This document shows, piece by piece, positions 1 through 64,000 of a stretch of DNA of 64,000 nt; positions within the stretch are counted from its first letter, which is position 1, and the number at the start of each line of letters is the position of its first letter. Below the pieces are notes generated by a model. The model did no database searches, was not told the DNA's origin, and saw nothing but the letters and a program-made list of their open reading frames with translations. Origin of the DNA: Bacteriovoracaceae bacterium (GTDB lineage: Bacteria; Bdellovibrionota; UBA1018); contig CANFJX010000007.1 in NCBI GenBank assembly GCA_947447665.1, forward strand, positions 87,441 through 151,440, written 5' to 3'. The position numbers and the translations under genes were made by a program.

Positions 1-825
1 AATGCGCAGATAGGCCTCTGCCGGCCTGGAGATTTTGGTCCCGACGTGTGCCATCTTAACCTTCATAAAACATTTTGTATTCCTCACGGTGGCGGTGGTC
101 CAGGAATGGGCCCCATCTGTGTCGCGAAGCATCTGGTCGAATTTCTTCCTACCCATCCAGTGACTCCTGTGGGAGCGGCCAGCGGAATTGGTCCTGTATC
201 GGCCGCTGCATGGGGGAGTGCGAGCATTCTGCCAATTTCCTGGATGTACATTAGGATGATGGGGGCTGAAGGGCTTAAATTTGCGACTGAGGTTGCCATT
301 CTAAACGCCAATTACATTGCAGCTCGCTTGAGTCCACATTTTCCCGTGCTTTATCGTGGCAAGACCGGCTGGGTAGCTCACGAATGTATCTTTGACCTGA
401 GAAAGTTTAAGGAAACAGCAAATATTGAGGTTGAGGATGTAGCTAAGAGACTCATGGATTACGGCTTTCATGCACCGACGGTATCGTTTCCAGTTGCAGG
501 AACGATCATGGTTGAGCCCACTGAGAGTGAGTCGAAGTTAGAATTGGACCGATTTTGTGAGGCTATGATCTCAATTCGAAAAGAAATCGAGGAAATCGAA
601 AAAGGCCAAGCGGATCGGCAAAATAATTTGCTTAAAAACGCTCCCCATACGGCTCGTCACGTGACTCAGACTGAGTGGTCCCGTCCCTATTCCCGAGAAC
701 GGGCGGTTTTTCCAATGGACGGAAACCGGGAGAATAAGTTCTGGCCCTCAGTAGGTAGAATTAATAATGTTCTAGGAGACCGCAATCTGATTTGCTCATG
801 TCCCCCAATGGAATCCTATGAGTAG
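1..825 (+). CDS. gcvP: Glycine dehydrogenase (decarboxylating), P protein; 5'-truncated by window edge
   Basis: Frame open from base 1 ([35 protein letters not shown] with the PLP lysine); [13 protein letters not shown] and EPTESE motifs; C-terminal [10 protein letters not shown]. Confidence 0.97.
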
Positions 826-849
826 TGTATAAGAATTCTGAACAGGACT

Positions 850-1236
850 CTACTTCAGCGTCTCAACGTAGTGGCTATAAGAATCCGAACTCATCAAACC
901 CTCAGTTGAGTTCGGATCTAAAATCTCTAGTTTAATCATCCAAGCGCTTTGATGAGGATCCTGATTAGCGAGACCTGGCTGGTCGACCAATGCCTGATTG
1001 ACCTCGATAACCTTGCCTGCAAAGGGCGAATAGAGGTCAGAGACGGCTTTGATACTTTCTACAACACCAAAGGTTTCGCCTGTCTTTAGGACTCTCCCGA
1101 TCTTAGGAAGTTCAACGAAAACTACATCACCCAAGGCGCTCTGAGCATGATGAGTAATTCCTACGATGGCATGATTCCCCTCGATACGCGCCCATTCGTG
1201 GTCTTTGGTGTATTTCAGTTCTTCCGGGTATTTCAT
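850..1236 (-). CDS. gcvH: Glycine cleavage system H protein
   Basis: KYTKDHEW start and lipoyl motif VESIKAVSD; start moved to ATG 1236, which has an AAGGAG SD. Confidence 0.96.
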   Translation of the reverse strand: MKYPEELKYTKDHEWARIEGNHAIVGITHHAQSALGDVVFVELPKIGRVLKTGETFGVVESIKAVSDLYSPFAGKVIEVNQALVDQPGLANQDPHQSAWMIKLEILDPNSTEGLMSSDSYSHYVETLK

Positions 1237-1249
1237 TTCTAATCTCCTT

Positions 1250-2365
1250 CTATGATGTTCGACGGTAAAAGGGTGTGGGAGTAACTTCTGCAGGAACTCG
1301 GGAGCCACGAATATCGACGCAAATACGAGTTCCTGCCTTCGCATAGGTCGGCTCAATGTAGCCGACCCCAATAGCCTGCTTTAATGATGGGGAAAGGGTC
1401 CCGCTGGTTAGCTCTCCAATTTTCAGCTCGCCATTCTCCGTATAGAGAGAGTAGCCGTGACGTGGAATTCCCTTTCCAATCATCTGAATTCCGACTAACT
1501 GACGGGAAATTCCAGATTCTTTGATTTGCATGAGGGCTGCCCGACCGATGAAATCTTGCTTTTGGAGCTTTACTACCCAGCCTAGCCCAGCTTCGAGGGG
1601 ATTAGTTAATTCAGAGAGCTCATTTCCATAGAGAGGGTATTTCATCTCCAGTCGCAAAGTGTCTCGTGCTCCGAGTCCGCAGGGCTTCATTCCTAGAGGT
1701 GATCCGGCGTCAAGGAGAGCTCTCCAAAGCTCTGGCCCGCGATCCCAGGGGACGTAAAGCTCAAAGCCGTCCTCACCGGTGTAGCCAGTTCGGGCAATGA
1801 GGGCTGGAATGGTTTGGCCTAGCATACCTTCTATAAACCAATACGTGCGGATACCCTCGATGGGTTGATCGCTGAGCTTCGAAACGATCTCGGCAGCTTT
1901 GGGCCCCTGAATTGCAATCTGTGTAAACTTTGAGCTTACATGGGTGATTTGGAGATCACCCATGGACTTATCAAAACGCCTCTGAACGGCAAGAAGGTGC
2001 TGAAAGTCCTTTTCGGTGTTGCTGGCATTGACGACCAAAAGAAACCGATCGGATGCTCTTCGATAAATGACCAGATCATCAATGATGCCTCCGTGATCGA
2101 GGCACATGACCGTATACTGCGCTTGGCCTACTGCTAGTTTAGAGACGTCGTTGGTGACGAGGAAGTTTAAGTAGCTTTCGGCCCCCGAGCCTTCGACTTG
2201 AATCTCGCCCATATGGCTGACATCAAAAAGCCCAGCAGTGCTTCGGCAGGCCAGGTGCTCGTCAATCACTCCAGAATATTGAACAGGTAATTCCCAGCCG
2301 CCGAAATCGACTAGTCTTCCGTTCAGTTTTTGATGCTCTGAATAAAGTGCCGTTCTATTTAACAT
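1250..2365 (-). CDS. gcvT: Aminomethyltransferase (glycine cleavage T protein)
   Basis: GLFDVSHMGE, RTGYTGEDGFE and GARDTLRLE motifs. Confidence 0.97.
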   Translation of the reverse strand: MLNRTALYSEHQKLNGRLVDFGGWELPVQYSGVIDEHLACRSTAGLFDVSHMGEIQVEGSGAESYLNFLVTNDVSKLAVGQAQYTVMCLDHGGIIDDLVIYRRASDRFLLVVNASNTEKDFQHLLAVQRRFDKSMGDLQITHVSSKFTQIAIQGPKAAEIVSKLSDQPIEGIRTYWFIEGMLGQTIPALIARTGYTGEDGFELYVPWDRGPELWRALLDAGSPLGMKPCGLGARDTLRLEMKYPLYGNELSELTNPLEAGLGWVVKLQKQDFIGRAALMQIKESGISRQLVGIQMIGKGIPRHGYSLYTENGELKIGELTSGTLSPSLKQAIGVGYIEPTYAKAGTRICVDIRGSRVPAEVTPTPFYRRTS

Positions 2366-2408
2366 AATTCTAGCATTACACCCATCATTCGGCAGAGTCT
2401 TCTAAAAA

Positions 2409-3287
2409 TTATTCCGCTGAGATCAGTAGGGACGAGTTTTTATTTTCGCGGCGCTCAGCTGCTAGAATTGTATTTTGCATCAGAATTGAAAGTGTCATCG
2501 GACCCACACCTCCCGGCACAGGGGTCATTGCCGAGGCAATCTGAGCAACCTCGTCAAAGCGAACGTCTCCGGTGAGCCTGCCGTCTTGAGTTCTGTGGAT
2601 TCCGACGTCAATTACGGTGGCGCCTGGCTGAACGTAGCTTGCGTCGATGAGACCTGGGCGTCCTGCCGCAACGACGAGAATGGACGCTTGTCGGGTGAGT
2701 TCCTTGAGGTTCTGGGTTTTGCTGTGACACTGAATGACGGTTGCGTCTGACTGAAGCAAGAGTGCTGCCATAGGTTTGCCTACGATTGAGCTTCTTCCAA
2801 TGACACATACTAAACGACCGCTGACTGATATTTTATAAAACGAAAGCAGCTCCATTACTCCCGCAGGTGTGCAGGGTCGAAAGGTGGGAAGTCCTAAAAG
2901 GAGCTCTCCCGCATGAACGGGGTGGAATGCGTCGACATCTTTATCGGGTGAGATCCAGTAAAGGACTTCTTCTTCGCGAAATGTTTTCGGGAGCGGGCGC
3001 TGGATGAGAATTCCATCGATTTTCGGATCGTCATTTAGATTTCTTACACGATCTCGCACGAGTTCTGGGTTCACATCCATTGGAAATGAAATGGTTTCAT
3101 GATCCATTCCCAGAAGACTGGATAATTCTCCCTTGCGCTGCGTGTAAATGCGACTGGCGGTATCATCGCCTACGAGAATGACGGAGATTTTAGGCAGCCT
3201 GCCATAATTCAGCTTGAAGCGACTGACCCTTTGTTTGACTTCTTTTTGAATTTTTTCAGCCACAGGCTTAGCAAAGAGTTGTATCAT
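2409..3287 (-). CDS. folD: Bifunctional methylenetetrahydrofolate dehydrogenase/cyclohydrolase
   Basis: KDVDAFHP, PCTPAG, GRSSIVGKP and TPVPGGVGPMT motifs; start placed at ATG 3287. Confidence 0.95.
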   Translation of the reverse strand: MIQLFAKPVAEKIQKEVKQRVSRFKLNYGRLPKISVILVGDDTASRIYTQRKGELSSLLGMDHETISFPMDVNPELVRDRVRNLNDDPKIDGILIQRPLPKTFREEEVLYWISPDKDVDAFHPVHAGELLLGLPTFRPCTPAGVMELLSFYKISVSGRLVCVIGRSSIVGKPMAALLLQSDATVIQCHSKTQNLKELTRQASILVVAAGRPGLIDASYVQPGATVIDVGIHRTQDGRLTGDVRFDEVAQIASAMTPVPGGVGPMTLSILMQNTILAAERRENKNSSLLISAE

Positions 3288-3516
3288 ACTTGCACTTTTT
3301 AAGATCACGAAACCTAGGTTGAGGTCAAGCAGCAACGGGCGGCTCGGTAATTTTTGCCTAGCAAAAATGAGAGCAAACCTCAGTCGAAGTAGGATTCTCT
3401 AGGAAAAAAATTCCCTACTCAAAAAAAACTCAAATATATTTAGTTTTTATTTAGATATGACGATGGCTTTAGTTTATTCTTAATTTATATAAACCTATTT
3501 TGTTTGGAGGTTGGTT

Positions 3517-4353
3517 TTGGCAAGTGGAATGTGGACTGCAGCGGCAGGTGCAGCAGTACAGTCTCAGAATTTAGACCTAATTGCTAGTAATTTGGCAAAT
3601 GCCGACACCAATGCGTTTAAAAAGGATTTGCCTACTTTCAAAGAATATCTTGCCTCCGTCGAGCGAGACAAGGCAGCTCAAGACATTCCTCGTGGGCCAA
3701 TCAAAGATCGGGAGTTGTATCCAATTGACGGAAGGGATCAGTCATTTGTGGTCTTAGACGGGACTCATACGAGTCATAAGCAGGGTCACCTGCGAGTTAC
3801 GCATGATCCGTTGGACGTGGCAATGGACGGGCCCGGTTTTTTGGAGGTTAGCACACCCTCGGGTATCCGTTACACGCGGGACGGTGCCCTACGAGTCGCT
3901 GTTGATGGACGGCTAGTAACCCGAGATGGATATCCTGTTCTTGCCCAAGAGTCTCCGGGACTCAACAATCGTTTGCCAGGCGCCGCCTCCGCGGGTCCTG
4001 CTGGAAGGTTTATTAATCTGAAAGACGCTGGCAGTCCATTGACGATCAATGATCAGGGCGAGATCTATGCCTCTGAGGATCTAGTCTCGAAGCTCAGCGT
4101 GGTGGAATTTGGTAATGTCAATGCTCTGCGGAAAGTGGGAGGCCAACTCTTTGAAGCCACCCGCGGGACCGCTGGCGATCCTTCTAAACAGACCATGGTC
4201 CGGCAGGGCTTTCTAGAAGCATCGAATGTGAATCCGATTGAAGAGATGACCAATATGATTAAGGCGAATCGCCTTTTTGAGCACGATTTGAAGGCACTCA
4301 GGACCTATGGAGATTTAATGGCCAAAGAAGTCAATGAGGTAGGGAAATTATGA
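3517..4353 (+). CDS. flgF: Flagellar basal-body rod protein FlgF
   Basis: IASNLANADT N-terminus, YTRDG, QGFLEASNVN C-terminus; lies upstream of flgG; TTG start after GGAGG (exact start uncertain). Confidence 0.9.
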   Translation: MASGMWTAAAGAAVQSQNLDLIASNLANADTNAFKKDLPTFKEYLASVERDKAAQDIPRGPIKDRELYPIDGRDQSFVVLDGTHTSHKQGHLRVTHDPLDVAMDGPGFLEVSTPSGIRYTRDGALRVAVDGRLVTRDGYPVLAQESPGLNNRLPGAASAGPAGRFINLKDAGSPLTINDQGEIYASEDLVSKLSVVEFGNVNALRKVGGQLFEATRGTAGDPSKQTMVRQGFLEASNVNPIEEMTNMIKANRLFEHDLKALRTYGDLMAKEVNEVGKL

Positions 4354-5132
4354 TTCGAGCTCTTTCTGCAGCCGCAACCGGGCTAGAAGCCCAACAGACG
4401 AAAATTGAAAATATTGCCAATGATTTGGCGAACGTAAACACGGATGGGTACAAGAGAACTACCACTGAGTTTCAGGACCTCATGTATGAAACCGTCAAGC
4501 AGCCGGGGGGAGCCCTGGGGAGCGGAAGTCAAACTCCTGTTGGGATCCAAATTGGAATGGGTGTGAAGGTCGGTGCTTCCCATAAGCACTTTGAGCCCGG
4601 CCCAGCAAAAATGACCTATAATCCCTACGATCTCATGCTCGAAGGCCCAGGGTTTTTTCAGGTGCAAACTCCTCAAGGGGAAACTGCATTTACGCGAAAC
4701 GGTGCCTATCATGTTGACTCCCAGGGAATCATGCAGCTTTCAAATGGTGCTAAACTGACGCCTCAAATTATTATTCCTCATAACGCGATGAACGTGGCCA
4801 TTTCGACCTCGGGTGAAGTGCGCGCTACGATTCCAGGAACGGGTGATGTGGTGTTAGGGCAAATTCAAGTGGTTGATTTTGCAAACCAACAAGGACTCCT
4901 TGCTATGGGAGAAGGTCTTTATAAGACCACTCAAGCAAGTGGGACGCCGATTCAAGGAATTCCAGGAGAAAATGGACTGGGTCCACTTCAACAAGGAGCC
5001 CTCGAGGGTTCAAATGTCAACGTGGCAAACAGCATGGTCGATATGATTACTACCCAACGAGCCTACGAAATGGGAACTAAAGTCATGGGCGTCGCCGACC
5101 AAATGTTAGCCGCAACCGTCAATGTGAAATAG
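4350..5132 (+). CDS. flgG: Flagellar distal rod protein FlgG
   Basis: IANDLANVNTDGYK, EFQDLMY, QGALEGSNVN and QRAYEM; 260 aa. Confidence 0.95.
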   Translation: MIRALSAAATGLEAQQTKIENIANDLANVNTDGYKRTTTEFQDLMYETVKQPGGALGSGSQTPVGIQIGMGVKVGASHKHFEPGPAKMTYNPYDLMLEGPGFFQVQTPQGETAFTRNGAYHVDSQGIMQLSNGAKLTPQIIIPHNAMNVAISTSGEVRATIPGTGDVVLGQIQVVDFANQQGLLAMGEGLYKTTQASGTPIQGIPGENGLGPLQQGALEGSNVNVANSMVDMITTQRAYEMGTKVMGVADQMLAATVNVK

Positions 5133-5151
5133 GGAGTGTTGGAATTCAAAG

Positions 5152-5865
5152 ATGGAAAGATTCTCTAAAATAATCCAAATCTGCCTGATTTTACTCTTCG
5201 CTTTGCTTATGCCGAGAACTTTGCTTGCCGCTCCGCAGGGTTCTTACGAACGATCTCTGGAAAAAACACTTCGCAGTGAGCTCACGAAAGTCTATCCAGG
5301 CTCTGAAATAGAATTTCAAGGAGGCGTGCGCTGGTTAAGTTCTCCTCCTGTCGAGCGCGCCAAAGGAATTACTCTCCTCGGAGATGACTCTCGAGGGAAT
5401 CTCCGCTTCTCGGTTCACGGAGCAAAGCAAGGGGATTACGCTGAAGGCTCGGTCAACTTTTCTGCTTGGAGCGTGGCCCGGGTTGCAATTAAGCGGATTC
5501 GCCCGGGAGATCTTCTTGATTCGAGTCTTTTTTCTGAGCAGAAAATCAATGTGGCTATAGGAAGCGCTCGAGAATATCGAGGCGTCATTTTGCCGGTCTC
5601 CGCTCCAATTCAACAATTAGAAGCCACTCAGACCGTGATGGAAAACCAGTTTTTGACTTCAAACGCTGTTCGGAGAATTCCTGATGTTCGACGGGGAGAC
5701 GCTTTGCAATTACAGATCGAGTCTGGAGGATTGGTGATTACAACCTCCGGCATCGCTCAGGAGCCGTCCTATATTAGTCGAGTCATTAGGGTTCAGACAC
5801 TAAAAGGGAGAAGAGAGCTCACGGGTCAGCTTTTACCTGGAGGAGTAGTCGAGGTGAAAATCTAA
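5152..5865 (+). CDS. flgA: P-ring formation chaperone FlgA
   Basis: Signal peptide; SAF-like C-terminus (PDVRRGD...G.AQE...IRV); position between flgG and flgH. Confidence 0.85.
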   Translation: MERFSKIIQICLILLFALLMPRTLLAAPQGSYERSLEKTLRSELTKVYPGSEIEFQGGVRWLSSPPVERAKGITLLGDDSRGNLRFSVHGAKQGDYAEGSVNFSAWSVARVAIKRIRPGDLLDSSLFSEQKINVAIGSAREYRGVILPVSAPIQQLEATQTVMENQFLTSNAVRRIPDVRRGDALQLQIESGGLVITTSGIAQEPSYISRVIRVQTLKGRRELTGQLLPGGVVEVKI

Positions 5866-5924
5866 TGCTTTCCCTCACCGCACTTGCTCCGGCTGCTAAA
5901 CGTTCTAAAGCTTACAATCGGGGA

Positions 5925-6914
5925 ATGCCTTGCTTCATTCTATTTTTACTTCTAGCTCTTCCGGCATGTAGTAGCCTACTCAATGGGATGCGCAAAGGCG
6001 CTGATGACTCAGCTACTGATCTCGATGACGGAGACTCGCATCATGAGCCGGATAGTAGGGCAGAGTCTTCGAGTGACCGGAAGCCAGATGGCGTGCGACC
6101 TACTGAGTTGAGTGCTAGCTCTGATCAATCGGATAGCCTTCGCGGCGTTGATGGGGTATCTCGCATTTCATCAAATAATACGCCCATATTTATTCCTAAG
6201 ACTCAGCGGCAGTATAAAAATGGAAATCGTACGACCCGCGAAAATTTTATCGATCAGTCCCAGGACGAAGGCTCTCTCTGGGCTTCGGGGGGACAGACTA
6301 ATTACTTTTTCACGAAAAATCGAGTTAGGAGTCCCGGCGATCTCGTCACCCTGATCTTGGACGACGATCTCTATCGCGATATGATTGTGGAAGCCAAACG
6401 CACACTGAATTACCCTGAAAAAGAAACTGAAATCAATTTGGCACAGGAAAGCCTAACCGCCAAATTTATTGCCGATCGTTTAGCCACGAAAAAAGACGTC
6501 ATCTCAACCTCTGCTGCTGCTCCTGAGGTTCCCTCTGCAGTTGCCGCTCAGGGCCAGGGCGGCCCAACCCCCACCCCTTCTTCTTCTCCAGCGAATGCTG
6601 GGGGTGAAGCAAAGACTAGCTCAGCTGAGTCGCTCAAGGAGCTCGCCAAATTAGCTCCCAAGGCTCGACTGAGCGATATTGATCTCACCAAGTCATTAGA
6701 CCTCAAGGTTGGGGATTCTCTGATGGGGGAGATCCTAGAGCGCTATCCAAATGGGAACTATAAAATCCGGGCAGTTAAAAAAGTATCCTACAAAAACGGC
6801 CCGGCGAGATTCATCAGTGTTGTAGGCATCGTTAAAAATACAGATATTAGTGAAGAAACGGACGGAATTCACTCAGGGAGGCTCTATGAGTATCGAGTTG
6901 AAGTTGCCCACTGA
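5925..6914 (+). CDS. flgH: Divergent flagellar L-ring protein FlgH (lipoprotein)
   Basis: Lipobox LALPAC; GSLW, GDLVTL, YPNGNYKI and GIVKNTDI motifs; lies between flgA and flgI; start 5865 or 5925. Confidence 0.75.
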   Translation: MPCFILFLLLALPACSSLLNGMRKGADDSATDLDDGDSHHEPDSRAESSSDRKPDGVRPTELSASSDQSDSLRGVDGVSRISSNNTPIFIPKTQRQYKNGNRTTRENFIDQSQDEGSLWASGGQTNYFFTKNRVRSPGDLVTLILDDDLYRDMIVEAKRTLNYPEKETEINLAQESLTAKFIADRLATKKDVISTSAAAPEVPSAVAAQGQGGPTPTPSSSPANAGGEAKTSSAESLKELAKLAPKARLSDIDLTKSLDLKVGDSLMGEILERYPNGNYKIRAVKKVSYKNGPARFISVVGIVKNTDISEETDGIHSGRLYEYRVEVAH

Positions 6915-6915
6915 T

Positions 6916-7938
6916 GTGATCCCCGCTAGGGCATCCGTCGCATTGTTGATCCTATTTGGCTTGATGCTGCCTCAGATTGCAGGAGCCGCCAAGATTAAGG
7001 ACATAACGACGGTCAAGGGCGTAAGAGAAAATATACTCATTGGCTACGGCATTGTTGTTGGACTGAAGGGAACAGGGGATTCTAGCACGGACATCACCAG
7101 CCAATCACTCTCGAGACTATTCACCAAGTTAGGTCTAGACATTCAAAATAATGCGAGCGTTAAATCCAAGAATGCGGCGGCTGTAATTGCAACGGCTTCA
7201 TTACCGCCATTTTCGAGAGTGGGCAATAAGCTTGATATCTCGGTCAGCTCCATTGGCGATGCCTCGAGCTTAGAGGGCGGAATGCTCCTGGTCACTCCAC
7301 TGCGCGCGGGTGACCAAAATGTTTATGCCGTGGCTCAAGGACCCGTGAGTATTGGAAGTATGGCGGACGGCTCGTCGAAAAATTTCCCTACCGTGGGTCG
7401 CGTGGTTGCGGGAGCAACGATCGAGAAGGACTTAGATAGCAATTTTGCATCAAAGAAGAATTTTAGGCTCGCTCTGCATCAACCCGATTTTACTACCGCA
7501 GCGCGTATGGTTCTCCTTATTAATGGAGAGCTGGGAGGTAAATACGCAAGTGCAAGAGATAGTGGAACAATTGATGTAGTGGTACCGTTTAATTATGAGG
7601 GAAACACCGTTGAGTTGCTCGCCCTACTCGAAAATATTAATGTGAATGTAGAGTCTCGTGCCAAGATTGTCTTAAATGAGCGCACGGGCACAGTTGTCAT
7701 GGGGGGGGCGATCCAAATTCTCCCGGTGGCACTATCCTACGGAGATTTAGCGATTGAAGTGAAGGGGGCCCCAAAAGGAGCGAAACCAGAGCGTGTAGCT
7801 GAGTTCAAATCTGAGACCAGCGTCTCGGACTTGGTGAAGGCTCTCAATGCTCTGGGGGTCCATCCAAAAGACTTGACTGCAATTTTTCAAAGCTTAAAGC
7901 AGGCCGGGGCACTTCAAGCAGAGTTGGAAATGATGTGA
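6916..7938 (+). CDS. flgI: Flagellar P-ring protein FlgI
   Basis: KIKDI...GVRENILIGYGIVVGLKGTGD, NERTGTVV and GALQAEL; GTG start just after the flgH stop. Confidence 0.95.
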   Translation: MIPARASVALLILFGLMLPQIAGAAKIKDITTVKGVRENILIGYGIVVGLKGTGDSSTDITSQSLSRLFTKLGLDIQNNASVKSKNAAAVIATASLPPFSRVGNKLDISVSSIGDASSLEGGMLLVTPLRAGDQNVYAVAQGPVSIGSMADGSSKNFPTVGRVVAGATIEKDLDSNFASKKNFRLALHQPDFTTAARMVLLINGELGGKYASARDSGTIDVVVPFNYEGNTVELLALLENINVNVESRAKIVLNERTGTVVMGGAIQILPVALSYGDLAIEVKGAPKGAKPERVAEFKSETSVSDLVKALNALGVHPKDLTAIFQSLKQAGALQAELEMM

Positions 7939-8162
7939 TGGAAGAGGCATTGGTTAATAAAAATTTAGACAGTTTTCGCTCAGTGAGTCGGGATCATTGG
8001 AGAATCATGGAGGATGTAGGCGGCTACTTAATCCAGGAAACAGGACAGGATAAACGGCCCGCTAGGATGGTAGGTCACTCAAGTCTTGAATCTGCCGCTC
8101 CGGCATGGATGCTGGTCCAAGTCTCCGAATTCTACAGAAGCGAAAGACGGGGGATGAGATGA
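7938..8162 (+). CDS. Small hypothetical protein inside the flagellar operon
   Basis: Start overlaps the flgI stop (TGATG) and stop overlaps the next ATG (ATGA); no recognisable motif. Confidence 0.5.
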   Translation: MEEALVNKNLDSFRSVSRDHWRIMEDVGGYLIQETGQDKRPARMVGHSSLESAAPAWMLVQVSEFYRSERRGMR

Positions 8163-8569
8163 GTCAGGGAATCAAATTTCAGGGAGCATCTTATCCCCTT
8201 TCGATTCAAAATCGTGATGGCATACGACAAGGGCGAGACGCTCGGTCCGCCCCAACATCGCCCAATCACGCGGTACCGGTGATAGATAGGTCGAAAGTAG
8301 ATCCAAAAATCCTTGAGGCGGCAGAGGGTATGGAGGCAATGTTCATAGATTACATGATGAAAGTCATGCGCGAAACCGTGCCGAAGAATGAAATGGATCT
8401 TGAGTCACCTGCGAGTCAGATTTATCGAGGCATGCAGGACTCGGAATATGCTCAAAAGGCTGCTCACCAGGGTGGTGTCGGATTGGCTGATCAGGTGATT
8501 GCTTATCTGAGTCCATCAGGGTATTCTGAAGTTGGGGGGCGTGCGATTTCCTCCAAGGAGAAACCATGA
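8159..8569 (+). CDS. flgJ: FlgJ-like rod-binding protein (no muramidase domain)
   Basis: EAAEGMEAMFIDYMMKVMRETVP...YRGMQDSEYAQKAA..GGVGLAD rod-binding pattern. Confidence 0.85.
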   Translation: MSQGIKFQGASYPLSIQNRDGIRQGRDARSAPTSPNHAVPVIDRSKVDPKILEAAEGMEAMFIDYMMKVMRETVPKNEMDLESPASQIYRGMQDSEYAQKAAHQGGVGLADQVIAYLSPSGYSEVGGRAISSKEKP

Positions 8570-8931
8570 AGGTAGGTCATTCTGGAAGTAATTCTATTCA
8601 AAATAGTGAAGCAAATTCAGCTAAGCGCGGGGATCGTGCGGTTGATGCCCAGGGAGCTAAGAGAGCTGATCGAAGCGAGAAATCCGAGCGATCGGAAAAG
8701 ACAGATTTACCTTCTAAAGTAGTCACCTCGCAGGGAGCGACGGCCGAGATTTCCACCAAGAGTCGAGAATTCTCTCAGGCTAAAGCTGTTGCCACACAGA
8801 CCCCAGATATTCGAGAAGATCGCGTGTCTGATCTGAAGAAACGAATCGCTGATGGAACCTACCATGTGGATGAGGGGGCCATCGCCGACCGAATGGTTGA
8901 TGATCACTTGAAAGGCCCTGGAATTTTATAG
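8566..8931 (+). CDS. flgM: Anti-sigma28 factor FlgM
   Basis: PDIREDRVSDLKKRIADGTYHVD...IADRM motif. Confidence 0.92.
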   Translation: MKVGHSGSNSIQNSEANSAKRGDRAVDAQGAKRADRSEKSERSEKTDLPSKVVTSQGATAEISTKSREFSQAKAVATQTPDIREDRVSDLKKRIADGTYHVDEGAIADRMVDDHLKGPGIL

Positions 8932-8964
8932 TTTTTGGTCCGAAGCAGTCAGGAGGATTGCGAC

Positions 8965-9477
8965 GTGGAAAAGATTTTGACCGAAATGCTGCACATCCTT
9001 CAGAAGCTTTTGGGCCATCATCGCCAATTGCTTGATATAGTTAGAATTGAGCGCGAGCACTTAGTTCAAGTCAATCATCTCGCAATTCAGACAATAATAG
9101 TCCGTAAGCAAAATGAAATTGAGGCGATCGGACAGATCGAAACTCAGAGAGTTAAACTGGTCTCCGACTTAGGTCAATTACTTGGGAAGTCTCCAACCGA
9201 TTTAACCCTACCCAAGCTCATCATTGAAGTACAGGCCTCGAATCCTAAACTCGCAGAGCAGTTCCGTAGTACTTATAATGCTTTGACTGTATTGATTCAG
9301 CGAATCACTGGTCAAAATCGTGATAATCAAAAGTTGCTACAGCGATCGATCGAAAACATCTACGAAATGAAGAAAAATATTCTCGGGGTAGCCTCTGGAA
9401 ACGCTGGGACCTACTCACAGCAAGGTCAGCGAGTGACGGGCGCATCGCCCCGTCATCTCATCTCAAGGGAGGCCTAA
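8965..9477 (+). CDS. flgN: Flagellar export chaperone FlgN
   Basis: Helical protein with N..N..LL and TYS.QG motifs between flgM and flgK; GTG start after AGGAGG. Confidence 0.85.
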   Translation: MEKILTEMLHILQKLLGHHRQLLDIVRIEREHLVQVNHLAIQTIIVRKQNEIEAIGQIETQRVKLVSDLGQLLGKSPTDLTLPKLIIEVQASNPKLAEQFRSTYNALTVLIQRITGQNRDNQKLLQRSIENIYEMKKNILGVASGNAGTYSQQGQRVTGASPRHLISREA

Positions 9478-9478
9478 G

Positions 9479-10900
9479 ATGGCGATCCCGAATATTAGCC
9501 AAATTGGCCAATCAGGACTGAAGGCAGCTAAAGCAGGGATTTCCACGGCAGGTCATAATATTGCCAATGCTTCGAATGAGGGATATTCTCGTCAGCGGGT
9601 TCTAACTGAGTCAAGCACCCCGACTGGGAACTCGTTTGGTAAGAACTTTTTCGGCACCGGGACTTCTGTCGCACGAGTGGAGCGAGTCAATGATGAATAT
9701 GTTGAGAAACAGATTCGAAATGCCAATCGAGATTTAGCCCACTTCGAGGAAAAGGATTTGGTACTTAATCAAATTGAGGAAGTTTTTAATGAAATGGGTG
9801 GAGATGGCCTGAATCGACTAATCTCGAAGTTTTTTAATGACTTCAGAAAGCTTTCTGATCAGCCAGAGAGTACCGCTTTTAGAAATGTGGTCAGAGATGC
9901 TGGCCAGGCATTAACTAAAGAATTTCATAGAATTGATAAGCAAATGTCTGAGATTCGAGAGCACTTAGATTCACGAATTGAATCAGCTGTATCGGAAGCA
10001 AACGCGCTCGCAAAGGACGTAGCTGACCTGAACGAACAGATTCGACTTCAAGAGGTTCAGGGGGGCTCACCGAATGATCTTTTAGATAAAAGAGATGAGA
10101 CGGTGAAAAAGCTCAGTGCTTATATGGAGCTAGGAAGTTTTAAAGACTCGCATGGGAGCATCAGTTTGGACATTAAGGGAATCGGTCCGCTGGTATCGGG
10201 GTCGAGGTCCGAATCGCTGGGAGTTGTGCGGTCAGCGAGGGATCATCAGGGTAAAGCCGAAGGGTCCCTGGATATTGTCACCTCAGGTAGTGCCCATGGC
10301 ACCATTACTCATCAAATTAGGGGCGGAAAAATAGGAGCCCTCTTGGAGATTCGAGATCAGCAGATTTCTTCAGTCATGGGGCGATTGGATGAAATGGCTT
10401 ATGGAATCTCTGAGGCTATTAATGCAGTTCATTCTCAAGGGTTTACCTTGGATGGCCGAACGGGAGTCGCATTTTTTGAGCCTACCGAGTTACGAGGGGC
10501 CTCTAGGACCCTCGAGGTTTCGGAGGAAGTTCGTTCGGATGTGAGGGCTATTGCCACGGCTGCCGAGCCTGACTCGCCGGGAGATAACCGCATTGCCTTG
10601 GCGATTACCCAGCTTCAGGGGGAAAAGTTTTTGGGTGCGATGGGCTCAACAGTGGATGAATGGTATAGTTCTGTGGTCAGTGAGGTAGGGTCTCAATCAT
10701 CTCACAATAAATTCGCCTTGAGTCGAGAGAAAGACATAGTAACGCAGCTGGGTCGAGTCAGGGATCAAATTTCTGGGGTATCAGTCGACGAGGAAACCAC
10801 TCACTTGCTCGAGTTTCAGCACGCTTTCGAGGCTTCGGCTAAAGTGATTCAAATTGCGGATGAGATGCTGAAAACTATTCTCTCTCTCAAAAGAGATTAA
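9479..10900 (+). CDS. flgK: Hook-associated protein FlgK
   Basis: GHNIANASNEGYSRQRV, NDLLDKRD and SGVSVDEE motifs. Confidence 0.96.
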   Translation: MAIPNISQIGQSGLKAAKAGISTAGHNIANASNEGYSRQRVLTESSTPTGNSFGKNFFGTGTSVARVERVNDEYVEKQIRNANRDLAHFEEKDLVLNQIEEVFNEMGGDGLNRLISKFFNDFRKLSDQPESTAFRNVVRDAGQALTKEFHRIDKQMSEIREHLDSRIESAVSEANALAKDVADLNEQIRLQEVQGGSPNDLLDKRDETVKKLSAYMELGSFKDSHGSISLDIKGIGPLVSGSRSESLGVVRSARDHQGKAEGSLDIVTSGSAHGTITHQIRGGKIGALLEIRDQQISSVMGRLDEMAYGISEAINAVHSQGFTLDGRTGVAFFEPTELRGASRTLEVSEEVRSDVRAIATAAEPDSPGDNRIALAITQLQGEKFLGAMGSTVDEWYSSVVSEVGSQSSHNKFALSREKDIVTQLGRVRDQISGVSVDEETTHLLEFQHAFEASAKVIQIADEMLKTILSLKRD

Positions 10901-10933
10901 TTGTGAAACACTTTGAGCAAAAGGTAATATAGG

Positions 10934-11866
10934 ATGCGAGTAACTGAGGGCTCAAATTACGAGAATGTCCGAGACACACTTCGGCGAAGCCGCGAAAAGA
11001 TGGAGAATCTTCAAGCCCAAGCCGCATCTCTTAAAAAGGTGAATCGGCCGTCAGACGATCCCTCTGGGGCGGCCCAGCTTCTCAGGGTGAGGAGCGAAAA
11101 GTCGAATACCGAGCAGTTCCAATTAAATTCGAAGATTGCTGAAAATTTTCTTTCGAATACCGATCAAGGGATTTCGGATCTGGCCGATGTGGTGGTTAGA
11201 GCAAAAGAGCTCGCCATCGGACAGTCCAGTATGGCCAGCTCAAGCGAGGATACGCGCCGCGGAGTTGCAGAGGAAGTCAGTGAGCTTTTCCGGCAAGCAA
11301 TCTCAACAGCCAACCGGCGTGTTGGAGACCGCTATCTATTTGGTGGATATAAGACCCAATCACCCCCCATCGACTCAGGTGGTCGCTACTCGGGCGATCA
11401 GGGACAGATGATGGTTGAAATTGGAGATGACGTATTCATTTCTATGAATCTTCCAGGAGTAGATGTGTTTAATACTCACCCTAGCTCGGAGGCTTTGGGG
11501 GCTGGAGGGTATTCCGAGCCCGGGCCCGAAAATGTGAACATCTTCGATGAACTTCAAAGGCTAAAGATAGGCTTGGTGAGTGGGGACTTCAACGGGATTC
11601 GAGACACACTTGAGCGGTTTGATCAATTGCATGGTCAATTGATTGCGACTCGTGCTAAAGTTGGATCTCGTCTGCAAGGACTTCAGTATGCTAATCAGGC
11701 AATGGAGCGTCAGCAAATTTCAAATTCGATGCTGAGCTCATCTTTAGAAGATGCAGACATGGCACAAGTAGTGAGCGATTTAAATAAGCAAGAGTCAGTC
11801 TTTAAGAGTTCGCTAGCCGCATCCAAGCGATTGATTCAGCCAACACTGTTAGATTTTCTGAGGTAG
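10934..11866 (+). CDS. flgL: Hook-associated protein FlgL
   Basis: MRVT start, KKVNRPSDDP, RYLFGG and LEDADMA...TLLDFLR. Confidence 0.95.
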   Translation: MRVTEGSNYENVRDTLRRSREKMENLQAQAASLKKVNRPSDDPSGAAQLLRVRSEKSNTEQFQLNSKIAENFLSNTDQGISDLADVVVRAKELAIGQSSMASSSEDTRRGVAEEVSELFRQAISTANRRVGDRYLFGGYKTQSPPIDSGGRYSGDQGQMMVEIGDDVFISMNLPGVDVFNTHPSSEALGAGGYSEPGPENVNIFDELQRLKIGLVSGDFNGIRDTLERFDQLHGQLIATRAKVGSRLQGLQYANQAMERQQISNSMLSSSLEDADMAQVVSDLNKQESVFKSSLAASKRLIQPTLLDFLR

Positions 11867-11978
11867 TTTGGGCTTCAAATAAATGACACGGAGAGAAAAA
11901 GAGTTGCAACTAGTGGGGTGTTAGAATAAAGGTTCTTCCGGTAAAGGAATACTAGCTTTAATAAAAGATGGAGATCTT

Positions 11979-12203
11979 ATGTTAGTACTAACCCGTAAGT
12001 TGGGTGAAAGCATCGCGATCGACGATCATATCAAGGTGGTAGTCGTACAAATCAAGGGGAAGCAGGTTCGGCTTGGAATCCAGGCTCCCAAAGAAACAAA
12101 AATTCATCGTGAAGAGGTTTACGCAGCCATTCAAGACCAGAATAAAGAGGCTGTTAAATCCCCCATTGCTATGGGTCAAGTTTCTAAGGTTTTAAAAGGT
12201 TAA
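11979..12203 (+). CDS. csrA: Carbon storage regulator CsrA
   Basis: MLVLTRKLGESIAI...QVRLGIQAPKETKIHREEVY. Confidence 0.98.
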   Translation: MLVLTRKLGESIAIDDHIKVVVVQIKGKQVRLGIQAPKETKIHREEVYAAIQDQNKEAVKSPIAMGQVSKVLKG

Positions 12204-12237
12204 TTCTTCAGGTAACCTTTAACTCATAGACAAGGAG

Positions 12238-12801
12238 TTGAGCGTGATCATAGAAACAGGACGTTTTGGGCAGCTCACGGTCGGAGACGATGAGAAGATA
12301 TTAATACCTCAGGGTATTTTGGGTTTCCCGAATTACCGAAACTTCTGTTTGGTTGATCCAGGCGACGATACCTTGATTGTCTGGCTTCAGAGCCTGGATG
12401 ATCGCGGGATTGCATTTCCACTACTTGAACCAAAAATTTTTAGACCTGATTATGCTGCCCGGCTTTCGGCAGCAGAGCTTCGTGAGTTGAAGCTTGAAAA
12501 TGTGAATCAATCAGCAGTTTTTAGTATTTTGACTATTCCAGAAGACATCACTCAGATGACTGCAAATTTGAAGGCACCTTTAGTGATTAATCTTAAGGAG
12601 CATCTCGCTAAACAAGTGGTTTTGCAGGAAAATGAGTACACGATTAAGAGCGAAATGTTTAAAGAGCTCAAGGCTCACTTGATCACGATTCGGTCCCAGC
12701 TGCGAGCGAGTTCGGCAATACATGACGAGCCAGCTCATAGCGTGGCTATTCCGATCCGAAATATTCCACCATCGCTGACAGTAAAGAGTCTAACGGTCTA
12801 A
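12238..12801 (+). CDS. fliW: Flagellar assembly factor FliW
   Basis: TGRFG, GILGFP, WLQSLD and TANLKAPLVIN; TTG start after AAGGAG. Confidence 0.95.
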   Translation: MSVIIETGRFGQLTVGDDEKILIPQGILGFPNYRNFCLVDPGDDTLIVWLQSLDDRGIAFPLLEPKIFRPDYAARLSAAELRELKLENVNQSAVFSILTIPEDITQMTANLKAPLVINLKEHLAKQVVLQENEYTIKSEMFKELKAHLITIRSQLRASSAIHDEPAHSVAIPIRNIPPSLTVKSLTV

Positions 12802-12805
12802 ACTG

Positions 12806-13528
12806 CTAGGCCTGCCCTCTGGCTTTTTTGGACATTTCTAAGTAGGCCTGAGCTTCTCGATTTTTAGGTTCAACTTGAAACACGCCTTCCCATTCTAACT
12901 CTGCGTCGAGCAGGTTGCCTTGGCTATAGTGAAGCAGTCCAAGTTGAATGCGTGCAGGAGAAAATTCGGGATTCTCTCTTTTAAGTTGTTGTAGCTCTTG
13001 CATGGAGCGGGTCAAGAAGCCCTTCTTGGCGTAGGTTTTGGCCCTTCTAATTCGAATCTCAAGTGTTGTGGGATCTAAGCGAACCGCCTGGTTGTATTGC
13101 TCGAGAGCTTCGTCATATCTTCGATACCGGAAATAGAGATCCGCCAATTCGAGGTGTTTTACTGCAAACTTGCGGTCGATGCCCCAGTCATCTTGGTTGG
13201 AGTCTTTTGAGATCGATTGATTCGCTTGCTCGAAAATTTTCTTCGCGTCGTCATACTTGCCTAGATCATTTAGCAGAACTGAGAGACAGACGGCGGCATC
13301 GGTGTGGTGGGGGTCGAGAGACAGGGCTTTCTTAATCGAATCCACCGTGAGGGGTATCTGCCCCTGAAAGTAGTGAAAAACACCTAAAAGATAGTGACCT
13401 TCGGCATCGTTTGGATATTTCTGGATATGGCTTCTAATTAGCTCTCCCGCTTTTAAATAGTTCCGTTTTGAAAGGAGCTCTTGAATTTGGGAAGGGTCCA
13501 GTGACCCACTCGGTTTACTGTGTGCCAT
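12806..13528 (-). CDS. Tetratricopeptide repeat protein
   Basis: Multiple TPR patterns (AEGHYLLGVFHY, ALSLDP, ARIQLGLLHY). Confidence 0.88.
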   Translation of the reverse strand: MAHSKPSGSLDPSQIQELLSKRNYLKAGELIRSHIQKYPNDAEGHYLLGVFHYFQGQIPLTVDSIKKALSLDPHHTDAAVCLSVLLNDLGKYDDAKKIFEQANQSISKDSNQDDWGIDRKFAVKHLELADLYFRYRRYDEALEQYNQAVRLDPTTLEIRIRRAKTYAKKGFLTRSMQELQQLKRENPEFSPARIQLGLLHYSQGNLLDAELEWEGVFQVEPKNREAQAYLEMSKKARGQA

Positions 13529-14192
13529 ATTTTTTAGATCCTTCGGCTGCGTCGATCTTTTTCTTTGTCTCTGTCAGTTTTGAATCGGCGACTTTGGCTT
13601 CATCTGTATCCGGATAAAGTTGAAGAATTTTTTCGTATCGAGATTGGGCAGAAAGATAAATCTCCCGACGAAAATAAAAGTCACCAATTAAGAGTTCCTT
13701 TTCAGCTAACCTTTTACGAATATTAACTACATCTTTGCGTGCTTCAACCGCCTCAGGCGACTCCGAAAATCGATTAAGGAAATCCTGATAAGCTTCTAGT
13801 GCCTTTTTTAGGGGACTTAGGTCTCGTTCGAGCAAGGTAGGGGCATCCTGTAGATAAGATTTGCCAATTCGAAACATAGCATAAGCCACTTTTGCGTGTT
13901 TGGGGTGTAAGTCCTTGAATATTTGATAATTTGCTGCTGCCTCAGCAAAAAGGTCCTCGATGAAGTAGACGTCAGCAATGCGAAGTTGGGATTCTGCTGC
14001 AAAATTGGAGTACGGGAATTTATTTTTGATGGCCTGGAGTTTATCGATCGCAATTTGATAGTGATCGCTCTCAATTTCAGACTGGGCATCCTTAAAAAGG
14101 GAGGCAGGATCCTTCTCGTCGACAGGCACGGAGCTGCACCCGGTGGCCAAGGTCAAAATTGAAGTGAATACGAGCAGACAGATTTTTTTCAT
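13515..14192 (-). CDS. bamD: Outer membrane protein assembly factor BamD
   Basis: Lipobox LATGC; FPYSNFA, LHPKH, LAEKELLIGDFY and YPDT motifs. Confidence 0.93.
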   Translation of the reverse strand: MKKICLLVFTSILTLATGCSSVPVDEKDPASLFKDAQSEIESDHYQIAIDKLQAIKNKFPYSNFAAESQLRIADVYFIEDLFAEAAANYQIFKDLHPKHAKVAYAMFRIGKSYLQDAPTLLERDLSPLKKALEAYQDFLNRFSESPEAVEARKDVVNIRKRLAEKELLIGDFYFRREIYLSAQSRYEKILQLYPDTDEAKVADSKLTETKKKIDAAEGSKKYGTQ

Positions 14193-14235
14193 TCCCGGGA
14201 TCCTCTTTGCTTCCCATGATTAACCAAACTCACCG

Positions 14236-15024
14236 TTATAAAATCAACAGGCTTTTTGATTTGACCCAGCCGATGCCTTCTGACGAGTACCGTACTTGAT
14301 TCCAATTTTCGTCGGCACCTTCTTGGGAGCTGAGAGGTCCCAAGATTCTAAGTTTCGATCCGAGTTCTGCTTCCTCAAGTAGCTGAAAATGGTCTCCGGG
14401 GCCGCTCCGAATCGTTTGCTTTTCAAGAAGGATGGCACACGGATGGGAATTAGCCCAAAGTCGAATTCCATAAACAGCCAGCGTAATGCTCAGGGCCAGC
14501 GTGCCGAGGTAGGCTGCAGGGTGGAAAAATACCGTTTTGATTTGTTGAGTTCTAGCATAGTTTCGGATCCAAATCATGATCAGCGCGAGGGTGAAAAAAC
14601 CAAGAGTAGCTCGAACCTCGTCGAAGGACACTTGATCTGCGAGCTGTTCGACCCAAGAGGAGGCCGGGTCGAGGCGTTCGGATCCAATTTTTTGACTCAG
14701 AGATTGCCGCGCTAAGCTCAGATTTGCTTGAATATCCGAATGGTGAGGCCGGATGCGATTAGCTTTTTCTAAGTTTGCCACAGCAAGCCCAGTGTTACCC
14801 AGCTGGTAGTAGGTCGTACCAAGATTATAATAATAAGAGCTGTCATTCGGGCGAGCATGAGCGAGTAATCCAGCAAGTGCTTCGCTCCAACGGCCAGAGT
14901 CAAAGTGGCTCTTTGCTTCATCCCATTCGGCCCAGGAGTCGGCGCCTTTGGTTGCAAATGCAGGGTGAGGAACCCAGACAGTGATGAAGACGACAAAAAG
15001 GAAAAGACCCAACGCTCTGCGCAT
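14236..15024 (-). CDS. BatE-like TPR plus SH3 membrane protein
   Basis: YYNLGTTYY...NLEKA TPR, two TM segments, and an SH3b-like RSGPG...GWV C-terminus. Confidence 0.75.
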   Translation of the reverse strand: MRRALGLFLFVVFITVWVPHPAFATKGADSWAEWDEAKSHFDSGRWSEALAGLLAHARPNDSSYYYNLGTTYYQLGNTGLAVANLEKANRIRPHHSDIQANLSLARQSLSQKIGSERLDPASSWVEQLADQVSFDEVRATLGFFTLALIMIWIRNYARTQQIKTVFFHPAAYLGTLALSITLAVYGIRLWANSHPCAILLEKQTIRSGPGDHFQLLEEAELGSKLRILGPLSSQEGADENWNQVRYSSEGIGWVKSKSLLIL

Positions 15025-15152
15025 TTCACAAAAATCCCATTATAGCCGAAAGCTTGCAACAAAAATAAGCTCATGATATTTCTTCAACGAGCATCCCTGT
15101 GGGTTTTTTTAGCTCTTTTCGCCCCTCATTACCTGCTAGTAGAGGAGTCTTC

Positions 15153-16589
15153 ATGTCCCTAATGTTGAGCCCCGTGAGCTCTGTCTTAAGACAATCAGCA
15201 CGTTTTGTTTCCGCCAAGAGTGAGTTGCTTGCCTCGATCCTAGAGGCCAGTTCAACGATTCGCGGAATTCGCCCGAGCTCAACTTCGAGCGAAGTGAGGG
15301 AACTCTTTCAGTCGGCCATTCGAGGTTTCGCCAAGGACCGGGGCCGGGACCTCTACTTTCCTTTTCTTGCGTCTGGATTAGGCTCTGGACCATGGGTTGA
15401 GCTAGTCGATGGCAGCGTTAAATTTGATATGATCACTGGAATTGGAATCCATTTCTTTGGTCACTCCCATCCGGCATTGATTGAAGAGATGATTGAGGGA
15501 CTGCCAAGCGACATCATGCAGGGGAATCTTGAGCCTGGAATCGAGATGAGGGATCTGCTTCGTGCGCTTCTGTCGCGAGTGGGAGAGGGAAGCCGACTGG
15601 CTCACGGTTGGCTCATGTGCAGTGGAACGATGGTAAATGAGGTTGCTCTAAAGATCGTTCGCCAAAAGAAATTCCCTGCCACCAAGGTGTTAGCATTTAA
15701 GGACTGTTTTGCTGGGCGCTCGACTGCCATGCAGGAAATTACCGACAATCCAGGGTATCGTCAAGGTCAGCCGACTTATGGTGAAGTTTTCTATTTGTCT
15801 TTCTATGATCCCAAACTGGGCTTACAACCCAGTGTCGATCGTACTTTAACGGAAATGCGGGAGCACCTGACCCGATTCCCTGGTCAATTCGCTCTCCTAA
15901 TGACAGAGCTGGTTCAGGGTGAGGGTGGCTTTCAGTATGCCCCCAGGGATTATTACGTTCGGGTTTTTGAGGAGGCAAAGAAAGCGGGGCTAGCCCTTTG
16001 GATGGATGAGGTTCAAACGTTTGGGCGAACTGGCGAGCTCTTCGCCTATCAGAAATTTGATCTGAATGAATTTGTCGATGTAGTGACAGTGGGTAAAATG
16101 TTGCAGTCTTGCGCACTTCTCTACACGGCAGAATACAATCCTAAGCCGGGCCTCGTGGCCGGAACGTTCTCAGGAAGTACGGCTGCCTTGCGAACTGCAA
16201 GAAGAGTTTTAGAGCTTTTAGATGAGGGCAAATTCCTAGGTGAGGGTGGGCGAATTGAAAGACTCTCAGCTAAATTCGTCGAGGGATTAGAAAGTCTAAG
16301 AGTAGGCAATTGCAAAGGGATGATCGGGGAGGTTCGTGCAATCGGCGGGATGATCGGATTTGAGCCTTTCAGTGGGACTATGGAAGACGTGAAGGCTGTG
16401 CTCATGAAGTTATTTGATTTGGGAGTCATTGCATTCTATTGCGGCCATGGGCCTTATCTAATTCGAATGCTTCCTCCCCTTGGTGCAATGGACGAAGATC
16501 ACATCGAACAAGTTTGCCAAGTCATTCAGCATGCACTCACTGAAGTGGACCGTCAGCGCAAAGGTGAGAGCTCCAAGGAGAAGGTATGA
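15153..16589 (+). CDS. Class III PLP aminotransferase (AstC/ArgD-like)
   Basis: FAGRS, ELVQGEGG, DEVQTFGRTG, VGK (PLP Lys) and GTFSG; SD GAGGAG before ATG 15153. Confidence 0.88.
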   Translation: MSLMLSPVSSVLRQSARFVSAKSELLASILEASSTIRGIRPSSTSSEVRELFQSAIRGFAKDRGRDLYFPFLASGLGSGPWVELVDGSVKFDMITGIGIHFFGHSHPALIEEMIEGLPSDIMQGNLEPGIEMRDLLRALLSRVGEGSRLAHGWLMCSGTMVNEVALKIVRQKKFPATKVLAFKDCFAGRSTAMQEITDNPGYRQGQPTYGEVFYLSFYDPKLGLQPSVDRTLTEMREHLTRFPGQFALLMTELVQGEGGFQYAPRDYYVRVFEEAKKAGLALWMDEVQTFGRTGELFAYQKFDLNEFVDVVTVGKMLQSCALLYTAEYNPKPGLVAGTFSGSTAALRTARRVLELLDEGKFLGEGGRIERLSAKFVEGLESLRVGNCKGMIGEVRAIGGMIGFEPFSGTMEDVKAVLMKLFDLGVIAFYCGHGPYLIRMLPPLGAMDEDHIEQVCQVIQHALTEVDRQRKGESSKEKV

Positions 16590-18067
16590 AGCGGTTCCTA
16601 GAAGAAGCGAAACGGATCATTCGAATTAACTCAGTGAGCGTCAATGGCAATGAAGAGATGGCCAATTTTGCAGCTGCATTGATGCAGGATCGTGGGCTGA
16701 AAACTCAAGTTCAGCACGTAACACACTCAAATGAGAATATTTCGAAGCGACAGTTTAATGTCATTGGGATTATTGGCGATCCGTTAGTAGATAGAAAAAT
16801 TAGAAAGGGCATTTTGCTCAATACTCATTTAGACACAGTGAGTCCGGGCATTCTAGAGAATTGGTCAGAGACGGGGGGCGATCCCTTTGCTGCGACGGTC
16901 AAGGACGGTAAGATTTTTGGGTTGGGGTCGGCTGATGTTAAACTCGATTTTCTATGTAAGCTTCATGCGGTTGAAAAGTTTCGCGAGCGCAAATTAAAAA
17001 ATCCGATTTATCTAGTTGGAACTTGTGGTGAGGAGATCGGAATGTTCGGGGCTAAATACTTAATTAAGTCCCTGGCTCTAAACCCTAAATACGTTTTGGT
17101 GGGAGAGCCTTCTGATCTCAAGGTGGTCTATGCGCATAAATGTTTAAATATCTACCGAGTCTCCATTGGCTATCAAATGGTCGAGCGCGATGCTCGCGGG
17201 TTTAATCGGAGGATCGATTTACATTCTTTCGGTAAGTCTGCGCACAGCTCTTATCCTCACTTGGGTACTAATGCAATTCTCGGTGCTGTAGACTTTCTGC
17301 ACCGGGCGATGGATCAGGGATTTGAGATGAGATTCACTCGACTCGATGGTGGGGATACGATTAATAAAGTCCCAGATCATTCCCTCACTCAGTTCTATCT
17401 GACATCTCACCAATTTGAAGATTTTAAGAGGTTCTTTCGTGAAGTTGTTCGAGCTGAGGGGAAAGAGCGATCTTTTCGTGTGGAGCTCGGCGGTGTCGGA
17501 GAAGCGGGAGTTCGGTTTCTGCCCGAGCCCCTATTTCCCTGCCTAACAGAGGTGGTAGAATTTTTCAAAGCGACCTCGACCGAGTTTCAATCCACTCGCG
17601 ATGACACCTACGACCCTGATTTTTCTACTGTTAACTTCGGACAGTTAAAACAGCGTTTAGGGGGTGTTGATCTTCACTTCGATATGCGCCTTTTACCCGA
17701 AATTTCTCCTCAAGATATAGAAAAGAAAATCAAGTTAGGGGTTCGAGAAATCGCAAGTAAGTACCCTAATCTGAACGTCGACGTGACATTGGAGCGAATG
17801 AATCCGAGCTTGAATATGAGCATGAACGACCCACTGATCGACATTTGCCGTGATTCCATGGAAAGTGTCGGGATTGAGCCGCTTTTTTCGAAGAAGGCAA
17901 CGTCTACCGAGGCAGCTCAATATTTTCAGGCGGGATATCAGGCCGTCGTTTTTGGCCCGGGTACTTCACAGGGAAACAGTCACAGTCCAAATGAGCATAA
18001 TCGGTTGGAGGATATCGAAAAAGCCATAGGATTTTATGAAAAAGTAATCGAAAGAGTTTGCCTATGA
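16586..18067 (+). CDS. M20 family metallo-deacylase (ArgE/DapE-like)
   Basis: Metal ligands THLDTV, GSADVK, GEEIG, GEPS and SHSPNE. Confidence 0.88.
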   Translation: MKRFLEEAKRIIRINSVSVNGNEEMANFAAALMQDRGLKTQVQHVTHSNENISKRQFNVIGIIGDPLVDRKIRKGILLNTHLDTVSPGILENWSETGGDPFAATVKDGKIFGLGSADVKLDFLCKLHAVEKFRERKLKNPIYLVGTCGEEIGMFGAKYLIKSLALNPKYVLVGEPSDLKVVYAHKCLNIYRVSIGYQMVERDARGFNRRIDLHSFGKSAHSSYPHLGTNAILGAVDFLHRAMDQGFEMRFTRLDGGDTINKVPDHSLTQFYLTSHQFEDFKRFFREVVRAEGKERSFRVELGGVGEAGVRFLPEPLFPCLTEVVEFFKATSTEFQSTRDDTYDPDFSTVNFGQLKQRLGGVDLHFDMRLLPEISPQDIEKKIKLGVREIASKYPNLNVDVTLERMNPSLNMSMNDPLIDICRDSMESVGIEPLFSKKATSTEAAQYFQAGYQAVVFGPGTSQGNSHSPNEHNRLEDIEKAIGFYEKVIERVCL

Positions 18068-19107
18068 TTCTGCTGAGGGAGATTCAAGAACAGGATATTG
18101 AGGCACTTGAGGCTTTTTCACAGATTCCTGGATTTATTAATCTTCCCAATGATCGCGATCTCTTAATGGAAAAGATCCAGAAGTCTCAGGCTTCGTTTCG
18201 TGATCGCGATCAGTTACTCCAAAGTGGTAAATATCTCTTCGTAGCAGAAGACATCGAGACCAAGCGAATTTTAGGCACATCGATGATTGCTGGTCAGCAC
18301 GGCACCGTTGAGTCTCCTCATTTTTATTTTGAAGTTGGAAATGAGGAAAGGTATTCCTCCACAATCAGCACTGGTTTTATTCATGGAACATTGAAACTTA
18401 AGTACGAAACCAACGGTCCTTCTGAAATTGGAGGTCTGGTCCTTGATCTAGAAGATAGGAATTCTGAATCTAGAATCGGAAGGCAGATTTCATTTGTTCG
18501 CTTTTTGTTTATGGGTTTGAACAGGAATCGCTTTAAAAAGAAGCTCTTGGCAGAGCTCCTCCCTCCAGTGAATAAAAAAGGGCAATCCCCTCTCTGGGAG
18601 GCTATCGGCCGCAGGTTTACTAATATGGATTATTGGGAGGCAGATCAGCTTGCCCAAAAAAGTAAGGATTTTATTTTGTCTCTCTTCCCTTCTGGGAAAA
18701 TTTATACGACTTTTCTTCCGGCAGAGGCAAGAAATGCAATTGGTAAGGTTGGGAAAGAGACCGAGCCGGTGCTGCATATGCTTAATAAGATTGGATTCCG
18801 TTATCGTGGACACGTCGACCCATTTGACGGAGGCCCGCACTTATTAGCTAATGTTGAAGAGATTCTACCGATAAAAAAGCTCCGAAAGTTGAGATTAGAT
18901 CCTGTCGAACCCCGAGAAATGCCAACCATTCGAGAATCAGGTCTTCTGTGTCGATTGGATCAGAACTTGGGTGAGTTTCGAAGTGTTATGGTCCAAGCCT
19001 CAGTTCAGGAAGATAGAATTCAGGTTTTGGAGCCCCCTCAAAATATTTTATGTTCTGTCTTGGGCTTGAGTTCTGACGCTCAAGTCGCGTTCATGCCGTT
19101 TTATTAA
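18064..19107 (+). CDS. astA: Arginine N-succinyltransferase
   Basis: GFINLP, YLFVAED, SEIGGLVL, SPLWEAIGRRFTNMDY and DPFDGGP. Confidence 0.92.
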   Translation: MILLREIQEQDIEALEAFSQIPGFINLPNDRDLLMEKIQKSQASFRDRDQLLQSGKYLFVAEDIETKRILGTSMIAGQHGTVESPHFYFEVGNEERYSSTISTGFIHGTLKLKYETNGPSEIGGLVLDLEDRNSESRIGRQISFVRFLFMGLNRNRFKKKLLAELLPPVNKKGQSPLWEAIGRRFTNMDYWEADQLAQKSKDFILSLFPSGKIYTTFLPAEARNAIGKVGKETEPVLHMLNKIGFRYRGHVDPFDGGPHLLANVEEILPIKKLRKLRLDPVEPREMPTIRESGLLCRLDQNLGEFRSVMVQASVQEDRIQVLEPPQNILCSVLGLSSDAQVAFMPFY

Positions 19108-19124
19108 TTTTGGGAGGTGTTGAT

Positions 19125-20663
19125 ATGATCCATCAGTCACGGTTTCAGCCAAAAGTTTTAGGAGACTTCATCTTCGGACAGTTTAAAAAGCCAACAGAGG
19201 CGAGCGGGGAATGGATCAGTCGAAGCCCCGCCTCGTTTTCTGACGAATTGGGGCGTTTTCAGTACTCTTATGCTCACGTCGATGAAGCTGTTCATGTGGC
19301 GCAGGCTGCTTTTCGATCTTGGAAGAAGCTACCGATTTCTGAGCGAGCTGAATTCTTGAAAAAATTTCAAACGGTTCTCAAAAAGAGGGAAGATGAATGG
19401 GTTGAAGCGATCGCTAGGGAGGTGGGCAAGCCTCTCTGGGAAGCTAAAACTGAGCTCTCTGCGATGCTCAATAAGGTTGATATTACCATCCAGGAAAGCA
19501 TGAGGCTGGTGGCTGACTTCGAGATCCCAAAAATTATGGAGCACACGAATGGTGCTTGCCGTTACCGAGCCTTGGGCGTCGTCGCGGTGATTGGACCATT
19601 CAACTTCCCGGGTCATCTGCCAAACGGGCATATTATCCCTTCTCTTCTGACCGGAAATACAGTGGTATTTAAACCCTCCGAAAAGGCCCCATGGGTGGGG
19701 CAGCTCATGGCAGAAAGCTTTCAGGAGGCTGGTCTCCCCCCGGGTGTTTTTAATATGGTCCAAGGGGAGAGGGAAGTGAGCCGGCGCCTGTGTTCACATG
19801 ATGGAGTGCATGGAGTTTTGTTTACGGGTTCCTACGACGTAGGGGTTCAGATTAAGCAGGATACCATCCAGCAGCATTGGAAGCTTTTGGCGTTGGAGAT
19901 GGGCGGGAAAAATCCAGCGATCGTTTGGAAGGATGCGGATCTAGAGAATGCGGTCTATGAGACCCTCATTGGCAGCTTCTTGACTACCGGGCAAAGGTGC
20001 AGTGCAACCAGTCGAATCTTGGTCCATCGTGACCTCTTGGGGCAGTTTTTAGGCCGTTTTCACGAACGTTCGAAGGCATTCAAGATTGGCCATCCTTTTG
20101 AAAATCCGTTCATGGGCCCATTGATTGATCAGGGCTCAGTGGATCGGTATATGAAGTTCCAAGGAATTGCAGCAAGAGAGGGATTTGAGACTGTGATGAG
20201 TGGTAAGGTTTTAGAATTAGCTCATCGCGGAAACTACGTGACTCCGTCCATTGGTCTCATGACGAAGGCAAGTCTCGAGCAAACTCGTAAGAGCATTTAC
20301 CAGCAGACTGAACTTTTTGCCCCGAATGTCGCTATTCTTGCAGTAGACGAATTAGATGAAGCGATTGCCCAGGCGAATGCGACTCAGTTTGGGCTTGCCG
20401 CAAGTGTCTTCAGTCAAAATAGAGCAGTCTATCAACACTGTCTCGATGAGCTTGAGATGGGATTAATTAATTGGAATAAATCAACGGTGGGAGCTTCTTC
20501 GCGACTTCCCTTCGGAGGTCTCAAGAAAAGTGGTAATCATTTCCCAACCGCTCTCGCAGCGCCACTTTATTGTACTACTCCCGTTGCCTCATTGGAAGTT
20601 TCAGAGATTCAGTCGACTTCTGTAAGCGCTTCTAAGACTCCTGGATTGAATTGGGAATCTTAA
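19125..20663 (+). CDS. astD: Succinylglutamate-semialdehyde dehydrogenase
   Basis: GPFNFPGHLPNGHI, LALEMGGKNP, GQRCS and GASSRLPFGG...SGN; follows astA. Confidence 0.88.
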   Translation: MIHQSRFQPKVLGDFIFGQFKKPTEASGEWISRSPASFSDELGRFQYSYAHVDEAVHVAQAAFRSWKKLPISERAEFLKKFQTVLKKREDEWVEAIAREVGKPLWEAKTELSAMLNKVDITIQESMRLVADFEIPKIMEHTNGACRYRALGVVAVIGPFNFPGHLPNGHIIPSLLTGNTVVFKPSEKAPWVGQLMAESFQEAGLPPGVFNMVQGEREVSRRLCSHDGVHGVLFTGSYDVGVQIKQDTIQQHWKLLALEMGGKNPAIVWKDADLENAVYETLIGSFLTTGQRCSATSRILVHRDLLGQFLGRFHERSKAFKIGHPFENPFMGPLIDQGSVDRYMKFQGIAAREGFETVMSGKVLELAHRGNYVTPSIGLMTKASLEQTRKSIYQQTELFAPNVAILAVDELDEAIAQANATQFGLAASVFSQNRAVYQHCLDELEMGLINWNKSTVGASSRLPFGGLKKSGNHFPTALAAPLYCTTPVASLEVSEIQSTSVSASKTPGLNWES

Positions 20664-20692
20664 TTAATTTTTGAATTTTATTAGTATTTCTT

Positions 20693-20717
20693 GAGGCCCT
20701 CATCGACTGAGGGCCTC
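20693..20717. terminator. Bidirectional intrinsic terminator hairpin
   Basis: GAGGCCCTCA-tcgac-TGAGGGCCTC, a perfect 10-bp stem between the convergent astD and cold-shock genes. Confidence 0.75.
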
Positions 20718-20731
20718 TTATCTCAATTAAA

Positions 20732-20947
20732 TTATTGAGTTTGCATTGCTTTTGCTACATTCGAAGCTTGGGGTCCCTTTGGGCCATCGACTAAATCAAA
20801 GTCTACCTGTTGACCTTCTGCGAGAGTTTTGAAGCCATCTCCCTGAATCGCAGAATAATGAACGAATACATCGCGCTCATCGCCTTGTGCCTGGATAAAA
20901 CCATACCCTTTGCTATCGTTGAACCACTTCACGAGTCCTGTTGCCAT
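20732..20947 (-). CDS. Cold-shock protein (CspA family)
   Basis: [22 protein letters not shown] and [10 protein letters not shown]. Confidence 0.97.
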
Positions 20948-21061
20948 CAAAATACCCCCTGTAAATAAAAGAGAAGAGCAACTCGAAAATGAAGTAAACC
21001 CGGTTTCAGATTGGCGTCAAATAAAAAATCAGAAATTTAGAAAATATTAATTTTTATGGAT

Positions 21062-21137
21062 TGAGGGGTTGCCGAAAATATTTTAAGGCCTGAGACCAAA
21101 ATCTTAAGTGCCATAAAATATTTTCGGCAACCCCTCA
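21062..21137. repeat. 24-bp perfect inverted repeat, MITE-like element or long hairpin
   Basis: TGAGGGGTTGCCGAAAATATTTTA (21062-21085) and its exact reverse complement (21114-21137), 28-nt spacer. Confidence 0.85.
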
Positions 21138-21173
21138 TAACTGGTCAGAAAACTTTTAATTCTGGCGCAAAGC

Positions 21174-23306
21174 CTAGTGGTGCGATAGGCCAGGTGCGCC
21201 AGGCTGCCCGGGCATGCCTGTGCCGCCGCCCATGCCGCCCATCATAGGGTTCATCATGGGGTTCATGCCCATACCGCCCATGCCACCCATCATAGGGTTC
21301 ATCATGGGGTTCATGCCCATACCGCCCATGCCGCCCATCATAGGGTTCATCATGGGGTTCATGCCCATGCCGCCCATGCCACCCATCATAGGGTTCATTA
21401 TGGGGTTCATCATGCCCATGCCGCCCATGCCACCCATCATAGGGTTCATTATGGGGTTCATCATGCCCATGCCGCCCATGCCACCCATCATAGGGTTCAT
21501 TATGGGGTTCATGCCCATACCGCCCATCATGTTTGGATAGGCTGATCCCGGGTTGAACATCTGTGATTGGGCCATTTGATCGTGGTTATGAATCATCTGG
21601 GTTTCGTTAGCGATTTGAGATGCTCGAATAATCAGATCTCTTTGTGCAATTAAATGGGTACATTCTTCCGAGTTCAAGCTTGCTGCGGTTCGGCACGTGG
21701 TTCGTCTCGCCTGAGTCCATTCCTGTAGCAAAGCGCCTTCTTTCATTTGGATCATCGGAGCAGTTAAGTTGCCTTGTCTCACTTCGGTGTGGAGTCGGTT
21801 GATCTTAAGATCCAGGAGTTTTTGGCCATACTGTTTTCTTGCATCGCTGTCGGATCCATTCATGACATTTTTTTCGACGATTTCAATAGCCTTGCTGCAG
21901 CTTTGGGGCGTTGCTGTTGGGTCATCGCCGTGACAAATTTTATTGGCGAGGTTGATGAGGTGAGCTGTTGCTTGTTTTCTGTGGCGAATATCACCGTGAG
22001 AGTCCAAATTCTCAATAAAGTCTACCAGTCGCCCTCGAATATCCTCAACGCGGTTGATGTCAGCGCTGTTGACCGCGTTTACTTCCATGGCAAATTTTTG
22101 GAGCTGCGATTCCTTAACGTCTTGATCCAGTCGGGATAGTTCATGGTTTCTTTGTTGATGACTAATTTCCTTGAAATCCTTGAAGAGGCTTTCGATTGCG
22201 CTCTTAACGTGATGTTGGGAGTCCTCGGTTCGGCAGTAGGGGGAGTTGAGTGTTCGCTTAAGATTAGCTATTTCCCAATTTTTTGCCCGGGTTTCTGTTT
22301 TTTCTAGTTCTTCTCTGTCGTGAGCATCAACAGCTGCTTTGTCCTCGGCAGTCTGAAAGTGGAGAGGGCTTTCGAGCTCTTCGCATTTGATTTTCCTGTT
22401 GGCTTCATCATAATGAGCAATCGAGATTTTGCCCGACTTTCCGATTTCTTTTAGTTTAATGACCGATGCAATTTTGCCCGAGAGTTGACTCCAGTTTGCT
22501 TTAGGGGAGAATTCGGGCAAAAAAGGACCCTGTTTTTGCATAGCCTGAATGCAAGACTCTGCCTTGCCATCGGTGTCATAAAACTGGATCGCCCGTAGGG
22601 TTTCTCCACACTGAGCTTGATCATAAGTTGGACTTGAATCGGGAGCCTTCCAATCGATCTTCAAAGAATCTAAACAGGACTTCGGGAGCTCTCCTGATAC
22701 TTTGACAAAGTTTTGGCTGTCGATTGTAATTGCAAAGCTTGGAATGAGTTCCTGTAAGTCCTTGAGACCCCAAGTCCTCGATTTTCCAACCGGGGCTTCT
22801 TGTGTATTGGATGCCGTCGCCTCTTGCGGGTTGGCTTCATTCTCTATCTTCGTTTTAATTTCTGTGAGTGAGCTCCAGGCTCGATCTAACTCTTTATGTA
22901 ATTGCTCCTGATGAACTGATGCGCTCTTCTTGATTGCCTCTAAAAATGCGGGCTCTAAATGTGGCTGAAGATTGCGTAGTTCGCCGAGTTCCTGGATACC
23001 TAGGCCTTCGAGGCATTTTCTTCCCTGGTCCAAAAGATTTCTACGGTAGTCGATTGATCCGACCTCTTTGATCTTGTTCAAGGTTTTCTCGCAACCTTCT
23101 AGATCGGTTTTAAGTTTTGTAAGCGTACCTGAATATTGGGAAATGACGGAGTTGATTGCGGGTTCACCGGTGTTCTTGAATTGGCCTATCCAAGAATAAC
23201 GCTCTGTTTCACTAGGCCATGTATCGAGTGCAAATGCTTGAGGAGAAGCCAAAGCGAGTCCCAAGCAGGCTAATCCGATTTTGAAATTCTTTTTATCACT
23301 CAACAT
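21174..23306 (-). CDS. Large secreted hypothetical protein with C-terminal Met/Gly tandem repeats
   Basis: AAGGAG SD before ATG 23306; Sec signal ending in AFA; helical Cys-containing body; repeat tail. Confidence 0.85.
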   Translation of the reverse strand: MLSDKKNFKIGLACLGLALASPQAFALDTWPSETERYSWIGQFKNTGEPAINSVISQYSGTLTKLKTDLEGCEKTLNKIKEVGSIDYRRNLLDQGRKCLEGLGIQELGELRNLQPHLEPAFLEAIKKSASVHQEQLHKELDRAWSSLTEIKTKIENEANPQEATASNTQEAPVGKSRTWGLKDLQELIPSFAITIDSQNFVKVSGELPKSCLDSLKIDWKAPDSSPTYDQAQCGETLRAIQFYDTDGKAESCIQAMQKQGPFLPEFSPKANWSQLSGKIASVIKLKEIGKSGKISIAHYDEANRKIKCEELESPLHFQTAEDKAAVDAHDREELEKTETRAKNWEIANLKRTLNSPYCRTEDSQHHVKSAIESLFKDFKEISHQQRNHELSRLDQDVKESQLQKFAMEVNAVNSADINRVEDIRGRLVDFIENLDSHGDIRHRKQATAHLINLANKICHGDDPTATPQSCSKAIEIVEKNVMNGSDSDARKQYGQKLLDLKINRLHTEVRQGNLTAPMIQMKEGALLQEWTQARRTTCRTAASLNSEECTHLIAQRDLIIRASQIANETQMIHNHDQMAQSQMFNPGSAYPNMMGGMGMNPIMNPMMGGMGGMGMMNPIMNPMMGGMGGMGMMNPIMNPMMGGMGGMGMNPMMNPMMGGMGGMGMNPMMNPMMGGMGGMGMNPMMNPMMGGMGGGTGMPGQPGAPGLSHH
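21225..21530 (-). repeat. Coding tandem repeat, unit about 48-51 bp (MMGGMGGMGMNPMMNP), six units plus a partial unit
   Basis: Directly visible repeated catcatagggttcat/gcccat units; unit lengths 13, 17, 17, 16, 16 and 16 codons. Confidence 0.97.
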
Positions 23307-23364
23307 AAGCGTAACTCCTTCAACTGAGGCATTGAGAGAAAGACCTTCTCTCGGGAGTACATAG

Positions 23365-23381
23365 AGCAAGGGGTAGGCCAA
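23365..23381 (-). promoter_or_regulatory. Sigma54 (-24/-12) promoter for the Met/Gly-repeat gene
   Basis: Minus strand TTGGCCTACCCCTTGCT matches TGGC-N7-TTGC with exact GG-N10-GC spacing, about 60 nt upstream of the ATG. Confidence 0.65.
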
Positions 23382-23568
23382 GTTTGATGGGCTGTGTAAA
23401 TTTATATTTATCTTATTATTTCAATTACTTGCAGATCTATTAAATAGCTATAGAGCTTAGCTTGATGTGTGAGTTATGAAGGTTTGTCGATAAAATCGAC
23501 ACGCAAACTTGCGTCCAGTCGCTTGCCTTGTTAAGCTCGCCCCACGTGAAGCAAAAAGGGAGATTCCT

Positions 23569-24630
23569 ATGGTTTTCAAGCAAATGCAGCCAAGTGGTTT
23601 TGAGCAAGTGGTCTTCTGTCAGGACGATCGGGTTGGACTGAGAGCGATTATTTCGATTCACTCTTCAGTCCTGGGGCCTGCCACAGGTGGCTGCCGCATG
23701 TGGAATTACGCCACCGAAGAAGAAGCACTTACGGACGTACTCCGGCTCTCTGAAGGAATGACTTATAAAGCGGCTATGGCCGGTTTGGACTGGGGCGGAG
23801 GCAAGGGCGTGATTTTGGGAGACCCAAAAACTCAGAAGACTCCTGAGATGCTTCAAAGATTTGGGGAATACGTAGATCGCTTGGGTGGTCATTACATTAC
23901 AGCCAAAGATGTTGGCATGGGCGCGGATGATTTGCGCCAAGTCAAACGAAAGACCCGCCACGTTTTAGGAATTGAAGGTGATCCAGGATCCAGCGGCGAT
24001 CCGTCCCCAGCTACCGCTTGGGGAGTTTACCATGGGATGCAATCAGCTGCTCAAGTCGCATTTCAGGCGCGCTCCTTGAAGGGGCTGAGAGTGGCGCTTC
24101 AGGGGTTGGGGAGCGTTTCCTACTACTTGCTCGATTATTTGGTGAAAGAAGGCGCCCATGTGGTGGGTTGCGATATTGATTCCGCTATGGTCGAGCGAGC
24201 GGTTAAAAAATTTGGAATTGAGATCGTCCATCCGGATGCGATATATGATGTGAAGTGTGATATTTTTTCACCCTCGGCTCTCGGCTCTTCAGTGAATCCG
24301 AAGACTCTCCCGAGGATCCAGGCTAAAGTGATCGCAGGCGGGGCTAATAACCAATTGGCAACACTGGAAGAGGGCTATGAGATCATGCGAAGGGGAATGG
24401 TCTATGTCCCTGATTATGTCATCAATGGCGGGGGCCTGATTAATATTTATTATGAGGATCCAATTCGTGGGGGTTATTCCAAGTCTCGAGCTTTTGATCA
24501 TGTCGCCAAAATCGGCCAAACCGTGCTGGAAATTCTCGAGCGGTCGAAGAGCGAAAAGACTCCGTCTCAGATCATCGCGAACCGAATGGCTGAAGAGCGG
24601 ATTGAGAAGAAGCGCAGAAGTATCTCGTAA
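23569..24630 (+). CDS. Leu/Val/Phe dehydrogenase family amino acid dehydrogenase
   Basis: GPATGGCRM, MTYK...GGGKGVI, SGDPS..TA.GV, QGLGSV and GGANNQL. Confidence 0.92.
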   Translation: MVFKQMQPSGFEQVVFCQDDRVGLRAIISIHSSVLGPATGGCRMWNYATEEEALTDVLRLSEGMTYKAAMAGLDWGGGKGVILGDPKTQKTPEMLQRFGEYVDRLGGHYITAKDVGMGADDLRQVKRKTRHVLGIEGDPGSSGDPSPATAWGVYHGMQSAAQVAFQARSLKGLRVALQGLGSVSYYLLDYLVKEGAHVVGCDIDSAMVERAVKKFGIEIVHPDAIYDVKCDIFSPSALGSSVNPKTLPRIQAKVIAGGANNQLATLEEGYEIMRRGMVYVPDYVINGGGLINIYYEDPIRGGYSKSRAFDHVAKIGQTVLEILERSKSEKTPSQIIANRMAEERIEKKRRSIS

Positions 24631-24642
24631 GAGGGCGCTATC

Positions 24643-25689
24643 ATGAGTTCCTTTCGGCCGTCTGATCGATTTGGAATTCAAAGAGTCCTCCTCCCCTCTG
24701 GAGTTCTGCCCCAACAGGCAGACCAGTTGGATCCAGCATTGCCGATCGCAGAAGATGAGCTTCTGATTGAAGTCGAAAGCCTGAATATTGACTCCGCAAG
24801 TTTTCATCAGATTTCAACCGTGTGCGGGGGGGATTTGTTGAAAATAGAGAAGCACATCGTGGATTTAGTCAAACGACGTGGCAAGCATCATAACCCTGTG
24901 ACTGGATCTGGGGGGATGCTAATTGGTCGGGTCACAGCGGTGGGTCCAGCCTTTCCGGTGAGAGAAAAACCAGTACAAGTCGGGGACCGAATCGCCACTT
25001 TAGTTTCCCTCTCTCTCACCCCTCTTGAGATTCGGAAAGTAAAACGAATTCATCCTAAGGTTGACCGAGTAGATATCGAGGGACATGCGATTTTGTTTGC
25101 ATCGGGCCTTTTTTCCCTTCTTCCATCAGATTTGCCCGAATCACTCGCCCTAGCGGTTCTGGACGTTGCAGGTGCTCCCGCTCAGACTCGACGATTGGTG
25201 CAGGCAAACCAAACGGTAGTCGTGATTGGGGGTGGGGGTAAGTCGGGAGTGCTTTGTCTTTATGAGGCTAAGAAGAGTCTGGGTGTCACGACGATCGCTA
25301 TTGATTATTCCGACGCAGGGATTGATCGCCTCAAGACTCTGCCCTTTGTGGATCAGGTAATTCAAGCGGATGCTAGAAATGCTGTTGAGGTGATGAAGAA
25401 AGTATCTGACGCGACCCAAGGGCAAATGGCTGATCTAGTGATTAATGTTGCTAACCTCCCTGAGACTGAAATGTCGAGTGTGTTGAGTTGTAAACGAGGG
25501 GGAGCAGTTTATTTTTTTAGTATGGCCACCAGCTTTACGCGGGCTGCTCTCGGTGCTGAGGGTGTCGGAGCGGATGTGGACTTGAGGATTGGAAATGGTT
25601 ATACCTCTGGCCACGCTCAGCTCGCCCTGGATTTAATTAGGGAAAGTAAGATATTAAGAAAGTTATTTACCGACGTTTATTGCAGTTGA
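24643..25689 (+). CDS. kdd: L-erythro-3,5-diaminohexanoate dehydrogenase
   Basis: LNIDSASF, RGKHHNPVTGSGGML, ATLVSLSLTPL, LDVAGAPAQ and FFSMATSF..AALGAEG. Confidence 0.93.
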   Translation: MSSFRPSDRFGIQRVLLPSGVLPQQADQLDPALPIAEDELLIEVESLNIDSASFHQISTVCGGDLLKIEKHIVDLVKRRGKHHNPVTGSGGMLIGRVTAVGPAFPVREKPVQVGDRIATLVSLSLTPLEIRKVKRIHPKVDRVDIEGHAILFASGLFSLLPSDLPESLALAVLDVAGAPAQTRRLVQANQTVVVIGGGGKSGVLCLYEAKKSLGVTTIAIDYSDAGIDRLKTLPFVDQVIQADARNAVEVMKKVSDATQGQMADLVINVANLPETEMSSVLSCKRGGAVYFFSMATSFTRAALGAEGVGADVDLRIGNGYTSGHAQLALDLIRESKILRKLFTDVYCS

Positions 25690-25728
25690 GTTGTTTGGCG
25701 CGGTGCTCGAATTAAAGGGGAAGTGGTG

Positions 25729-27294
25729 ATGAGTCATCTTCATTTAGATCAAGCTTTAGTAAAGCAGTGTAGAAATCTGGCCAGGGAAATCGCGAGGCCA
25801 GTGGAAAAACTCATCGACGATCATACCACCGTCGCCATCGAGCGCGCTACGCTGAGGTTGATAGGTATTGAAGGAGCCGTGCAGTCTAACAGCCAGTGGG
25901 TGCCTCAAGTCAATCTGATCATTGAAGACCTGCAAAAAGATGGCGTCTTAGGGCGCGGGGCTCTTTACTGGTTCGCCAACGGAATGATTCAAACCAAAAT
26001 GAGCGCTGTTGATCTCGGCGAGGCGGTAGCCAAGAAAAAGCTGAAGCTGCCTGAGCTTCAGCAGGCGCCGGAGAAGGAGATTCGAGAAAAAGCGCTAAAC
26101 CTATGCCAACTCGCTCGCGCTAATCTGGTCAGTCAACGTGAAATGCGGGATTCGCTTCGCTCTGAATTGAAAGACTCATTTGATCCACAAGGTAAAAATG
26201 GGCCGATCCTGTATGTAATTGTTGCTACTGGAAATATTTTTGAAGACGTCATTCAGGCCCAGGCGGCAGCACAGGCTGGCGCCGATGCGATCGCCGTGAT
26301 TCGAAGTACTGCGCAGTCGCTCCTTGATTTTATCCCTCATGGTGCCACCACGGAGGGATTTGGTGGGACCTACGCCACCCAGGAAAATTTTCGGATCATG
26401 AGAAAGGCATTAGATGAAGAGGGTCGAAGGCTGGGTCGCTACATTCGCCTCACCAATTATTGTTCAGGGCTTTGTATGCCAGAAATTGCAGCGCTGGGTG
26501 CTCTAGAACGGCTGGATTTTCTATTAAACGACGCGATGTATGGGATTTTGTTCAGAGACATCAACATGAAGCGAACGTTAATTGACCAGCACTTTTCTAG
26601 AAAAATTATTGCCCTTTCGCGAATCGTAATTCATACAGGCGAAGATAACTATCTCACTACCGCCGACGCAGTTGAGAATGGGCACCAAGTTCTAGCATCC
26701 CAATTCATTAACGAGTGCTTTGCAAAGCATGCAGGAATGACGGAGGACCTCATGGGGCTCGGTCATGCTCAGGAGATGGATCCCGAGCATCCCGATGTGT
26801 TTCTTTTGGAGATTGCCCGAGCTCAGATGACCCGTGATATTTTTCCAGAGTCTCCGATTAAGTTTATGCCTCCTACCCGATTTAAGTGCGGAGATATCTT
26901 TTATAGTCACTTGATGGACGCCATGTTTAACTTCGTCGGAGTCTTAACTGGACAAACGATTCAGCTCCTGGGAATGCCAACTGAGGCGATGCATACGCCA
27001 CTTTTGCAGGACCGTTGGATGAGCATTAAGAATGCAAAATATATTTTTAATGGCGCTAAAAATCTGGGTAGAGAAATCGAGTTTAAGCAAGGTGGAGTAA
27101 TTGAAAGTTGGGCGTCGAAGGTACTAAAAGACACTCATGGGCTCCTGAGTTTGATTCATCAAAAGGGCCTTTTCCAGGCGATTGAAGAGAGGGCCTTTGC
27201 TGAAGTGAAGCGCACCGAAACTGGCGGTAAAGGTCATGATGGTGTGATCCCAAGGGATTCGCAGTACTTGAATCCTTTTTTTGAATTGTTATAG
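25729..27294 (+). CDS. kamD: D-lysine/beta-lysine 5,6-aminomutase alpha subunit
   Basis: HTTVAIER, YVIVATGNIFED, AVIRSTAQSLLD, GFGGTYATQENF, NYCSGLCMPE and YGILFRDIN. Confidence 0.95.
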   Translation: MSHLHLDQALVKQCRNLAREIARPVEKLIDDHTTVAIERATLRLIGIEGAVQSNSQWVPQVNLIIEDLQKDGVLGRGALYWFANGMIQTKMSAVDLGEAVAKKKLKLPELQQAPEKEIREKALNLCQLARANLVSQREMRDSLRSELKDSFDPQGKNGPILYVIVATGNIFEDVIQAQAAAQAGADAIAVIRSTAQSLLDFIPHGATTEGFGGTYATQENFRIMRKALDEEGRRLGRYIRLTNYCSGLCMPEIAALGALERLDFLLNDAMYGILFRDINMKRTLIDQHFSRKIIALSRIVIHTGEDNYLTTADAVENGHQVLASQFINECFAKHAGMTEDLMGLGHAQEMDPEHPDVFLLEIARAQMTRDIFPESPIKFMPPTRFKCGDIFYSHLMDAMFNFVGVLTGQTIQLLGMPTEAMHTPLLQDRWMSIKNAKYIFNGAKNLGREIEFKQGGVIESWASKVLKDTHGLLSLIHQKGLFQAIEERAFAEVKRTETGGKGHDGVIPRDSQYLNPFFELL

Positions 27295-27307
27295 GAATAG
27301 GTCCCAT

Positions 27308-28096
27308 ATGAGTTCACAAGTCGCAGAAGTCAATCTTAAGAAATTGCGTCCATACGGCGATATCATGGATGATGGTACTGTTCAGCTTGCTTTTACATTG
27401 CCGGTGGAGGCATCACCTGAGGCTCGCGAGGCGGCGGTGCTACTCACTCAAAAAATGGGTTTTGAGCAGGTCAAGGTTGCAACGATGGAAAAGGCTGCGA
27501 ACGGTTTTTCTTTTTTTGTCATTTACGCGAAGCTCAAACACACAATCGATTTCACGCAAATTAGCGTGTTGAAGGTGGACGCTCCAAAACGGGCTCGAGA
27601 TGAAGTTGACGAAATCATTCGGACCCAGATTGGTCGCAAGTTAATCGTTTTAGGGGCCTGCACTGGGTATGACGCCCATACAGTGGGTATTGACGCGATT
27701 ATGAATATGAAAGGCTTCGCAGGTGATTATGGCCTGGAGAGATATCAGTGGCTCGACGCTAGAAATCTCGGAGCACAAGTTCAAAATGAAGATTTGCTTA
27801 AATTGGCGGTGCAAGAGAAGGCTGATGCGATTTTGATTTCAAAGGTAGTGAGCCAACACAATATTCATATCAAAGATATGAAGGAACTCATTCAGAGGGC
27901 TGAGAAAATGGGTCTGAAGGACCAACTTATATTTGTCGCGGGCGGGCCTCGTGTGACCCATCCAATGGCTTTAGAGTGCGGTTTTGATGCAGGATTCAGT
28001 GTGGGTACCAAACCCTCGGATGTGGCGAGTTATATTGTCGAGGAGTTTCTACGGAGACGATCACGCCGTGCAGGCAAAAAGGAAGAACCATCGTGA
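27308..28096 (+). CDS. kamE: Lysine 5,6-aminomutase beta subunit (B12-binding)
   Basis: RPYGD..DDG.VQLAFTLP; DAHTVG (DxHxxG cobalamin His); MNMKG (PLP Lys). Confidence 0.95.
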   Translation: MSSQVAEVNLKKLRPYGDIMDDGTVQLAFTLPVEASPEAREAAVLLTQKMGFEQVKVATMEKAANGFSFFVIYAKLKHTIDFTQISVLKVDAPKRARDEVDEIIRTQIGRKLIVLGACTGYDAHTVGIDAIMNMKGFAGDYGLERYQWLDARNLGAQVQNEDLLKLAVQEKADAILISKVVSQHNIHIKDMKELIQRAEKMGLKDQLIFVAGGPRVTHPMALECGFDAGFSVGTKPSDVASYIVEEFLRRRSRRAGKKEEPS

Positions 28097-28998
28097 AAAA
28101 GAGTGCAACCCCGCAGAGTTCGATCGTCGGTCGCGAAGCAGAGCTCTTGCGTCTGAGAGCTTGTCTGAGGGCTGGAAAAAATGTTTTGCTTGAGGGGCCT
28201 GTCGGAGTCGGCAAAACGAGTCTGGCCTTAGAAATCACCCGAGAGCTGAAGAGCCTGGTTTTTCGAGTGGATGGGGATAATCGCTATTCCGAGCAGAAGT
28301 TGTCCGGATGGTTTGATCCTCCGAGTGTGATTCAGAAGGGATATACGGCAGAGACTTTTATGCCAGGGCCGCTCGTAGAGGCCATGCAAAAAGGTGGAGT
28401 GCTTTTTATAAATGAGTTGAACCGATTGCCTGAGGGCGTACAGAACGTTCTTCTCCCAGCTATCGATGAGCGGCTCATTGAGGTTCCGAGACTTGGGGAG
28501 ATTCGCGCTGAGAGGGGATTTCTAGTTATTGCCACCCAAAATCCAAAGGAATTTGTGGCGACCTCGCATTTGAGTGAGGCTGTTCTGGATCGCTTCGAGC
28601 TGATTGTTCTGGACTATCAGACTGAAGAGGAGGAGACCGAGATTGTTGCCCAACGATTAGCTCCGGGGTCCTCTGATATTCTTGAGGATCGACGACTGGC
28701 TCAGGCATCCGTTAAATTGATTCGCCTCACTCGTGACCATCCCCGAGTTCGCAGAGGTGCGTCCGTGCGAGCAGCACTGAGTGTCGCTGAGATTACGAAA
28801 GAACTTGTCTCATCAGGAATGTCGATGGAGGAGGCCTTTCTTCAAGCCGCACTTCTCGCTCTTCCGACTCGAATCGAGTTTGAGAGGGACGCCGAATCGG
28901 ACTTAACGCTTCGTGCAGAGATGGAAGCTTTACTCAAGGAGTGGACCGATCTCGTTTGGCAGGAGTTGGCGGATCCGTCCTTAAAAAAAAAACGCTAG
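28093..28998 (+). CDS. MoxR-like AAA+ ATPase (frame-0 product)
   Basis: Walker A GPVGVGKT, Walker B-like LFINE-LNR, ATQNP, EAVLDRF and GASVRA; GTGA overlap with the kamE stop. Confidence 0.9.
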   Translation: MKKSATPQSSIVGREAELLRLRACLRAGKNVLLEGPVGVGKTSLALEITRELKSLVFRVDGDNRYSEQKLSGWFDPPSVIQKGYTAETFMPGPLVEAMQKGGVLFINELNRLPEGVQNVLLPAIDERLIEVPRLGEIRAERGFLVIATQNPKEFVATSHLSEAVLDRFELIVLDYQTEEEETEIVAQRLAPGSSDILEDRRLAQASVKLIRLTRDHPRVRRGASVRAALSVAEITKELVSSGMSMEEAFLQAALLALPTRIEFERDAESDLTLRAEMEALLKEWTDLVWQELADPSLKKKR

Positions 28999-29028
28999 CT
29001 TCAGAGCCAGCTTTGGCTGAGCCGAGCG
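28983..29028 (+). other. Candidate programmed -1 frameshift or transcriptional slippage site (A10 run plus downstream stem-loop)
   Basis: TTA AAA AAA AAA CGC TAG in frame 0; the -1 frame reads on into the vWA ORF; AGCCA-gctt-TGGCT stem at 29005-29018. Confidence 0.65.
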
Positions 29029-30020
29029 GGCATGCTTTTAAAAGTTCACTCAGTTTCTCGAAGGAAGTTTACCAACGCTCGGAGCCTCTGTTTTTCCCAC
29101 CGGAGGCTTTTGGGAACGTATTTAGCTCCGAAGCAGATGAGGACCACCCAGAATTTAAGGGCTCCAATCACTGGGATATTGCTACTCGCTACCACGAGTT
29201 TAAGGGCAAACGAGTGAGCCAGAATCTGATTCGCAAGCTCAGGGCGTTATCAGCGCAGGCCATTTTAGATCGAGCCCAAGAAGTGTTGGGTTCAGTCGTG
29301 CATCCCTTTCATCGTCATACCTCTCTCTGGAATGATGTGCCCGCCCAGGCGATGGATGTCGATTTTGATTTGGATGAGACCTTGGAACTCTCTCCATTGG
29401 TACTTAAGGATGCTACGACTCGCGAGGCGAGTCGCTTTCCGTTGACTGAACAGGATCTCTGGATGAGTTATTCAGTTCGCCGTACCCAACCCTTGGTCAT
29501 AACTGTTGATACGAGTCTTTCAATGACGGGAGAAAAGCTCGCTCTCACAGCAGTTGCGATTGCTGTGGTACTTCTAGAGTTTCCTGAGGATCCGATCGGC
29601 ATCGTCGCGTTCGAGAATGAGGCTAAGATCTTGAAGCGCCCCGATGAGAAGATTTCGATTCCTCAGTTGGTTGAAAGATTTTTGGACGTTCCGGCTCAAG
29701 GTTATACCCACCTCGAAGAGGGCATGAAGTGCGCCCTCAAGCTTGTTCAGGAAGTTCAGAAAATGGGAAGTGGGAAAATCCCCTCCACTGTCCTTCTTAC
29801 AGATGGAAAATACACCGCAGGTAGAGACCCTGCCTACCTTGCACCTCGGTTTCCTCACCTAGTAATTCTCAAAATGGGTCGAGAGACCTCGAGCCTAGAG
29901 CTTTGCTTGGAAATGGCAAGGAAGGGCAGTGGAGCCCTGCGTGAAGTCGAGGATCTCAACTCGCTACCTAAGGTCATGTATGGCGTGGTCAAGGACCTCA
30001 TCCGCGGCCGTCGGAGCTAG
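28992..30020 (+). CDS. von Willebrand factor A (MIDAS) domain protein, probably the C-terminal part of an AAA+-vWA fusion
   Basis: MIDAS elements VDTSLSM, GYTHL and LLTDG; no well-spaced SD or start (ORF track begins at GTG 28941). Confidence 0.85.
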   Translation, partial: TLASEPALAEPSGHAFKSSLSFSKEVYQRSEPLFFPPEAFGNVFSSEADEDHPEFKGSNHWDIATRYHEFKGKRVSQNLIRKLRALSAQAILDRAQEVLGSVVHPFHRHTSLWNDVPAQAMDVDFDLDETLELSPLVLKDATTREASRFPLTEQDLWMSYSVRRTQPLVITVDTSLSMTGEKLALTAVAIAVVLLEFPEDPIGIVAFENEAKILKRPDEKISIPQLVERFLDVPAQGYTHLEEGMKCALKLVQEVQKMGSGKIPSTVLLTDGKYTAGRDPAYLAPRFPHLVILKMGRETSSLELCLEMARKGSGALREVEDLNSLPKVMYGVVKDLIRGRRS

Positions 30021-30037
30021 GGGGAAGCTTAAATGAG

Positions 30038-30066
30038 CTGACTAAACCTATAGATGGACTTAGAGT
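30038..30066 (+). promoter_or_regulatory. Sigma70-type promoter, leaderless candidate
   Basis: CTGACT-N17-TAGAGT, 6 nt before ATG 30073; no SD. Confidence 0.45.
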
Positions 30067-30072
30067 AGATTA

Positions 30073-30522
30073 ATGAAGCTCCTCACTCAGCTGTCTTTTT
30101 CTCTCATGGGTTCCCTATTTCTGTGCTCCCATCTTTATGCTGCTCAGGGAAAGCACCCTGTAGCTTCCCGGAACAGGGTTGATGCCAGGATTCAGCTCAA
30201 CGTAACCTTCGGTGCTAAAACCACAGAGTTTCTCATTACTCAAGACCACGGAGGTGTCCGCTATTCGGTTCGAATTAATCAGGAAAAACCGATTGAAAAA
30301 AAGAGTGACAGGGCCGATCTAGCTTATCTTCTGCAAAAATTCAAACATCTCCCGCCTCAACTTGAGGCTTCAGATCGCTGCGCTAAACAGCGCGTCGATG
30401 TTAAGGTGGTTGGAATCCCAGGACAGAATCATTATGAGAGCTCAGCGTGCCTGGATGAGAATACCGACACGGCCCGAGAACTTCTTGAAATTGCCAATTT
30501 GCTGTCCTACTGGGTGGGTTGA
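30073..30522 (+). CDS. Secreted hypothetical protein
   Basis: Sec-type signal peptide (…HLYAA); two Cys in the mature part. Confidence 0.7.
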   Translation: MKLLTQLSFSLMGSLFLCSHLYAAQGKHPVASRNRVDARIQLNVTFGAKTTEFLITQDHGGVRYSVRINQEKPIEKKSDRADLAYLLQKFKHLPPQLEASDRCAKQRVDVKVVGIPGQNHYESSACLDENTDTARELLEIANLLSYWVG

Positions 30523-30616
30523 TCATGCGCGACGAGTCATAGAAATCTTATTTCCAGAAAACTGCGCTATGCTATAATTACGCTACACGTATTCATTTGA
30601 TTGAGGGGGATGGTTA

Positions 30617-30820
30617 ATGCTCGACGATTATAAACTCAAAGGCCAAAAAACAAAAATTGAAGCAGAACTTGAAGCCGACATTGCTGACAAATTATCTAAA
30701 ATGGCGCAGCACATGAAGCTCTCATCATCTGAGATTGTGAATACTGCACTCAAGCGATTTATTGCTTCGCATCACGACTTTCTCCCTCCCGGGGAGCTAA
30801 GTAAAGCAAAGCGATCGTAG
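30617..30820 (+). CDS. Small ribbon-helix-helix-like protein
   Basis: Strand-helix-helix pattern (KIEAEL...DKLSKMA...SSSEIVNTALKRF); GAGGGG SD; TGnTATAAT upstream. Confidence 0.7.
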   Translation: MLDDYKLKGQKTKIEAELEADIADKLSKMAQHMKLSSSEIVNTALKRFIASHHDFLPPGELSKAKRS

Positions 30821-30854
30821 TAGTCGACCGCTTTGCCCGTCATTGTGAGATCTT

Positions 30855-32831
30855 TTAGGGAGTGGACTGGTCGATCAACTCGGCTATGTCCATCACCTTG
30901 ACCTTGTCCTGCATTTCTTTAGATTTAACGCCGTCGGTGAGCATAGTCATGCAGAAAGGGCAGGATGATGCGACAATTCCTGCTCGGGTCTCGAGAGCCT
31001 GTTCGGTTCGTTTAACGTTAATTCGGGTCCCAATTTTTTCTTCCATCCACATTCGCCCGCCGCCGGCACCACAGCACATGCTGTCGTCGTGATTGCTCTT
31101 CATCTCTACCAAGTTAATGGAGGGCAAGGACTGGAGAACGGCTCGGGGCTGTTCGTAGACGCTGTTCCAACGCCCGAGATAGCAGCTGTCATGGAAAGTG
31201 ACTGATTCATCCAATGTCTTAGTTGGCTTGATTTTACCCTGAGTTACCAGTTGGGCGATGAATTGGGAGTGATGGTGGACCTCGTAATGGCCGCCAAAGT
31301 CCTTATATTCGTTTTTGATTGTGTTGAAACAGTGTGGGCAGGCCGTTACGATTTTTTTGACTTGGTAACGATTGAGGGTCTCAATGTTGGCTTTAGCGAG
31401 GGTTTGGTAAAGGTACTCGTTACCGATTCTTCGCGCCGGATCTCCCGTGCACTGTTCTTCTGTTCCAAGAATAGCAAATTTCACATTCGCCTTCTTGAGG
31501 ATGCTTGCAAAGGCTCGGAGGACTTTTTTATTTCGATCATCATAAGAGCCAGCGCATCCAACCCAAAGGAGTACATCTACTTGCGAGTCCTCGGCCATGG
31601 TCTTGACATTTAATCCCTCGGCCCAGTTGCCTCGGTCCGAGGATGCAAATGCCCACGGGCTAGCGTTGTTTTCCATGTTCTTAAAAACAGTCTGAACTTC
31701 CGCAGGAAACTTAGACTCCATCATGACGAGATTGCGACGGATGTCATAGATCTTATCCGTGTGCTCGATAAAGACTGGACACGCGATCTCACAAGCTCGG
31801 CATGAGGTACAAGCCCAAATCACGTCTTCGGTTAGATGTTGATCAATGATTGGAGACACTTCTTCCAGCTTCCCGGCAAGAATTTTTTCCTTATTGTGAT
31901 AAAGATTGTTCTTCAAATCTAGAATCAGCATTTTTGGGGTGAGCGGTTTTCCTGTATTATGGGCCGGGCAGACATCTTGGCAGCGGCCACACTCTGTACA
32001 TGAGTAATAATCCAACGCGTCTTTCCAACTCAAGTCAGTTATTTTGGCAGCCCCATATTGCTGAACGGATTCGTCCTCGAATGGAATCGGTTTCATCGCT
32101 TTTTCGCGAGGAAGTGTTTTCAGAAAGGTATTCGGTCCAGCAGCTACGATATGGAGATGTTTAGAGCTCGGGATATAAATCGCAAAGCTGAGCACGATAC
32201 TCATGTGTACCCATTTAAAAAGGGTACTAAGAGCCCCGTTGAACTCGGGAGTCAGTCCAAGATCCTTTAAGAAATAGGCGACCAAGCGAGAGATAGGCAT
32301 CGAGCTCTGGTACCAAGGCTCCGCGCTTAAAATATGAAATCCATTCATCAAAAGAATTGAAATCATCAGGGAGCCAGTCAGAGTTAGAACGATGGTGGCA
32401 TCCTTAGACTTGCCTAGGCCCTCGGGACGGATAATCAATCTACGGTAAAAGGCGTAGCCCACAGCAAGTAGTACTAGAAGAGTAAGAATGTCTTGCACCA
32501 TGACTAGGGCGGAGTAGGCGCCTTCTCCGATGAACTCAAAACTAGCGCCTTGGTATAAAGTGCCAGCGAACTGTTCTAGCGTTCCCACAGTGATGATGAG
32601 GAATCCCCAGAAGATGGTCGCATGCATGATGCCTGCAGCTCTTTTTTTGAGTACTGCTTTCTGACCCAGGACATTAGCGATCGTTGTCAGAATTCGCTCT
32701 GGAATGCGATCCAGTCGATTGGCCTTCCCTTGATGATTTTTCATCAAACGATAGAGGAGACTGAATCGGTAGCCTGAATAACTAAAAGTAGACCCTGCCA
32801 GCACTAAGAATAGATAAGTTTGCCATGTCAT
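30855..32831 (-). CDS. fadF: Membrane Fe-S oxidoreductase, FadF/HdrD-like (putative ETF:quinone oxidoreductase)
   Basis: N-terminal TM cytochrome-b-like domain, two CxxCxxCxxxCP ferredoxin motifs, two CCG domains; adjacent to etfAB. Confidence 0.88.
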   Translation of the reverse strand: MTWQTYLFLVLAGSTFSYSGYRFSLLYRLMKNHQGKANRLDRIPERILTTIANVLGQKAVLKKRAAGIMHATIFWGFLIITVGTLEQFAGTLYQGASFEFIGEGAYSALVMVQDILTLLVLLAVGYAFYRRLIIRPEGLGKSKDATIVLTLTGSLMISILLMNGFHILSAEPWYQSSMPISRLVAYFLKDLGLTPEFNGALSTLFKWVHMSIVLSFAIYIPSSKHLHIVAAGPNTFLKTLPREKAMKPIPFEDESVQQYGAAKITDLSWKDALDYYSCTECGRCQDVCPAHNTGKPLTPKMLILDLKNNLYHNKEKILAGKLEEVSPIIDQHLTEDVIWACTSCRACEIACPVFIEHTDKIYDIRRNLVMMESKFPAEVQTVFKNMENNASPWAFASSDRGNWAEGLNVKTMAEDSQVDVLLWVGCAGSYDDRNKKVLRAFASILKKANVKFAILGTEEQCTGDPARRIGNEYLYQTLAKANIETLNRYQVKKIVTACPHCFNTIKNEYKDFGGHYEVHHHSQFIAQLVTQGKIKPTKTLDESVTFHDSCYLGRWNSVYEQPRAVLQSLPSINLVEMKSNHDDSMCCGAGGGRMWMEEKIGTRINVKRTEQALETRAGIVASSCPFCMTMLTDGVKSKEMQDKVKVMDIAELIDQSTP

Positions 32832-32840
32832 AGCGAACTG

Positions 32841-32869
32841 ATCTTAATCAGAACAGAACTTGAATACAA
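32841..32869 (-). promoter_or_regulatory. Sigma70-type promoter, near-leaderless
   Basis: TTGTAT-N17-TAAGAT, 9 nt before ATG 32831; no SD. Confidence 0.55.
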
Positions 32870-32937
32870 CCTGCATTTATTGCAGATGGCATCGAGAGCT
32901 CGAACGGTTAATGTCCGCACTCTGCGGGTTGCCGAGG

Positions 32938-33906
32938 TCAGTGCTCTTTAATTTTTTTGAGCTCTTCACGTAGGAGTGGGATAATCGCAAATAAGTCACC
33001 CACGAGTCCATAATCAGCGAGCTGGAAAATAGGGGCCTCTGGATCAGTATTGATCGCTACAATGACTTTTGAGGTTCTCATCCCGGCCAGATGCTGAATG
33101 GCTCCGCTAATTCCGCAGGCAATGTAGAGTGACGGAGAGACAACCTTCCCGGTCTGGCCTACTTGGTCGCGGTGGGGACGGAAGCCGGCATCAACGGCTG
33201 CCCGAGATGCTCCGACGGCAGCCCCAATCACGTCGGCTGTGTCTTCCAGGATTTTGAAATTCTCCGCGTTCTTGAGAGATCGGCCACCTGAGATGACGAT
33301 GGAGGCCTCGGTGACGTCGGGTCTTGCACTGTTCCCTTTCACCACCTCAATAACTCGCGTCGCGAGTGTTCCGAGATCTACGCTAGTTGTCGAGATCTCA
33401 GCGGTTTTAGAAGTATCGGGTTTGGGGATTCCTAATGCGTTTTGTCGGAAAGTTGCAACGCGAGGTCCAGAACCCAAAAATTCGACCTCAACGGTTGCTT
33501 TGCCAGCATAAACAGGCCGCCTGACCTTGATTTGATCCCCTTCGAAGGTCAGTTGAGTGCAATCACTGGCCAGACCGACACCGAGCTTGGCGGCGAGCCG
33601 AGGCATGAGATCCCGTCCGGTCGGAGTGTGGCTGGCCAAGATTACCGAGGGAGAAAGTGATTGAATGAGCGGAAAGAGGATTTTCGAGTAAGCCTCTGAA
33701 GTGTAAAATTTTAAGCCAGCATTTTCAGCCAAGTGAACTTTTTTTGCGCCGTAATGGGCAAGCTCCTGAGCCAGTCCAGCGACGCCTTCGCCGAGCAGGG
33801 CCACATGAGTTTCATTTCCGGCGGCTGCCGAAGCCCCGACGAGCTCGAAAGTTGATCTTTTAAGTCGCCCGTCCCGTTGTTCTGCGATCACTAATACTTT
33901 GCTCAT
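32938..33906 (-). CDS. etfA: Electron transfer flavoprotein alpha subunit
   Basis: GASRAAVDAG, QVGQTGKVV.P.LYIACGISGAIQHLAGM. Confidence 0.97.
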   Translation of the reverse strand: MSKVLVIAEQRDGRLKRSTFELVGASAAAGNETHVALLGEGVAGLAQELAHYGAKKVHLAENAGLKFYTSEAYSKILFPLIQSLSPSVILASHTPTGRDLMPRLAAKLGVGLASDCTQLTFEGDQIKVRRPVYAGKATVEVEFLGSGPRVATFRQNALGIPKPDTSKTAEISTTSVDLGTLATRVIEVVKGNSARPDVTEASIVISGGRSLKNAENFKILEDTADVIGAAVGASRAAVDAGFRPHRDQVGQTGKVVSPSLYIACGISGAIQHLAGMRTSKVIVAINTDPEAPIFQLADYGLVGDLFAIIPLLREELKKIKEH

Positions 33907-33908
33907 AA

Positions 33909-34682
33909 TCACACTACCTTTGCTTCTTCATGTAAGAGTCGGACGAGTTCTTTTGCTTGCGCAGCTGGATCACCACTAATCTTTTTACCGGCCTGCTTCG
34001 GTGGTGGCAGCTGGAAGTTTTTGTATCTGATTTTTTGATCAGCTTCGGAAGTTCCAACGTCGCTCGGCTTAAGCGTTTTCACTTCCTTCTTTTTTGCCTT
34101 CATAATATTTGGCAAACTTGCGTATCTTGGTTCGTTCAGGCCCTTTTGAGCAGCGATTAAAAGAGGGAAGGAGGCTTCAACCATTTCAAATGAGCCGCCC
34201 TCGATTTCACGCTTACACCTCACGCCAGAAGGTAAGTACTCTGTGCCTAAAACTACCGTAACAGAGGGAATTCCCAGGTATTCAGCGACGAGCTGGCTGA
34301 CTTGGGCAGCACCATCATCAATGGCCTCTTTGCCAGTGAAAATTACGTCAAACTTGCTTTCCTTTTTGAGAGCTCCAGCGATCGACTTGGCGACCCAATT
34401 GTTATCTGCACTTTCGGGAAGGTCGACATGAATCGCTGAGTCAGCGCCCATGGCCAAGGCCGTTCTCATCGCCTCAACCACTCGGACAGGTCCAGCAGAA
34501 ACCACGGTAGCGGTACTCCCTGGATTTTTATCCCTCAGGCGGAGTGCTTCCTCAATGGCGAGTTCGTCATAGGGAGATACAATCCATTTGATCCCCGTGG
34601 TGTCGATCCCATTTTGGTCAGCATTGAGCTTAATTTTAGTTTCAGTGTCAGGCACTTGCTTTATGCAAACATAAATATTCAT
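33909..34682 (-). CDS. etfB: Electron transfer flavoprotein beta subunit
   Basis: MNIYVCIKQVPDT, ALAMGAD and NEPRYASL; AAGGA SD before ATG 34682. Confidence 0.97.
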   Translation of the reverse strand: MNIYVCIKQVPDTETKIKLNADQNGIDTTGIKWIVSPYDELAIEEALRLRDKNPGSTATVVSAGPVRVVEAMRTALAMGADSAIHVDLPESADNNWVAKSIAGALKKESKFDVIFTGKEAIDDGAAQVSQLVAEYLGIPSVTVVLGTEYLPSGVRCKREIEGGSFEMVEASFPLLIAAQKGLNEPRYASLPNIMKAKKKEVKTLKPSDVGTSEADQKIRYKNFQLPPPKQAGKKISGDPAAQAKELVRLLHEEAKVV

Positions 34683-34692
34683 AGTTTCCTTC

Positions 34693-35868
34693 TTATACCG
34701 AGACTTGGAGTGCTTGCGCAACTTGTTTTAGAATTTCAATATCAGAGCAGAGCGTAAACCGGACGTATCCTTCACCTTCACTGCCGAACCCAGTCCCCGG
34801 GGTGGAAATAATCCCTTTTTCTCGGATGAGGTTCATGACAAAATCTTCTGATTTTTGGCTTCCTGGAAGTTTGGCCCATGCGTAGAAGGTTGCTTCAGGC
34901 AGTGGGCAATCCAAACCGATCGCTTGAAGGGCTGGAACTAAAACATCCCGGCGTTTTTGGTAAATCGCTCGGAGCTCCGTACAAAAGGGTTCAGAGTGAT
35001 CCAGGGCCTCAGTTCCCGCTTCTTGGCAGGCGTTAAAAATCCCAGAGTCAATATTGGTTTTCACTTGGGCCAACGCTTCGATAATTTTGGAATTACCCGC
35101 GACGAAGCCAACTCGCCAGCCCGTCATATTAAATGTTTTTGATAAGCTGTGAAATTCGCATCCGATATCTCGAGCACCAGGCACTTCGAGGAAGCTGAGT
35201 TGCTTTTTCCCGTCGAAGTAAATTTCAGAGTAAGCATTGTCATGGCAAACGATGATCTGATGCTTCTTAGCGAACTTGACGACTTCTTCAAAAAATCCGT
35301 AGCTCGCCGAAGCAGAGGTGGGATTGTTCGGGTAGTTTAGGAATAAGAGTCGGACTTTTGGTCCCTTTTTGACCAGGGTTTCAAGTTCTGCAAAATCGGG
35401 AAGAAATTGATTTTTTTGCCTGAGTCCGAATTGGAGAGATACACCCCCTGCAAAAGAAGTCGCTGTTTGGTAGACGGGGTATCCTGGGTTTGGGACCAGA
35501 ACCGCCTCACCCGGATTAACAAACGCTAGAGGAATGTGAGCAATTCCCTCTTTTGAGCCAATGAGTGCAAGTACCTCATTTTCAGGATTGAGTTGCACTC
35601 CAAAGCGCCGCTCATACCAACTCGCGGCGGCTTTTCTGAACTCAATCATGCCCCAATAAGAGGGGTACTGATGGTTCTGGGGCTTTTTGGCGGCTGAGAC
35701 CAGCCGGTCGATAATGAACTGCGGAGTAGGTAAGTCAGGATCCCCAATTCCGAGCGGAACGAGCTTGCGACCCTTTTTTAATTCCTCTTGTTTGATTTTA
35801 TCGATTCGAGCAAATATGTACGGCGGTAGTTGCTTGATTCGATCAGCTACTTCAAAAGTGGTTGCCAT
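34693..35868 (-). CDS. dapL: LL-diaminopimelate aminotransferase (class I/II PLP)
   Basis: LGIGDPD, GSKEGIAH, NYPNNPT and SLSKTFNMTGWRVG; in an operon with dapA, dapB and lysA. Confidence 0.8.
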   Translation of the reverse strand: MATTFEVADRIKQLPPYIFARIDKIKQEELKKGRKLVPLGIGDPDLPTPQFIIDRLVSAAKKPQNHQYPSYWGMIEFRKAAASWYERRFGVQLNPENEVLALIGSKEGIAHIPLAFVNPGEAVLVPNPGYPVYQTATSFAGGVSLQFGLRQKNQFLPDFAELETLVKKGPKVRLLFLNYPNNPTSASASYGFFEEVVKFAKKHQIIVCHDNAYSEIYFDGKKQLSFLEVPGARDIGCEFHSLSKTFNMTGWRVGFVAGNSKIIEALAQVKTNIDSGIFNACQEAGTEALDHSEPFCTELRAIYQKRRDVLVPALQAIGLDCPLPEATFYAWAKLPGSQKSEDFVMNLIREKGIISTPGTGFGSEGEGYVRFTLCSDIEILKQVAQALQVSV

Positions 35869-35869
35869 C

Positions 35870-36592
35870 TTAAGATACTCCTAGGGATTCAGTTTTAAGG
35901 GATTCAAAATAATCGCTCATCCCCAGGGTTTTGTTTGTTTGGGGAGGTGCTTGAGTAAGCCATTTTGCTACTTGGATGGCGCCTCGGGCAAAGATCGATC
36001 GATCCTGAGCATGATGCGAGAGGGTGATTTGATCCCCAGCGCCGAAGAAGGTAACTTCATGGTCGCCGATGACTTCGCCGGCTCGGATGCTCTGAGTCTG
36101 GATCTGGTCCGGATTTTGAGGGCTGATGGACTTTTGAAGGGTTCGCGCTGTTCCACTCGGGGCATCTTTTTTGTGACAGTGGTGTCGCTCAATGATGACT
36201 GGAGTGTATTCTAGCTTTTTGAATAAGGGCGCATAATCCTTTAGAATCATCGAGAGAGCAAATACCCCAGATGAGAAATTCGAGGCGACTAAGACGGGCG
36301 TGAGTTGGGAAAGGCTTTCGATGACGGCGTAATCTTCTGGAGCCCAGCCCGTGCTACCTACTACGAATCTTGGCAGATTTTTTGCTCTCTTCACTGCCAA
36401 AGATGCGAGTTGAGCCATCACTGGGGGAAGCGACACGTCAATGACAACATCAGTGGATAGAAGAGGCTCGAGTGAGTCCCCCTTTCGAGCAAAGGCGACT
36501 ACTTCGATTTCTGATTTGAACTCCGACTGAATCAGGCTGGTGATGAGAGTGCCCATCCGGCCAGTGGCCCCAAGAAGTCCTAGGCGAATCAT
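35870..36592 (-). CDS. dapB: 4-hydroxy-tetrahydrodipicolinate reductase
   Basis: GATGRMG, VGSTG, ERHH..KKDAPSGTA and FARGA. Confidence 0.95.
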   Translation of the reverse strand: MIRLGLLGATGRMGTLITSLIQSEFKSEIEVVAFARKGDSLEPLLSTDVVIDVSLPPVMAQLASLAVKRAKNLPRFVVGSTGWAPEDYAVIESLSQLTPVLVASNFSSGVFALSMILKDYAPLFKKLEYTPVIIERHHCHKKDAPSGTARTLQKSISPQNPDQIQTQSIRAGEVIGDHEVTFFGAGDQITLSHHAQDRSIFARGAIQVAKWLTQAPPQTNKTLGMSDYFESLKTESLGVS

Positions 36593-37485
36593 GAATGGCC
36601 TCGAACGATTTGGCATTCACTCAAGCTACTCTCGAGTTTCCGTAAGTTTTGATTTTGGAGGGGTGCGAGAGGAAGGCGTACCTGAGCCTTGCACCAACCC
36701 AGAGAAGCCATGGCCGCTTTGATGGGCGCTGGGTTGGATTCAATGAATAGATCCCGAAAAAGTGGGTAGTATTTTGTATGAATTTCGAGAGCCTTTTTCA
36801 TGTTTCCCTCGTCAAATGCCTTCTGTAGGGAGACCATTGCGCGGGGAAAAAGATTGCTCGCAACAGAGATGATTCCGACCGCCCCAACGGAGAGAAGTGA
36901 CAAATAGCTAGCGTCGTCGCCTGATAAAATATCAAGGGCTCCGCCGTCTTTGGACAGTTGATCGAGAATTTCGGAAGTGAACACGGGGTTGCCCGTGGCC
37001 TCCTTGAGTGACCGAATTCGCGGATGCTTCGACAAGCGGGAGATGGTTTCTGCCGTTAGAGAGACCCCAGTGCGAGAGGGCACGTTGTAGAGAGTGACCT
37101 CGCAGTCAATCGCTGAGGCGACGGTCTTAAAATGTTCTTCTAATCCTGCTTGAGATGGCTTGTTGTAATAGGGAGTAACGAGAAGGACTCCTTGGACTCC
37201 GACTGAGGAAGCCCATTTTGAAAACTCTACGGTTTCGCGAGTCTGGTTGGATCCGGTACCGGCGACGACTTGAACCGAGGAGCCTTTCAGCTCTTGGATG
37301 CATGTTTGAATGAGAGTCTTCTTCTCATCGATACTCAGCGTTGGAGCCTCTCCAGTTGTCCCACAAGGAATTACGCCGGTAATTCCTGCATCCACCTGGT
37401 CCTTGAGGATTTTCTTCAGCGAATTAAGATCGAGTTCCCCACTCTCAGTGAACGGGGTAATAATGGCGGTCCAAACTCCACGCAT
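36589..37485 (-). CDS. dapA: 4-hydroxy-tetrahydrodipicolinate synthase
   Basis: GTTGE, TPYYNKP, LYNVPSRT, KEATG and ESNPAPIK. Confidence 0.96.
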   Translation of the reverse strand: MRGVWTAIITPFTESGELDLNSLKKILKDQVDAGITGVIPCGTTGEAPTLSIDEKKTLIQTCIQELKGSSVQVVAGTGSNQTRETVEFSKWASSVGVQGVLLVTPYYNKPSQAGLEEHFKTVASAIDCEVTLYNVPSRTGVSLTAETISRLSKHPRIRSLKEATGNPVFTSEILDQLSKDGGALDILSGDDASYLSLLSVGAVGIISVASNLFPRAMVSLQKAFDEGNMKKALEIHTKYYPLFRDLFIESNPAPIKAAMASLGWCKAQVRLPLAPLQNQNLRKLESSLSECQIVRGHS

Positions 37486-37528
37486 TTGAGCTCCTTTTGC
37501 CTGATAACTAGCATTTTAGGGCGGGTTG

Positions 37529-38812
37529 TCAATCCTCTCCTCGAATGAGATCTTCCCAGGTTTCCCTCGATCGGATGACTTGAAACCGGCCTTTTTGAAT
37601 CAAGACTTCGGCGGGCCTCGGGCGGCTATTGTAGGTGCTGGACATGCTGAATCCATAGGCACCGGCAGAGAGAATCGCAACCAATTCGCCCTGGTCTGCA
37701 TGAGCAGGAAAGGGACGATCGCTAGCGAAGCAATCTGAACTTTCACAAACTGGGCCGACGATGTTCGTCTTCACCTTGGGCAGCAGGTGCTTCTCATGAA
37801 TGGGGACAATTTCGTGATAGCTTTCATAGAGGGCAGGCCTAATTAGATCGTTCATCGCTGCATCAATGACGAGAAAGTCCTTAGATCGCCGTTGCTTTCG
37901 GTAAATAATTTTAGAAACTAATACGCCCGCATTGCCCGAGAGGGTTCTCCCTGGCTCGATTAAAATTTTCAATTGGGACGGAGCCTTTAATCTTTTGCCA
38001 AAGTGCTTCTTAATCAGTTTGCAATATTTTTGAATGGGTGGAGTCTTCTCGTCTCGATAAGTGATCCCAATTCCACCTCCCAGGTCGATGAATTCGAGAG
38101 GGCTCTTGAGTTTTTGATCGAGAGCGCATAGGAGCTCTTCGAGCCTTCCGAATGCATCATCGAGGGGCGCCAGGGAGAGGAGTTGGCTACCAATGTGGAT
38201 ACTCAGGCCCTTGAGATGGATACCCTTAAGCTGATCGAGGGATCGGATCACTTCCAATACTTCTGACTTTGAGATGCCAAATTTATTTTTCTTAAGTCCC
38301 GTAGAAATATAGGGGTGTGTTTTTGCATCAACATCAGGATTAAAACGCAGAGCAACGGGTGCTTTGCGATTCATGTTCAGGGCTACTTCATTGAGAAGCT
38401 TGAGCTCAGGAATCGATTCTACGTTGAATGAGTAGATTCCCGTCCCATGGTAGTTGAGTCCCTGCTGCATTTCCTCAGCCGTCTTTCCAACTCCAGAAAA
38501 GACGATCTTTTCAGCAGATACTAGTGCCTTTTCCGCTCGGTAGAGCTCTCCGCCAGAAACTAGGTCCATCCCCGCTCCCTCTTGAGCGAGGAGCCGAAGA
38601 ATGGAGAGGTTGGAGTTAGATTTGAGTGCAAAGCAGATGAGGTGATTGAATTCGCTCAGTCCTTCACTGAACTCGCGAAAGGGGGTGAGAAATCCCTCTG
38701 CCGAGTAAATATAAACTGGCGTGCCGATTTTCTGGGCAATGGTTGCCAGCGATACGTTTTCGCTGCTTAGAATTCCGTTCTCATATTGGAAAAACTGGAG
38801 TGGCTGAGTCAT
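37529..38812 (-). CDS. lysA: Diaminopimelate decarboxylase
   Basis: FALKSN, HPYISTG...KFG, HIGSQ, EPGR, GPVCESSD and GAYGFSMSSTYNSR. Confidence 0.97.
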   Translation of the reverse strand: MTQPLQFFQYENGILSSENVSLATIAQKIGTPVYIYSAEGFLTPFREFSEGLSEFNHLICFALKSNSNLSILRLLAQEGAGMDLVSGGELYRAEKALVSAEKIVFSGVGKTAEEMQQGLNYHGTGIYSFNVESIPELKLLNEVALNMNRKAPVALRFNPDVDAKTHPYISTGLKKNKFGISKSEVLEVIRSLDQLKGIHLKGLSIHIGSQLLSLAPLDDAFGRLEELLCALDQKLKSPLEFIDLGGGIGITYRDEKTPPIQKYCKLIKKHFGKRLKAPSQLKILIEPGRTLSGNAGVLVSKIIYRKQRRSKDFLVIDAAMNDLIRPALYESYHEIVPIHEKHLLPKVKTNIVGPVCESSDCFASDRPFPAHADQGELVAILSAGAYGFSMSSTYNSRPRPAEVLIQKGRFQVIRSRETWEDLIRGED

Positions 38813-39027
38813 TGACTCAGGCTTTCCTGGGGCTTGAGTCCTGGACTCGACGTCGGGCTAGGGGGTCGCTCTTTTTGGTCGCCCGCTGTAGTCTGTTCGG
38901 CCTTTTGTGGGGTAACGAGAAGTGGCGGAAGAGGCGGTCCCTTGACCCCGCAGGAGCAAAAAAGCAGAGAGACGGCGATGAAACAAAGCGGCTCAAAAGT
39001 GTGTCGGGAAGGAGTGCCAAGTTGCAT
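38809..39027 (-). CDS. Small lipoprotein, LptM/YifL-like
   Basis: Lipobox followed by CGVKGPPLPP (CGxKGP motif); immediately upstream of lysA. Confidence 0.75.
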   Translation of the reverse strand: MQLGTPSRHTFEPLCFIAVSLLFCSCGVKGPPLPPLLVTPQKAEQTTAGDQKERPPSPTSSPGLKPQESLSQ

Positions 39028-39034
39028 AAATTAC

Positions 39035-40192
39035 CTAAAATCTGAGGAGCAAGTTGAGAGCAATGCTTTCAATACCACCGTCTAGACGTGTATACCATCC
39101 GGGTCCGATTTGGAATAGGAGTCCAGCCCCAAGTGCAGGGAACGACGAGTTGAGCGCATTATAGGTAGCAGCAGTAGCATTCGCAGCTGCGACGACAAAA
39201 CTTCGAGTCATTCCGGCATAAGCGAAAAGGCTCAGATGCTCTCCAAAGGTTAGATTGTAGCGGAGAGTGGGAACGGCGGCGACCTGAGTGTAGGTGTCCC
39301 CGGCAGGGGCGATGACTTTATACCCAAAGACCCCGAGCTCTGCGACCAAAGAATCCTGGAGCGATGAACGATGAAAAAAGACTTCGTGGGCGATGGTGAC
39401 TCCGAATCGTACGTTCCCTGCGCTAAGATATTGAGCTTGAGTGAGGTTAGCAGGGTTGGGGCTGATGATTGCGCCCAGTCCAGCGGAGAGCCAAAAGGAA
39501 TATTTGTCGAGATTTCGAATTTCTACAACACTGGGAGAATTCGTCTCCGAATCGACATTTTCATCTTCTAGGTCCTCGCCGTCCACTTCTTTTTCATCGC
39601 TTTTTTGACTGGTTAGGGGGGGCTCTTCCCCAGGTGGCGCAGGGGGCGGCGGCGGTGGGGGCTCCTCCACGGGGGGTGGAGGGGGCGGCTGCGATGTCTC
39701 CAGCGCTGGACTCCCTGGCTTTTGAATTAGGCTGGCCCTTTCCTCCTCGATTTCTTTCAGCTCATTTTGATCGATTGAGGGAGTGGGAGGCGAGACAAGG
39801 TCCATGACTTTTTCGACGGCTGTGAATGTCTGATTTTCATTGAGAAGCTCAGTTCCGCCATAGGATTTGAGGTATTTTGCTGCGAATCTTTTCAGTTCAG
39901 GATAAATTTTTACAATTCGAAGTGCCATCACGGGCGCTTGTGTGTCGTTCTTGAGAAGGATTAAGTGGCCGATAAAGGGGCTTTTTGAAAGAGGATCGTC
40001 GAAGAGGTAAATTCGATTTGAATTGCTCCTGGCAAGCACCTTGACTGGGTAGGTCGACGCTTCAATCGAAGGGATCGATCCTTCATCGTCTTCGTTTTGA
40101 GGAATTTTGGGGAATCCTGGAGTGCTGGCGAGAACCAGGATAAGAATCATTAAAAAATGGGATGTCTGAGATGTTAGCTGATATTTTTTCAT
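39035..40192 (-). CDS. Exported protein with Pro-rich linker and probable C-terminal beta-barrel
   Basis: MKK signal-like N-terminus, poly-Pro/acidic linker, amphipathic strands, terminal Phe; TCGACA-N17-TAAAAT promoter at 40207-40235. Confidence 0.75.
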   Translation of the reverse strand: MKKYQLTSQTSHFLMILILVLASTPGFPKIPQNEDDEGSIPSIEASTYPVKVLARSNSNRIYLFDDPLSKSPFIGHLILLKNDTQAPVMALRIVKIYPELKRFAAKYLKSYGGTELLNENQTFTAVEKVMDLVSPPTPSIDQNELKEIEEERASLIQKPGSPALETSQPPPPPPVEEPPPPPPPAPPGEEPPLTSQKSDEKEVDGEDLEDENVDSETNSPSVVEIRNLDKYSFWLSAGLGAIISPNPANLTQAQYLSAGNVRFGVTIAHEVFFHRSSLQDSLVAELGVFGYKVIAPAGDTYTQVAAVPTLRYNLTFGEHLSLFAYAGMTRSFVVAAANATAATYNALNSSFPALGAGLLFQIGPGWYTRLDGGIESIALNLLLRF

Positions 40193-41262
40193 GTCTAGGT
40201 CACTTGATTTTAACTTGCTTTAAGGCTTCTGTCGAGAAGTCGACTTTTTGGCGGTACCTTTGGATTGCGCTCATTCCTGGATTCTTGAACCTTGCAGTTG
40301 CCCAAGCGGGCCAAAGTGTTCTCGAAGGAAAAACTCTGATTTCGAGTTCCCCAAATTGGAGTGATGCTAAACAGCTGATAAAAAAAGAAAAATGGAATGA
40401 AGCTGCGAACGTTTTAAGAGTCTTGAACCTCCAAAATCCTAGAGATGCCTCAGTCGTGGACGCCCTTTCTGCGGTGCTCATTCGTATTGGTAACCGTGCT
40501 AGCGCGGTGCAGGTCCTGCTGCAATTTTCGGAAAAGCTCAATTCCAAGGAAAAACAGCGGATGATCAGCAGGTCGCAAATTCTGTCCCGAACTTTTATTT
40601 CAAACGCATGGTTTGAGCGTTACCAAGAGGGGCTGAACGCCCTTCTAGGGAAAAAATATCGAAATGCCCAGGAGAAGTTTGAGAGGGTTTTGGCAGAGGA
40701 TCCGCAAAACTGCGAAGTTTTAATTAAATTAGGTCAATGTCTGATTTTAGAGGGCGAGTTTGACGCTGCGCTTCAGAGACTCAGTCTAGCTAAGAGCATC
40801 AATCCGACTGATTCCGAGGCGATTCTTTGGTTGGGTAAGGCCTACTTATCTCGAGGAAATTCTAAGGATGCCTTGCGAGAGTTAAGGTCTCTTGATCCTG
40901 AGATGAGGCGGACTGAAATTGCGGTTCTAGCCACGGCAGAAGCTCAGTCTCTTGCTGGTCAGCATGGTTTGGCCTTAAGGACGCTCCAGTTAGATCTGGA
41001 TGAGCACCCGCTCCACGTTCGTGCGCTCGTGTTCTCTGCAAAAATAAAGCTTCAAACCGCGCGGACCGACTTGGACGCTCTCTGGTCAGCTCGAAAAGAT
41101 CTTCAACTCGCATGGAGCCGGGTCGAAAATTACGACTCCGACGAAACACCAGATCGCGAGTTTGGGCTTGTCACCCGCCGGTCAGCTGAGGATCTTAAGT
41201 CTGAGATTCAAAAACTTTTACAACTCGTTCAGACCAGAATCGATGAGACCCCTCATCGTTGA
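40162..41262 (+). CDS. Tetratricopeptide repeat protein (start uncertain, likely downstream of 40162)
   Basis: TPR patterns (AQEKFERVLAEDP, LIKLGQCL, ILWLGKAY). Confidence 0.75.
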   Translation: MSEMLADIFSCLGHLILTCFKASVEKSTFWRYLWIALIPGFLNLAVAQAGQSVLEGKTLISSSPNWSDAKQLIKKEKWNEAANVLRVLNLQNPRDASVVDALSAVLIRIGNRASAVQVLLQFSEKLNSKEKQRMISRSQILSRTFISNAWFERYQEGLNALLGKKYRNAQEKFERVLAEDPQNCEVLIKLGQCLILEGEFDAALQRLSLAKSINPTDSEAILWLGKAYLSRGNSKDALRELRSLDPEMRRTEIAVLATAEAQSLAGQHGLALRTLQLDLDEHPLHVRALVFSAKIKLQTARTDLDALWSARKDLQLAWSRVENYDSDETPDREFGLVTRRSAEDLKSEIQKLLQLVQTRIDETPHR

Positions 41263-42383
41263 TGGATTGGCGACACGCTGAGTTGGGTGGGTCCCGTGTA
41301 GATTGCGCGAGGGCGATAAATTCGGTTATTTGCGTACTGTTCTAAAGCTTGTGCAGTCCAACCCGAGGCCCGACTCACTGCGAAAATGGGCGTAAAGTCT
41401 CGAGCCCTGAGCCCCAAGGCCGTATACACTAGGCCACTGTAGAAGTCGACGTTGGGCATGAGTCCTTTTCGCTCCAGCATTTGCTCTTCAATGGTGACTA
41501 ACATTCGATGAAATTCTTCGAGTCCAGTTTTCTTGCAAGTTTGGAGAGAGAGTGTTTTAAGGATTTTTCCTCGTGGATCACCATTTTTATAAACGCGGTG
41601 CCCAATTCCCATGACCTTTTTCTTTGCTTCGACTGCATCGTCAATGAAGGCTTGGACCTGCTGATAAGAGCCAATCTCCTTGAGCATCAGCATCACGTGT
41701 TCATTTGCTCCGCCGTGAAGAGGGCCCTTCAGAGAGCCTAAGGCCGCAGTGATCGCGCTGTAGTAATCACTCGTTGTCGATGCGACGACTCGGGCTGTAA
41801 AAGCCGATGCATTGAGCTCATGATCAGCATGAAGAACAAGCGCGGTATCAAAAAGCTTCTCTTCCTCCGCGCTGGGCTCCTTTCCTCGAATCATGTTCAG
41901 AAAGTTCCAGGCGAGACTCTTTCCAGGCACTGGAGCGATAACGGCCTGCTTTTGCTCGAGGCGGGATAGTGCGGCGACCAGAGGTCCAATAGCCGACGTG
42001 AGACGGATCCCTTTGGACCGAATTCCTTCGAGGGAGTTATCTTCAGCTTCCGGATCGAGCAGACCAAAGTAAGAAATGGCCGTCCTGAGCTTAGCCATCG
42101 AGTGGGCTTGGGTTTTCGCGATCTCGGTTAAAACTGAGACCATTTCGTTCGAAAGTGGGCTATTTTGTTCGACTTTTAAGCGAAAAGAATGGAGTTGCGA
42201 TTCGGTAGGCAAAGCGCCATTCCAAAGCAAGTAAACCACTTCCTCGAAAGTGCAATGAGAAGCTAAGTCTTCAATGGTGTAGCCGCGATAGAGAAGTGTG
42301 ACATCATGGATAGTACTAATCTCGCTTGTGCATGCGATGACATTCTCGAGGCCTTTATTTGCTGTCTCTGGAATTTGGGACAT
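41253..42383 (-). CDS. Citrate / 2-methylcitrate synthase
   Basis: LHADHELNAS, GPLHGGANE, MGIGHRVYK..DPR and PNVDFYSG. Confidence 0.95.
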   Translation of the reverse strand: MSQIPETANKGLENVIACTSEISTIHDVTLLYRGYTIEDLASHCTFEEVVYLLWNGALPTESQLHSFRLKVEQNSPLSNEMVSVLTEIAKTQAHSMAKLRTAISYFGLLDPEAEDNSLEGIRSKGIRLTSAIGPLVAALSRLEQKQAVIAPVPGKSLAWNFLNMIRGKEPSAEEEKLFDTALVLHADHELNASAFTARVVASTTSDYYSAITAALGSLKGPLHGGANEHVMLMLKEIGSYQQVQAFIDDAVEAKKKVMGIGHRVYKNGDPRGKILKTLSLQTCKKTGLEEFHRMLVTIEEQMLERKGLMPNVDFYSGLVYTALGLRARDFTPIFAVSRASGWTAQALEQYANNRIYRPRAIYTGPTQLSVSPIHQR

Positions 42384-42505
42384 AATAATCGATCCTTCTT
42401 ATGTCCCCTCACTTACAAGATCTTTTCAGCGAGTGCAAATCCATTCTTGACTTCAATGCGTCGGACAGCCTAAGAAATCGGAAAACTACTACGGGGGAAG
42501 ACAGA

Positions 42506-43201
42506 GTGGCGACGGAAAAATTCTTTATCGCAATTGCCGGGAATATCGGAACTGGAAAAACAACCTTAGCTCAAATGATCTCCAGTCGATTAGGATGGGT
42601 GCCTCACTTTGAGCCAGTGGGTGAAAATCCCTATCTAGGGGATTTTTATAAAGATATGGAGCGGTGGGCATTTCCTCTTCAGATTTATTTCCTGACGCAC
42701 CGATTTAAGGCCCATCGAAAGATCACTGACGGTGGACAGAGTGCCGTTCAGGACCGAAGTATCTATGAGGATGCTAATGTTTTCGCGCGAAACCTTTTCG
42801 AACAAGGGATGATGGCGCCCAGAGATTATCGTAATTATTTGTCGCTCTATGAGTGCATGTGCCAGTCCCTCAGTCCTCCCGATCTTGTCGTATATTTGAA
42901 GAAGTCTTTACCCGAGCTTAAGCGCGGAATCGCCAAGAGAAACAGGGACTTCGAGTCTGAGATTCCGGACCAATATCTTCTCAACCTCAACCGGTACTAT
43001 GATGAGTGGGTAGATGGTTATTCCTTGGGGAAAAAATTGGTGATTGAGTGTGATTCTCTAGATTATGTGGGGCGACCTGCGGACTTTGATCAGGTCACCC
43101 AAAAGATTCTGGAAAATATCGTTCAACATGACTTTCTATTCAATACCCCCATACCCAGAACGCTCTCATCGGCGGACATCGACGAAAGGCTCAAGTTTTA
43201 A
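42506..43201 (+). CDS. Deoxynucleoside kinase (dCK/dGK family)
   Basis: IAGNIGTGKTT, NPYL.DFY, QDRSIYED and R.RDFE; GTG start after a GGGGG SD. Confidence 0.93.
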   Translation: MATEKFFIAIAGNIGTGKTTLAQMISSRLGWVPHFEPVGENPYLGDFYKDMERWAFPLQIYFLTHRFKAHRKITDGGQSAVQDRSIYEDANVFARNLFEQGMMAPRDYRNYLSLYECMCQSLSPPDLVVYLKKSLPELKRGIAKRNRDFESEIPDQYLLNLNRYYDEWVDGYSLGKKLVIECDSLDYVGRPADFDQVTQKILENIVQHDFLFNTPIPRTLSSADIDERLKF

Positions 43202-43218
43202 AATTAGCCTGCCGACGA
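43191..43218 (+). promoter_or_regulatory. Sigma28 (FliA)-type promoter
   Basis: TCAA(G)-N16-GCCGACGA, 42 nt upstream of the LysM gene ATG. Confidence 0.55.
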
Positions 43219-43260
43219 GAACCTTAGAAGTTCTATCAGAATCTTTTAAGGGGTGCAGCC

Positions 43261-44076
43261 ATGGTACGTTTCAGAGGTCACGGTTTACTTGTCTTTTTAG
43301 CGGTCATTTTTCTAGGTGGTTGTGCGTCGAGTCAAAAAGCCCCCGATCAGGCTACCGATGCTGTCCCAGCCGTGGCGGACGGATTGCCTCCTGATTCCAG
43401 CGCAGTGAATCCGTTTGATTCAACCTCTTCAAAACAAGGCGGTACGGGTGCCTCCAAAAATGTGAGTTCGCCTTCGGGCAGTACTTCTTCAACAGGGCTT
43501 CAGGATTATAAAATTGTTAAAGGCGATACGTTGATGAAAATCGCCTATCATTCGCTCGGCGACATCTCCCGGTGGAAAGAAATTTATCAAAATAATAAAG
43601 ACAAGCTCCCTAACCCCAATGCAATTCCGGAGGGTGTAGTGATTCAGGTAGATCGTTCCAATCCTCCAGCGACTTTGGAGGGTGAAATCTATTTAATTCA
43701 GCGGGGCGATACGCTCGGAAAGATCTCGAATCAATTGTATGGAACCCCCGTTCGCTGGAAAGAACTTTATGAAAAGAACAAACAGCTCATTCATGATCCC
43801 AACAAGATTTTTGCAGGGTTTGATCTTTATTATTCCCCGGATCATTCCTCGCAAGTCCTAGGTTCCAGCACGGACTCGGGCACCAGTCCTGAGGTAGGGA
43901 GCCCTGCTTTGCCTGGGACTCCGCTTCCGACTTTGCCTGGAACCTCACTTCCGTCCTTGAGTAAAGAGGCCACTCCTGGCAGCGCGCAACTGATGACGAT
44001 TCAAGCGGCTGCGCCAACGACCCAGGAGCAAAATCCCGGGCTAAGTCTCCCTGGGAGTGCCCCTCAGTCTCAATAG
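43261..44076 (+). CDS. Lipoprotein with two LysM domains
   Basis: Lipobox FLGGC; YKIVKGDTLMKIA and YLIQRGDTLGKIS. Confidence 0.92.
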   Translation: MVRFRGHGLLVFLAVIFLGGCASSQKAPDQATDAVPAVADGLPPDSSAVNPFDSTSSKQGGTGASKNVSSPSGSTSSTGLQDYKIVKGDTLMKIAYHSLGDISRWKEIYQNNKDKLPNPNAIPEGVVIQVDRSNPPATLEGEIYLIQRGDTLGKISNQLYGTPVRWKELYEKNKQLIHDPNKIFAGFDLYYSPDHSSQVLGSSTDSGTSPEVGSPALPGTPLPTLPGTSLPSLSKEATPGSAQLMTIQAAAPTTQEQNPGLSLPGSAPQSQ

Positions 44077-44157
44077 CGGCTATTTTTTAAGTTAAGCGAC
44101 GCGAAGGGTGATTTACCCTTACTAACCGTGCCGAGATTGAGTTATTCTCGATTTACC

Positions 44158-44922
44158 ATGGGTAGGAATTTAATCGCTGGCTTATTATTTACAGTTTTCG
44201 CCAATTTCGCTTGCTCGACTCCCCAGGGGCAAAATGCAGTGATCCACTCGGATCGAAGAGAGCCGTCTCAGGTGGTCAGTCGGGCTGAATGTTCAAAGCC
44301 GCTTCAGGCACAGGTTCGGATCGTTCAATCGACTGAAGCCAAAAGTTACTTAAATAACCTGGGTCGATTCCTCATATCAGTCATAGCTAAAAATCAACCT
44401 GCTATTTACGCTGCAATCAGTGAGAGTAAGCTTCAAGTGAATCTAATCGCAGGTGGGCTGGATCGATTGACAGGTTACAGTCTATCTGCCGTCTCAGGTG
44501 GTTCACCCCAAGTTTACCTTTCAGTAGAGTTGCTTAAAAAATTAGAATACGAAAATGAGCTAGTCGCGCTGATGGCGGTGGAGATTCTGCAGGGTTATAG
44601 TAAAAAATTGAATTGCGCTTCCCCAGTGGATCAAATGCAAGCCTCATTGGGATTGAGTAGTCACTCGGGAGATCCTCTCGATCGAGAGGCGTTTCGTTCG
44701 GCTGTTCAAATTCTCTATAACTCAGGCTACGATTCAAGAGGATTGATCTCGCTCATTCAGATTTTTGAAAAAAATAGGCTATCATTATCATTGGATGAGG
44801 GGTTCATTGAGAATTTAAAAGGTGAAGTACGCAGAGAAATTGCAATTTATCCGCCTTTAAGAAATCCTATTATCCAGTCTAATCAATTTTTGACATTCCA
44901 AAAGAGGGTCCGACGATTGTGA
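44158..44922 (+). CDS. Degenerate M48/BepA-like lipoprotein lacking HEXXH
   Basis: Lipobox NFAC; YLNNLG, GG..VYLSVELLKKL..ENELVALMAVEI and A..ILYNSGYD. Confidence 0.65.
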   Translation: MGRNLIAGLLFTVFANFACSTPQGQNAVIHSDRREPSQVVSRAECSKPLQAQVRIVQSTEAKSYLNNLGRFLISVIAKNQPAIYAAISESKLQVNLIAGGLDRLTGYSLSAVSGGSPQVYLSVELLKKLEYENELVALMAVEILQGYSKKLNCASPVDQMQASLGLSSHSGDPLDREAFRSAVQILYNSGYDSRGLISLIQIFEKNRLSLSLDEGFIENLKGEVRREIAIYPPLRNPIIQSNQFLTFQKRVRRL

Positions 44923-45983
44923 AAGAGTTTTTGATTGAGCTCAGACAAATGAATGACCAAATGAACTTAGGACAGCAAGCTCTCTCGGAGTGGCTTTCTC
45001 AGTCCAAAATTGTGACTTCAGTCTCCCGAATTCCGGGAGACGCAAGTAATCGAAAGTACTTTCGGATTGAGGCACTAGGAAAGTCTTTTATTCTCATGAA
45101 AATGGAGTCTTTTGCAGATCAAAAAGACTCGCTGCCTTTTGTTGTAGTTGCAAGGCACCTCCTGGGCTTTGGCATTGATGTCCCTAAAATTTTAGATTTG
45201 GACGCCGAGCGCGGCTTAATTCTACTGGAAGATCTGGGAGATATTACTTTGCTCCGACAGCTCCAGGAGGTCAGTACGCCGGATGCGGAGAGGCATCTTT
45301 ACGAAAAGGTTATTGATTCTCTAGTGAAGTTTCAAGTTTTTGCCTCACCCCGTCCAGGCGATTCGTCGATTGATGCATTCAAGCTGAGATTTGATTACGA
45401 AAAATTGATGTGGGAGGTGGATTTTACCATCGAGCATTTATACAAGAGCTATTTGAAGAGAGTTCTATCAGATCAAGCCCAAAGTGCTATCAGAGATGGA
45501 TTTAGCGAGATATGTGCCTTTCTGGCTGAACAGCCGACTACCCTTACGCATCGGGATTTCCACAGCCGTAACGTCATGATTTCTGGCTCGGTGGGTGAGG
45601 AGGGTGCACGATTCGTCATGATCGATTTTCAGGACGCACGGATGGGACCTCAGCAGTACGACTTGGCGTCGCTCTTAAAAGATAGCTACTATCAGCTTGA
45701 GGAGTCACAGGTCACAGGTTTAGTTGACTACTATATTGCTCGGTTTGAGGCTGCTTCAGGTATGGAGATTGACCGGGCCCACTTTACGCGAGTATTTGAT
45801 CTCATGTCTGTGCAGAGAAACTTCAAGGCAATCGGAAGTTTTTCATCCTTCATGAATCGTCGAGGTGACCCTAGCTACCTTAAGTATATAGGTAACACTT
45901 TTGAGAATATCCGTAAAACACTGCTGAAATATCCCCGCTACTCTCAACTGAGGGAAGCGCTATTTTTTAATTATTATTTTTAG
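44919..45983 (+). CDS. amgK: MurNAc/GlcNAc anomeric kinase (APH family)
   Basis: GDASNRKYFR, LLEDLG, HRDFHSRN, IDFQDARMGP..YDLASLL and QRNFKAIGSF; upstream of a nucleotidyltransferase. Confidence 0.85.
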   Translation: MKEFLIELRQMNDQMNLGQQALSEWLSQSKIVTSVSRIPGDASNRKYFRIEALGKSFILMKMESFADQKDSLPFVVVARHLLGFGIDVPKILDLDAERGLILLEDLGDITLLRQLQEVSTPDAERHLYEKVIDSLVKFQVFASPRPGDSSIDAFKLRFDYEKLMWEVDFTIEHLYKSYLKRVLSDQAQSAIRDGFSEICAFLAEQPTTLTHRDFHSRNVMISGSVGEEGARFVMIDFQDARMGPQQYDLASLLKDSYYQLEESQVTGLVDYYIARFEAASGMEIDRAHFTRVFDLMSVQRNFKAIGSFSSFMNRRGDPSYLKYIGNTFENIRKTLLKYPRYSQLREALFFNYYF

Positions 45984-45992
45984 GACGTGTTT

Positions 45993-47006
45993 ATGGGGCA
46001 GAGCACAATTGCCAATGCGATGATTATGACGGCAGGGCTGGGTACTCGACTTCAACCTTTTACGAACGTGAGAACCAAGGCACTTTTACCAGTTTTGGGA
46101 ATTCCTTCTGCTCAGTACGCTTTAGACTCTCTTGTGGCAGCCGGAGTGACGAAGGTGGTGGCTAATGTTCATCATCTGGCTCAGGATACCGCCCGGAGAA
46201 TGGAAGAGCTCGACTTGAATGGAGCTGAACTGAGGATTAAGGATGAATCCTCTCTTCTTTTGGGGACAGCAGGAGGAATTCGGAATGCTTTGGATGAACT
46301 GGGCTCGCTCCCCTTTTTTAGGGCTAATGCTGATGTCATTTACGATATTGATTGGAATGCTTTGTTTCAAACTCATCTGGAACTGAGGAGATCTCGAGGG
46401 GTTTTGATCACCTTGGCGGTTTTGCCATCGGGTCCTCGTGATGCCCAGTATCCTGAGATTTTGTATGATGGAAACGAGAGGTTAGTAACTGGGATTGGAA
46501 AACCTCAGTCCTCCAGACCATTTTGGACAGGGGCCGCCGTAATTGAACCTGAAGCTTTGCTTGGAGTAACTCAGGACGGCCCGTCCGAATTCGTTCCGGA
46601 AATCCTGGCCCCCGCGATTCGCAATCAAAGAGCGGGCGTGTTTGTTGAGGATGGACTTTGGTATGATATTGGATCTCCCTCGTTATGGTTAGACACTCAT
46701 TTTGATTTGATGCGGCTCTTCGAGTCAACTCATGAGAAAAATGATCGCATCCGCCTCTGGGAAAAAAGATTTTTAACAACTAATGACTCGCTAGGAAAAA
46801 ACTGCTGGGCGCACACTTCTCAACGTACCCAGTTAGGCAAAAATACATTAGAAATTCAGGGCCCGTGTTATTTAGGGGGGGTTAACCAAGTTGGTGTTGA
46901 GAAAGTCCAGGTCGGCCCCAACGCCGTAATTTATGATCAAATGCCCCCATTGGGGGTAAAAATAGAGAATGGTATTGCATTTGGAGGGTATTGGGTGAAA
47001 AAATGA
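45993..47006 (+). CDS. murU: MurNAc-alpha-1-phosphate uridylyltransferase-like nucleotidyltransferase
   Basis: AGLGTRL.P.T...K, NVHHL, LLGTAGGI and WYDIGS; follows amgK. Confidence 0.75.
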   Translation: MGQSTIANAMIMTAGLGTRLQPFTNVRTKALLPVLGIPSAQYALDSLVAAGVTKVVANVHHLAQDTARRMEELDLNGAELRIKDESSLLLGTAGGIRNALDELGSLPFFRANADVIYDIDWNALFQTHLELRRSRGVLITLAVLPSGPRDAQYPEILYDGNERLVTGIGKPQSSRPFWTGAAVIEPEALLGVTQDGPSEFVPEILAPAIRNQRAGVFVEDGLWYDIGSPSLWLDTHFDLMRLFESTHEKNDRIRLWEKRFLTTNDSLGKNCWAHTSQRTQLGKNTLEIQGPCYLGGVNQVGVEKVQVGPNAVIYDQMPPLGVKIENGIAFGGYWVKK

Positions 47007-47010
47007 CAGG

Positions 47011-47742
47011 ATGACTGTCATTTCAGTTCCACGCCGGCTGAGAGTTGCGGCTTCAACTCTTCTTATTTGTGTTCCTCTCGTTGCCGTTGAGATTTTGATT
47101 GTGAGTCGCGCACCTGGATGGAATTTACCCTATCGTCGTGCACTTTACTGGGCTTTTGCCTATTTATTAATTACCGTTCCTCTTATTTCCTGGATCATTG
47201 CTGCCAGGAGGTTTGCTGTTTATTTGGCTGTTCTATTGGGTTTTGTCTGGGTTCTACTTAGCGCATCGCTTTCAATCCGAATGAACTTTCCGCTCCTAGG
47301 ATTTTTTACTGTGGGGCTGATTGCCCTACTTTTTGCGCAATTCTACTGGGTGCAAATCGAGCTGACGAGGTCATTTCTAGATCCTCAGCTTTCGTGGTAT
47401 CAGGGCTTACCGTCAACTATTCCTGGGTTGGTTTGTCGACTAGGTGAGGGAGAGCAGAAAGTTGAGCTTAGGGTGAGTCGAATGGATCAAGATGGGGCAT
47501 TTGTCTTTTGTAAGTCAACTGAGACGGAAAAAGTGGGAGTCATGGCAGAATTAATTCGCCGCTCTCAACTCAACACTACGTTTGGCTTTAAATCTCAGAC
47601 AATTAGCTGCGTCTCCAGGCCGGTCTTAACGATTGAGCGGGGGATTGGAATAGGGATACAATTTATTCGGATGTCAGGGGATGCCAAAAAAGAAGTAGGC
47701 GATTTCGTAGAGGTACTTCGAGGAGAGGGATATGTTTCATAA
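47011..47742 (+). CDS. Four-TM membrane protein with a PilZ-like C-terminal domain
   Basis: Four hydrophobic segments, then DP...WY and a beta-rich domain ending GIGIQF. Confidence 0.6.
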   Translation: MTVISVPRRLRVAASTLLICVPLVAVEILIVSRAPGWNLPYRRALYWAFAYLLITVPLISWIIAARRFAVYLAVLLGFVWVLLSASLSIRMNFPLLGFFTVGLIALLFAQFYWVQIELTRSFLDPQLSWYQGLPSTIPGLVCRLGEGEQKVELRVSRMDQDGAFVFCKSTETEKVGVMAELIRRSQLNTTFGFKSQTISCVSRPVLTIERGIGIGIQFIRMSGDAKKEVGDFVEVLRGEGYVS

Positions 47743-48220
47743 AATTTTGAAGGCGGTTTCGTGCAGTTTAATTTTTTTAAGTTTAATATCATGTACTCGA
47801 AATCCAGATATTGCCGGCGATCCCAAGCAACGGCTCATTGAGTATATTTCGAAGAGCTTTATGATCAAGCAGCCTGAGGATAAGTCCCAGTTATTGAGTT
47901 ACCTCACTGGCGATGTGAAGGCGAGGTTGGAGAGTTGGAGTTCGGAACAGTTTAGAGACGCCTTTTTATCGAAAAAAAGAGAATTGATTAAGCTCTCTAT
48001 TCGAGAAATTAAGTCAATTTCTGATGACGAGGCTCAGATCACCTATGAGTTGGTCTACAGTGAAATAAAGACGGCCTCCGGCACGCAGACGAGTCAGGCA
48101 AAAATCACCAACAAGAAGCTCTGTCAAATGGTACGAGGTGATCACGGACGATGGTATATCGCCGATGTAAAGAATATTAAGGAACTCATCGAGTTCAAAG
48201 ATGAGCTTTCACTCCCTTAG
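47732..48220 (+). CDS. Hypothetical lipoprotein
   Basis: Lipobox LISC; NTF2-like tail (W.IADV). Confidence 0.7.
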   Translation: MFHKILKAVSCSLIFLSLISCTRNPDIAGDPKQRLIEYISKSFMIKQPEDKSQLLSYLTGDVKARLESWSSEQFRDAFLSKKRELIKLSIREIKSISDDEAQITYELVYSEIKTASGTQTSQAKITNKKLCQMVRGDHGRWYIADVKNIKELIEFKDELSLP

Positions 48221-48678
48221 TAGAGAGGCGCATAAGCGTATTGCACGCCAGGAATGGTCGTAGATGAGATATAGACCTGTGTAAAAATTGCACCAACTGG
48301 GGCTGAGACAGAGTAGTTTTGGTTTCCAGTCGTGAAGTTGAGTGGCATTGAAGTGGTGTGAGAAGAGCCTCCAGAGTTGTAAAAAACAGTGATGGTCATT
48401 CCTCCCGTTTGACTTGGTATATTGAGTCCGGCGAAATGAAGTGTGTAGGATCCTGAGGAGCCGTAGATCGCGGCGCTTCCGGTGACTCCACTGAGCCCAC
48501 TCAAGGGTTGGAGGGTGCCTTGGACCAAGAGAGTGCCTGAAGGGATCGGGGCATTGTTTACTGAGGAGGAGGAACCTCCTGTTGATATTCCGAGCCCGCA
48601 TCCGGATGTCATGGTGATTAAGGTTAAGATAATTGCGAGCTTGAGAGGACTGCTGTGATGGGTTACTTCGAGCGGCAT
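48217..48678 (-). CDS. Ser/Gly/Thr-rich hypothetical lipoprotein
   Basis: Lipobox TSGC; beta-rich, nearly uncharged mature region. Confidence 0.65.
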   Translation of the reverse strand: MPLEVTHHSSPLKLAIILTLITMTSGCGLGISTGGSSSSVNNAPIPSGTLLVQGTLQPLSGLSGVTGSAAIYGSSGSYTLHFAGLNIPSQTGGMTITVFYNSGGSSHTTSMPLNFTTGNQNYSVSAPVGAIFTQVYISSTTIPGVQYAYAPLY

Positions 48679-48687
48679 CGTCTTTTT

Positions 48688-48734
48688 ACTATAAGATCTT
48701 AGCCGCTTGAGATCAACTTCAACATCGCTATAAT
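48688..48734. promoter_or_regulatory. Overlapping divergent sigma70-type promoters
   Basis: Minus: TTGATC-N17-TATAGT, 9 nt before ATG 48678. Plus: TTGAGA-N16-TATAAT, 6 nt before ATG 48741. Confidence 0.55.
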
Positions 48735-48740
48735 GGGATT

Positions 48741-49520
48741 ATGATGTTTAGGCGATTTTATGAGTGGACCAGTCAAGCCGGATTATTACTTGTTTTTTCG
48801 GTGACTTTCGGGCTTTTTGGGGCGCTTTTGGATTCAGCTCTGTGGGGGGTTTACGGTGGAGTCTTGGGTCTCTGCGTCGCAATCTTCATCGCTCGAGCTT
48901 CTGAATCTTGGATTCTTTGGATTCATGGCGCGACGACTGAGGGCGTTTCGGCTTCCTGGATTCGGTATTTAGAGCAGGCGGGCGGGAGGAAGGCTATTCC
49001 GCGAGTGCTAGTTTATCCTCACCCCTTTCCTCAGGTGTGGTTAGCGAGGGGGCTATTTTGTACTCAGGGAACTGTGCTCTTAAGCCAGGGCTTGATTAGT
49101 TCTCTCAATGAAGATGAGCTGAGAGTCATTTTACGGCAGGCGCAAAGGAAATTGTCTCGAATTCAAATCCCTCTCTTGAGCTATGATTTTATTTTATTAT
49201 CCGTATTGCTGAGGTGGATTCCCATGGGCTGGGTTGATCTCCTTTTTTCACAGCGGAGAATCACTCCCCAAGAGAACCGGACCCTGAGTCCCTGGAGTTT
49301 GGCCGTCTTTTCGATCATCTTTCCACCCCTTCGGGCGCTCGTTCAATTTGTAGTTGATCATAATAGTCGCCACTTTCAGGGCGAGGCAGAAAACGAGTTC
49401 CAGTTGGTGATTCGAAAAGTTCAAAACTCGTTGGGACCGTGGCAGAAATCGCTGGATTTGTATTCTCGTCTAGGATGCTTAGGGGAAGTTTCCGGCGAGA
49501 TTGCTTCGATTTCAACATGA
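48741..49520 (+). CDS. Degenerate HtpX-like membrane protein lacking HEXXH
   Basis: Two N-terminal TMs, PRVLVY, VLLSQGLISSLNEDELRVIL; RQAQRK where HEXXH is expected. Confidence 0.6.
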   Translation: MMFRRFYEWTSQAGLLLVFSVTFGLFGALLDSALWGVYGGVLGLCVAIFIARASESWILWIHGATTEGVSASWIRYLEQAGGRKAIPRVLVYPHPFPQVWLARGLFCTQGTVLLSQGLISSLNEDELRVILRQAQRKLSRIQIPLLSYDFILLSVLLRWIPMGWVDLLFSQRRITPQENRTLSPWSLAVFSIIFPPLRALVQFVVDHNSRHFQGEAENEFQLVIRKVQNSLGPWQKSLDLYSRLGCLGEVSGEIASIST

Positions 49521-49557
49521 GACTTGTCTATCTATTCCGAGAAAGGTAAATCCTCCA

Positions 49558-49848
49558 ATGAATATGGCACATGAAACATCCTCATCGAAAATGGATTTGA
49601 CCACATTTTTTTTATCGATCTCCTCAGCCGCTTTCATGGGGCTCGGAGCAATTTCTCCACCCGGTGCAAGTGAGCCGTCTGTCGATTTGGAGTTGGCCCG
49701 TCAGAACATCGATTTACTCGAACTCATGATGGAAAAAACGAAGGGTAATCGAACACCTGAGGAGGACCGATTGATCGAGCGACTCCTCTTTGAAACCAGG
49801 CTCAAATATGTTGAAAAAAAACGCGATCACTCAAAGCTATCAGGATAG
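49558..49848 (+). CDS. DUF1844 family protein
   Basis: FFLSISSAAFMGLG...DLELARQNIDLL..M.EKTKGNRT.EE..L. Confidence 0.88.
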   Translation: MNMAHETSSSKMDLTTFFLSISSAAFMGLGAISPPGASEPSVDLELARQNIDLLELMMEKTKGNRTPEEDRLIERLLFETRLKYVEKKRDHSKLSG

Positions 49849-49861
49849 ATGGAAGGTTTTT

Positions 49862-51394
49862 ATGCGGAAGAAAAGAGTTTCTCAGTTTGCAGTGCTTTCC
49901 TTTGGGTTTTACGCCGCCTCGGCAATTGCCTCTTCTACAATAGCGCAGCCCTTAGATTCGAGTGTTTTTGTCAACTTGGCTAAGAAGATTGTTCCGTCAG
50001 TCGTTAACATTTCGACTCTTACGACGGTGAAAAGTCCCTTTATGCCGGGTGCTCAGGATGATCTGCTGAGGAAGTTTTTTGGTGACCTTTTTAGGCAGTA
50101 TAATCGTGGAGGCGATTCTAGTCGTGGTGGAGATAGCTCTGAAGACGAAGATGACAGTGCTCCACCGATGAGTCCCCCGGGTGGTAACCAGCGATTGCCT
50201 AAGTCCATGTCGCTTGGAACAGGTTTCATTATCGATGCTTCCGGTCTCATTCTCACCAATAATCACGTGGTTGCGGACGCAGATGAGATTAAGATTTCCT
50301 TTACGGAGTCAAAAGAGGAAAAGCCCTCGGATGCCGAGGTGGTAGGTCGCGATCCTGAAATCGATGTGGCTTTGATCCGAGTCAAGAACAAGCGAGTCAT
50401 GGTTCCTGCAGCCCTTGGGGACTCAGATGCTCTCGAGGTAGGCGAGTTTGTCATGGCCGTTGGAAACCCATTTGGTCAGGGGCATTCCGTCACTCATGGT
50501 ATTGTTTCCGCGAAGGGGCGCTTGGCCCCAGATTTTCAGCTAGCCAATTACATTCAGACCGATGCTCCTATTAATCCGGGCAATTCAGGCGGCCCGCTGG
50601 TTAACCTCAAGGGAGAGGTGATTGCGATCAACAACGCAATTGATCAGAGAGCGCAGGGAATCGGTTTTGCAATTCCGATTAATTTTATCAAAAAGGTTCT
50701 GCCGCAACTGAGAACTAAGGGAATGGTGACTCGCGGTTTTATTGGCGTACTGGTAGAGCCGCTCACTCCTGATTTGGCCAACAAAATTGGAGTACCTTCT
50801 GATCTCCAAGGGTCTTTTGTCACTCACGTTTACCCAAATCAGCCAGCCGAAAAGGCAGGGATCAAGCCTTATGATGTGATTTTAGAGTTCAACGGAGCTC
50901 CTATCCATAATGGTAATGAGCTGATTGCAGCAGTTACAGCTGTGAATGTGGGAGATGCTGTGCCCACTAAGGTTTACCGGGGTGGAAAACAGTTGGACCT
51001 CAAAGTTACTGTAGGACAGAGACCGGGTAATAAAGAACAACTGAAAAGTGCCGTGGAGAAGAAAAAGAAATCTAAGAAGAAAGCCGCAGCCGTTGAGGTT
51101 GGCATGACGCTCGAGGAAATCACTCCTGAGGTTGCAAAAGAGCTTGGAGTGGCACCGAGGTTTGCAGGCGTTGTGGTCACGAATATCGCTTACGGCGGAC
51201 CAGCAGATGCTGCTGGTTTGAGCCGCGGGGATGTGATTCTTGAGGTCGACCGAAAGCCCATAAAAAGTTTAGACGACTTTTACGCGGTCGTTAAAGCGAA
51301 GCAAACCTATTTACTTCGCGTTCGGCATCCAGATCCTCAGGGGCAGGAGCGGTTTTCCGTCGTGATCCTAGACCTCAAGAAGAAGTCCGAATAG
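49862..51394 (+). CDS. degP: HtrA/DegP serine protease with two PDZ domains
   Basis: LTNNHVV, DVALI, QTDAPINPGNSGGPL, two PDZ domains. Confidence 0.93.
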   Translation: MRKKRVSQFAVLSFGFYAASAIASSTIAQPLDSSVFVNLAKKIVPSVVNISTLTTVKSPFMPGAQDDLLRKFFGDLFRQYNRGGDSSRGGDSSEDEDDSAPPMSPPGGNQRLPKSMSLGTGFIIDASGLILTNNHVVADADEIKISFTESKEEKPSDAEVVGRDPEIDVALIRVKNKRVMVPAALGDSDALEVGEFVMAVGNPFGQGHSVTHGIVSAKGRLAPDFQLANYIQTDAPINPGNSGGPLVNLKGEVIAINNAIDQRAQGIGFAIPINFIKKVLPQLRTKGMVTRGFIGVLVEPLTPDLANKIGVPSDLQGSFVTHVYPNQPAEKAGIKPYDVILEFNGAPIHNGNELIAAVTAVNVGDAVPTKVYRGGKQLDLKVTVGQRPGNKEQLKSAVEKKKKSKKKAAAVEVGMTLEEITPEVAKELGVAPRFAGVVVTNIAYGGPADAAGLSRGDVILEVDRKPIKSLDDFYAVVKAKQTYLLRVRHPDPQGQERFSVVILDLKKKSE

Positions 51395-53864
51395 AGTCGA
51401 GTTCCAAATCGCCTGACGGATCGATTGCCCTGCGGCTTCTACGCATCTCAAGGAAGCGCAGAAAGGCAGGCATTGCAATGACCGCAGCCGATACGCAGGT
51501 GAGTTCGCCCAGAACGGCCAAGCGTCCGAAGCTGACAAATGCTCGATTTCCTGCGATGAGTAAAGAGCTGTAACCGATGATTGTGGTGAGGCTGGATAGA
51601 AGAACCGCCCCACCCGTATTGCGAACCACATTTGCGATGCTTCCTTCACCCTCCTCTCGGTACCTCTGGAACACGTTGACTCCGTAATCAACACCAATTC
51701 CAAAGGTAATGGGAAGAGCGATGAAATTTAAAAAATTGATCTTCAGATGAAATCCCAGAATTGCCCCCGCGAGCCAAAGGACTCCGATCATGAGTGCAAA
51801 GAGCACCTGTCCAATGATCTTCATCTCTCGAAATAGGATTACGACGAGGACAAAAACTGCCAAAAACGCAAATAATGTAGCTCGGGGTCCATCTCTTACG
51901 ACGGCATCGATCATGTCTGCTGTCACCGGGAGCTGGCCTGCGATCGGAGTTCCAGGGGCGACTGAGTCGGTAATCTGGCGAACTTCTTTCACGAATGGGA
52001 TCTGCACATCGATTCGATCGGTCCCATGCCCAACGATCTTATCCACTAGAACCATTCTGCCAACGCTTCCGTCTTTCTCTTTGAACTTGCCAAAAAGTGT
52101 GGGGGGTAGATCAAAATCAGAATAGGGCCGAAATGACTCAGGCCTTAGAAACTCTGAAATTAACTTCTTTTCGGAGCTTGGAAGTTTGCTCATAATTTTA
52201 GGTGGGAGTAGATGCTGAATCTCCTTGAGTAGGCCAATTTTTGTAGTCTGGTCCTGCGGAATAAAATCGTCTAGATCTTGAATCGTAGTAAAAAGAGTCG
52301 CCTGACCCTCAGACTCTTTTTTCGCTTTAAAAGCAGCCGCAATTTTCCTAGCTTGCTCTCGACTGTGGGGTAGAATCACCATCGGAGATAGACCGTGGTG
52401 AAAAACCTGGTCGATGTAACGAGAGTAATACCCTGAGCCGTGTTCCATGCTCCATTTATCTCTCATGGCCTCGAGGTCCGCTTCGATCACCCCATCCTTA
52501 ACGTTGCCGAATGTGAGAATTGAACCCACAATCAGGAGACATGAGCTGCCCCAAATCCAGACTGGATATTTCTCGACCCCCGCTGCAATCCAGCTTGTGA
52601 TATAGGTTTTCCGCTTGCGTGATCCAATCGGTGCGCCTTTTCTGAGTCGGCTGAAAAAGGTAAGATAGGCAGGCATGAGGGTGTAGGCGCTGATCCAGCA
52701 CAGAACCATCCCGAAGAGACCGATTAAGCCAAACTGCTTAAATCCGCGAAATTCGGTTAATACCAGCGAACCATATGAGATGCCAGCAGCCAAGGCAGCT
52801 GTCCAGGTTGATGTTGCCGTCGCGTGCATAGATGTAACGATCGCCTGCTCGTTATCCTTACCGCTTCGGACCTCCTCCAGGTATCTGGCGAGGAGAATAA
52901 TCCCAAAATTAATCCCATTTCCCACCACGATACTCGCCAAAAAAGCCGAATTAGCATTCAGGTACCCAACTGTGAAGTAAGCTACGCCGAAGGTCCAGAA
53001 GGTGCCCATGAATAGGCTCCAAACGAGCGCCATTGTGCCCAAAAGAGATCGATAAAAAACGAGCATGGCGATCGTAACGAGCAACAGAACGATGATTGTA
53101 GATAAAATTAAGTCAGCTATGAGAGCAGCGTTTTCTTCAATTAAATTTTGAATATTTCCTGTGAAATGCACTTCTAGATCTTGACCGTAAGACTTGGGAT
53201 TAAGTGCTTGGATCGAGGCGTCGATTGTAGATCTCAGCTGATGGGCCGCTTCGATACCCTTGCCGGGCATATAAGCTACAACGATGCGAACTTTTTCATC
53301 GGGCGTGGCATAGTATCCTCCAGGAAATCGAGAATAGACCGATGCCTGCTTCTCATATTTTTTACGAAGTGAATTGAAGTCAAATTTGGGTTCATTGACT
53401 ACATTTCCGGTAAAGATATTGAGTGGGTTGTAGAGTGATTTTTCGTAGTTGATGCGGCCGTGGATAAAACGGTCAACTTTTTCAAGATCGGCCGTTTCCA
53501 TCAATAGGGCCCGTCGATCGGAAAAGAATTTAATCTCTCGATCAATTTTATATTCTACCCCTGAAACAATAGACTTCGGAGCTTGGCCTAGTCTCTCGGC
53601 CAGATCCGTGACAAACCTTTTACTGGCTTGAGTGTCTTTTGAAAAAACAAGGGTAACAATATTGTCGATTGCATCTAGGCGTCGGGTTACCTCATTTAAG
53701 TCGACAATGCTTCTAGCATTTGATGGGAGAAGTTCTTCGACGTCGGTTCTTAGGTTCTTATATAAAAGTACTGTATAGTAAGCACCAACAAAACCGAGCA
53801 GAGTTCCTATGATCCCCACGAAAGCCCAATACTTCACGATCAAGCGAGTAAGAGTCTTAAACAT
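51375..53864 (-). CDS. MMPL/RND family transporter
   Basis: Two TM bundles; GNGINFGI and GIGVDYGV motifs; TTIIGY. Confidence 0.9.
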   Translation of the reverse strand: MFKTLTRLIVKYWAFVGIIGTLLGFVGAYYTVLLYKNLRTDVEELLPSNARSIVDLNEVTRRLDAIDNIVTLVFSKDTQASKRFVTDLAERLGQAPKSIVSGVEYKIDREIKFFSDRRALLMETADLEKVDRFIHGRINYEKSLYNPLNIFTGNVVNEPKFDFNSLRKKYEKQASVYSRFPGGYYATPDEKVRIVVAYMPGKGIEAAHQLRSTIDASIQALNPKSYGQDLEVHFTGNIQNLIEENAALIADLILSTIIVLLLVTIAMLVFYRSLLGTMALVWSLFMGTFWTFGVAYFTVGYLNANSAFLASIVVGNGINFGIILLARYLEEVRSGKDNEQAIVTSMHATATSTWTAALAAGISYGSLVLTEFRGFKQFGLIGLFGMVLCWISAYTLMPAYLTFFSRLRKGAPIGSRKRKTYITSWIAAGVEKYPVWIWGSSCLLIVGSILTFGNVKDGVIEADLEAMRDKWSMEHGSGYYSRYIDQVFHHGLSPMVILPHSREQARKIAAAFKAKKESEGQATLFTTIQDLDDFIPQDQTTKIGLLKEIQHLLPPKIMSKLPSSEKKLISEFLRPESFRPYSDFDLPPTLFGKFKEKDGSVGRMVLVDKIVGHGTDRIDVQIPFVKEVRQITDSVAPGTPIAGQLPVTADMIDAVVRDGPRATLFAFLAVFVLVVILFREMKIIGQVLFALMIGVLWLAGAILGFHLKINFLNFIALPITFGIGVDYGVNVFQRYREEGEGSIANVVRNTGGAVLLSSLTTIIGYSSLLIAGNRAFVSFGRLAVLGELTCVSAAVIAMPAFLRFLEMRRSRRAIDPSGDLELDSIRTSS

Positions 53865-53916
53865 GAAAAGTAGTATACTACAGGGGAGGGTTCTTCAGTC
53901 TCAAATTTGAGAGGTT

Positions 53917-54582
53917 TTAAATTCCGTTCGTAAAAAATCTGAAAGCTGAGTAGACGAAGAAAAAAGACAAGATCAATAGGGTAATCCCTAGCCAATAATA
54001 GATACGCCCGATTGATTGGGTTGGGATAAAGTGTTTAACTCGGTGCAATACAAAAGATAAAGCCAGCAAGTAAGTCCCCAAGCCAAGCACGCCACCGAGG
54101 AGGAATATCAGTTTTGAAGCGGCGTCGAAGTGTTCTGCAAGTCCAAGGCGCTTGGCCAGGGCGACTCCCATGAGCCAAGTCAAAATCATCGGGGGGTTGC
54201 TGAATGCGAGAGTAAATCCGGTCAAAAATGACCATTTTTTACTTTTCAGGGAAGTAGTCTCAAGTAAAAGATCGTGGGGTTTTTTCGATTCTTTCAGGGT
54301 GAGCGCAGAAAGTACCCAAAGAATCACCACCCCTAGCGCGTTAAAAGCTCCTAAAACCCACGGGATTTCCATAAAGGGTGCTAAGCCGTAAAGAGAAATA
54401 GCCCCATAGATGAAATCGGAGGTGATCGAGCCCAGAACCACCATTCTGGCTGCCCTCATGTGGCCGCTGATCGCTCGCTTTGCCATTTCAATTTGGGATC
54501 CCCCGAGTGGAATTGCGGCCATAAAGCCGAGGACAAAGGAGAGCAGAAATAAAAAAGCAGCGTTGGTTGGGGACTCAATCAT
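53917..54582 (-). CDS. LysE/RhtB family translocator
   Basis: AIPLGG, G...SD.IY and GFTLAFSNP; about six TMs. Confidence 0.85.
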   Translation of the reverse strand: MIESPTNAAFLFLLSFVLGFMAAIPLGGSQIEMAKRAISGHMRAARMVVLGSITSDFIYGAISLYGLAPFMEIPWVLGAFNALGVVILWVLSALTLKESKKPHDLLLETTSLKSKKWSFLTGFTLAFSNPPMILTWLMGVALAKRLGLAEHFDAASKLIFLLGGVLGLGTYLLALSFVLHRVKHFIPTQSIGRIYYWLGITLLILSFFFVYSAFRFFTNGI

Positions 54583-55931
54583 GAGGTGCTGAGTTGAACG
54601 GTTTGCCTCACGTTCTTCTTCGGCATGATGGGAGCTGGCTTGGGCAGCTCACTGAGGCGTTTGGCAATAATTCCCGCGAGTAAGTCGATGTCTACGGTTT
54701 CAAAACACCGAACCGTGCTGCAGGTTTTAAACATTTTGTTCAGGCAAGTGATGTTTCTACAGGGACTGCCTGCTGCATACGACCACGATGGGGCTTCTTG
54801 ATGGGGCGTGAGGTAGCCCGATTGAAACGAATCATAGCCTGACATTCGAGGAGGAGTGGCTCCAAAGATGGAAAGAATGGAGGTGCGATTTCTAAATAAG
54901 AATCGACCCGATTTTGAATAGCGTCTGGAAGCAGCTATATGCATAGGTCCAGTGTCGCCGGTGACGAAAATATCCGCAGAGTCAATCAGCACAGAATAAA
55001 CTTCAAGTGGTAGTTCTGGGGGTATGATTGTGACCTTTTTACGAGAGGTCTGAGGAAGTCTTTCGATCAACCGCTGGCCTATTCCCTGCGCTGTGTGTCC
55101 AGCCCCCAAAAGGATCGTTGCATCCATTTCAGAAATTCGATGAAGAAGTTCAGACTGTCTCTCGAAGGGAAGGAGAGTGAAATCGCAAGCCGTGTCCGGG
55201 TTAATCATAATTACCCGGTTTTGGGCGGTCAGGCCAAGCGCAGACGCGCTTTGGTGAGCCTGCTCGATGGTTGAGTCAGAATAGGTCGTTCTGACGCCTG
55301 CGAGGTGATCAGGACGGATAGGTTGAGCTACGGTCGAGAGGGTATCCCTCACAAATCGATAGCATTGGTAGAGAAAGTGATTAATTTTCGAGGGATCATC
55401 TTCGTTTCGAATAATAGTTGGGGTGTGGGACACGAGATGAATAACGGCGGTTTGAGGAGTTGCGAGATCTTTGTTTTGGATAAAGGCACAAAGATTTAGA
55501 CAGAGGTCATAGTTGCCCGTTCGAGTAATTTCACTTAGCGTGTCGATGTCTTTTTGGCTTGGAAACAGGCCACCCGAAAAGAGTGGAATGAACTTAGATA
55601 TTTCGGGATTACCCTCGACCAGGGGAGTTGCCACTTTGTTAGTAACATAGTGGATTTCAGCAGACGGGAAAAAGTCCCTGAGCGCGGTCGATGCTGCCTG
55701 CATCATCACTGTGTCACCAATGTGCGTATCAGGGATCACGAGAATTTTATTAAATTTCTGAACTTTTTTCAGCTCTTGGGAATTACTTCGAGCCAGGAGT
55801 TTACTCATCTCCCTGTTTCCTAACAGCGGCTTAACCGTTGCGTCCAAGAAGCGGGAGCCAGCCCGAGGGAAATATTCGGTTAATTGACTCGTTCCAGCAA
55901 AAAGAATTTCCTGAATTTTAGGACTAATCAT
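54579..55931 (-). CDS. Glycosyltransferase family 9 (heptosyltransferase-like)
   Basis: KILVI...IGD.VM, FPSAEI, FVTGDTGPMHIAA and SIFGAT. Confidence 0.85.
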   Translation of the reverse strand: MISPKIQEILFAGTSQLTEYFPRAGSRFLDATVKPLLGNREMSKLLARSNSQELKKVQKFNKILVIPDTHIGDTVMMQAASTALRDFFPSAEIHYVTNKVATPLVEGNPEISKFIPLFSGGLFPSQKDIDTLSEITRTGNYDLCLNLCAFIQNKDLATPQTAVIHLVSHTPTIIRNEDDPSKINHFLYQCYRFVRDTLSTVAQPIRPDHLAGVRTTYSDSTIEQAHQSASALGLTAQNRVIMINPDTACDFTLLPFERQSELLHRISEMDATILLGAGHTAQGIGQRLIERLPQTSRKKVTIIPPELPLEVYSVLIDSADIFVTGDTGPMHIAASRRYSKSGRFLFRNRTSILSIFGATPPRMSGYDSFQSGYLTPHQEAPSWSYAAGSPCRNITCLNKMFKTCSTVRCFETVDIDLLAGIIAKRLSELPKPAPIMPKKNVRQTVQLSTS

Positions 55932-56037
55932 AGGGATGCAGCATATTAATCTCCTGTCATGCCAGAGTGCAATAGTTGTCTATCGTGTGACGTAAAATAA
56001 TGCGATTTAATTGAATCACCCAGTCCTTGCAGACCTT

Positions 56038-56063
56038 CTTGACGAAGGAGTTCTGATCCCCAT
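56038..56063 (+). promoter_or_regulatory. Sigma32 (RpoH)-type heat-shock promoter
   Basis: CTTGAC-N14-CCCCAT, 45 nt upstream of clpB. Confidence 0.65.
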
Positions 56064-56108
56064 CCTTAATAGAAGCTAGTTTTAACGTTTACCAAGGAGA
56101 AAGATGCC

Positions 56109-58694
56109 ATGGCGACTCAATTTACGCGGAGTGCTCAAGAAGCTTTACAGAGAGCCCAGTCTGAGGCGATTCGACGAAATCACCAGGAACTCCAGCCGGA
56201 ACATCTCCTGTACGCCTTGACCGAGGGAGATCAGGATTCCTTCTCTGTTGTTTCCAATATCCTCGAAATCGCAGGCGTTGATCTAGCAGACTTTAAAAGG
56301 AAGGTTCAGCAACGATTGGACCGCTTGCCGAAGGTTTCCGGAGGGGGTGGACAAATCTATACCTCAAGCCTTTTCAATCGTTGGATGGTCATGGCGGAGG
56401 AGGAAGCAAAGAGGCTCGGCGACGAGTTTGTCTCGGGCGAGCACTTTCTTTTGGGTTTATTCTCATCACAGCTCAAGGATTCTGAGGTTACACGCCTGTT
56501 GAGCCAGTGCGGTGTGGGCGCCGAACAGGTGACTCAGGCAATGCGTCAAGTTCGCGGCAACGCCAAGATCCAAGATGCTGAGCCAGAGGGAAAGTACCGC
56601 GTGCTTGAAAAATACTGTAGGGATCTGACTGCTCAAGCGAGAAAACAAAAACTAGATCCAGTGATTGGACGAGATGAGGAAATTCGTAGGGTGATCCAAG
56701 TACTCTCGAGACGTACAAAAAACAATCCCGTCCTCATCGGTGAGCCAGGGGTTGGAAAAACAGCGATTGCCGAAGGCCTGGCTCAGCGGATGGTGAACGG
56801 CGATGTGCCCGAAACCCTAAAAAACAAAAAGTTGCTCGTTCTCGATCTCGGGGCTCTCATTGCTGGAGCGAAATTCCGCGGAGAATTCGAAGATCGTCTT
56901 AAGGCGGTTCTTAAAGAAATCACCTCCTCAGATGGGGAGATTGTTCTTTTTATTGATGAGTTGCACACGTTAGTGGGAGCGGGGGCGGGAGAAGGTGCTA
57001 TGGACGCCTCAAATATGTTGAAGCCTGCCCTTGCTCGTGGGGAGCTGAGATGTATCGGAGCGACGACGCTGAGCGAGTACAAGAAATATATTGAAAAAGA
57101 TGCGGCATTGGAGCGTCGGTTTCAGCCAGTCTACGTCAAAGAGCCTACGGTCGAGGATACGATCAGTATTTTGCGTGGTTTACGAGAGCGCTACGAGCTT
57201 CACCATGGGGTGTCGATTCGAGATTCGGCTCTGGTTTCGGCCGCAACCCTCTCTCATAGGTATATTACCGATCGTTTCTTGCCTGATAAGGCAATTGATC
57301 TCGTAGATGAGGCGGCTTCTCGGATTCGGATGCAGATTGACTCTCGCCCAGAATCAGTTGACCAGTTGGAAAGAAGGATTCTCCAGCTTGAAGTCGAGCG
57401 CCAAGCATTGAAGAAGGAAAAAGATCCTGCTTCAATCGACCGCTTGGGCCAGTTGGAGACCGAACTATCTGACCTCAAGGATCAAAATACCCGGCTCAAG
57501 TCTCAGTGGGAAAAAGAGAAAAATGAAGTAAACGCGGTTAAGAGCTTAAAGGAAAAAATCGAAAAAGTTCGAATTGAATCCGAGGCCGCCGAACGTCAGG
57601 GCAATTTAGAGAAAGCTGCTGAGCTTCGTTACGGTCAGCTCATTGCTCTTCAAAAGGAACTCGATGAATCAGCCAAAAAGACTTCTCCCGGCAGTACTGT
57701 ACTTTTGAGGCAGGAGGTTTCCGAGAATGATATTGCTGAAGTCGTGGCGCGCTGGACCGGGATTCCTGTTTCAAGGATGCTCGAGAGCGAGCAGAAGAAG
57801 CTCCTCCAGATGGAAAGTCGTCTTGAGCAGCGGGTAGTTGGACAGGATAAAGCCATTTCGGCTGTATCTCATGCTGTGCGTCGCTCCAGAATTGGACTCC
57901 AAGAAAAACACCGGCCCATTGGATCGTTTCTCTTTTTAGGTCCAACCGGGGTGGGGAAGACTGAGACCGCAAAGGCACTGGCAGAGTTTCTCTTTGATGA
58001 CGAGCAGGCAATGATCCGACTTGATATGAGCGAGTATATGGAGAAGCACTCGGTGGCTCGACTCATTGGCTCTCCTCCTGGCTATGTTGGATATGAAGAG
58101 GGCGGAGCGCTCACGGAAGCAGTGCGGCGTAGACCTTACTCCGTGATTCTTTTAGATGAGGTAGAAAAAGCGCATGTCGATGTGTTCAATGTTTTTCTAC
58201 AGATTTTAGATGACGGGCGAGCTACGGATGGTCAGGGCAGGACTGTGGATTTTACGAACACTCTGATTATTATGACTTCGAATTTAGGGAGTCAGTTGAT
58301 TTTAGATGAGCCAGATCCGGTCCGAAGAGAAGCGGGCGTCTGGGAGTTGGTACGCCGACATTTTAAGCCCGAGTTTCTAAATCGTATCGACGAGATTGTT
58401 ACCTTTTCACATTTAGAAAAGGCCCAATTAATGATAATTATTGAACAATATGCTGGTCGCCTCAATCGGCTTCTAGCTGAGCGTGGACTGCAAATTGACC
58501 TGAGTCGAGAGGCTGTTGAGCTTCTCTGCGAAAAAGGCTACGACCGCGATTTTGGAGCCAGACCGATGAAGCGAGTTTTTCAAAGAGAAATTCAGAATCC
58601 ATTAGCCGTCGAGATTTTGACTGGAAAATACCCTCCAGGGAGTATTATTTCAGTCGACGTATCTCAAGGGGAGTTTAAATTCCAAATAAGATAA
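56109..58694 (+). CDS. clpB: Chaperone ClpB
   Basis: Two AAA domains ([16 protein letters not shown]), long coiled-coil M domain, [13 protein letters not shown]. Confidence 0.98.
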
Positions 58695-58743
58695 AAAAGA
58701 TCACAAAAATTAGTCAAAGATTAATTTTTTTTTCAGTCGCTGT

Positions 58744-58772
58744 TTGATATCTTTCGCAGTCTCTTCTACACT
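58744..58772 (+). promoter_or_regulatory. Sigma70-type promoter of spoVG
   Basis: TTGATA-N17-TACACT. Confidence 0.6.
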
Positions 58773-58820
58773 GATAGAGAGTTCTCATTTTTAGAGGTCT
58801 CGTAAACGGAGGGATTGGCC

Positions 58821-59132
58821 ATGGAGATCACAGAAGTGAAAGTTTTTCCCGTCGACGAGGAAAAATTAAAGGCCTACATCACAATAGTGTTGGATGAATG
58901 CTTTGTTGTTCGTGATTTGAAGATTATCAGCGGCACTGCAGGCTTATTTGTTGCGATGCCGAGCAAGCGGAGAAAGGATGGGACCTTTAAGGATATCGCT
59001 CATCCACTGAATCAAAGCACCCGAGCAAATATGGAAAAATTGATTTTGGATGCCTATTTAGCCGAAATTAAGAAGCCAGGAGCTCCTGCCCCCCATTCTG
59101 CAGACGAGGCAGACCGAGCTGACTCGGCCTAA
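58821..59132 (+). CDS. spoVG: SpoVG family nucleic-acid-binding protein
   Basis: MEITEVKV...LKAY...GLFVAMPS...FKDIAHP. Confidence 0.96.
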   Translation: MEITEVKVFPVDEEKLKAYITIVLDECFVVRDLKIISGTAGLFVAMPSKRRKDGTFKDIAHPLNQSTRANMEKLILDAYLAEIKKPGAPAPHSADEADRADSA

Positions 59133-59229
59133 AGGCCCCTTCGTAGGCCCTAATTTTTGTTAGACGGACCACTTTTGATCACTTGCCTGATTGCTCCAAT
59201 AGAAATTCTGTGATAGGTCTGAAATCTGT

Positions 59230-59304
59230 TGGGGCGTCGGCAAGTGGTAAGCTAGCGGATTTTGATTCCGCCATTCCTAGGTTCGAATCCTAGCGCCCCA
59301 GCCA
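59230..59304 (+). tRNA. tRNA-Gln(UUG)
   Basis: TGGGGCG/CGCCCCA acceptor stem, GCGGA-TT-TTG-AT-TCCGC anticodon arm, GTTCGAATC T loop, encoded CCA. Confidence 0.96.
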
Positions 59305-59433
59305 CTTCAAAAAAAGTGATGTACTCAGCTCACCTTGACGCTAGCCTTCAATTCCCGCTAAAACATCTAGACAAATCCCCCTGAACCCTCGTATTTTAGG
59401 GATGTGCACTCTCCTGTAGTTCAAAAAGATGAC

Positions 59434-60090
59434 ATGACGTTTACTAACACCCCCAATCTGCTCACGTTGTTCAGGATGATTTTCGTCCCTATTATTGTTG
59501 GTTTGTTATTAATTCGCCAGCCGAAGTGGGATGTCGTGGCCGCCCTTGCCTTTACTGTAGCCAGTATCACTGACTATTTGGACGGCTATATTGCTCGCGC
59601 GCACAAAATTGAAACCGTTTACGGAAAGCTCATGGATCCCTTGGCGGATAAATTTCTAGTCGCTTCCTCTCTTATTATGCTCCAAGAGTTGGGCCGAATC
59701 CACCCTGTGGTCGTGATTTTGCTGATCTGCCGTGAAATCGCTATTACTGGACTGCGGGCTTTAGCAAGCGCGGAAGGAGTCGTGATTGCAGCCTCGACCT
59801 CGGCCAAATGGAAGACGGCCACTCAGATGGTGGCAATCCCCCTGATCATGGGTCACAGTCTTTTTGGTGTGCCGCTTTATCCCCTGGGGATGGTCCTTTT
59901 GTATATCTCGCTTACCATTAGCTTATGGTCAGCGATCGACTATCTTCTGGGTTTCTTCTCTGGTCTTAAAGAGGCTAGAAAGCAAAAGACCCAGGAAAGG
60001 GTGCTTGCTCGTAAGGCCCGCCTGGCGTCTCGTTCTGCGAGGCTTGCTGCCAGGGCCAGTAAGTATGGGTTATTAGACCCACACTCATGA
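59434..60090 (+). CDS. pgsA: CDP-diacylglycerol--glycerol-3-phosphate 3-phosphatidyltransferase
   Basis: PNLLTLFR, TDYLDGYIAR...GKLMDPLADK, RE..ITGLR. Confidence 0.95.
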   Translation: MTFTNTPNLLTLFRMIFVPIIVGLLLIRQPKWDVVAALAFTVASITDYLDGYIARAHKIETVYGKLMDPLADKFLVASSLIMLQELGRIHPVVVILLICREIAITGLRALASAEGVVIAASTSAKWKTATQMVAIPLIMGHSLFGVPLYPLGMVLLYISLTISLWSAIDYLLGFFSGLKEARKQKTQERVLARKARLASRSARLAARASKYGLLDPHS

Positions 60091-60383
60091 GGGCTATTCT
60101 TTATTGACCTGCTTTTATTTTTGAGGTCATCGCAATGATCAAAAAAGCCATCACCAAGGTCTTCATGAGAAAGACCCGATCCTGAGTGCAGTTTGCTAAA
60201 AATCTTTTCATCTTTACCATCCTTGCTTTATTCTAGTCCGGTTAAGCGATTTTCCAATGTGTGAATTGTGACACTCCAAAAGTAGGAATGTTAATACCCG
60301 GCAGATTCGGGGCTTGGATCGCAGCGAAAATTGGTGTAAAAGCAGAGGCCTCCCTGATCGGCAGATCCTTCTGCACCGAATAT

Positions 60384-60467
60384 GCCCGGGTGGTGGAATT
60401 GGTAGACACACTCGTTTCAGGGGCGAGCGCCAAAAGCATGCTGGTTCGAGTCCAGTCCCGGGCACCA
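60384..60467 (+). tRNA. tRNA-Leu(CAG)
   Basis: GCCCGGG/CCCGGGC acceptor stem, CTCGT-TT-CAG-GG-GCGAG anticodon arm, long variable arm, encoded CCA. Confidence 0.95.
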
Positions 60468-60593
60468 ATAATTTACAAAAACACCCTAATATCAACCTCT
60501 TTAATTATACTCGGATCTGCCGGAAGAACTCCCTGTTGCTCAAGTTATTTCCCTTGGGGTACAGATCGGATTTCTAGTAAGATCATCTAGAAA

Positions 60594-62747
60594 ATGAAAA
60601 AAAATCAAAATCAGAAGAATTCCAAATCTCCGGCCAGCGCTGGACCTAAGTCGAGAAGTCGGCGATCTAAAAAAGAAAATCAGAAAAAATTTCAAGTAAA
60701 GCAATCAGGGCAGCCTGCAGCTGCTTGGGCTCCCAAGGGCGAGGTTCGAAAGGACCGAAAGTCTGGGGGAGGCCTTCTTCCTATTGTGCGATCGGGTGGG
60801 CGAGGTCCACGAGCGGCAGGTGATTCAAAACTTCTCCATTTGAAGGCTACGGTGGATAAAAATAGAAAGGGATTCGCCTTTCTCATTTTTGAGAACCGAT
60901 CGATTCCAGATGCCTTCGTATCGCCGGACCGCTCGCAGGGGCTTTTCCATGGAGATCGCGTCCAAGTTCTAATGAGGCCACCGAGTTTTGTCATTAAGAT
61001 CCAGGTGATTGAGCATCGAATTCGTGAGGCGGTGGGTCGATATAGTCCGCATCCCAAGGGGGGGCAGTACGGTGGCTGGCTAATCTATGAGAAGAAAAAG
61101 GCCCGAGAGGAAATTTTCATCCCTTTTATCCCCCAGTTCCGCCCCAAGGATCAGGACTGGGTCCGGGCAAATCTAGAATTTCACTCACAAGGGGAGCACG
61201 CAGTCACCGGCTCAATTGTTGAAATGTATGGGCAAGATCTGCCGGCCTCTGCGGACTTGGCCAGGGTGGTGGCCGATTATAATCTCGTCGAGAATCACTC
61301 TGTCCTTGCTGTTCAAGAAGCTCAAGATCAGCGGCTGGAGGTTCCGGGGAAAGATTTAGAAGGACGTGAGGACCTAAGAGATCGTCACTTCATTACCATT
61401 GATGGTGCCACTGCGAGAGACTTTGACGATGCAGTGTTAGTTGAGAGAAAAGCGTCTCATTTTGTGTTGTGGGTCGCCATTGCTGATGTTTCTCACTACG
61501 TTCAAGAGGGCCGAGAGTTGGATCGTGAAGCTCGTTCACGCGGTACCAGCGTCTATTTTCCGGAGCGGGCATTCCATATGCTGCCGGGGGCCTTGTCCGA
61601 AAATCTTTGTAGCTTGAGACCTCATGAGCCTCGTTTGGCCTTGGTGGCTAGAATCGAAATGAGTCCTACAGGGAAGCGGATGAAAACCGACGTGCTCGAG
61701 GCTGTGATCGAGAGTAAGCGACGAGCCACGTATGACCAAATTCAAGAGGAATGGGAGGTTGAAAGGCAAAATCCGAACTGGATTTATAGGCCTCACTTCG
61801 ATCTTTATTCAATTTTGCGTCAGGCTCGGTCTGCTCGCGGTTCGATTGATTTCGAATTTCCAGAGGCTGAGATTCTTCTTGAGTCCAATGGCGAGGTCAA
61901 ATCGATAGAAATCAGGCCGAGAAAAGACTCTCATCGTTTGATCGAAGAGTTTATGATCGCTGCGAACGAAGCAGTGACTGATTGGATGATGAACAAGAAA
62001 TGGCCTTTCGTCTATCGAACTCATGATGAGCCCTCGACTCAGTCGTTGGAGAATTTCCAAGCCCTGGCAGCAACGGTCGGGTTTCAGGTATCCTTGGAGA
62101 GAGCTCGCTCGCCTAAGGTGTTGGCAGAAATAGTCAAAAAATTAGAAGGGCATCCTGCTCAAACCCTGCTGAGCATGTCACTCCTCAGATCCATGAAGCA
62201 GGCTATCTACAGTTCGACTCACGGGATCCATTTTGGACTAGCCTCAGAGGGTTATACTCACTTCACCAGCCCCATTCGCCGGTATCCGGATCTCGTGGTC
62301 CATCGACTTCTGCGAATGGCTGTTCGTATGGAAAAGGCTGGGCATAAGCTCAAACCTCAGGTCCGAGAACAGCTCGAGAAAGAGCTGAGCGAGATTTGCG
62401 AACACTGTAGTTACCGTGAGCGTCTCGCTTCTGATGCGGAGCGCGACGCCATTAAGTTGAAGCAAGTCCGAGTGATGCTGAAGCATGTTGGTTCTGATTT
62501 TGAGGGAAAAGTGGTGGGAATGGTCAATTCAGGGCTATTTATCCAGATTTCCGATCCCTACGTCGAGGGAATGATCAGCGGCGAAACGATGACAGACGAT
62601 CTTTATGAGTTCCATGAAGAACGGATGGTCTACCAAGGTCGGCGTAAGCGCAAATCTTACCGCATTGGGGACACGGTTAAAATTAAAGTCGCTCGAGCCG
62701 ATTTAGAACGCAGGCAAATTGATTTCGTGATGGTAAACTTGACTTAG
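60594..62747 (+). CDS. rnr: Ribonuclease R
   Basis: TIDG..ARDFDDA, LIEEFMIAANE, HFTSPIRRYPDL, C-terminal S1 domain; basic N-terminal extension. Confidence 0.95.
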   Translation: MKKNQNQKNSKSPASAGPKSRSRRSKKENQKKFQVKQSGQPAAAWAPKGEVRKDRKSGGGLLPIVRSGGRGPRAAGDSKLLHLKATVDKNRKGFAFLIFENRSIPDAFVSPDRSQGLFHGDRVQVLMRPPSFVIKIQVIEHRIREAVGRYSPHPKGGQYGGWLIYEKKKAREEIFIPFIPQFRPKDQDWVRANLEFHSQGEHAVTGSIVEMYGQDLPASADLARVVADYNLVENHSVLAVQEAQDQRLEVPGKDLEGREDLRDRHFITIDGATARDFDDAVLVERKASHFVLWVAIADVSHYVQEGRELDREARSRGTSVYFPERAFHMLPGALSENLCSLRPHEPRLALVARIEMSPTGKRMKTDVLEAVIESKRRATYDQIQEEWEVERQNPNWIYRPHFDLYSILRQARSARGSIDFEFPEAEILLESNGEVKSIEIRPRKDSHRLIEEFMIAANEAVTDWMMNKKWPFVYRTHDEPSTQSLENFQALAATVGFQVSLERARSPKVLAEIVKKLEGHPAQTLLSMSLLRSMKQAIYSSTHGIHFGLASEGYTHFTSPIRRYPDLVVHRLLRMAVRMEKAGHKLKPQVREQLEKELSEICEHCSYRERLASDAERDAIKLKQVRVMLKHVGSDFEGKVVGMVNSGLFIQISDPYVEGMISGETMTDDLYEFHEERMVYQGRRKRKSYRIGDTVKIKVARADLERRQIDFVMVNLT

Positions 62748-62793
62748 GTTTTAAAGAGCCCGGAGAAGACCAAGGAAGGCCAAGGACGAAAAA

Positions 62794-64000
62794 ATGAAAT
62801 GGATTAAAACCGGTCGCCAGCTCGGTCAGGCGGTAAAGAACGTTCAGCGTTTGCGACAGATTTTGTCCGTTTTTGCCAAATATGGCTTTGGCGATCTCGT
62901 CGATCGAATGGATCTCGGGAAATTTTTGCCGGGCCGATTGGGCGCATTTGCTGAGTCTCAGGCTGATAAAACTACACCCGAGCGGCTGCGACTCGCTTTT
63001 GAGGAGCTGGGTCCCACGTTTGTCAAGTTTGGCCAGCTCCTCTCGACTCGATCCGATCTTTTGCCTGAACCGTTTATCGAGGAGTTTATTCGCCTTCAAG
63101 ATCATGTGCAGCCCCTTTCTTTTGACGTCGTAAGGAAGGTTGTCGAAGAAGAGCTGAAGCAGAAAATTGAACTCGCCTTTTCAGAGTTTAATTCAGTACC
63201 GCTAGCTGCTGCTAGTATCGGACAGGTTCATGAGGCCCGCCTCCTCAGCGGCGAACGAGTGGTTGTGAAAGTCCAACGACCGGAAATTGAAAAAATCATC
63301 GATACCGATGTTTCCCTTCTCGCTTTTTTAGCGGGGCTTTTAGAAAAGTACGTCCCAGAGACTCGTATTGTCGGACCAACGACGATTGTGGAGGAATTTT
63401 TCAAAACTCTGGCGTTTGAACTCGATTTTGTGGTCGAGGCCAATAACATTAAAAAGATTGCCGAGAATACTCGAAATATTCCGGAGATCGTGCTTCCAAC
63501 GGTTTACAAATCACTCAGCACCCACAAGATTTTGACTCTGGAGAAGTTCGAAGGCATCCGCGTCAATGATCTTGAGGCTTTAGATCGAGCAGGAATCGAT
63601 CGAAAAAAAATCGTCGAGTTGGGCGCTAAAACATTTTTTAAGTGGGTCATGATCGACGGCCTGTTTCATGGAGATTTGCACGGTGGAAATCTTTTCGTTT
63701 TGCCAGGAAATCGATTAGGAATCATTGATTTTGGGATCGTCGGGCGCCTATCTCAAAAGTCTCGTGACCAATTAGCTAATATGGTCATGGCGCTACTGAC
63801 CGAAGATTATGAAAATCTGTGCTATGAGTACGCCGAACTGGGGGCTGCAGAGGCATCAATTGATTTTGAAGGATTTCAACGAGAGGTGAGAAATGCCCTC
63901 TCGCCTTATATGGGAATGTCTTTAGCAGAAATGAATATTGGGCGCATTCTGATCGAAGCCACCCAGATTGCCACTCGATTTAATATTAAGGTCCCTGGGG
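62794..64000 (+). CDS. ubiB: UbiB/AarF (ABC1) atypical kinase, 3'-truncated by window edge; absent from the ORF track
   Basis: Manual translation: MKWIKTG...EELGPTFVKFGQLLSTR, AAASIGQVH, VVKVQRP, FHGDLHGGN and IDFG. Confidence 0.9.
   Translation, partial: MKWIKTGRQLGQAVKNVQRLRQILSVFAKYGFGDLVDRMDLGKFLPGRLGAFAESQADKTTPERLRLAFEELGPTFVKFGQLLSTRSDLLPEPFIEEFIRLQDHVQPLSFDVVRKVVEEELKQKIELAFSEFNSVPLAAASIGQVHEARLLSGERVVVKVQRPEIEKIIDTDVSLLAFLAGLLEKYVPETRIVGPTTIVEEFFKTLAFELDFVVEANNIKKIAENTRNIPEIVLPTVYKSLSTHKILTLEKFEGIRVNDLEALDRAGIDRKKIVELGAKTFFKWVMIDGLFHGDLHGGNLFVLPGNRLGIIDFGIVGRLSQKSRDQLANMVMALLTEDYENLCYEYAELGAAEASIDFEGFQREVRNALSPYMGMSLAEMNIGRILIEATQIATRFNIKVPG

What the first reader, a model, noticed from the sequence alone, without database searches (positions are those of the whole stretch)
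23569..30020. AAA+/vWA module coupled to B12-dependent lysine 5,6-aminomutase: possible new reactivase or maturation chaperone
Seen: the ATPase start overlaps the kamE stop (GTGA, 28093-28096), and the ATPase-vWA unit ends the run dehydrogenase-kdd-kamD-kamE. The vWA domain has an intact MIDAS (DTSLS, T, TDG). No kamB/kamC-like or MeaB-like gene is in the window. Established: AdoCbl mutases undergo suicide inactivation and need NTP-dependent cofactor-exchange helpers. MoxR/vWA pairs (CbbQO, NorQD, RavA-ViaA, CobST) remodel or metallate neighbouring enzymes. Inference: this pair services KamDE by cobalamin or PLP exchange, or acts as a CobST-like cobalt chelatase module.
Basis: inference. Interest (0 to 1): 0.78.

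Follow-up and report, generated by a model that had tools for sequence, protein, structure and literature searches.

The report
Frameshift-joined ATPase-vWA gene beside lysine aminomutase
Right after the genes for a vitamin-B12-dependent lysine aminomutase sits what looks like two genes but is one gene read in two ways (a motor ATPase, and the same ATPase fused to an adaptor domain by slipping on a run of ten A's), and in this bacterial phylum it takes the place of the enzyme's usual repair proteins, so it is probably an undescribed helper of that enzyme.

Summary
In detail: ELFV-dehydrogenase, kdd, kamD, kamE, then a MoxR-type (AAA_5) ATPase whose GTG overlaps the kamE stop, then a vWA domain with an intact MIDAS.

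Two things change the picture.
- The ATPase and vWA "genes" are one recoded gene. The vWA frame is the -1 frame, open across an A10 run at the ATPase 3' end. This layout recurs in 22 of 22 and 55 of 58 unfused related loci. 18 archaeal relatives are single fused ORFs. This resembles frameshifted chlD, but it is a different AAA family and the genome has no CobN.
- Linkage to kamDE is strong within Bdellovibrionota. Of 401 sampled genomes, 100 have kamD. 91 of those also have this ATPase, 83 directly downstream. Seven others have KamB/KamC-like genes instead, and none has both.

The family is not exclusive to kamDE: 31 of 122 phylum genomes, and all archaeal copies examined, carry it without kamDE.

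Best reading: a KamBC-replacing, ATP-driven helper or reactivase of KamDE. Recoding about 0.9, helper role about 0.55. No experiment exists, and complex prediction gave no answer. This scan has flagged the same module on other genomes before.

The parts
23509..24630 (+). ELFV-family amino-acid dehydrogenase, first gene of the run. It is conserved upstream of kdd in several families of the phylum. Its substrate is unknown.
   Evidence: PF02812 96.7 bits and PF00208 59.4 bits. The best NCBIfam hit, Trp_DH_ScyB, scores 355 bits, below its cut-off of 600. Homologues lie upstream of kdd or directly upstream of the ATPase in L004, L013, L015, L021, L022.
24643..25689 (+). kdd, L-erythro-3,5-diaminohexanoate dehydrogenase.
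   Evidence: NF052381, 247.7 bits, cut-off 200.
25723..27294 (+). [quoted passage not shown]
   Evidence: PF09043 762.8 bits. NF052384 763.1 bits, cut-off 600.
27281..28096 (+). [quoted passage not shown] Its TGA stop overlaps the GTG of the ATPase.
   Evidence: NF052385 344.5 bits, cut-off 280. PF16554 and PF02310. The junction reads ...catcGTGAaaa.
28093..28998 (+). Zero-frame ORF of the recoded gene: a MoxR-type AAA_5 ATPase of 301 aa (the short product). Walker A is GPVGVGKT. Walker B is LFINE, with Asn where Asp is usual. The C-terminus is ...LKKKR.
   Evidence: PF07728 75.9 bits. Translation. N107 and E108 are invariant in 12 relatives and the motif is seen in all 23 aligned copies. The closest solved single domain by sequence is NorQ, 49.7 bits.
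28983..28992 (+). A10 run, the proposed -1 slip site (ribosomal -1 frameshift or one extra A added by RNA polymerase).
   Evidence: It is one of only 7 homopolymer runs of 10 in the 2.53-Mb genome, and none is longer. Contigs of 4 runs from 3 studies are identical, with no indel. An A9-A10 run is conserved at this place in 22 of 22 loci. Over 67 unfused sites the lengths are A9 in 36, A10 in 27, A11 in 2 and A7 in 2.
28992..30020 (+). The -1 frame part (342 codons plus stop): a disordered linker, a conserved helical module (FxPPE, WDxAxRYH) and a vWA domain with MIDAS. It is read as the C-terminal part of an ATPase-vWA fusion of about 640 aa. The frame itself is open from 28884.
   Evidence: Frame relation. 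Conserved motifs lie upstream of any start codon in relatives. PF13519 37.2 bits. The AlphaFold model has mean pLDDT 82.7; residues 1-50 score low and the rest is folded. Fold matches include NorD VWA and the Rea1/midasin MIDAS domain. The natural one-ORF fusion L026 is co-linear with both parts.

Best explanation
Positions 28093-30020 are one recoded gene.

Standard reading gives a 301-aa MoxR-type (AAA_5) ATPase that ends just after an A10 run. A -1 shift on that run continues into the -1 frame and gives an ATPase-linker-vWA fusion of about 640 aa. The shift could be ribosomal slippage or one extra A added by RNA polymerase. One gene would thus supply both the ring subunit and an adaptor-bearing subunit, in a ratio set by the slip rate, as ChlI and ChlD do or as CbbQ6 and CbbO1 do.

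In Bdellovibrionota this gene is transcribed with kamD-kamE and is often translationally coupled to kamE. It stands where other lysine-fermentation clusters have the KamB/KamC reactivase.

Inferred mechanism:
- The vWA MIDAS docks on an acidic residue of KamDE.
- ATP hydrolysis in the AAA ring pulls open the B12-binding domain.
- Damaged cobalamin, formed by the enzyme's known suicide inactivation, leaves, and fresh adenosylcobalamin enters. A PduO-type adenosyltransferase is encoded elsewhere in the genome.

Shown: the gene anatomy, conservation of the recoding signal, the linkage to kamDE, and the mutual exclusion with KamBC-like genes.
Inferred: that the slip occurs in vivo, that the product binds KamDE, and that the effect is reactivation rather than first loading or assembly.

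My odds: recoding about 0.9; functional partner of KamDE about 0.55-0.6; reactivation specifically about 0.4.
For: Recoding:
- The vWA frame is -1 relative to the ATPase frame and is open across the ATPase stop in 22 of 22 loci, with an A9-A10 run in 22 of 22.
- In an independent scan of 80 loci, 76 hold both parts: 55 are -1 with an A run, 18 are fused single ORFs, 2 are +1 and 1 is same-frame with a stop.
- In 7 of 22 loci there is no ATG/GTG/TTG for 48-145 codons after the run. Two motifs shared across the family (FxPPE, WDxAxRYH) lie in the -1 frame after the run, within that start-less stretch in the loci where it is longest.
- A one-ORF fusion in the same phylum (L026, 657 aa) aligns at residues 33-295 to the ATPase (E 1e-81) and at 370-643 to the -1 part (E 2e-22).
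- Neighbouring genes use AAG as often as AAA for Lys (100 against 81), and only 7 runs of 10 exist in the genome.
- The A10 is identical in contigs of 4 runs from 3 studies.
- Precedent: -1 frameshifting at poly-A in 'magnesium chelatase' genes gave 10-63% in E. coli reporters (PMC3711429, passages read).

Link to KamDE:
- In the 401-genome phylum sample the ATPase is in 122 genomes, kamD in 100 and both in 91. They share contig and strand, ATPase downstream, in 83 of 91, and in 80 the gap is 757-1117 nt. The 8 unlinked cases are on different, mostly short contigs.
- The four-gene core kamD-kamE-ATPase-vWA keeps its order although the flanks differ. Some families have an OmpR-type regulator and a PilZ gene upstream. 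Others have kdd upstream and kce directly downstream.
- kamE stop and ATPase start overlap as NTGA in 27 of 49 kamE-linked loci.
- KamC-like genes occur in 7 of 401 genomes, all directly upstream of kamD and all without the ATPase. No genome has both.
- So 98 of 100 kamD genomes have one or the other. The remaining 2 have kamD within about 170 nt of a contig end.
- The own genome has no KamB, no true KamC and no GlmL.

Need for a helper: 5,6-LAM has an ATP-dependent activating protein E2, and recombinant KamDE suicide-inactivates (review PMC3958899, passages read).
Against: - The family is not specific to KamDE. 31 of 122 ATPase-bearing genomes in the sample have no kamD. In all 10 such genomes whose locus I examined (two were also refetched), the gene is intact with its A run and motifs although kamDE is missing. 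For example, the ELFV dehydrogenase is directly followed by the ATPase in L004, L013 and L015, and the PilZ gene by the ATPase in L028. So it has, or also has, another role.
- All 18 fused archaeal copies, and bacterial copies outside the phylum, lack kamDE. Their neighbours are heterogeneous: kinase, GNAT, M55 peptidase, aminotransferase, SNF2 helicase, NUDIX. In the 2 archaeal genomes where the copy's position on the same contig could be compared (of 5 searched), the nearest B12-binding domain is 15-28 kb away.
- All kamDE-linked copies appear to come from one phylum, so shared ancestry inflates the counts.
- Part of the neighbourhood (AstA, AstD, M20 upstream; HdrD-like downstream) is also conserved without kamDE.
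- There is no RNA, protein or biochemical evidence for the slip or for any interaction.
- No conserved downstream RNA structure (mean z 0.0) and no conserved SD-like stimulator (18 of 67) support classical ribosomal frameshifting.
- Walker B carries Asn instead of Asp in every copy. The effect on ATPase activity is unknown.
Confidence: 0.55

Rival explanations
1. The recoded ATPase/ATPase-vWA is a general-purpose MoxR-vWA remodeller with other or several clients. Its place behind kamDE in Bdellovibrionota is inherited gene order, not a dedicated partnership.
For: 31 of 122 genomes carry it without kamD. Intact copies remain where kdd-kamDE are precisely missing (L004, L013, L015, L028, L053). 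Paralogous copies sit in unrelated contexts (L024-L026). Archaeal fused copies have no kamDE or adjacent B12 gene. Kin share gene order.
Against: The four-gene core survives complete turnover of its flanks across class-level divergence, at about 53-55% protein identity. NTGA coupling to kamE occurs in 27 of 49 loci. In some families the gene lies between kamE and kce, inside the pathway operon (L020-L022). It is mutually exclusive with KamBC-like genes, with no genome of 401 holding both. 98 of 100 kamD genomes have one or the other.
Confidence: 0.25
2. It does serve KamDE, but as an assembly or first-loading chaperone (inserting adenosylcobalamin or PLP, or assembling the alpha2beta2 enzyme) rather than as a reactivase that removes damaged cofactor.
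For: The closest characterised relatives mature enzymes rather than repair them. NorQ/NorD is the best solved match by sequence, and the NorD VWA is among the fold matches. That NorQD inserts FeB into nitric oxide reductase and that CoxD/E mature CO dehydrogenase are recalled, not from a call. The genomic evidence cannot separate loading from reactivation.
Against: It replaces KamBC, which NCBIfam names a reactivase. Recombinant KamDE assembles and is active without helpers in E. coli, yet suicide-inactivates (PMC3958899).
Confidence: 0.15
3. It is a ChlI/ChlD- or CobS/CobT-type chelatase motor that inserts cobalt or another metal, that is, a member of the frameshifted chlD family.
For: It shares the architecture and the recoding trick (an AAA part, then a vWA part reached by -1 at poly-A), as in PMC3711429 and PMC9227772. 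The weak hits to TIGR02442 are co-linear: the ATPase on model positions 97-220 and the vWA on 434-583. The vWA's only sequence hit in the PDB is BchD (E 0.0039).
Against: No CobN/ChlH is found in the genome. TIGR02442 scores 34.5 and 35.2 bits against a cut-off of 779, and BchD and BchI models score 34 and 22 bits. PF01078 matches only 40 residues around Walker A (24.8 bits), while AAA_5 scores 75.9.
Confidence: 0.03
4. They are two ordinary genes. The A run only encodes a lysine-rich tail, and the vWA protein starts at its own GTG or TTG, or by reinitiation.
For: In the window a GTG (28941) and a TTG (about 29012) exist in the vWA frame. Several relatives have a start codon within 8-28 codons after the run. 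No expression data exist.
Against: The frame relation is -1 in 22 of 22 and 55 of 58 unfused loci, where a third would be expected by chance. The run is kept as pure A although AAG is the commoner Lys codon nearby. In 7 of 22 loci 48-145 codons after the run have no start codon. Fused one-ORF forms are common. The AGGAG in the window abuts GTG 28941 with no spacer.
Confidence: 0.05

Closest known systems
NorQ/NorD and CbbQ/CbbO (MoxR-type AAA+ ring plus vWA adaptor that remodels or matures a neighbouring enzyme)
   Same: A small AAA_5-type ATPase and a vWA/MIDAS partner are encoded next to the client enzyme. NorQ is the best solved single-domain match by sequence (49.7 bits). NorD VWA chains are among the fold matches of the vWA model.
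   Different: The client would be a B12/PLP aminomutase. The adaptor is much smaller (about 340 aa) and is not a separate protein: it is reached by a -1 shift from the ATPase frame. Walker B has Asn instead of Asp. The functions of NorQD and CbbQO are recalled, not tested here.
Frameshifted chlD (fs-chlD) of Mg/Co chelatases (Antonov et al. 2013, PMC3711429; Kuznetsov et al. 2022, PMC9227772)
   Same: One gene gives a short AAA+ subunit and a long AAA+-vWA subunit by -1 recoding on a poly-A run. Fused one-ORF relatives exist. Both halves are about 1 kb.
   Different: The AAA domain is AAA_5/MoxR-type, not ChlI-type. The chelatase models score far below their cut-offs. There is no CobN/ChlH in the genome. 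The genomic partner is kamDE. Whether their clusters already include this family could not be checked, because the supplements are closed.
KamB/KamC, the lysine 5,6-aminomutase reactivase as named by NCBIfam (NF052386, NF052383)
   Same: It sits beside kamDE and contains an ATPase. The two are mutually exclusive in the phylum sample. Both would answer the enzyme's biochemically known need for an ATP-dependent activating protein (PMC3958899).
   Different: There is no sequence relationship. KamC is MutS-like (PF00488) and KamB is a separate 300-330-aa protein. KamBC lies upstream of kamD, and this gene lies downstream of kamE.
Midasin/Rea1 (AAA_5 ring joined to a C-terminal MIDAS domain)
   Same: AAA_5 domains and a MIDAS/vWA domain lie in one polypeptide. 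Midasin AAA domains match the ATPase at 31-35 bits each. The Rea1 MIDAS domain is among the fold matches.
   Different: Midasin is a eukaryotic protein of about 4,700-4,900 residues with six AAA domains in one chain, and it acts in ribosome biogenesis (function recalled). This gene is a single AAA module that must oligomerise, and the fusion is made by recoding.

Membership tests
MoxR-type AAA+ ATPase (Pfam AAA_5) | AAA_5 domain with Walker A and Walker B | tested here: met
   PF07728 scores 75.9 bits over profile positions 1-139 of 139. Walker A is GPVGVGKT. Walker B is present but reads hhhhNE instead of hhhhDE, invariant in relatives. Midasin has DE at that position.
MoxR-vWA remodeller pairs (NorQD/CbbQO type) | vWA partner with a complete MIDAS, encoded beside the ATPase | tested here: met
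   DxSxS, T and D are invariant (D173, S175, S177, T239, D271). The vWA fold model has pLDDT 82.7. It matches NorD VWA.
MoxR-vWA remodeller pairs (NorQD/CbbQO type) | physical and functional interaction with the neighbouring client enzyme | not testable with these tools
   Only genomic linkage is available. This needs pull-down and activity assays.
Frameshifted chlD / ChlD-ChlI chelatase subunits | -1 recoding at an A-rich slippery run that joins the AAA part to the vWA part | tested here: met
   Signature present in 22 of 22 and 55 of 58 unfused loci. This is a sequence signature only; expression was not tested.
Frameshifted chlD / ChlD-ChlI chelatase subunits | ChlI-type AAA domain (PF01078) and a score over the family models' cut-offs | tested here: not met
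   PF01078 scores 24.8 bits over 40 residues. TIGR02442 scores 34.5 and 35.2 bits (cut-off 779), TIGR02031 34.3 (cut-off 499.55) and TIGR02030 21.6 (cut-off 466.95).
Frameshifted chlD / ChlD-ChlI chelatase subunits | large catalytic subunit CobN/ChlH in the genome | tested here: not met
   PF02514 has no match in the 95.5%-complete genome, while the control rang in 5 of 14 known genomes.
KamB/KamC reactivase | homology to NF052383 (KamC, MutS-like ATPase) and NF052386 (KamB) | tested here: not met
   The window proteins do not hit these models. In the genome, KamB has no match, and KamC has only sub-cut-off hits on 905-aa and 813-aa MutS-type frames. The models do recognise the KamBC-like genes of other Bdellovibrionota at 105-146 bits, below their cut-offs.
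GlmL/MutL- or DdrAB-type B12 reactivases; MeaB-type G-protein chaperones | PF13941 (MutL/GlmL) or PF03308 (MeaB) beside the mutase | tested here: not met
   PF13941 has no match in the genome. One MeaB lies on another contig (C3:57016-57798), not beside kamDE.

The most novel reading that the evidence does not exclude
This is a third, unrelated class of ATP-driven reactivase for an adenosylcobalamin enzyme, beside the DdrAB/GlmL type and the MutS-like KamBC. It would be a 'mini-midasin' whose ring and adaptor subunits come from one gene, with their ratio set by slippage on an A9-A10 run. The MIDAS would grip KamDE and the AAA ring would pull the B12 domain open to expel cob(III)alamin. The kamDE-less copies would then be the same machine working on other cofactor enzymes.
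Probability: 0.35. Interest if true: 0.8.

Novelty: new variant of a known kind. Interest (0 to 1): 0.62.

Why it matters
Lysine 5,6-aminomutase inactivates itself during turnover. Since the 1970s it has been known to need an ATP-dependent activating protein (review PMC3958899, passages read).

If this recoded ATPase/ATPase-vWA gene does that job in Bdellovibrionota, three things follow:
- It adds a mechanistically different solution to B12-enzyme repair.
- It gives MoxR-vWA remodellers a new kind of client.
- It offers a helper that might stabilise the enzyme for biocatalysis.

Independently of function, the conserved A9-A10 recoding site shows that the ChlI/ChlD 'two subunits from one gene' design also operates in a MoxR/AAA_5 family in bacteria and archaea. 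It also shows that genome annotation splits this gene wrongly into two.

In the searchable library I found no paper that links a MoxR/vWA gene to lysine aminomutase. The search listed 5 papers and I read none of them; by title none concerns this. Searches also gave nothing on it. This scan has flagged the same module on other genomes before.

Tried and rejected
- Complex prediction of KamD + KamE + vWA domain (residues 145-342 of the -1 part, own alignments A2-A4) scored 0.00 in both runs. The verdict was 'no answer', so it counts neither for nor against binding.
- Sequencing runs: 5 DNA holders in 3 studies (lake or freshwater metagenomes), and no RNA holder listed. Expression and RNA-level slippage therefore could not be examined. 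Laying the contigs only showed that the A10 is stable.
- I searched for a common client outside kamDE. Neighbours of archaeal and other kamDE-less copies are heterogeneous, and no B12-binding gene lies adjacent in the 2 archaeal genomes where the copy's position could be compared, of 5 searched.
- I looked for frameshift stimulators. The 50 nt downstream of the run are no more structured than shuffles (mean z 0.0, n=67), and an SD-like motif lies upstream in 18 of 67. This leans towards transcriptional slippage or unstimulated slippage but decides nothing.
- An ATPase tree (FastTree, midpoint root, supports not inspected) shows kamDE-linked copies in at least five clades interleaved with kamDE-less ones. 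I did not test gains against losses formally.
- Literature: one search was wasted on word-start matches. One search found nothing. One search found only the unrelated rRNA methyltransferases KamB/KamC.
- I did not survey kamDE loci in other phyla, so mutual exclusion with KamBC is shown only within this phylum sample.

Full report
**What is there**

The window region 23509-30020 carries, on the + strand:
- an ELFV-family dehydrogenase (23509-24630);
- kdd (24643-25689; NF052381, 247.7 bits, cut-off 200);
- kamD (25723-27294; 763 bits);
- kamE (27281-28096; 344.5 bits);
- an AAA_5/MoxR-type ATPase ORF (28093-28998; PF07728, 75.9 bits);
- a vWA domain ending at 30020 (PF13519, 37.2 bits).

The GTG of the ATPase overlaps the TGA of kamE (GTGA, 28093-28096).

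The window is G000:C7:87441-151440 of a 2.53-Mb, 21-contig genome that is 95.5% complete. Names attached to close homologues point to Bdellovibrionota (Bacteriovoracaceae/Oligoflexia MAGs).

**The ATPase and vWA "genes" are one recoded gene**

The ATPase ORF ends ...TCC TTA AAA AAA AAA CGC TAG. The vWA frame is the -1 frame and is open from 28884, so it runs across the A10 run at 28983-28992. The only start candidate upstream of the run, GTG 28941, has its AGGAG directly abutting it (read).

First set of loci. I examined 22 loci: the window plus 21 loci taken from a phylum-wide genome sample. They were chosen for other reasons and include kamDE-linked, kamDE-less and paralogous copies.
- The vWA frame is -1 and open across the ATPase stop in 22 of 22.
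- An A9 or A10 run lies there in 22 of 22.
- In 7 of 22 there is no ATG/GTG/TTG for 48-145 codons after the run. Two motifs shared across the family (FxPPE and WDxAxRYH) lie in the -1 frame after the run, and fall within that start-less stretch in the loci where it is longest.

Second set of loci. An independent scan of species-representative genomes with an ATPase alignment returned 80 loci.
- 4 lack a vWA match within the locus.
- Of the other 76, 55 have the -1 arrangement with an A run, 18 are single fused ORFs of about 600-650 aa (the ones whose titles I checked are archaeal MAGs), 2 are +1 and 1 is same-frame with a stop.
- Over 67 unfused sites the run is A9 in 36, A10 in 27, A11 in 2 and A7 in 2. 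Some genomes were fetched by both routes.

Further support:
- A one-ORF fusion within the same phylum (L026, 657 aa) is co-linear with both window parts: residues 33-295 against the ATPase (E 1e-81) and residues 370-643 against the -1 part (E 2e-22).
- The genome has only 7 homopolymer runs of 10 and none longer. Nearby genes use AAG (100) slightly more than AAA (81) for lysine. A pure-A KKK kept across class-level divergence is therefore not drift.
- Contigs of four public runs from three studies carry the stretch with no difference or indel, so the A10 is not a one-off assembly error. Those runs may include the source of this DNA.
- I found no conserved downstream structure (mean z 0.0) or SD-like element (18 of 67). 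This fits transcriptional slippage or unstimulated -1 slippage, but I cannot tell which.

The design is known from another family. 'Magnesium chelatase' (chlD) genes use -1 recoding at poly-A to make a ChlI-like and a ChlD-like subunit from one gene, with 10-63% efficiency in E. coli reporters (PMC3711429, passages read; PMC9227772, introduction and results read).

**It is not a chelatase**
- PF01078 matches only 40 residues (24.8 bits).
- TIGR02442 gives 34.5 and 35.2 bits against a cut-off of 779.
- PF02514 (CobN/ChlH) has no match in the genome, although the control rang in 5 of 14 known genomes.
- By sequence the nearest solved single domain is NorQ (49.7 bits). Midasin's higher total is the sum of several AAA domains of 31-35 bits each.
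- The AlphaFold model of the -1 part (pLDDT 82.7) has about 50 low-confidence residues, then a helical module and a vWA fold. Its matches include NorD VWA and the Rea1/midasin MIDAS domain among generic vWA domains.
- One peculiarity: Walker B reads LFINE, with Asn where Asp is usual. This holds in every copy aligned, whereas midasin has DE there.

**Linkage to kamDE**

In a sample of 401 genomes of the phylum:
- The ATPase (E <= 1e-40) is in 122 and kamD (PF09043) in 100. 91 have both.
- In 83 of these 91 the ATPase lies on the same contig and strand downstream of kamD. In 80 of them the gap is 757-1117 nt, the size of kamE. In the other 3 it is 2.6-4.2 kb.
- The 8 unlinked cases have the two genes on different, mostly short contigs.

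The flanks change completely while the core kamD-kamE-ATPase-vWA stays the same:
- In two families of another class the core is preceded by an OmpR-type regulator and a PilZ protein, with no kdd nearby.
- In three other families it is preceded by kdd (with the ELFV dehydrogenase upstream in two of them), and kce follows the vWA part directly.

The kamE stop and a start codon in the ATPase frame overlap as NTGA in 27 of 49 kamE-linked loci.

**Mutual exclusion with KamBC**

Nine kamD genomes lack the ATPase.
- In seven of them, all of one family, a 525-560-aa MutS-like gene sits directly upstream of kamD, preceded by a gene of about 300-330 aa.
- For two of these genomes NCBIfam identifies the pair as KamC-like (NF052383; 145.8 and 127.6 bits, below the cut-off of 300) and KamB-like (NF052386; 126.8 and 105.5 bits, below 210).
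- Perret et al. 2011 (PMC3149608, passages read) show 'HP' and 'mutS' genes in lysine-fermentation clusters.
- No genome of the 401 has both the KamC-like gene and the ATPase.
- The remaining two kamD genomes have kamD within about 170 nt of a contig end.

The own genome has no KamB, only MutS-type sub-cut-off hits for KamC and no GlmL. It does have:
- a PduO-type adenosyltransferase;
- a MeaB on another contig;
- a KamA-like gene;
- kce on contig 18.

The enzyme's need for a helper is established. 5,6-LAM has an ATP-dependent activating protein E2, and recombinant KamDE suicide-inactivates (PMC3958899, passages read).

**What speaks against a dedicated role**
- 31 of the 122 ATPase-bearing genomes have no kamD.
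- In all 10 such genomes whose locus I examined (two were also refetched), the recoded gene is intact, with its A run, Walker A and MIDAS. In several, kdd-kamDE are cleanly missing. The ELFV dehydrogenase is followed directly by the ATPase in L004, L013, L015 and L053, and PilZ by the ATPase in L028.
- Some genomes have a second, paralogous copy elsewhere (L024, L025, L026).
- The copies in one kamDE-less family resemble that paralogue in their motifs (my reading) and sit in the same part of the tree as it.
- Outside the phylum the family occurs in Thermoplasmata, Methanobacteriota, Hadarchaeota, Myxococcota, Thermoleophilia and other MAGs at 49-57% identity, none with kamDE.
- Their neighbours are heterogeneous. 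In the two archaeal genomes, of five searched, where the copy's contig position could be compared, the nearest B12-binding domain is 15-28 kb away.
- On a quick ATPase tree, kamDE-linked copies fall in at least five clades interleaved with kamDE-less ones (supports not inspected).

So KamDE in this phylum practically never stands without either this gene or KamBC. The gene, however, can stand without KamDE. This is the pattern of a remodeller recruited by a client, not of a strictly dedicated subunit.

**Verdict**

I hold the recoding at about 0.9, on sequence evidence only. I hold a functional partnership with KamDE at about 0.55-0.6, and reactivation proper at about 0.4.

The chelatase reading is nearly excluded. 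The complex prediction gave no answer and there is no RNA run, so both stand under Tried and rejected.

The same module, and in two cases the frameshift, were noted before by this scan on other genomes. I reached the frameshift independently. I took from those notes only the NCBIfam accessions of KamB/KamC, which I then tested.

In the searchable literature I found no paper linking a MoxR/vWA gene to lysine aminomutase (listings only for the last three). Supplements of the frameshift papers, which might list this family, were closed.

Noticed in passing
window 28093-28998 (Walker B at residues 103-108, LFINE): The Walker B aspartate is replaced by asparagine (hhhhNE) in every copy of this ATPase family that I aligned: 23 sequences, with N107 and E108 invariant in A1. 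Midasin AAA domains aligned to it have DE. The consequence for Mg/ATP handling is unknown.
   Followed up: partly
window 16586-20663 and 30855-34721: The kam-ATPase unit lies between two conserved blocks. Upstream is an arginine-succinyltransferase-type block: M20 peptidase, AstA, AstD-like aldehyde dehydrogenase. Downstream, convergent, is an HdrD-like CCG/4Fe-4S protein (30855-32831, minus strand) with two further conserved genes (32938-33912, 33909-34721). This frame persists in relatives of the same order even where kamDE is missing, so part of the synteny is inherited.
   Followed up: partly
window 23509-24630: The ELFV-family dehydrogenase resembles Trp/Leu/Phe dehydrogenases but scores below the cut-off (ScyB model 355 bits, cut-off 600). 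It heads the kdd-kamDE run in several families, and it stays directly upstream of the ATPase where kdd-kamDE are missing. Its substrate in a lysine pathway is unexplained.
   Followed up: no
window 21174-23381 (minus strand): This 735-aa ORF has no Pfam or NCBIfam match, and BLAST found no homologue at the same place in the related loci.
   Followed up: no
G000 genome, e.g. C2:132108, C3:132472, C3:179330, C5:89480, C9:103367, C13:13148: Six other homopolymer runs of 10 (A or T) exist in the genome, plus 61 runs of 9. Any that lie inside coding regions could mark further slippage sites.
   Followed up: no
L016-L019, L027, L028 (other class of the phylum): Here kamD-kamE-ATPase-vWA is preceded by an OmpR-type response regulator and a PilZ-domain protein. 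This hints at c-di-GMP or two-component control of the module. kdd is not adjacent.
   Followed up: no
L064:6974 onward (755-aa ORF): In one bacterial copy outside the phylum, the ORF covering the vWA match is much longer (755 aa). This suggests extra C-terminal domains.
   Followed up: no
L045, L091, L066: Three loci break the rule. L045 (A9) and L091 (A11) have the vWA frame at +1, and L066 has a same-frame stop and a split ATPase match. They could be run-length variants, assembly errors or decaying copies.
   Followed up: no

What the first reader, a model, noticed from the sequence alone, without database searches (positions are those of the whole stretch)
28093..30020. Candidate programmed -1 frameshift giving a short AAA+ subunit and a long AAA+-vWA subunit from one gene
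Seen: the MoxR-like ORF ends TTA AAA AAA AAA CGC TAG, with ten consecutive A at 28983-28992. The vWA ORF is open through this run in the -1 frame (CTT AAA AAA AAA ACG CTA). It has no convincing start: GTG 28941 directly abuts its AAGGA, and the next ATG is at about 29352. A stem-loop (core AGCCA-gctt-TGGCT, 29005-29018, extendable to about 28998-29022) begins 5-12 nt after the run. A -1 ribosomal slip or one extra A gives a 642-aa fusion alongside the 301-aa ATPase. Established: poly-A frameshifts produce ChlI-like and ChlD-like subunits from single chlD-type chelatase genes, and long A runs promote RNA polymerase slippage. Inference: the same recoding logic is used here by a MoxR-type (not ChlI-type) ATPase to set the AAA:vWA stoichiometry.
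Basis: partly seen in the sequence, partly recalled or inferred. Interest (0 to 1): 0.9.

Follow-up and report, generated by a model that had tools for sequence, protein, structure and literature searches.

The report
Conserved poly-A frameshift joins ATPase to vWA
A run of ten A's at the end of a MoxR-type ATPase gene most likely lets the cell make both a short ATPase and a long ATPase-vWA fusion from one gene, a recoding trick so far described for chelatase genes and here kept across a whole group of predatory bacteria.

Summary
An A10 alone is not rare here (7 A/T runs of 10 or more; about 6 expected). Comparison decides it. In 61 of 61 distinct related junctions, and in 7 of 7 and 10 of 10 more distant loci, the vWA frame is -1 to the AAA frame. 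An A run (A9-A11 in 59 of 61) sits just before the AAA stop, while the flanks have diverged. 44 of 61 have no ATG/GTG/TTG upstream of the run in the vWA frame. Start-less sequence after the run evolves as -1-frame coding. Hundreds of in-frame AAA-vWA homologues of about 600 aa exist. I read this as a conserved programmed recoding site giving a 33.6-kDa ATPase and a 71.6-kDa ATPase-vWA fusion. The route (RNA polymerase slippage or ribosomal slip) is open. The proposed stem-loop is not supported. The ATPase is NorQ/CbbQ/MoxR-like, not ChlI-like, and no CobN/ChlH was found. It is a new variant of the frameshifted-chlD kind. It usually follows kamDE; a role on that enzyme is untested.

The parts
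28093..28998 (+). Zero-frame ORF for a MoxR/NorQ/CbbQ-like AAA+ ATPase, 301 aa, 33.6 kDa. Its GTG start overlaps the kamE stop (GTGA). The AAA_5 domain covers about 28180-28596.
   Evidence: Pfam PF07728 E = 4e-21; PDB hits midasin 8e-33 and NorQ 3e-12; mass.
28983..28992 (+). A10 slip site. The zero frame reads TTA AAA AAA AAA, followed by one codon and TAG.
   Evidence: An A run at the same place in 61 of 61 related junctions: A9 in 35, A10 in 22, A11 in 2, A6 in 1, A7 in 1. Also in 7 of 7 and 10 of 10 distant loci.
28996..28998 (+). Zero-frame stop TAG, one codon after the run. It ends the short product.
   Evidence: In 51 of 61 relatives the stop lies within 2 codons of the run's end.
28992..30020 (+). 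-1-frame continuation (342 aa plus stop), read only after the shift: linker, helical segment and vWA domain. Joined to residues 1-300 it gives a 642-aa, 71.6-kDa fusion.
   Evidence: -1-frame coding signature directly after the run in relatives. In-frame homologues align end to end.
28992..29100 (+). Linker between the ATPase and the vWA module, from KKK to the conserved FxPPE motif.
   Evidence: Motifs. The equivalent stretch (residues 323-352) of the in-frame homologue P0122 is the only long low-confidence segment of its model.
29493..29807 (+). vWA domain. It carries a DxSxS...T...D pattern of MIDAS type; that motif definition is recalled, not from a call.
   Evidence: Pfam PF13519 E = 4.9e-9, residues 185-289 of the ORF counted from 28941. 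Invariant D190, S192, S194, T256 and D288 in alignment A1.
28941..28958 (+). Candidate own starts of the vWA frame upstream of the run: GTG 28941 and TTG 28956. I judge them by-products of the AAA frame, not conserved starts.
   Evidence: The GTG/ATG arises from an [EQ]W dipeptide in the AAA frame. It is present in 23 of 61 loci, and the frame is open from it to the run in only 13. Within the window's genus it is open in 2 of 4. 44 of 61 loci have no upstream start.
29005..29018 (+). It is present in the sequence but not supported as a signal.
   Evidence: z = 0.21. The 60 nt after the run in 60 relatives have mean z -0.38, against -0.02 and -0.18 for control stretches.
23509..28096 (+). Upstream genes of the same operon: an ELFV-type amino-acid dehydrogenase (23509-24630), kdd (24643-25689), kamD (25723-27294) and kamE (27281-28096).
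   Evidence: NF052381, NF052384 and NF052385 score over their cut-offs. kamE is adjacent in 46 of 61 junctions.

Best explanation
One recoded gene follows kamE. Standard decoding of 28093-28998 gives a 301-aa NorQ/CbbQ/MoxR-type AAA+ ATPase that stops one codon after an A10 run. In a fraction of events the reading moves to the -1 frame inside the run. This happens either because RNA polymerase adds one untemplated A, or because the ribosome slips back one base on the Lys codons. Translation then continues through a flexible linker into a vWA (MIDAS) module and gives a 642-aa fusion. The cell thus gets short and long subunits with the same ATPase domain. These presumably co-assemble into one hexamer that carries a limited number of vWA arms. 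The arrangement resembles ChlI with ChlD, or NorQ with NorD, except that here both subunits come from one gene. What is shown: the site, its conservation, the lack of own starts, the coding signature after the run, and the existence of in-frame fusions. What is inferred: that both products are made, their ratio, and their co-assembly. On the route, I lean to transcriptional slippage as the main contributor (about 0.5), with ribosomal slippage at about 0.35. My reason is that at least nine A's are kept where seven bases would do for a ribosomal heptamer, and no flanking stimulator is conserved. On function, I infer a MoxR-vWA type remodelling or cofactor chaperone, most often serving lysine 5,6-aminomutase.
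For: (1) Offset and run. Among L001-L083, 79 loci hold both halves, giving 61 distinct junctions. 60 were scored -1. The 61st, L049, reads -1 at the run and has a second frame change about 55 codons later. Runs are A9 in 35, A10 in 22, A11 in 2, A6 in 1 and A7 in 1. Length variants arise by substitution and keep the offset. Seven loci with only 28-38% vWA identity and 10 loci from other families of the phylum all have A9-A10 and -1.
(2) Starts. 44 of 61 have no ATG/GTG/TTG in the vWA frame upstream of the run. In 34 of 61 there is also none within 60 nt after the AAA stop. Where upstream starts exist, they are by-products of an [EQ]W dipeptide in the AAA frame.
(3) Coding signature. In 8 close pairs, mismatches fall on zero-frame third positions upstream of the run (118 of 172) and on -1-frame third positions downstream (116 of 213). 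In the start-less stretch alone, 110 of 224 mismatches fall on the -1-frame third position, against 55 and 59 on the others. Conserved FKSIF-like and FxPPE motifs lie upstream of the first possible start in 25 of 31 and 29 of 54 loci.
(4) Fusions. 348 proteins of 528-2000 aa match the ATPase at E <= 1e-10 among 8000 scored candidates. The 120 listed are about 584-661 aa and nearly all carry AAA_5 plus vWA. 75 of 75 metagenome loci with both halves are in frame. The in-frame homologue P0122 reads KKK-D-L at the junction, as the -1 product would.
(5) The genome-wide AAA share of Lys codons is only 0.56, yet the run is kept.
(6) The A10 is reproduced in 4 contig sets from 3 studies.
(7) Precedent. 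Poly-A cassettes from frameshifted Mg-chelatase genes gave 10%, 40% and 63% shift in E. coli with 7, 9 and 11 A's (PMC3711429, passages read). Nine is the usual length at which transcriptional slippage matters, and T. thermophilus dnaX uses an A9 (PMC1088944, abstract and background read).
Against: No RNA or protein data exist for this organism. No RNA run was listed, so neither product has been seen. The window itself has own-start candidates: GTG 28941, TTG 28956 with AAGGAG 14 nt upstream, and TTG 29013. 17 of 61 loci have an upstream in-frame start. 13 of 54 have an ATG one or two codons before the FxPPE motif, which gene callers use (P0005, P0006). A stand-alone vWA protein made by internal initiation therefore cannot be excluded in some lineages. 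No conserved downstream structure was found. An upstream SD-like element is marginal at best: 13 of 61, against 3, 6 and 9 of 61 in shifted controls. The genome has tRNA-Lys(CUU) as well as (UUU). From recalled E. coli work, this should make A_AAA_AAG less shifty. Against a purely transcriptional route, the base after the run is G in 53 of 61 loci, although the amino acid it starts varies. That fits the ribosomal heptamer A_AAA_AAG. A single A10 is not rare in this genome.
Confidence: 0.86

Rival explanations
1. Same two products, but the main route is a ribosomal -1 slip of tRNA-Lys on A_AAA_AAG/A, as in E. coli dnaX, not RNA polymerase slippage. This is nested inside the best explanation; the figure is my share for this route.
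For: 53 of 61 junctions have G right after the run, so the zero frame reads A_AAA_AAG, while the residue encoded there in the -1 frame varies (D, A, E, G, V). The one locus with only A6 (L034) keeps exactly A_AAA_AAG and has a strong hairpin 3-5 nt downstream: -32.5 kcal/mol, z = -2.48, 1 of 200 shuffles as good.
Against: 59 of 61 keep nine or more A's, although seven bases would suffice. There is no conserved hairpin and no clear SD element. The window itself has A10 followed by C, so it has no AAG codon. tRNA-Lys(CUU) is present. The second short-run locus, L082 (A7), has no significant hairpin: z = -1.21.
Confidence: 0.35
2. Two ordinary overlapping genes. The vWA protein starts on its own (TTG 28956, GTG 28941, TTG 29013 or a Met before FxPPE), and the A run merely encodes a Lys-rich tail.
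For: Gene callers annotate it this way. The window has AAGGAG upstream of TTG 28956. 17 of 61 loci have an upstream in-frame start, and 13 of 54 have an ATG just before FxPPE.
Against: 44 of 61 loci have no upstream start, and 34 of 61 have none until at least 60 nt past the AAA stop. Start positions differ by about 45 codons within one genus. Upstream starts are by-products of [EQ]W, and the frame is closed before the run in 10 of 23 such loci. Start-less sequence evolves as coding. Three Lys codons plus the preceding base are A at nearly every synonymous site, although AAA makes up only 0.56 of Lys codons. In-frame fusions are the rule outside this group.
Confidence: 0.07
3. Phase variation. 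The A run is a DNA-level contingency tract that switches an in-frame fusion gene on and off by replication slippage.
For: Homopolymer tracts of this length are also slippery for DNA polymerase (PMC3711429, passage read). One near relative from a metagenome, P0122, is in frame.
Against: All 61 distinct junctions, plus 7 and 10 distant ones, are in the same -1 state. Four assemblies of the window's population agree on A10. The protein is cytoplasmic and sits in a metabolic operon, not on the surface.
Confidence: 0.03
4. Artefact or decay: a homopolymer sequencing error in an ordinary fused gene, or a pseudogene.
For: Homopolymers are error-prone. The locus comes from a metagenome-assembled genome.
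Against: The same offset occurs in dozens of independent assemblies. Run lengths of 9, 10 and 11 all preserve -1 by substitution, not by indel. Four assemblies show 0 gaps. Both halves are under purifying selection.
Confidence: 0.01

Closest known systems
Frameshifted chlD (fs-chlD) genes of class I Mg/Co chelatases (Antonov et al. 2013, PMC3711429; Kuznetsov et al. 2022, PMC9227772; Antonov 2020 MBE, not held and known to me only through the 2022 paper)
   Same: One gene, annotated as two genes of about 1 kb each. A -1 shift at an A-rich run sits between an AAA+ module and a vWA module. The short product is ChlI-like and the long product is ChlD-like. In-frame fusions occur in other taxa. Some carriers lack chlorophyll and B12 pathways and any large subunit, and their function is unknown.
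   Different: The ATPase here is of AAA_5/NorQ/CbbQ/midasin type. ChlI in the PDB matches only at E = 3.7e-4. TIGR02031 and TIGR02442 score 34-35 bits against cut-offs of 499 and 779. No CobN/ChlH was found in the genome. The gene follows kamDE. The carriers are Bdellovibrionota-type bacteria, which are not among the genera named in the passages I read. I could not see the supplementary gene lists or the Chelatase DB, so earlier inclusion cannot be excluded.
dnaX tau/gamma: transcriptional slippage at A9 in Thermus thermophilus, ribosomal -1 shift at A_AAA_AAG in E. coli (as described in PMC1088944 and PMC3711429)
   Same: A run of nine A's, or A_AAA_AAG, in a cellular gene gives two subunits that share an N-terminal AAA+ module. 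Stops follow closely in the other frames. The two routes are interchangeable between lineages.
   Different: In dnaX the slip makes the shorter product; here it makes the longer one. No conserved SD or hairpin stimulators were found here.
Shigella mxiE (transcriptional slippage needed for the longer product; PMC1088944 background)
   Same: Two overlapping ORFs are fused at the mRNA level by one untemplated base in a homopolymer. The longer protein needs the slip.
   Different: mxiE uses a T/U run in a regulator gene of one genus. Here the run is of A's, in an AAA+-vWA gene, and is kept across a phylum.
MoxR AAA+ / vWA chaperone pairs: NorQ-NorD and CbbQ-CbbO (PMC13036017 abstract read; PMC9976466 search listing only)
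   Same: The ATPase fold is closest to NorQ (TM 0.83 over the target) and CbbQ (0.79). A vWA partner is encoded directly downstream. The system sits next to a cofactor-dependent enzyme.
   Different: In those systems the vWA protein is a separate, separately initiated polypeptide that docks on the hexamer. Here it is tethered to an ATPase copy by recoding. No target has been shown.
In-frame AAA_5-vWA proteins of about 600 aa (labelled 'AAA family ATPase', 'MoxR-like ATPase', 'GvpN' or 'ChlD' by their sources; some labelled Thermoplasmata archaea)
   Same: 50-61% identity in the ATPase and colinear over both modules. Several have a Lys-rich junction.
   Different: They are single ORFs: 75 of 75 loci. 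Only 3 of 75 have a linker A run of 9 or more. None of the 80 loci has kamDE.

Membership tests
Frameshifted chlD (class I chelatase medium/small subunit gene) | N-terminal ATPase of ChlI/BchI type (Pfam PF01078; NCBIfam TIGR02031 / TIGR02442 over cut-off) | tested here: not met
   TIGR02442 scores 34.5 and 35.2 bits against a cut-off of 779. TIGR02031 scores 34.3 against 499. PF01078 matches only the P-loop stretch 11-50. By sequence, midasin (8e-33) and NorQ (3e-12) come before ChlI (3.7e-4). The top folds are NorQ and CbbQ.
Frameshifted chlD (class I chelatase medium/small subunit gene) | C-terminal vWA domain after a linker | tested here: met
   PF13519 E = 4.9e-9. The disordered linker is seen in the model of the in-frame homologue.
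Frameshifted chlD (class I chelatase medium/small subunit gene) | -1 shift at an A/T-rich slippery run between the two modules, conserved among relatives | tested here: met
   61 of 61, 7 of 7 and 10 of 10 junctions.
Frameshifted chlD (class I chelatase medium/small subunit gene) | Works with a large subunit (CobN/ChlH) | tested here: not met
   PF02514 was not found in G000 (95.5% complete), while the control search rang in 5 of 14 known genomes. The 2022 paper also describes fs-chlD carriers without a large subunit, so this feature is not universal.
MoxR AAA+ / vWA chaperone systems (NorQD, CbbQO type) | MoxR-class (AAA_5) ATPase | tested here: met
   PF07728 E = 4e-21. NorQ and CbbQ are the best folds.
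MoxR AAA+ / vWA chaperone systems (NorQD, CbbQO type) | vWA partner encoded next to the ATPase | tested here: met
MoxR AAA+ / vWA chaperone systems (NorQD, CbbQO type) | vWA partner is a separately initiated polypeptide | tested here: not met
   No own start in 44 of 61 junctions. Direct proof at the protein level is lacking.
MoxR AAA+ / vWA chaperone systems (NorQD, CbbQO type) | Defined client enzyme whose cofactor site is remodelled | not testable with these tools
   Only gene neighbourhood is available. kamE is adjacent in 46 of 61 junctions, and in 46 of the 53 that have upstream sequence. kamDE is adjacent in 9 of 10 distant loci.
Programmed transcriptional realignment sites | Homopolymer of about 9 or more A/T in the coding strand | tested here: met
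   A10 in the window. 59 of 61 relatives have A9-A11.
Programmed transcriptional realignment sites | mRNA population with untemplated run lengths | not testable with these tools
   No RNA run holds the stretch.
dnaX-type ribosomal -1 frameshift site | In-frame heptamer A_AAA_AAG | tested here: inconclusive
   Present in 53 of 61 relatives (G after the run). The window has A_AAA_AAA followed by C.
dnaX-type ribosomal -1 frameshift site | Upstream SD-like and downstream hairpin stimulators | tested here: not met
   SD-like tetramer in 13 of 61, against 3, 6 and 9 of 61 in controls. Downstream fold mean z = -0.38, against -0.02 and -0.18. Window z = 0.21.

The most novel reading that the evidence does not exclude
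The recoded pair is the ATP-dependent chaperone or reactivase of adenosylcobalamin-dependent lysine 5,6-aminomutase. It would be a MoxR-vWA machine that pulls on KamE to release damaged cobalamin or to load cofactor. The A run would fix how many vWA arms each ATPase hexamer carries. From recall of the old clostridial enzymology, no paper seen, an ATP-requiring activating protein ('E2') of lysine mutases was described but never assigned to a gene. This system could be such a factor in Bdellovibrionota. In favour: the order kamD-kamE-AAA-vWA is kept across families whose vWA parts are only 25-35% identical. The ATPase start overlaps the kamE stop. No GlmL/MutL-type reactivase (PF13941) was found in the genome. 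Against: the recoded gene persists in 5 genomes where KamD was not found with this query. In-frame homologues elsewhere are not next to kamDE.
Probability: 0.2. Interest if true: 0.8.

Novelty: new variant of a known kind. Interest (0 to 1): 0.68.

Why it matters
Few cellular, non-mobile bacterial genes are known to depend on conserved programmed frameshifting or transcriptional slippage. From recall, prfB, dnaX, chlD and a handful of others make up the list. This locus adds a case conserved across families of a phylum, in a different branch of AAA+ ATPases. The same solution, a short ATPase and a long ATPase-vWA from one gene, has therefore been reached or kept outside the chelatases.

There are practical consequences. 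Current annotations split the gene into two and place the vWA start inconsistently: 309 to 359 aa within one genus. The real long product is therefore missing from protein databases.

The locus also gives a natural series for separating transcriptional from ribosomal slippage: A6G with a hairpin, A7, A9, A10, A11, and in-frame fusions with or without runs. Finally, it points to an unexplored MoxR-vWA machine tied to a B12 enzyme operon.

Tried and rejected
RNA evidence: the look-up of sequencing runs listed no RNA holder, so expression and run-length heterogeneity in mRNA could not be examined.

Binding test: complex prediction of KamE with the vWA module returned 'no answer' (score 0.00). I do not count it either way.

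Stem-loop as stimulator: rejected for the window (z = 0.21) and as a conserved feature.

Upstream SD-like stimulator: marginal and not conserved.

Link between short runs and hairpins: only L034 is significant. L082 is not. With n = 2 this is an anecdote.

E. coli-type argument that A_AAA_AAG is shifty because tRNA-Lys(CUU) is missing: it does not apply, since both tRNAs are present.

Chelatase reading: rejected.

Strict KamDE dependence: weakened. 7 loci with enough upstream sequence lack kamE. KamD was not found in 5 such genomes with this query, among them G008 (92% complete) and G021 (97%).

Literature: searches found no paper on this system. One search (lysine aminomutase plus reactivation) found nothing. 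One search gave only pathway papers, and the one I opened (PMC3149608, passages) does not mention a reactivase or an ATPase. Antonov 2020 (MBE) is not held. Supplementary files were not opened; they were announced as closed. The supplementary tables and figures of PMC3711429 and PMC9227772, and the Chelatase DB, may list genes of this family. My novelty call rests on main text only.

Not used: the search of protein representatives, the protein-atlas search, the third homologous-protein search, and the Rfam and covariance-model tools.

Full report
THE OBSERVATION. The window has ten A's at 28983-28992. The 301-aa ORF 28093-28998 reads TTA AAA AAA AAA CGC TAG through the run. The -1 frame is open from 28884 to 30020 and encodes a vWA domain. 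Two further in-frame candidates were missed. TTG 28956 lies 14 nt after AAGGAG and is the start of the gene call P0002. The other is TTG 29013. The conceptual fusion has 642 aa and 71.6 kDa; the short product has 33.6 kDa. The stem-loop at 29005-29018 exists but folds no better than shuffles: z = 0.21, with 106 of 200 shuffles as good. A single A10 is not unusual in this 2.5-Mb genome. There are 7 A/T runs of 10 or more and 68 of 9 or more, against about 6 and 24 expected from base composition. Four Logan contig sets from four DNA runs (3 studies, depth 10-20) match 28300-29700 with no difference and no gap. Some of these may be the source of the assembly.

CONTEXT. The gene is last in an operon: ELFV-type dehydrogenase, kdd, kamD, kamE, then the ATPase. 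The ATPase's GTG overlaps the kamE stop. Arginine succinyltransferase-pathway genes lie upstream. A CCG/Fe-S protein and ETF genes lie downstream on the other strand. Names attached to relatives place the organism among Bdellovibrionota-type MAGs, with labels such as Bacteriovoracaceae, Oligoflexia and Bdellovibrionia.

COMPARATIVE TEST. 36 of 41 related genomes hold a vWA homologue. In the first 20 loci, 18 hold both halves, and all 18 have the vWA frame at -1 with an A9 or A10 run 10-31 nt before the ATPase stop. Adding 63 loci from GTDB genomes gives 83 loci. Four lack the ATPase half at a contig end, 79 have both halves, and 61 junctions are distinct. Sixty were scored -1. The 61st, L049, reads -1 at the run, passes through the conserved FKSIF and FLPPE motifs, and then has a second frame change that looks like an error or decay. 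Run lengths are A9 in 35, A10 in 22, A11 in 2, A6 in 1 (L034) and A7 in 1 (L082). A9, A10 and A11 all keep the -1 offset, because the extra A's replace a flanking base instead of being inserted. That excludes random homopolymer error. The 33 nt before and 14 nt after the run share almost nothing among loci. The zero-frame stop lies within two codons of the run in 51 of 61. The +1 frame closes after a median of 6 codons. Seven loci from the same order with only 28-38% vWA identity are also -1 with A9-A10. One paralogue, L091, is an in-frame 660-aa fusion. In a sample of 151 genomes of the phylum, 36 have a homologue at E <= 1e-20. Ten loci drawn from these hits, most from other families of the phylum with 25-35% vWA identity, are all -1 with A9-A10. 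One of them (L189) repeats L039, and nine of the ten follow kamD-kamE.

IS THE vWA FRAME TRANSLATED FROM ITS OWN START? 44 of 61 junctions have no ATG/GTG/TTG in the vWA frame between the preceding stop and the run. In 34 of 61 there is also none until at least 60 nt past the ATPase stop. Upstream starts, where present, sit where the ATPase has an [EQ]W dipeptide, which automatically writes RTG in the -1 frame. This occurs in 23 of 61 loci, and the frame is open from there to the run in only 13. Within the window's genus it is open in 2 of 4. After the run, FKSIF-like and FxPPE motifs lie upstream of the first possible start in 25 of 31 and 29 of 54 loci. In 8 close pairs, mismatches switch from zero-frame third positions (118 of 172, upstream 120 nt) to -1-frame third positions (116 of 213, downstream 120 nt). 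In start-less segments of 9 pairs the counts are 55, 59 and 110 for -1-frame positions 1, 2 and 3. Two pairs were skipped because the segment was only 20 nt, and one locus enters twice. Against my reading, 13 of 54 loci have an ATG one or two codons before FxPPE, and gene callers start there. An extra stand-alone vWA product is possible in some lineages.

THE FUSION IS A NATURAL PROTEIN. A search for longer relatives of the ATPase found 348 proteins at E <= 1e-10 among the 8000 scored candidates. The 120 listed are about 584-661 aa, 50-61% identical, and nearly all carry AAA_5 plus vWA. They align over both modules. P0122, a near relative, is in frame and reads KKK-D-L at the junction. Of 80 metagenome loci fetched with this family, 75 hold both halves, all 75 are in frame, and none shows kamDE. 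Only three (L165, L172, L180) have an in-frame A run of 9-11 in the linker, with early stops in both other frames. An AlphaFold model of P0122 has mean pLDDT 85.6 and shows two confident modules joined by a disordered stretch (residues 323-352) that begins at the Lys triplet.

WHAT KIND OF ATPASE. Pfam gives AAA_5 at E = 4e-21. NCBIfam's best hit is GvpN, far under its cut-off, and the chelatase models score 34-35 bits against cut-offs of 499-779. Against PDB sequences the order is midasin (8e-33), NorQ (3e-12), a MoxR protein (2r44), CbbQ, and then ChlI (3.7e-4). The vWA profile hits BchD only at 1.2e-3. The model's best folds are NorQ (TM 0.83 of the target) and CbbQ (0.79). The genome has no chelatase-grade ChlD and no CobN/ChlH. 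So the system works like ChlI/ChlD made from fs-chlD, but it is not a member of that family. It is a MoxR-vWA system with a tethered vWA.

ROUTE. For transcriptional slippage: 59 of 61 keep at least nine A's, which is the length at which slippage becomes relevant in many bacteria and the length used by T. thermophilus dnaX (PMC1088944). No stimulator is conserved. tRNA-Lys(CUU) is present. For ribosomal slippage: G follows the run in 53 of 61 although the residue it starts varies, giving A_AAA_AAG. The A6 locus L034 keeps that heptamer and has a strong hairpin. In E. coli reporters, chelatase cassettes with 7, 9 and 11 A's gave 10, 40 and 63% shift (PMC3711429). If this locus behaves likewise, a third to a half of the product would be the fusion. 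That is an inference.

FUNCTION. MoxR ATPases with vWA partners remodel client enzymes for metal insertion (PMC13036017, abstract). kamE is adjacent in 46 of 61 junctions. Of the 15 without it, 8 are cut by a contig end and 7 truly lack it. In three of those seven the gene follows the ELFV dehydrogenase directly. KamD was not found with this query in 5 such genomes. G000 has a BKACE (kce) gene elsewhere and no PF13941 reactivase. A role on lysine 5,6-aminomutase is therefore plausible but neither shown nor exclusive.

VERDICT. This is a real, conserved recoding site (confidence 0.86). It is a new variant of the poly-A fs-chlD kind, in a MoxR-type system. The route and the client are open.

Noticed in passing
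L034:6001-6072: The only junction with a short run (A6, still A_AAA_AAG in frame) has a strong hairpin starting 3-5 nt after the heptamer: -32.5 kcal/mol, z = -2.48. This lineage may have moved from a long-run mechanism to a classical ribosomal one. The A7 locus L082 has no significant hairpin (z = -1.21).
   Followed up: partly
L165 about 3876, L172 about 1247, L180 about 3815: Three in-frame AAA-vWA fusion genes from metagenomes carry an in-frame A9-A11 run at the same linker position, with early stops in both other frames. This is the mirror arrangement, where a slip would give the short ATPase, as in dnaX. It may also be chance, since these three loci look A/T-rich to the eye (not measured).
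   Followed up: partly
L049 about 5990-6010 (about 55 codons after the run): A second frame change lies inside the linker of one relative. It is either an assembly error or a decaying copy.
   Followed up: no
L029, L042, L053 (upstream of the ATPase): In three relatives kdd-kamD-kamE is missing and the recoded gene directly follows the ELFV-type dehydrogenase. KamD was not found in 5 genomes of this kind with the window's protein. The system is therefore not strictly tied to the aminomutase.
   Followed up: partly
window 28380-28440 (ATPase residues about 100-115): The Walker B position reads hhhhNE (LFINELN) rather than hhhhDE, and the N and E are invariant in 16 fused homologues (alignment A2). 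The motif definition is recalled, and the consequence for ATP hydrolysis is unknown.
   Followed up: no
window 21174-23381 (-): A 734-aa ORF between the arginine-catabolism genes and the kam operon has no Pfam or NCBIfam match.
   Followed up: no
window 30073-30522 (+): A 149-aa ORF just after the vWA gene has a hydrophobic, signal-peptide-like N-terminus and no family match.
   Followed up: no
G000 genome, 68 sites listed: The genome holds 68 A/T runs of 9 or more, about 24 expected from composition, and 7 runs of 10 or more. I did not check whether others lie at ORF junctions and could be further slippage sites.
   Followed up: no
proteins P0002, P0005, P0006 and the list: Public gene calls for the vWA half range from 286 to 371 aa. 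Starts differ by about 45 codons within one genus. The fusion product is not annotated for any of these Bdellovibrionota-type gene calls.
   Followed up: yes
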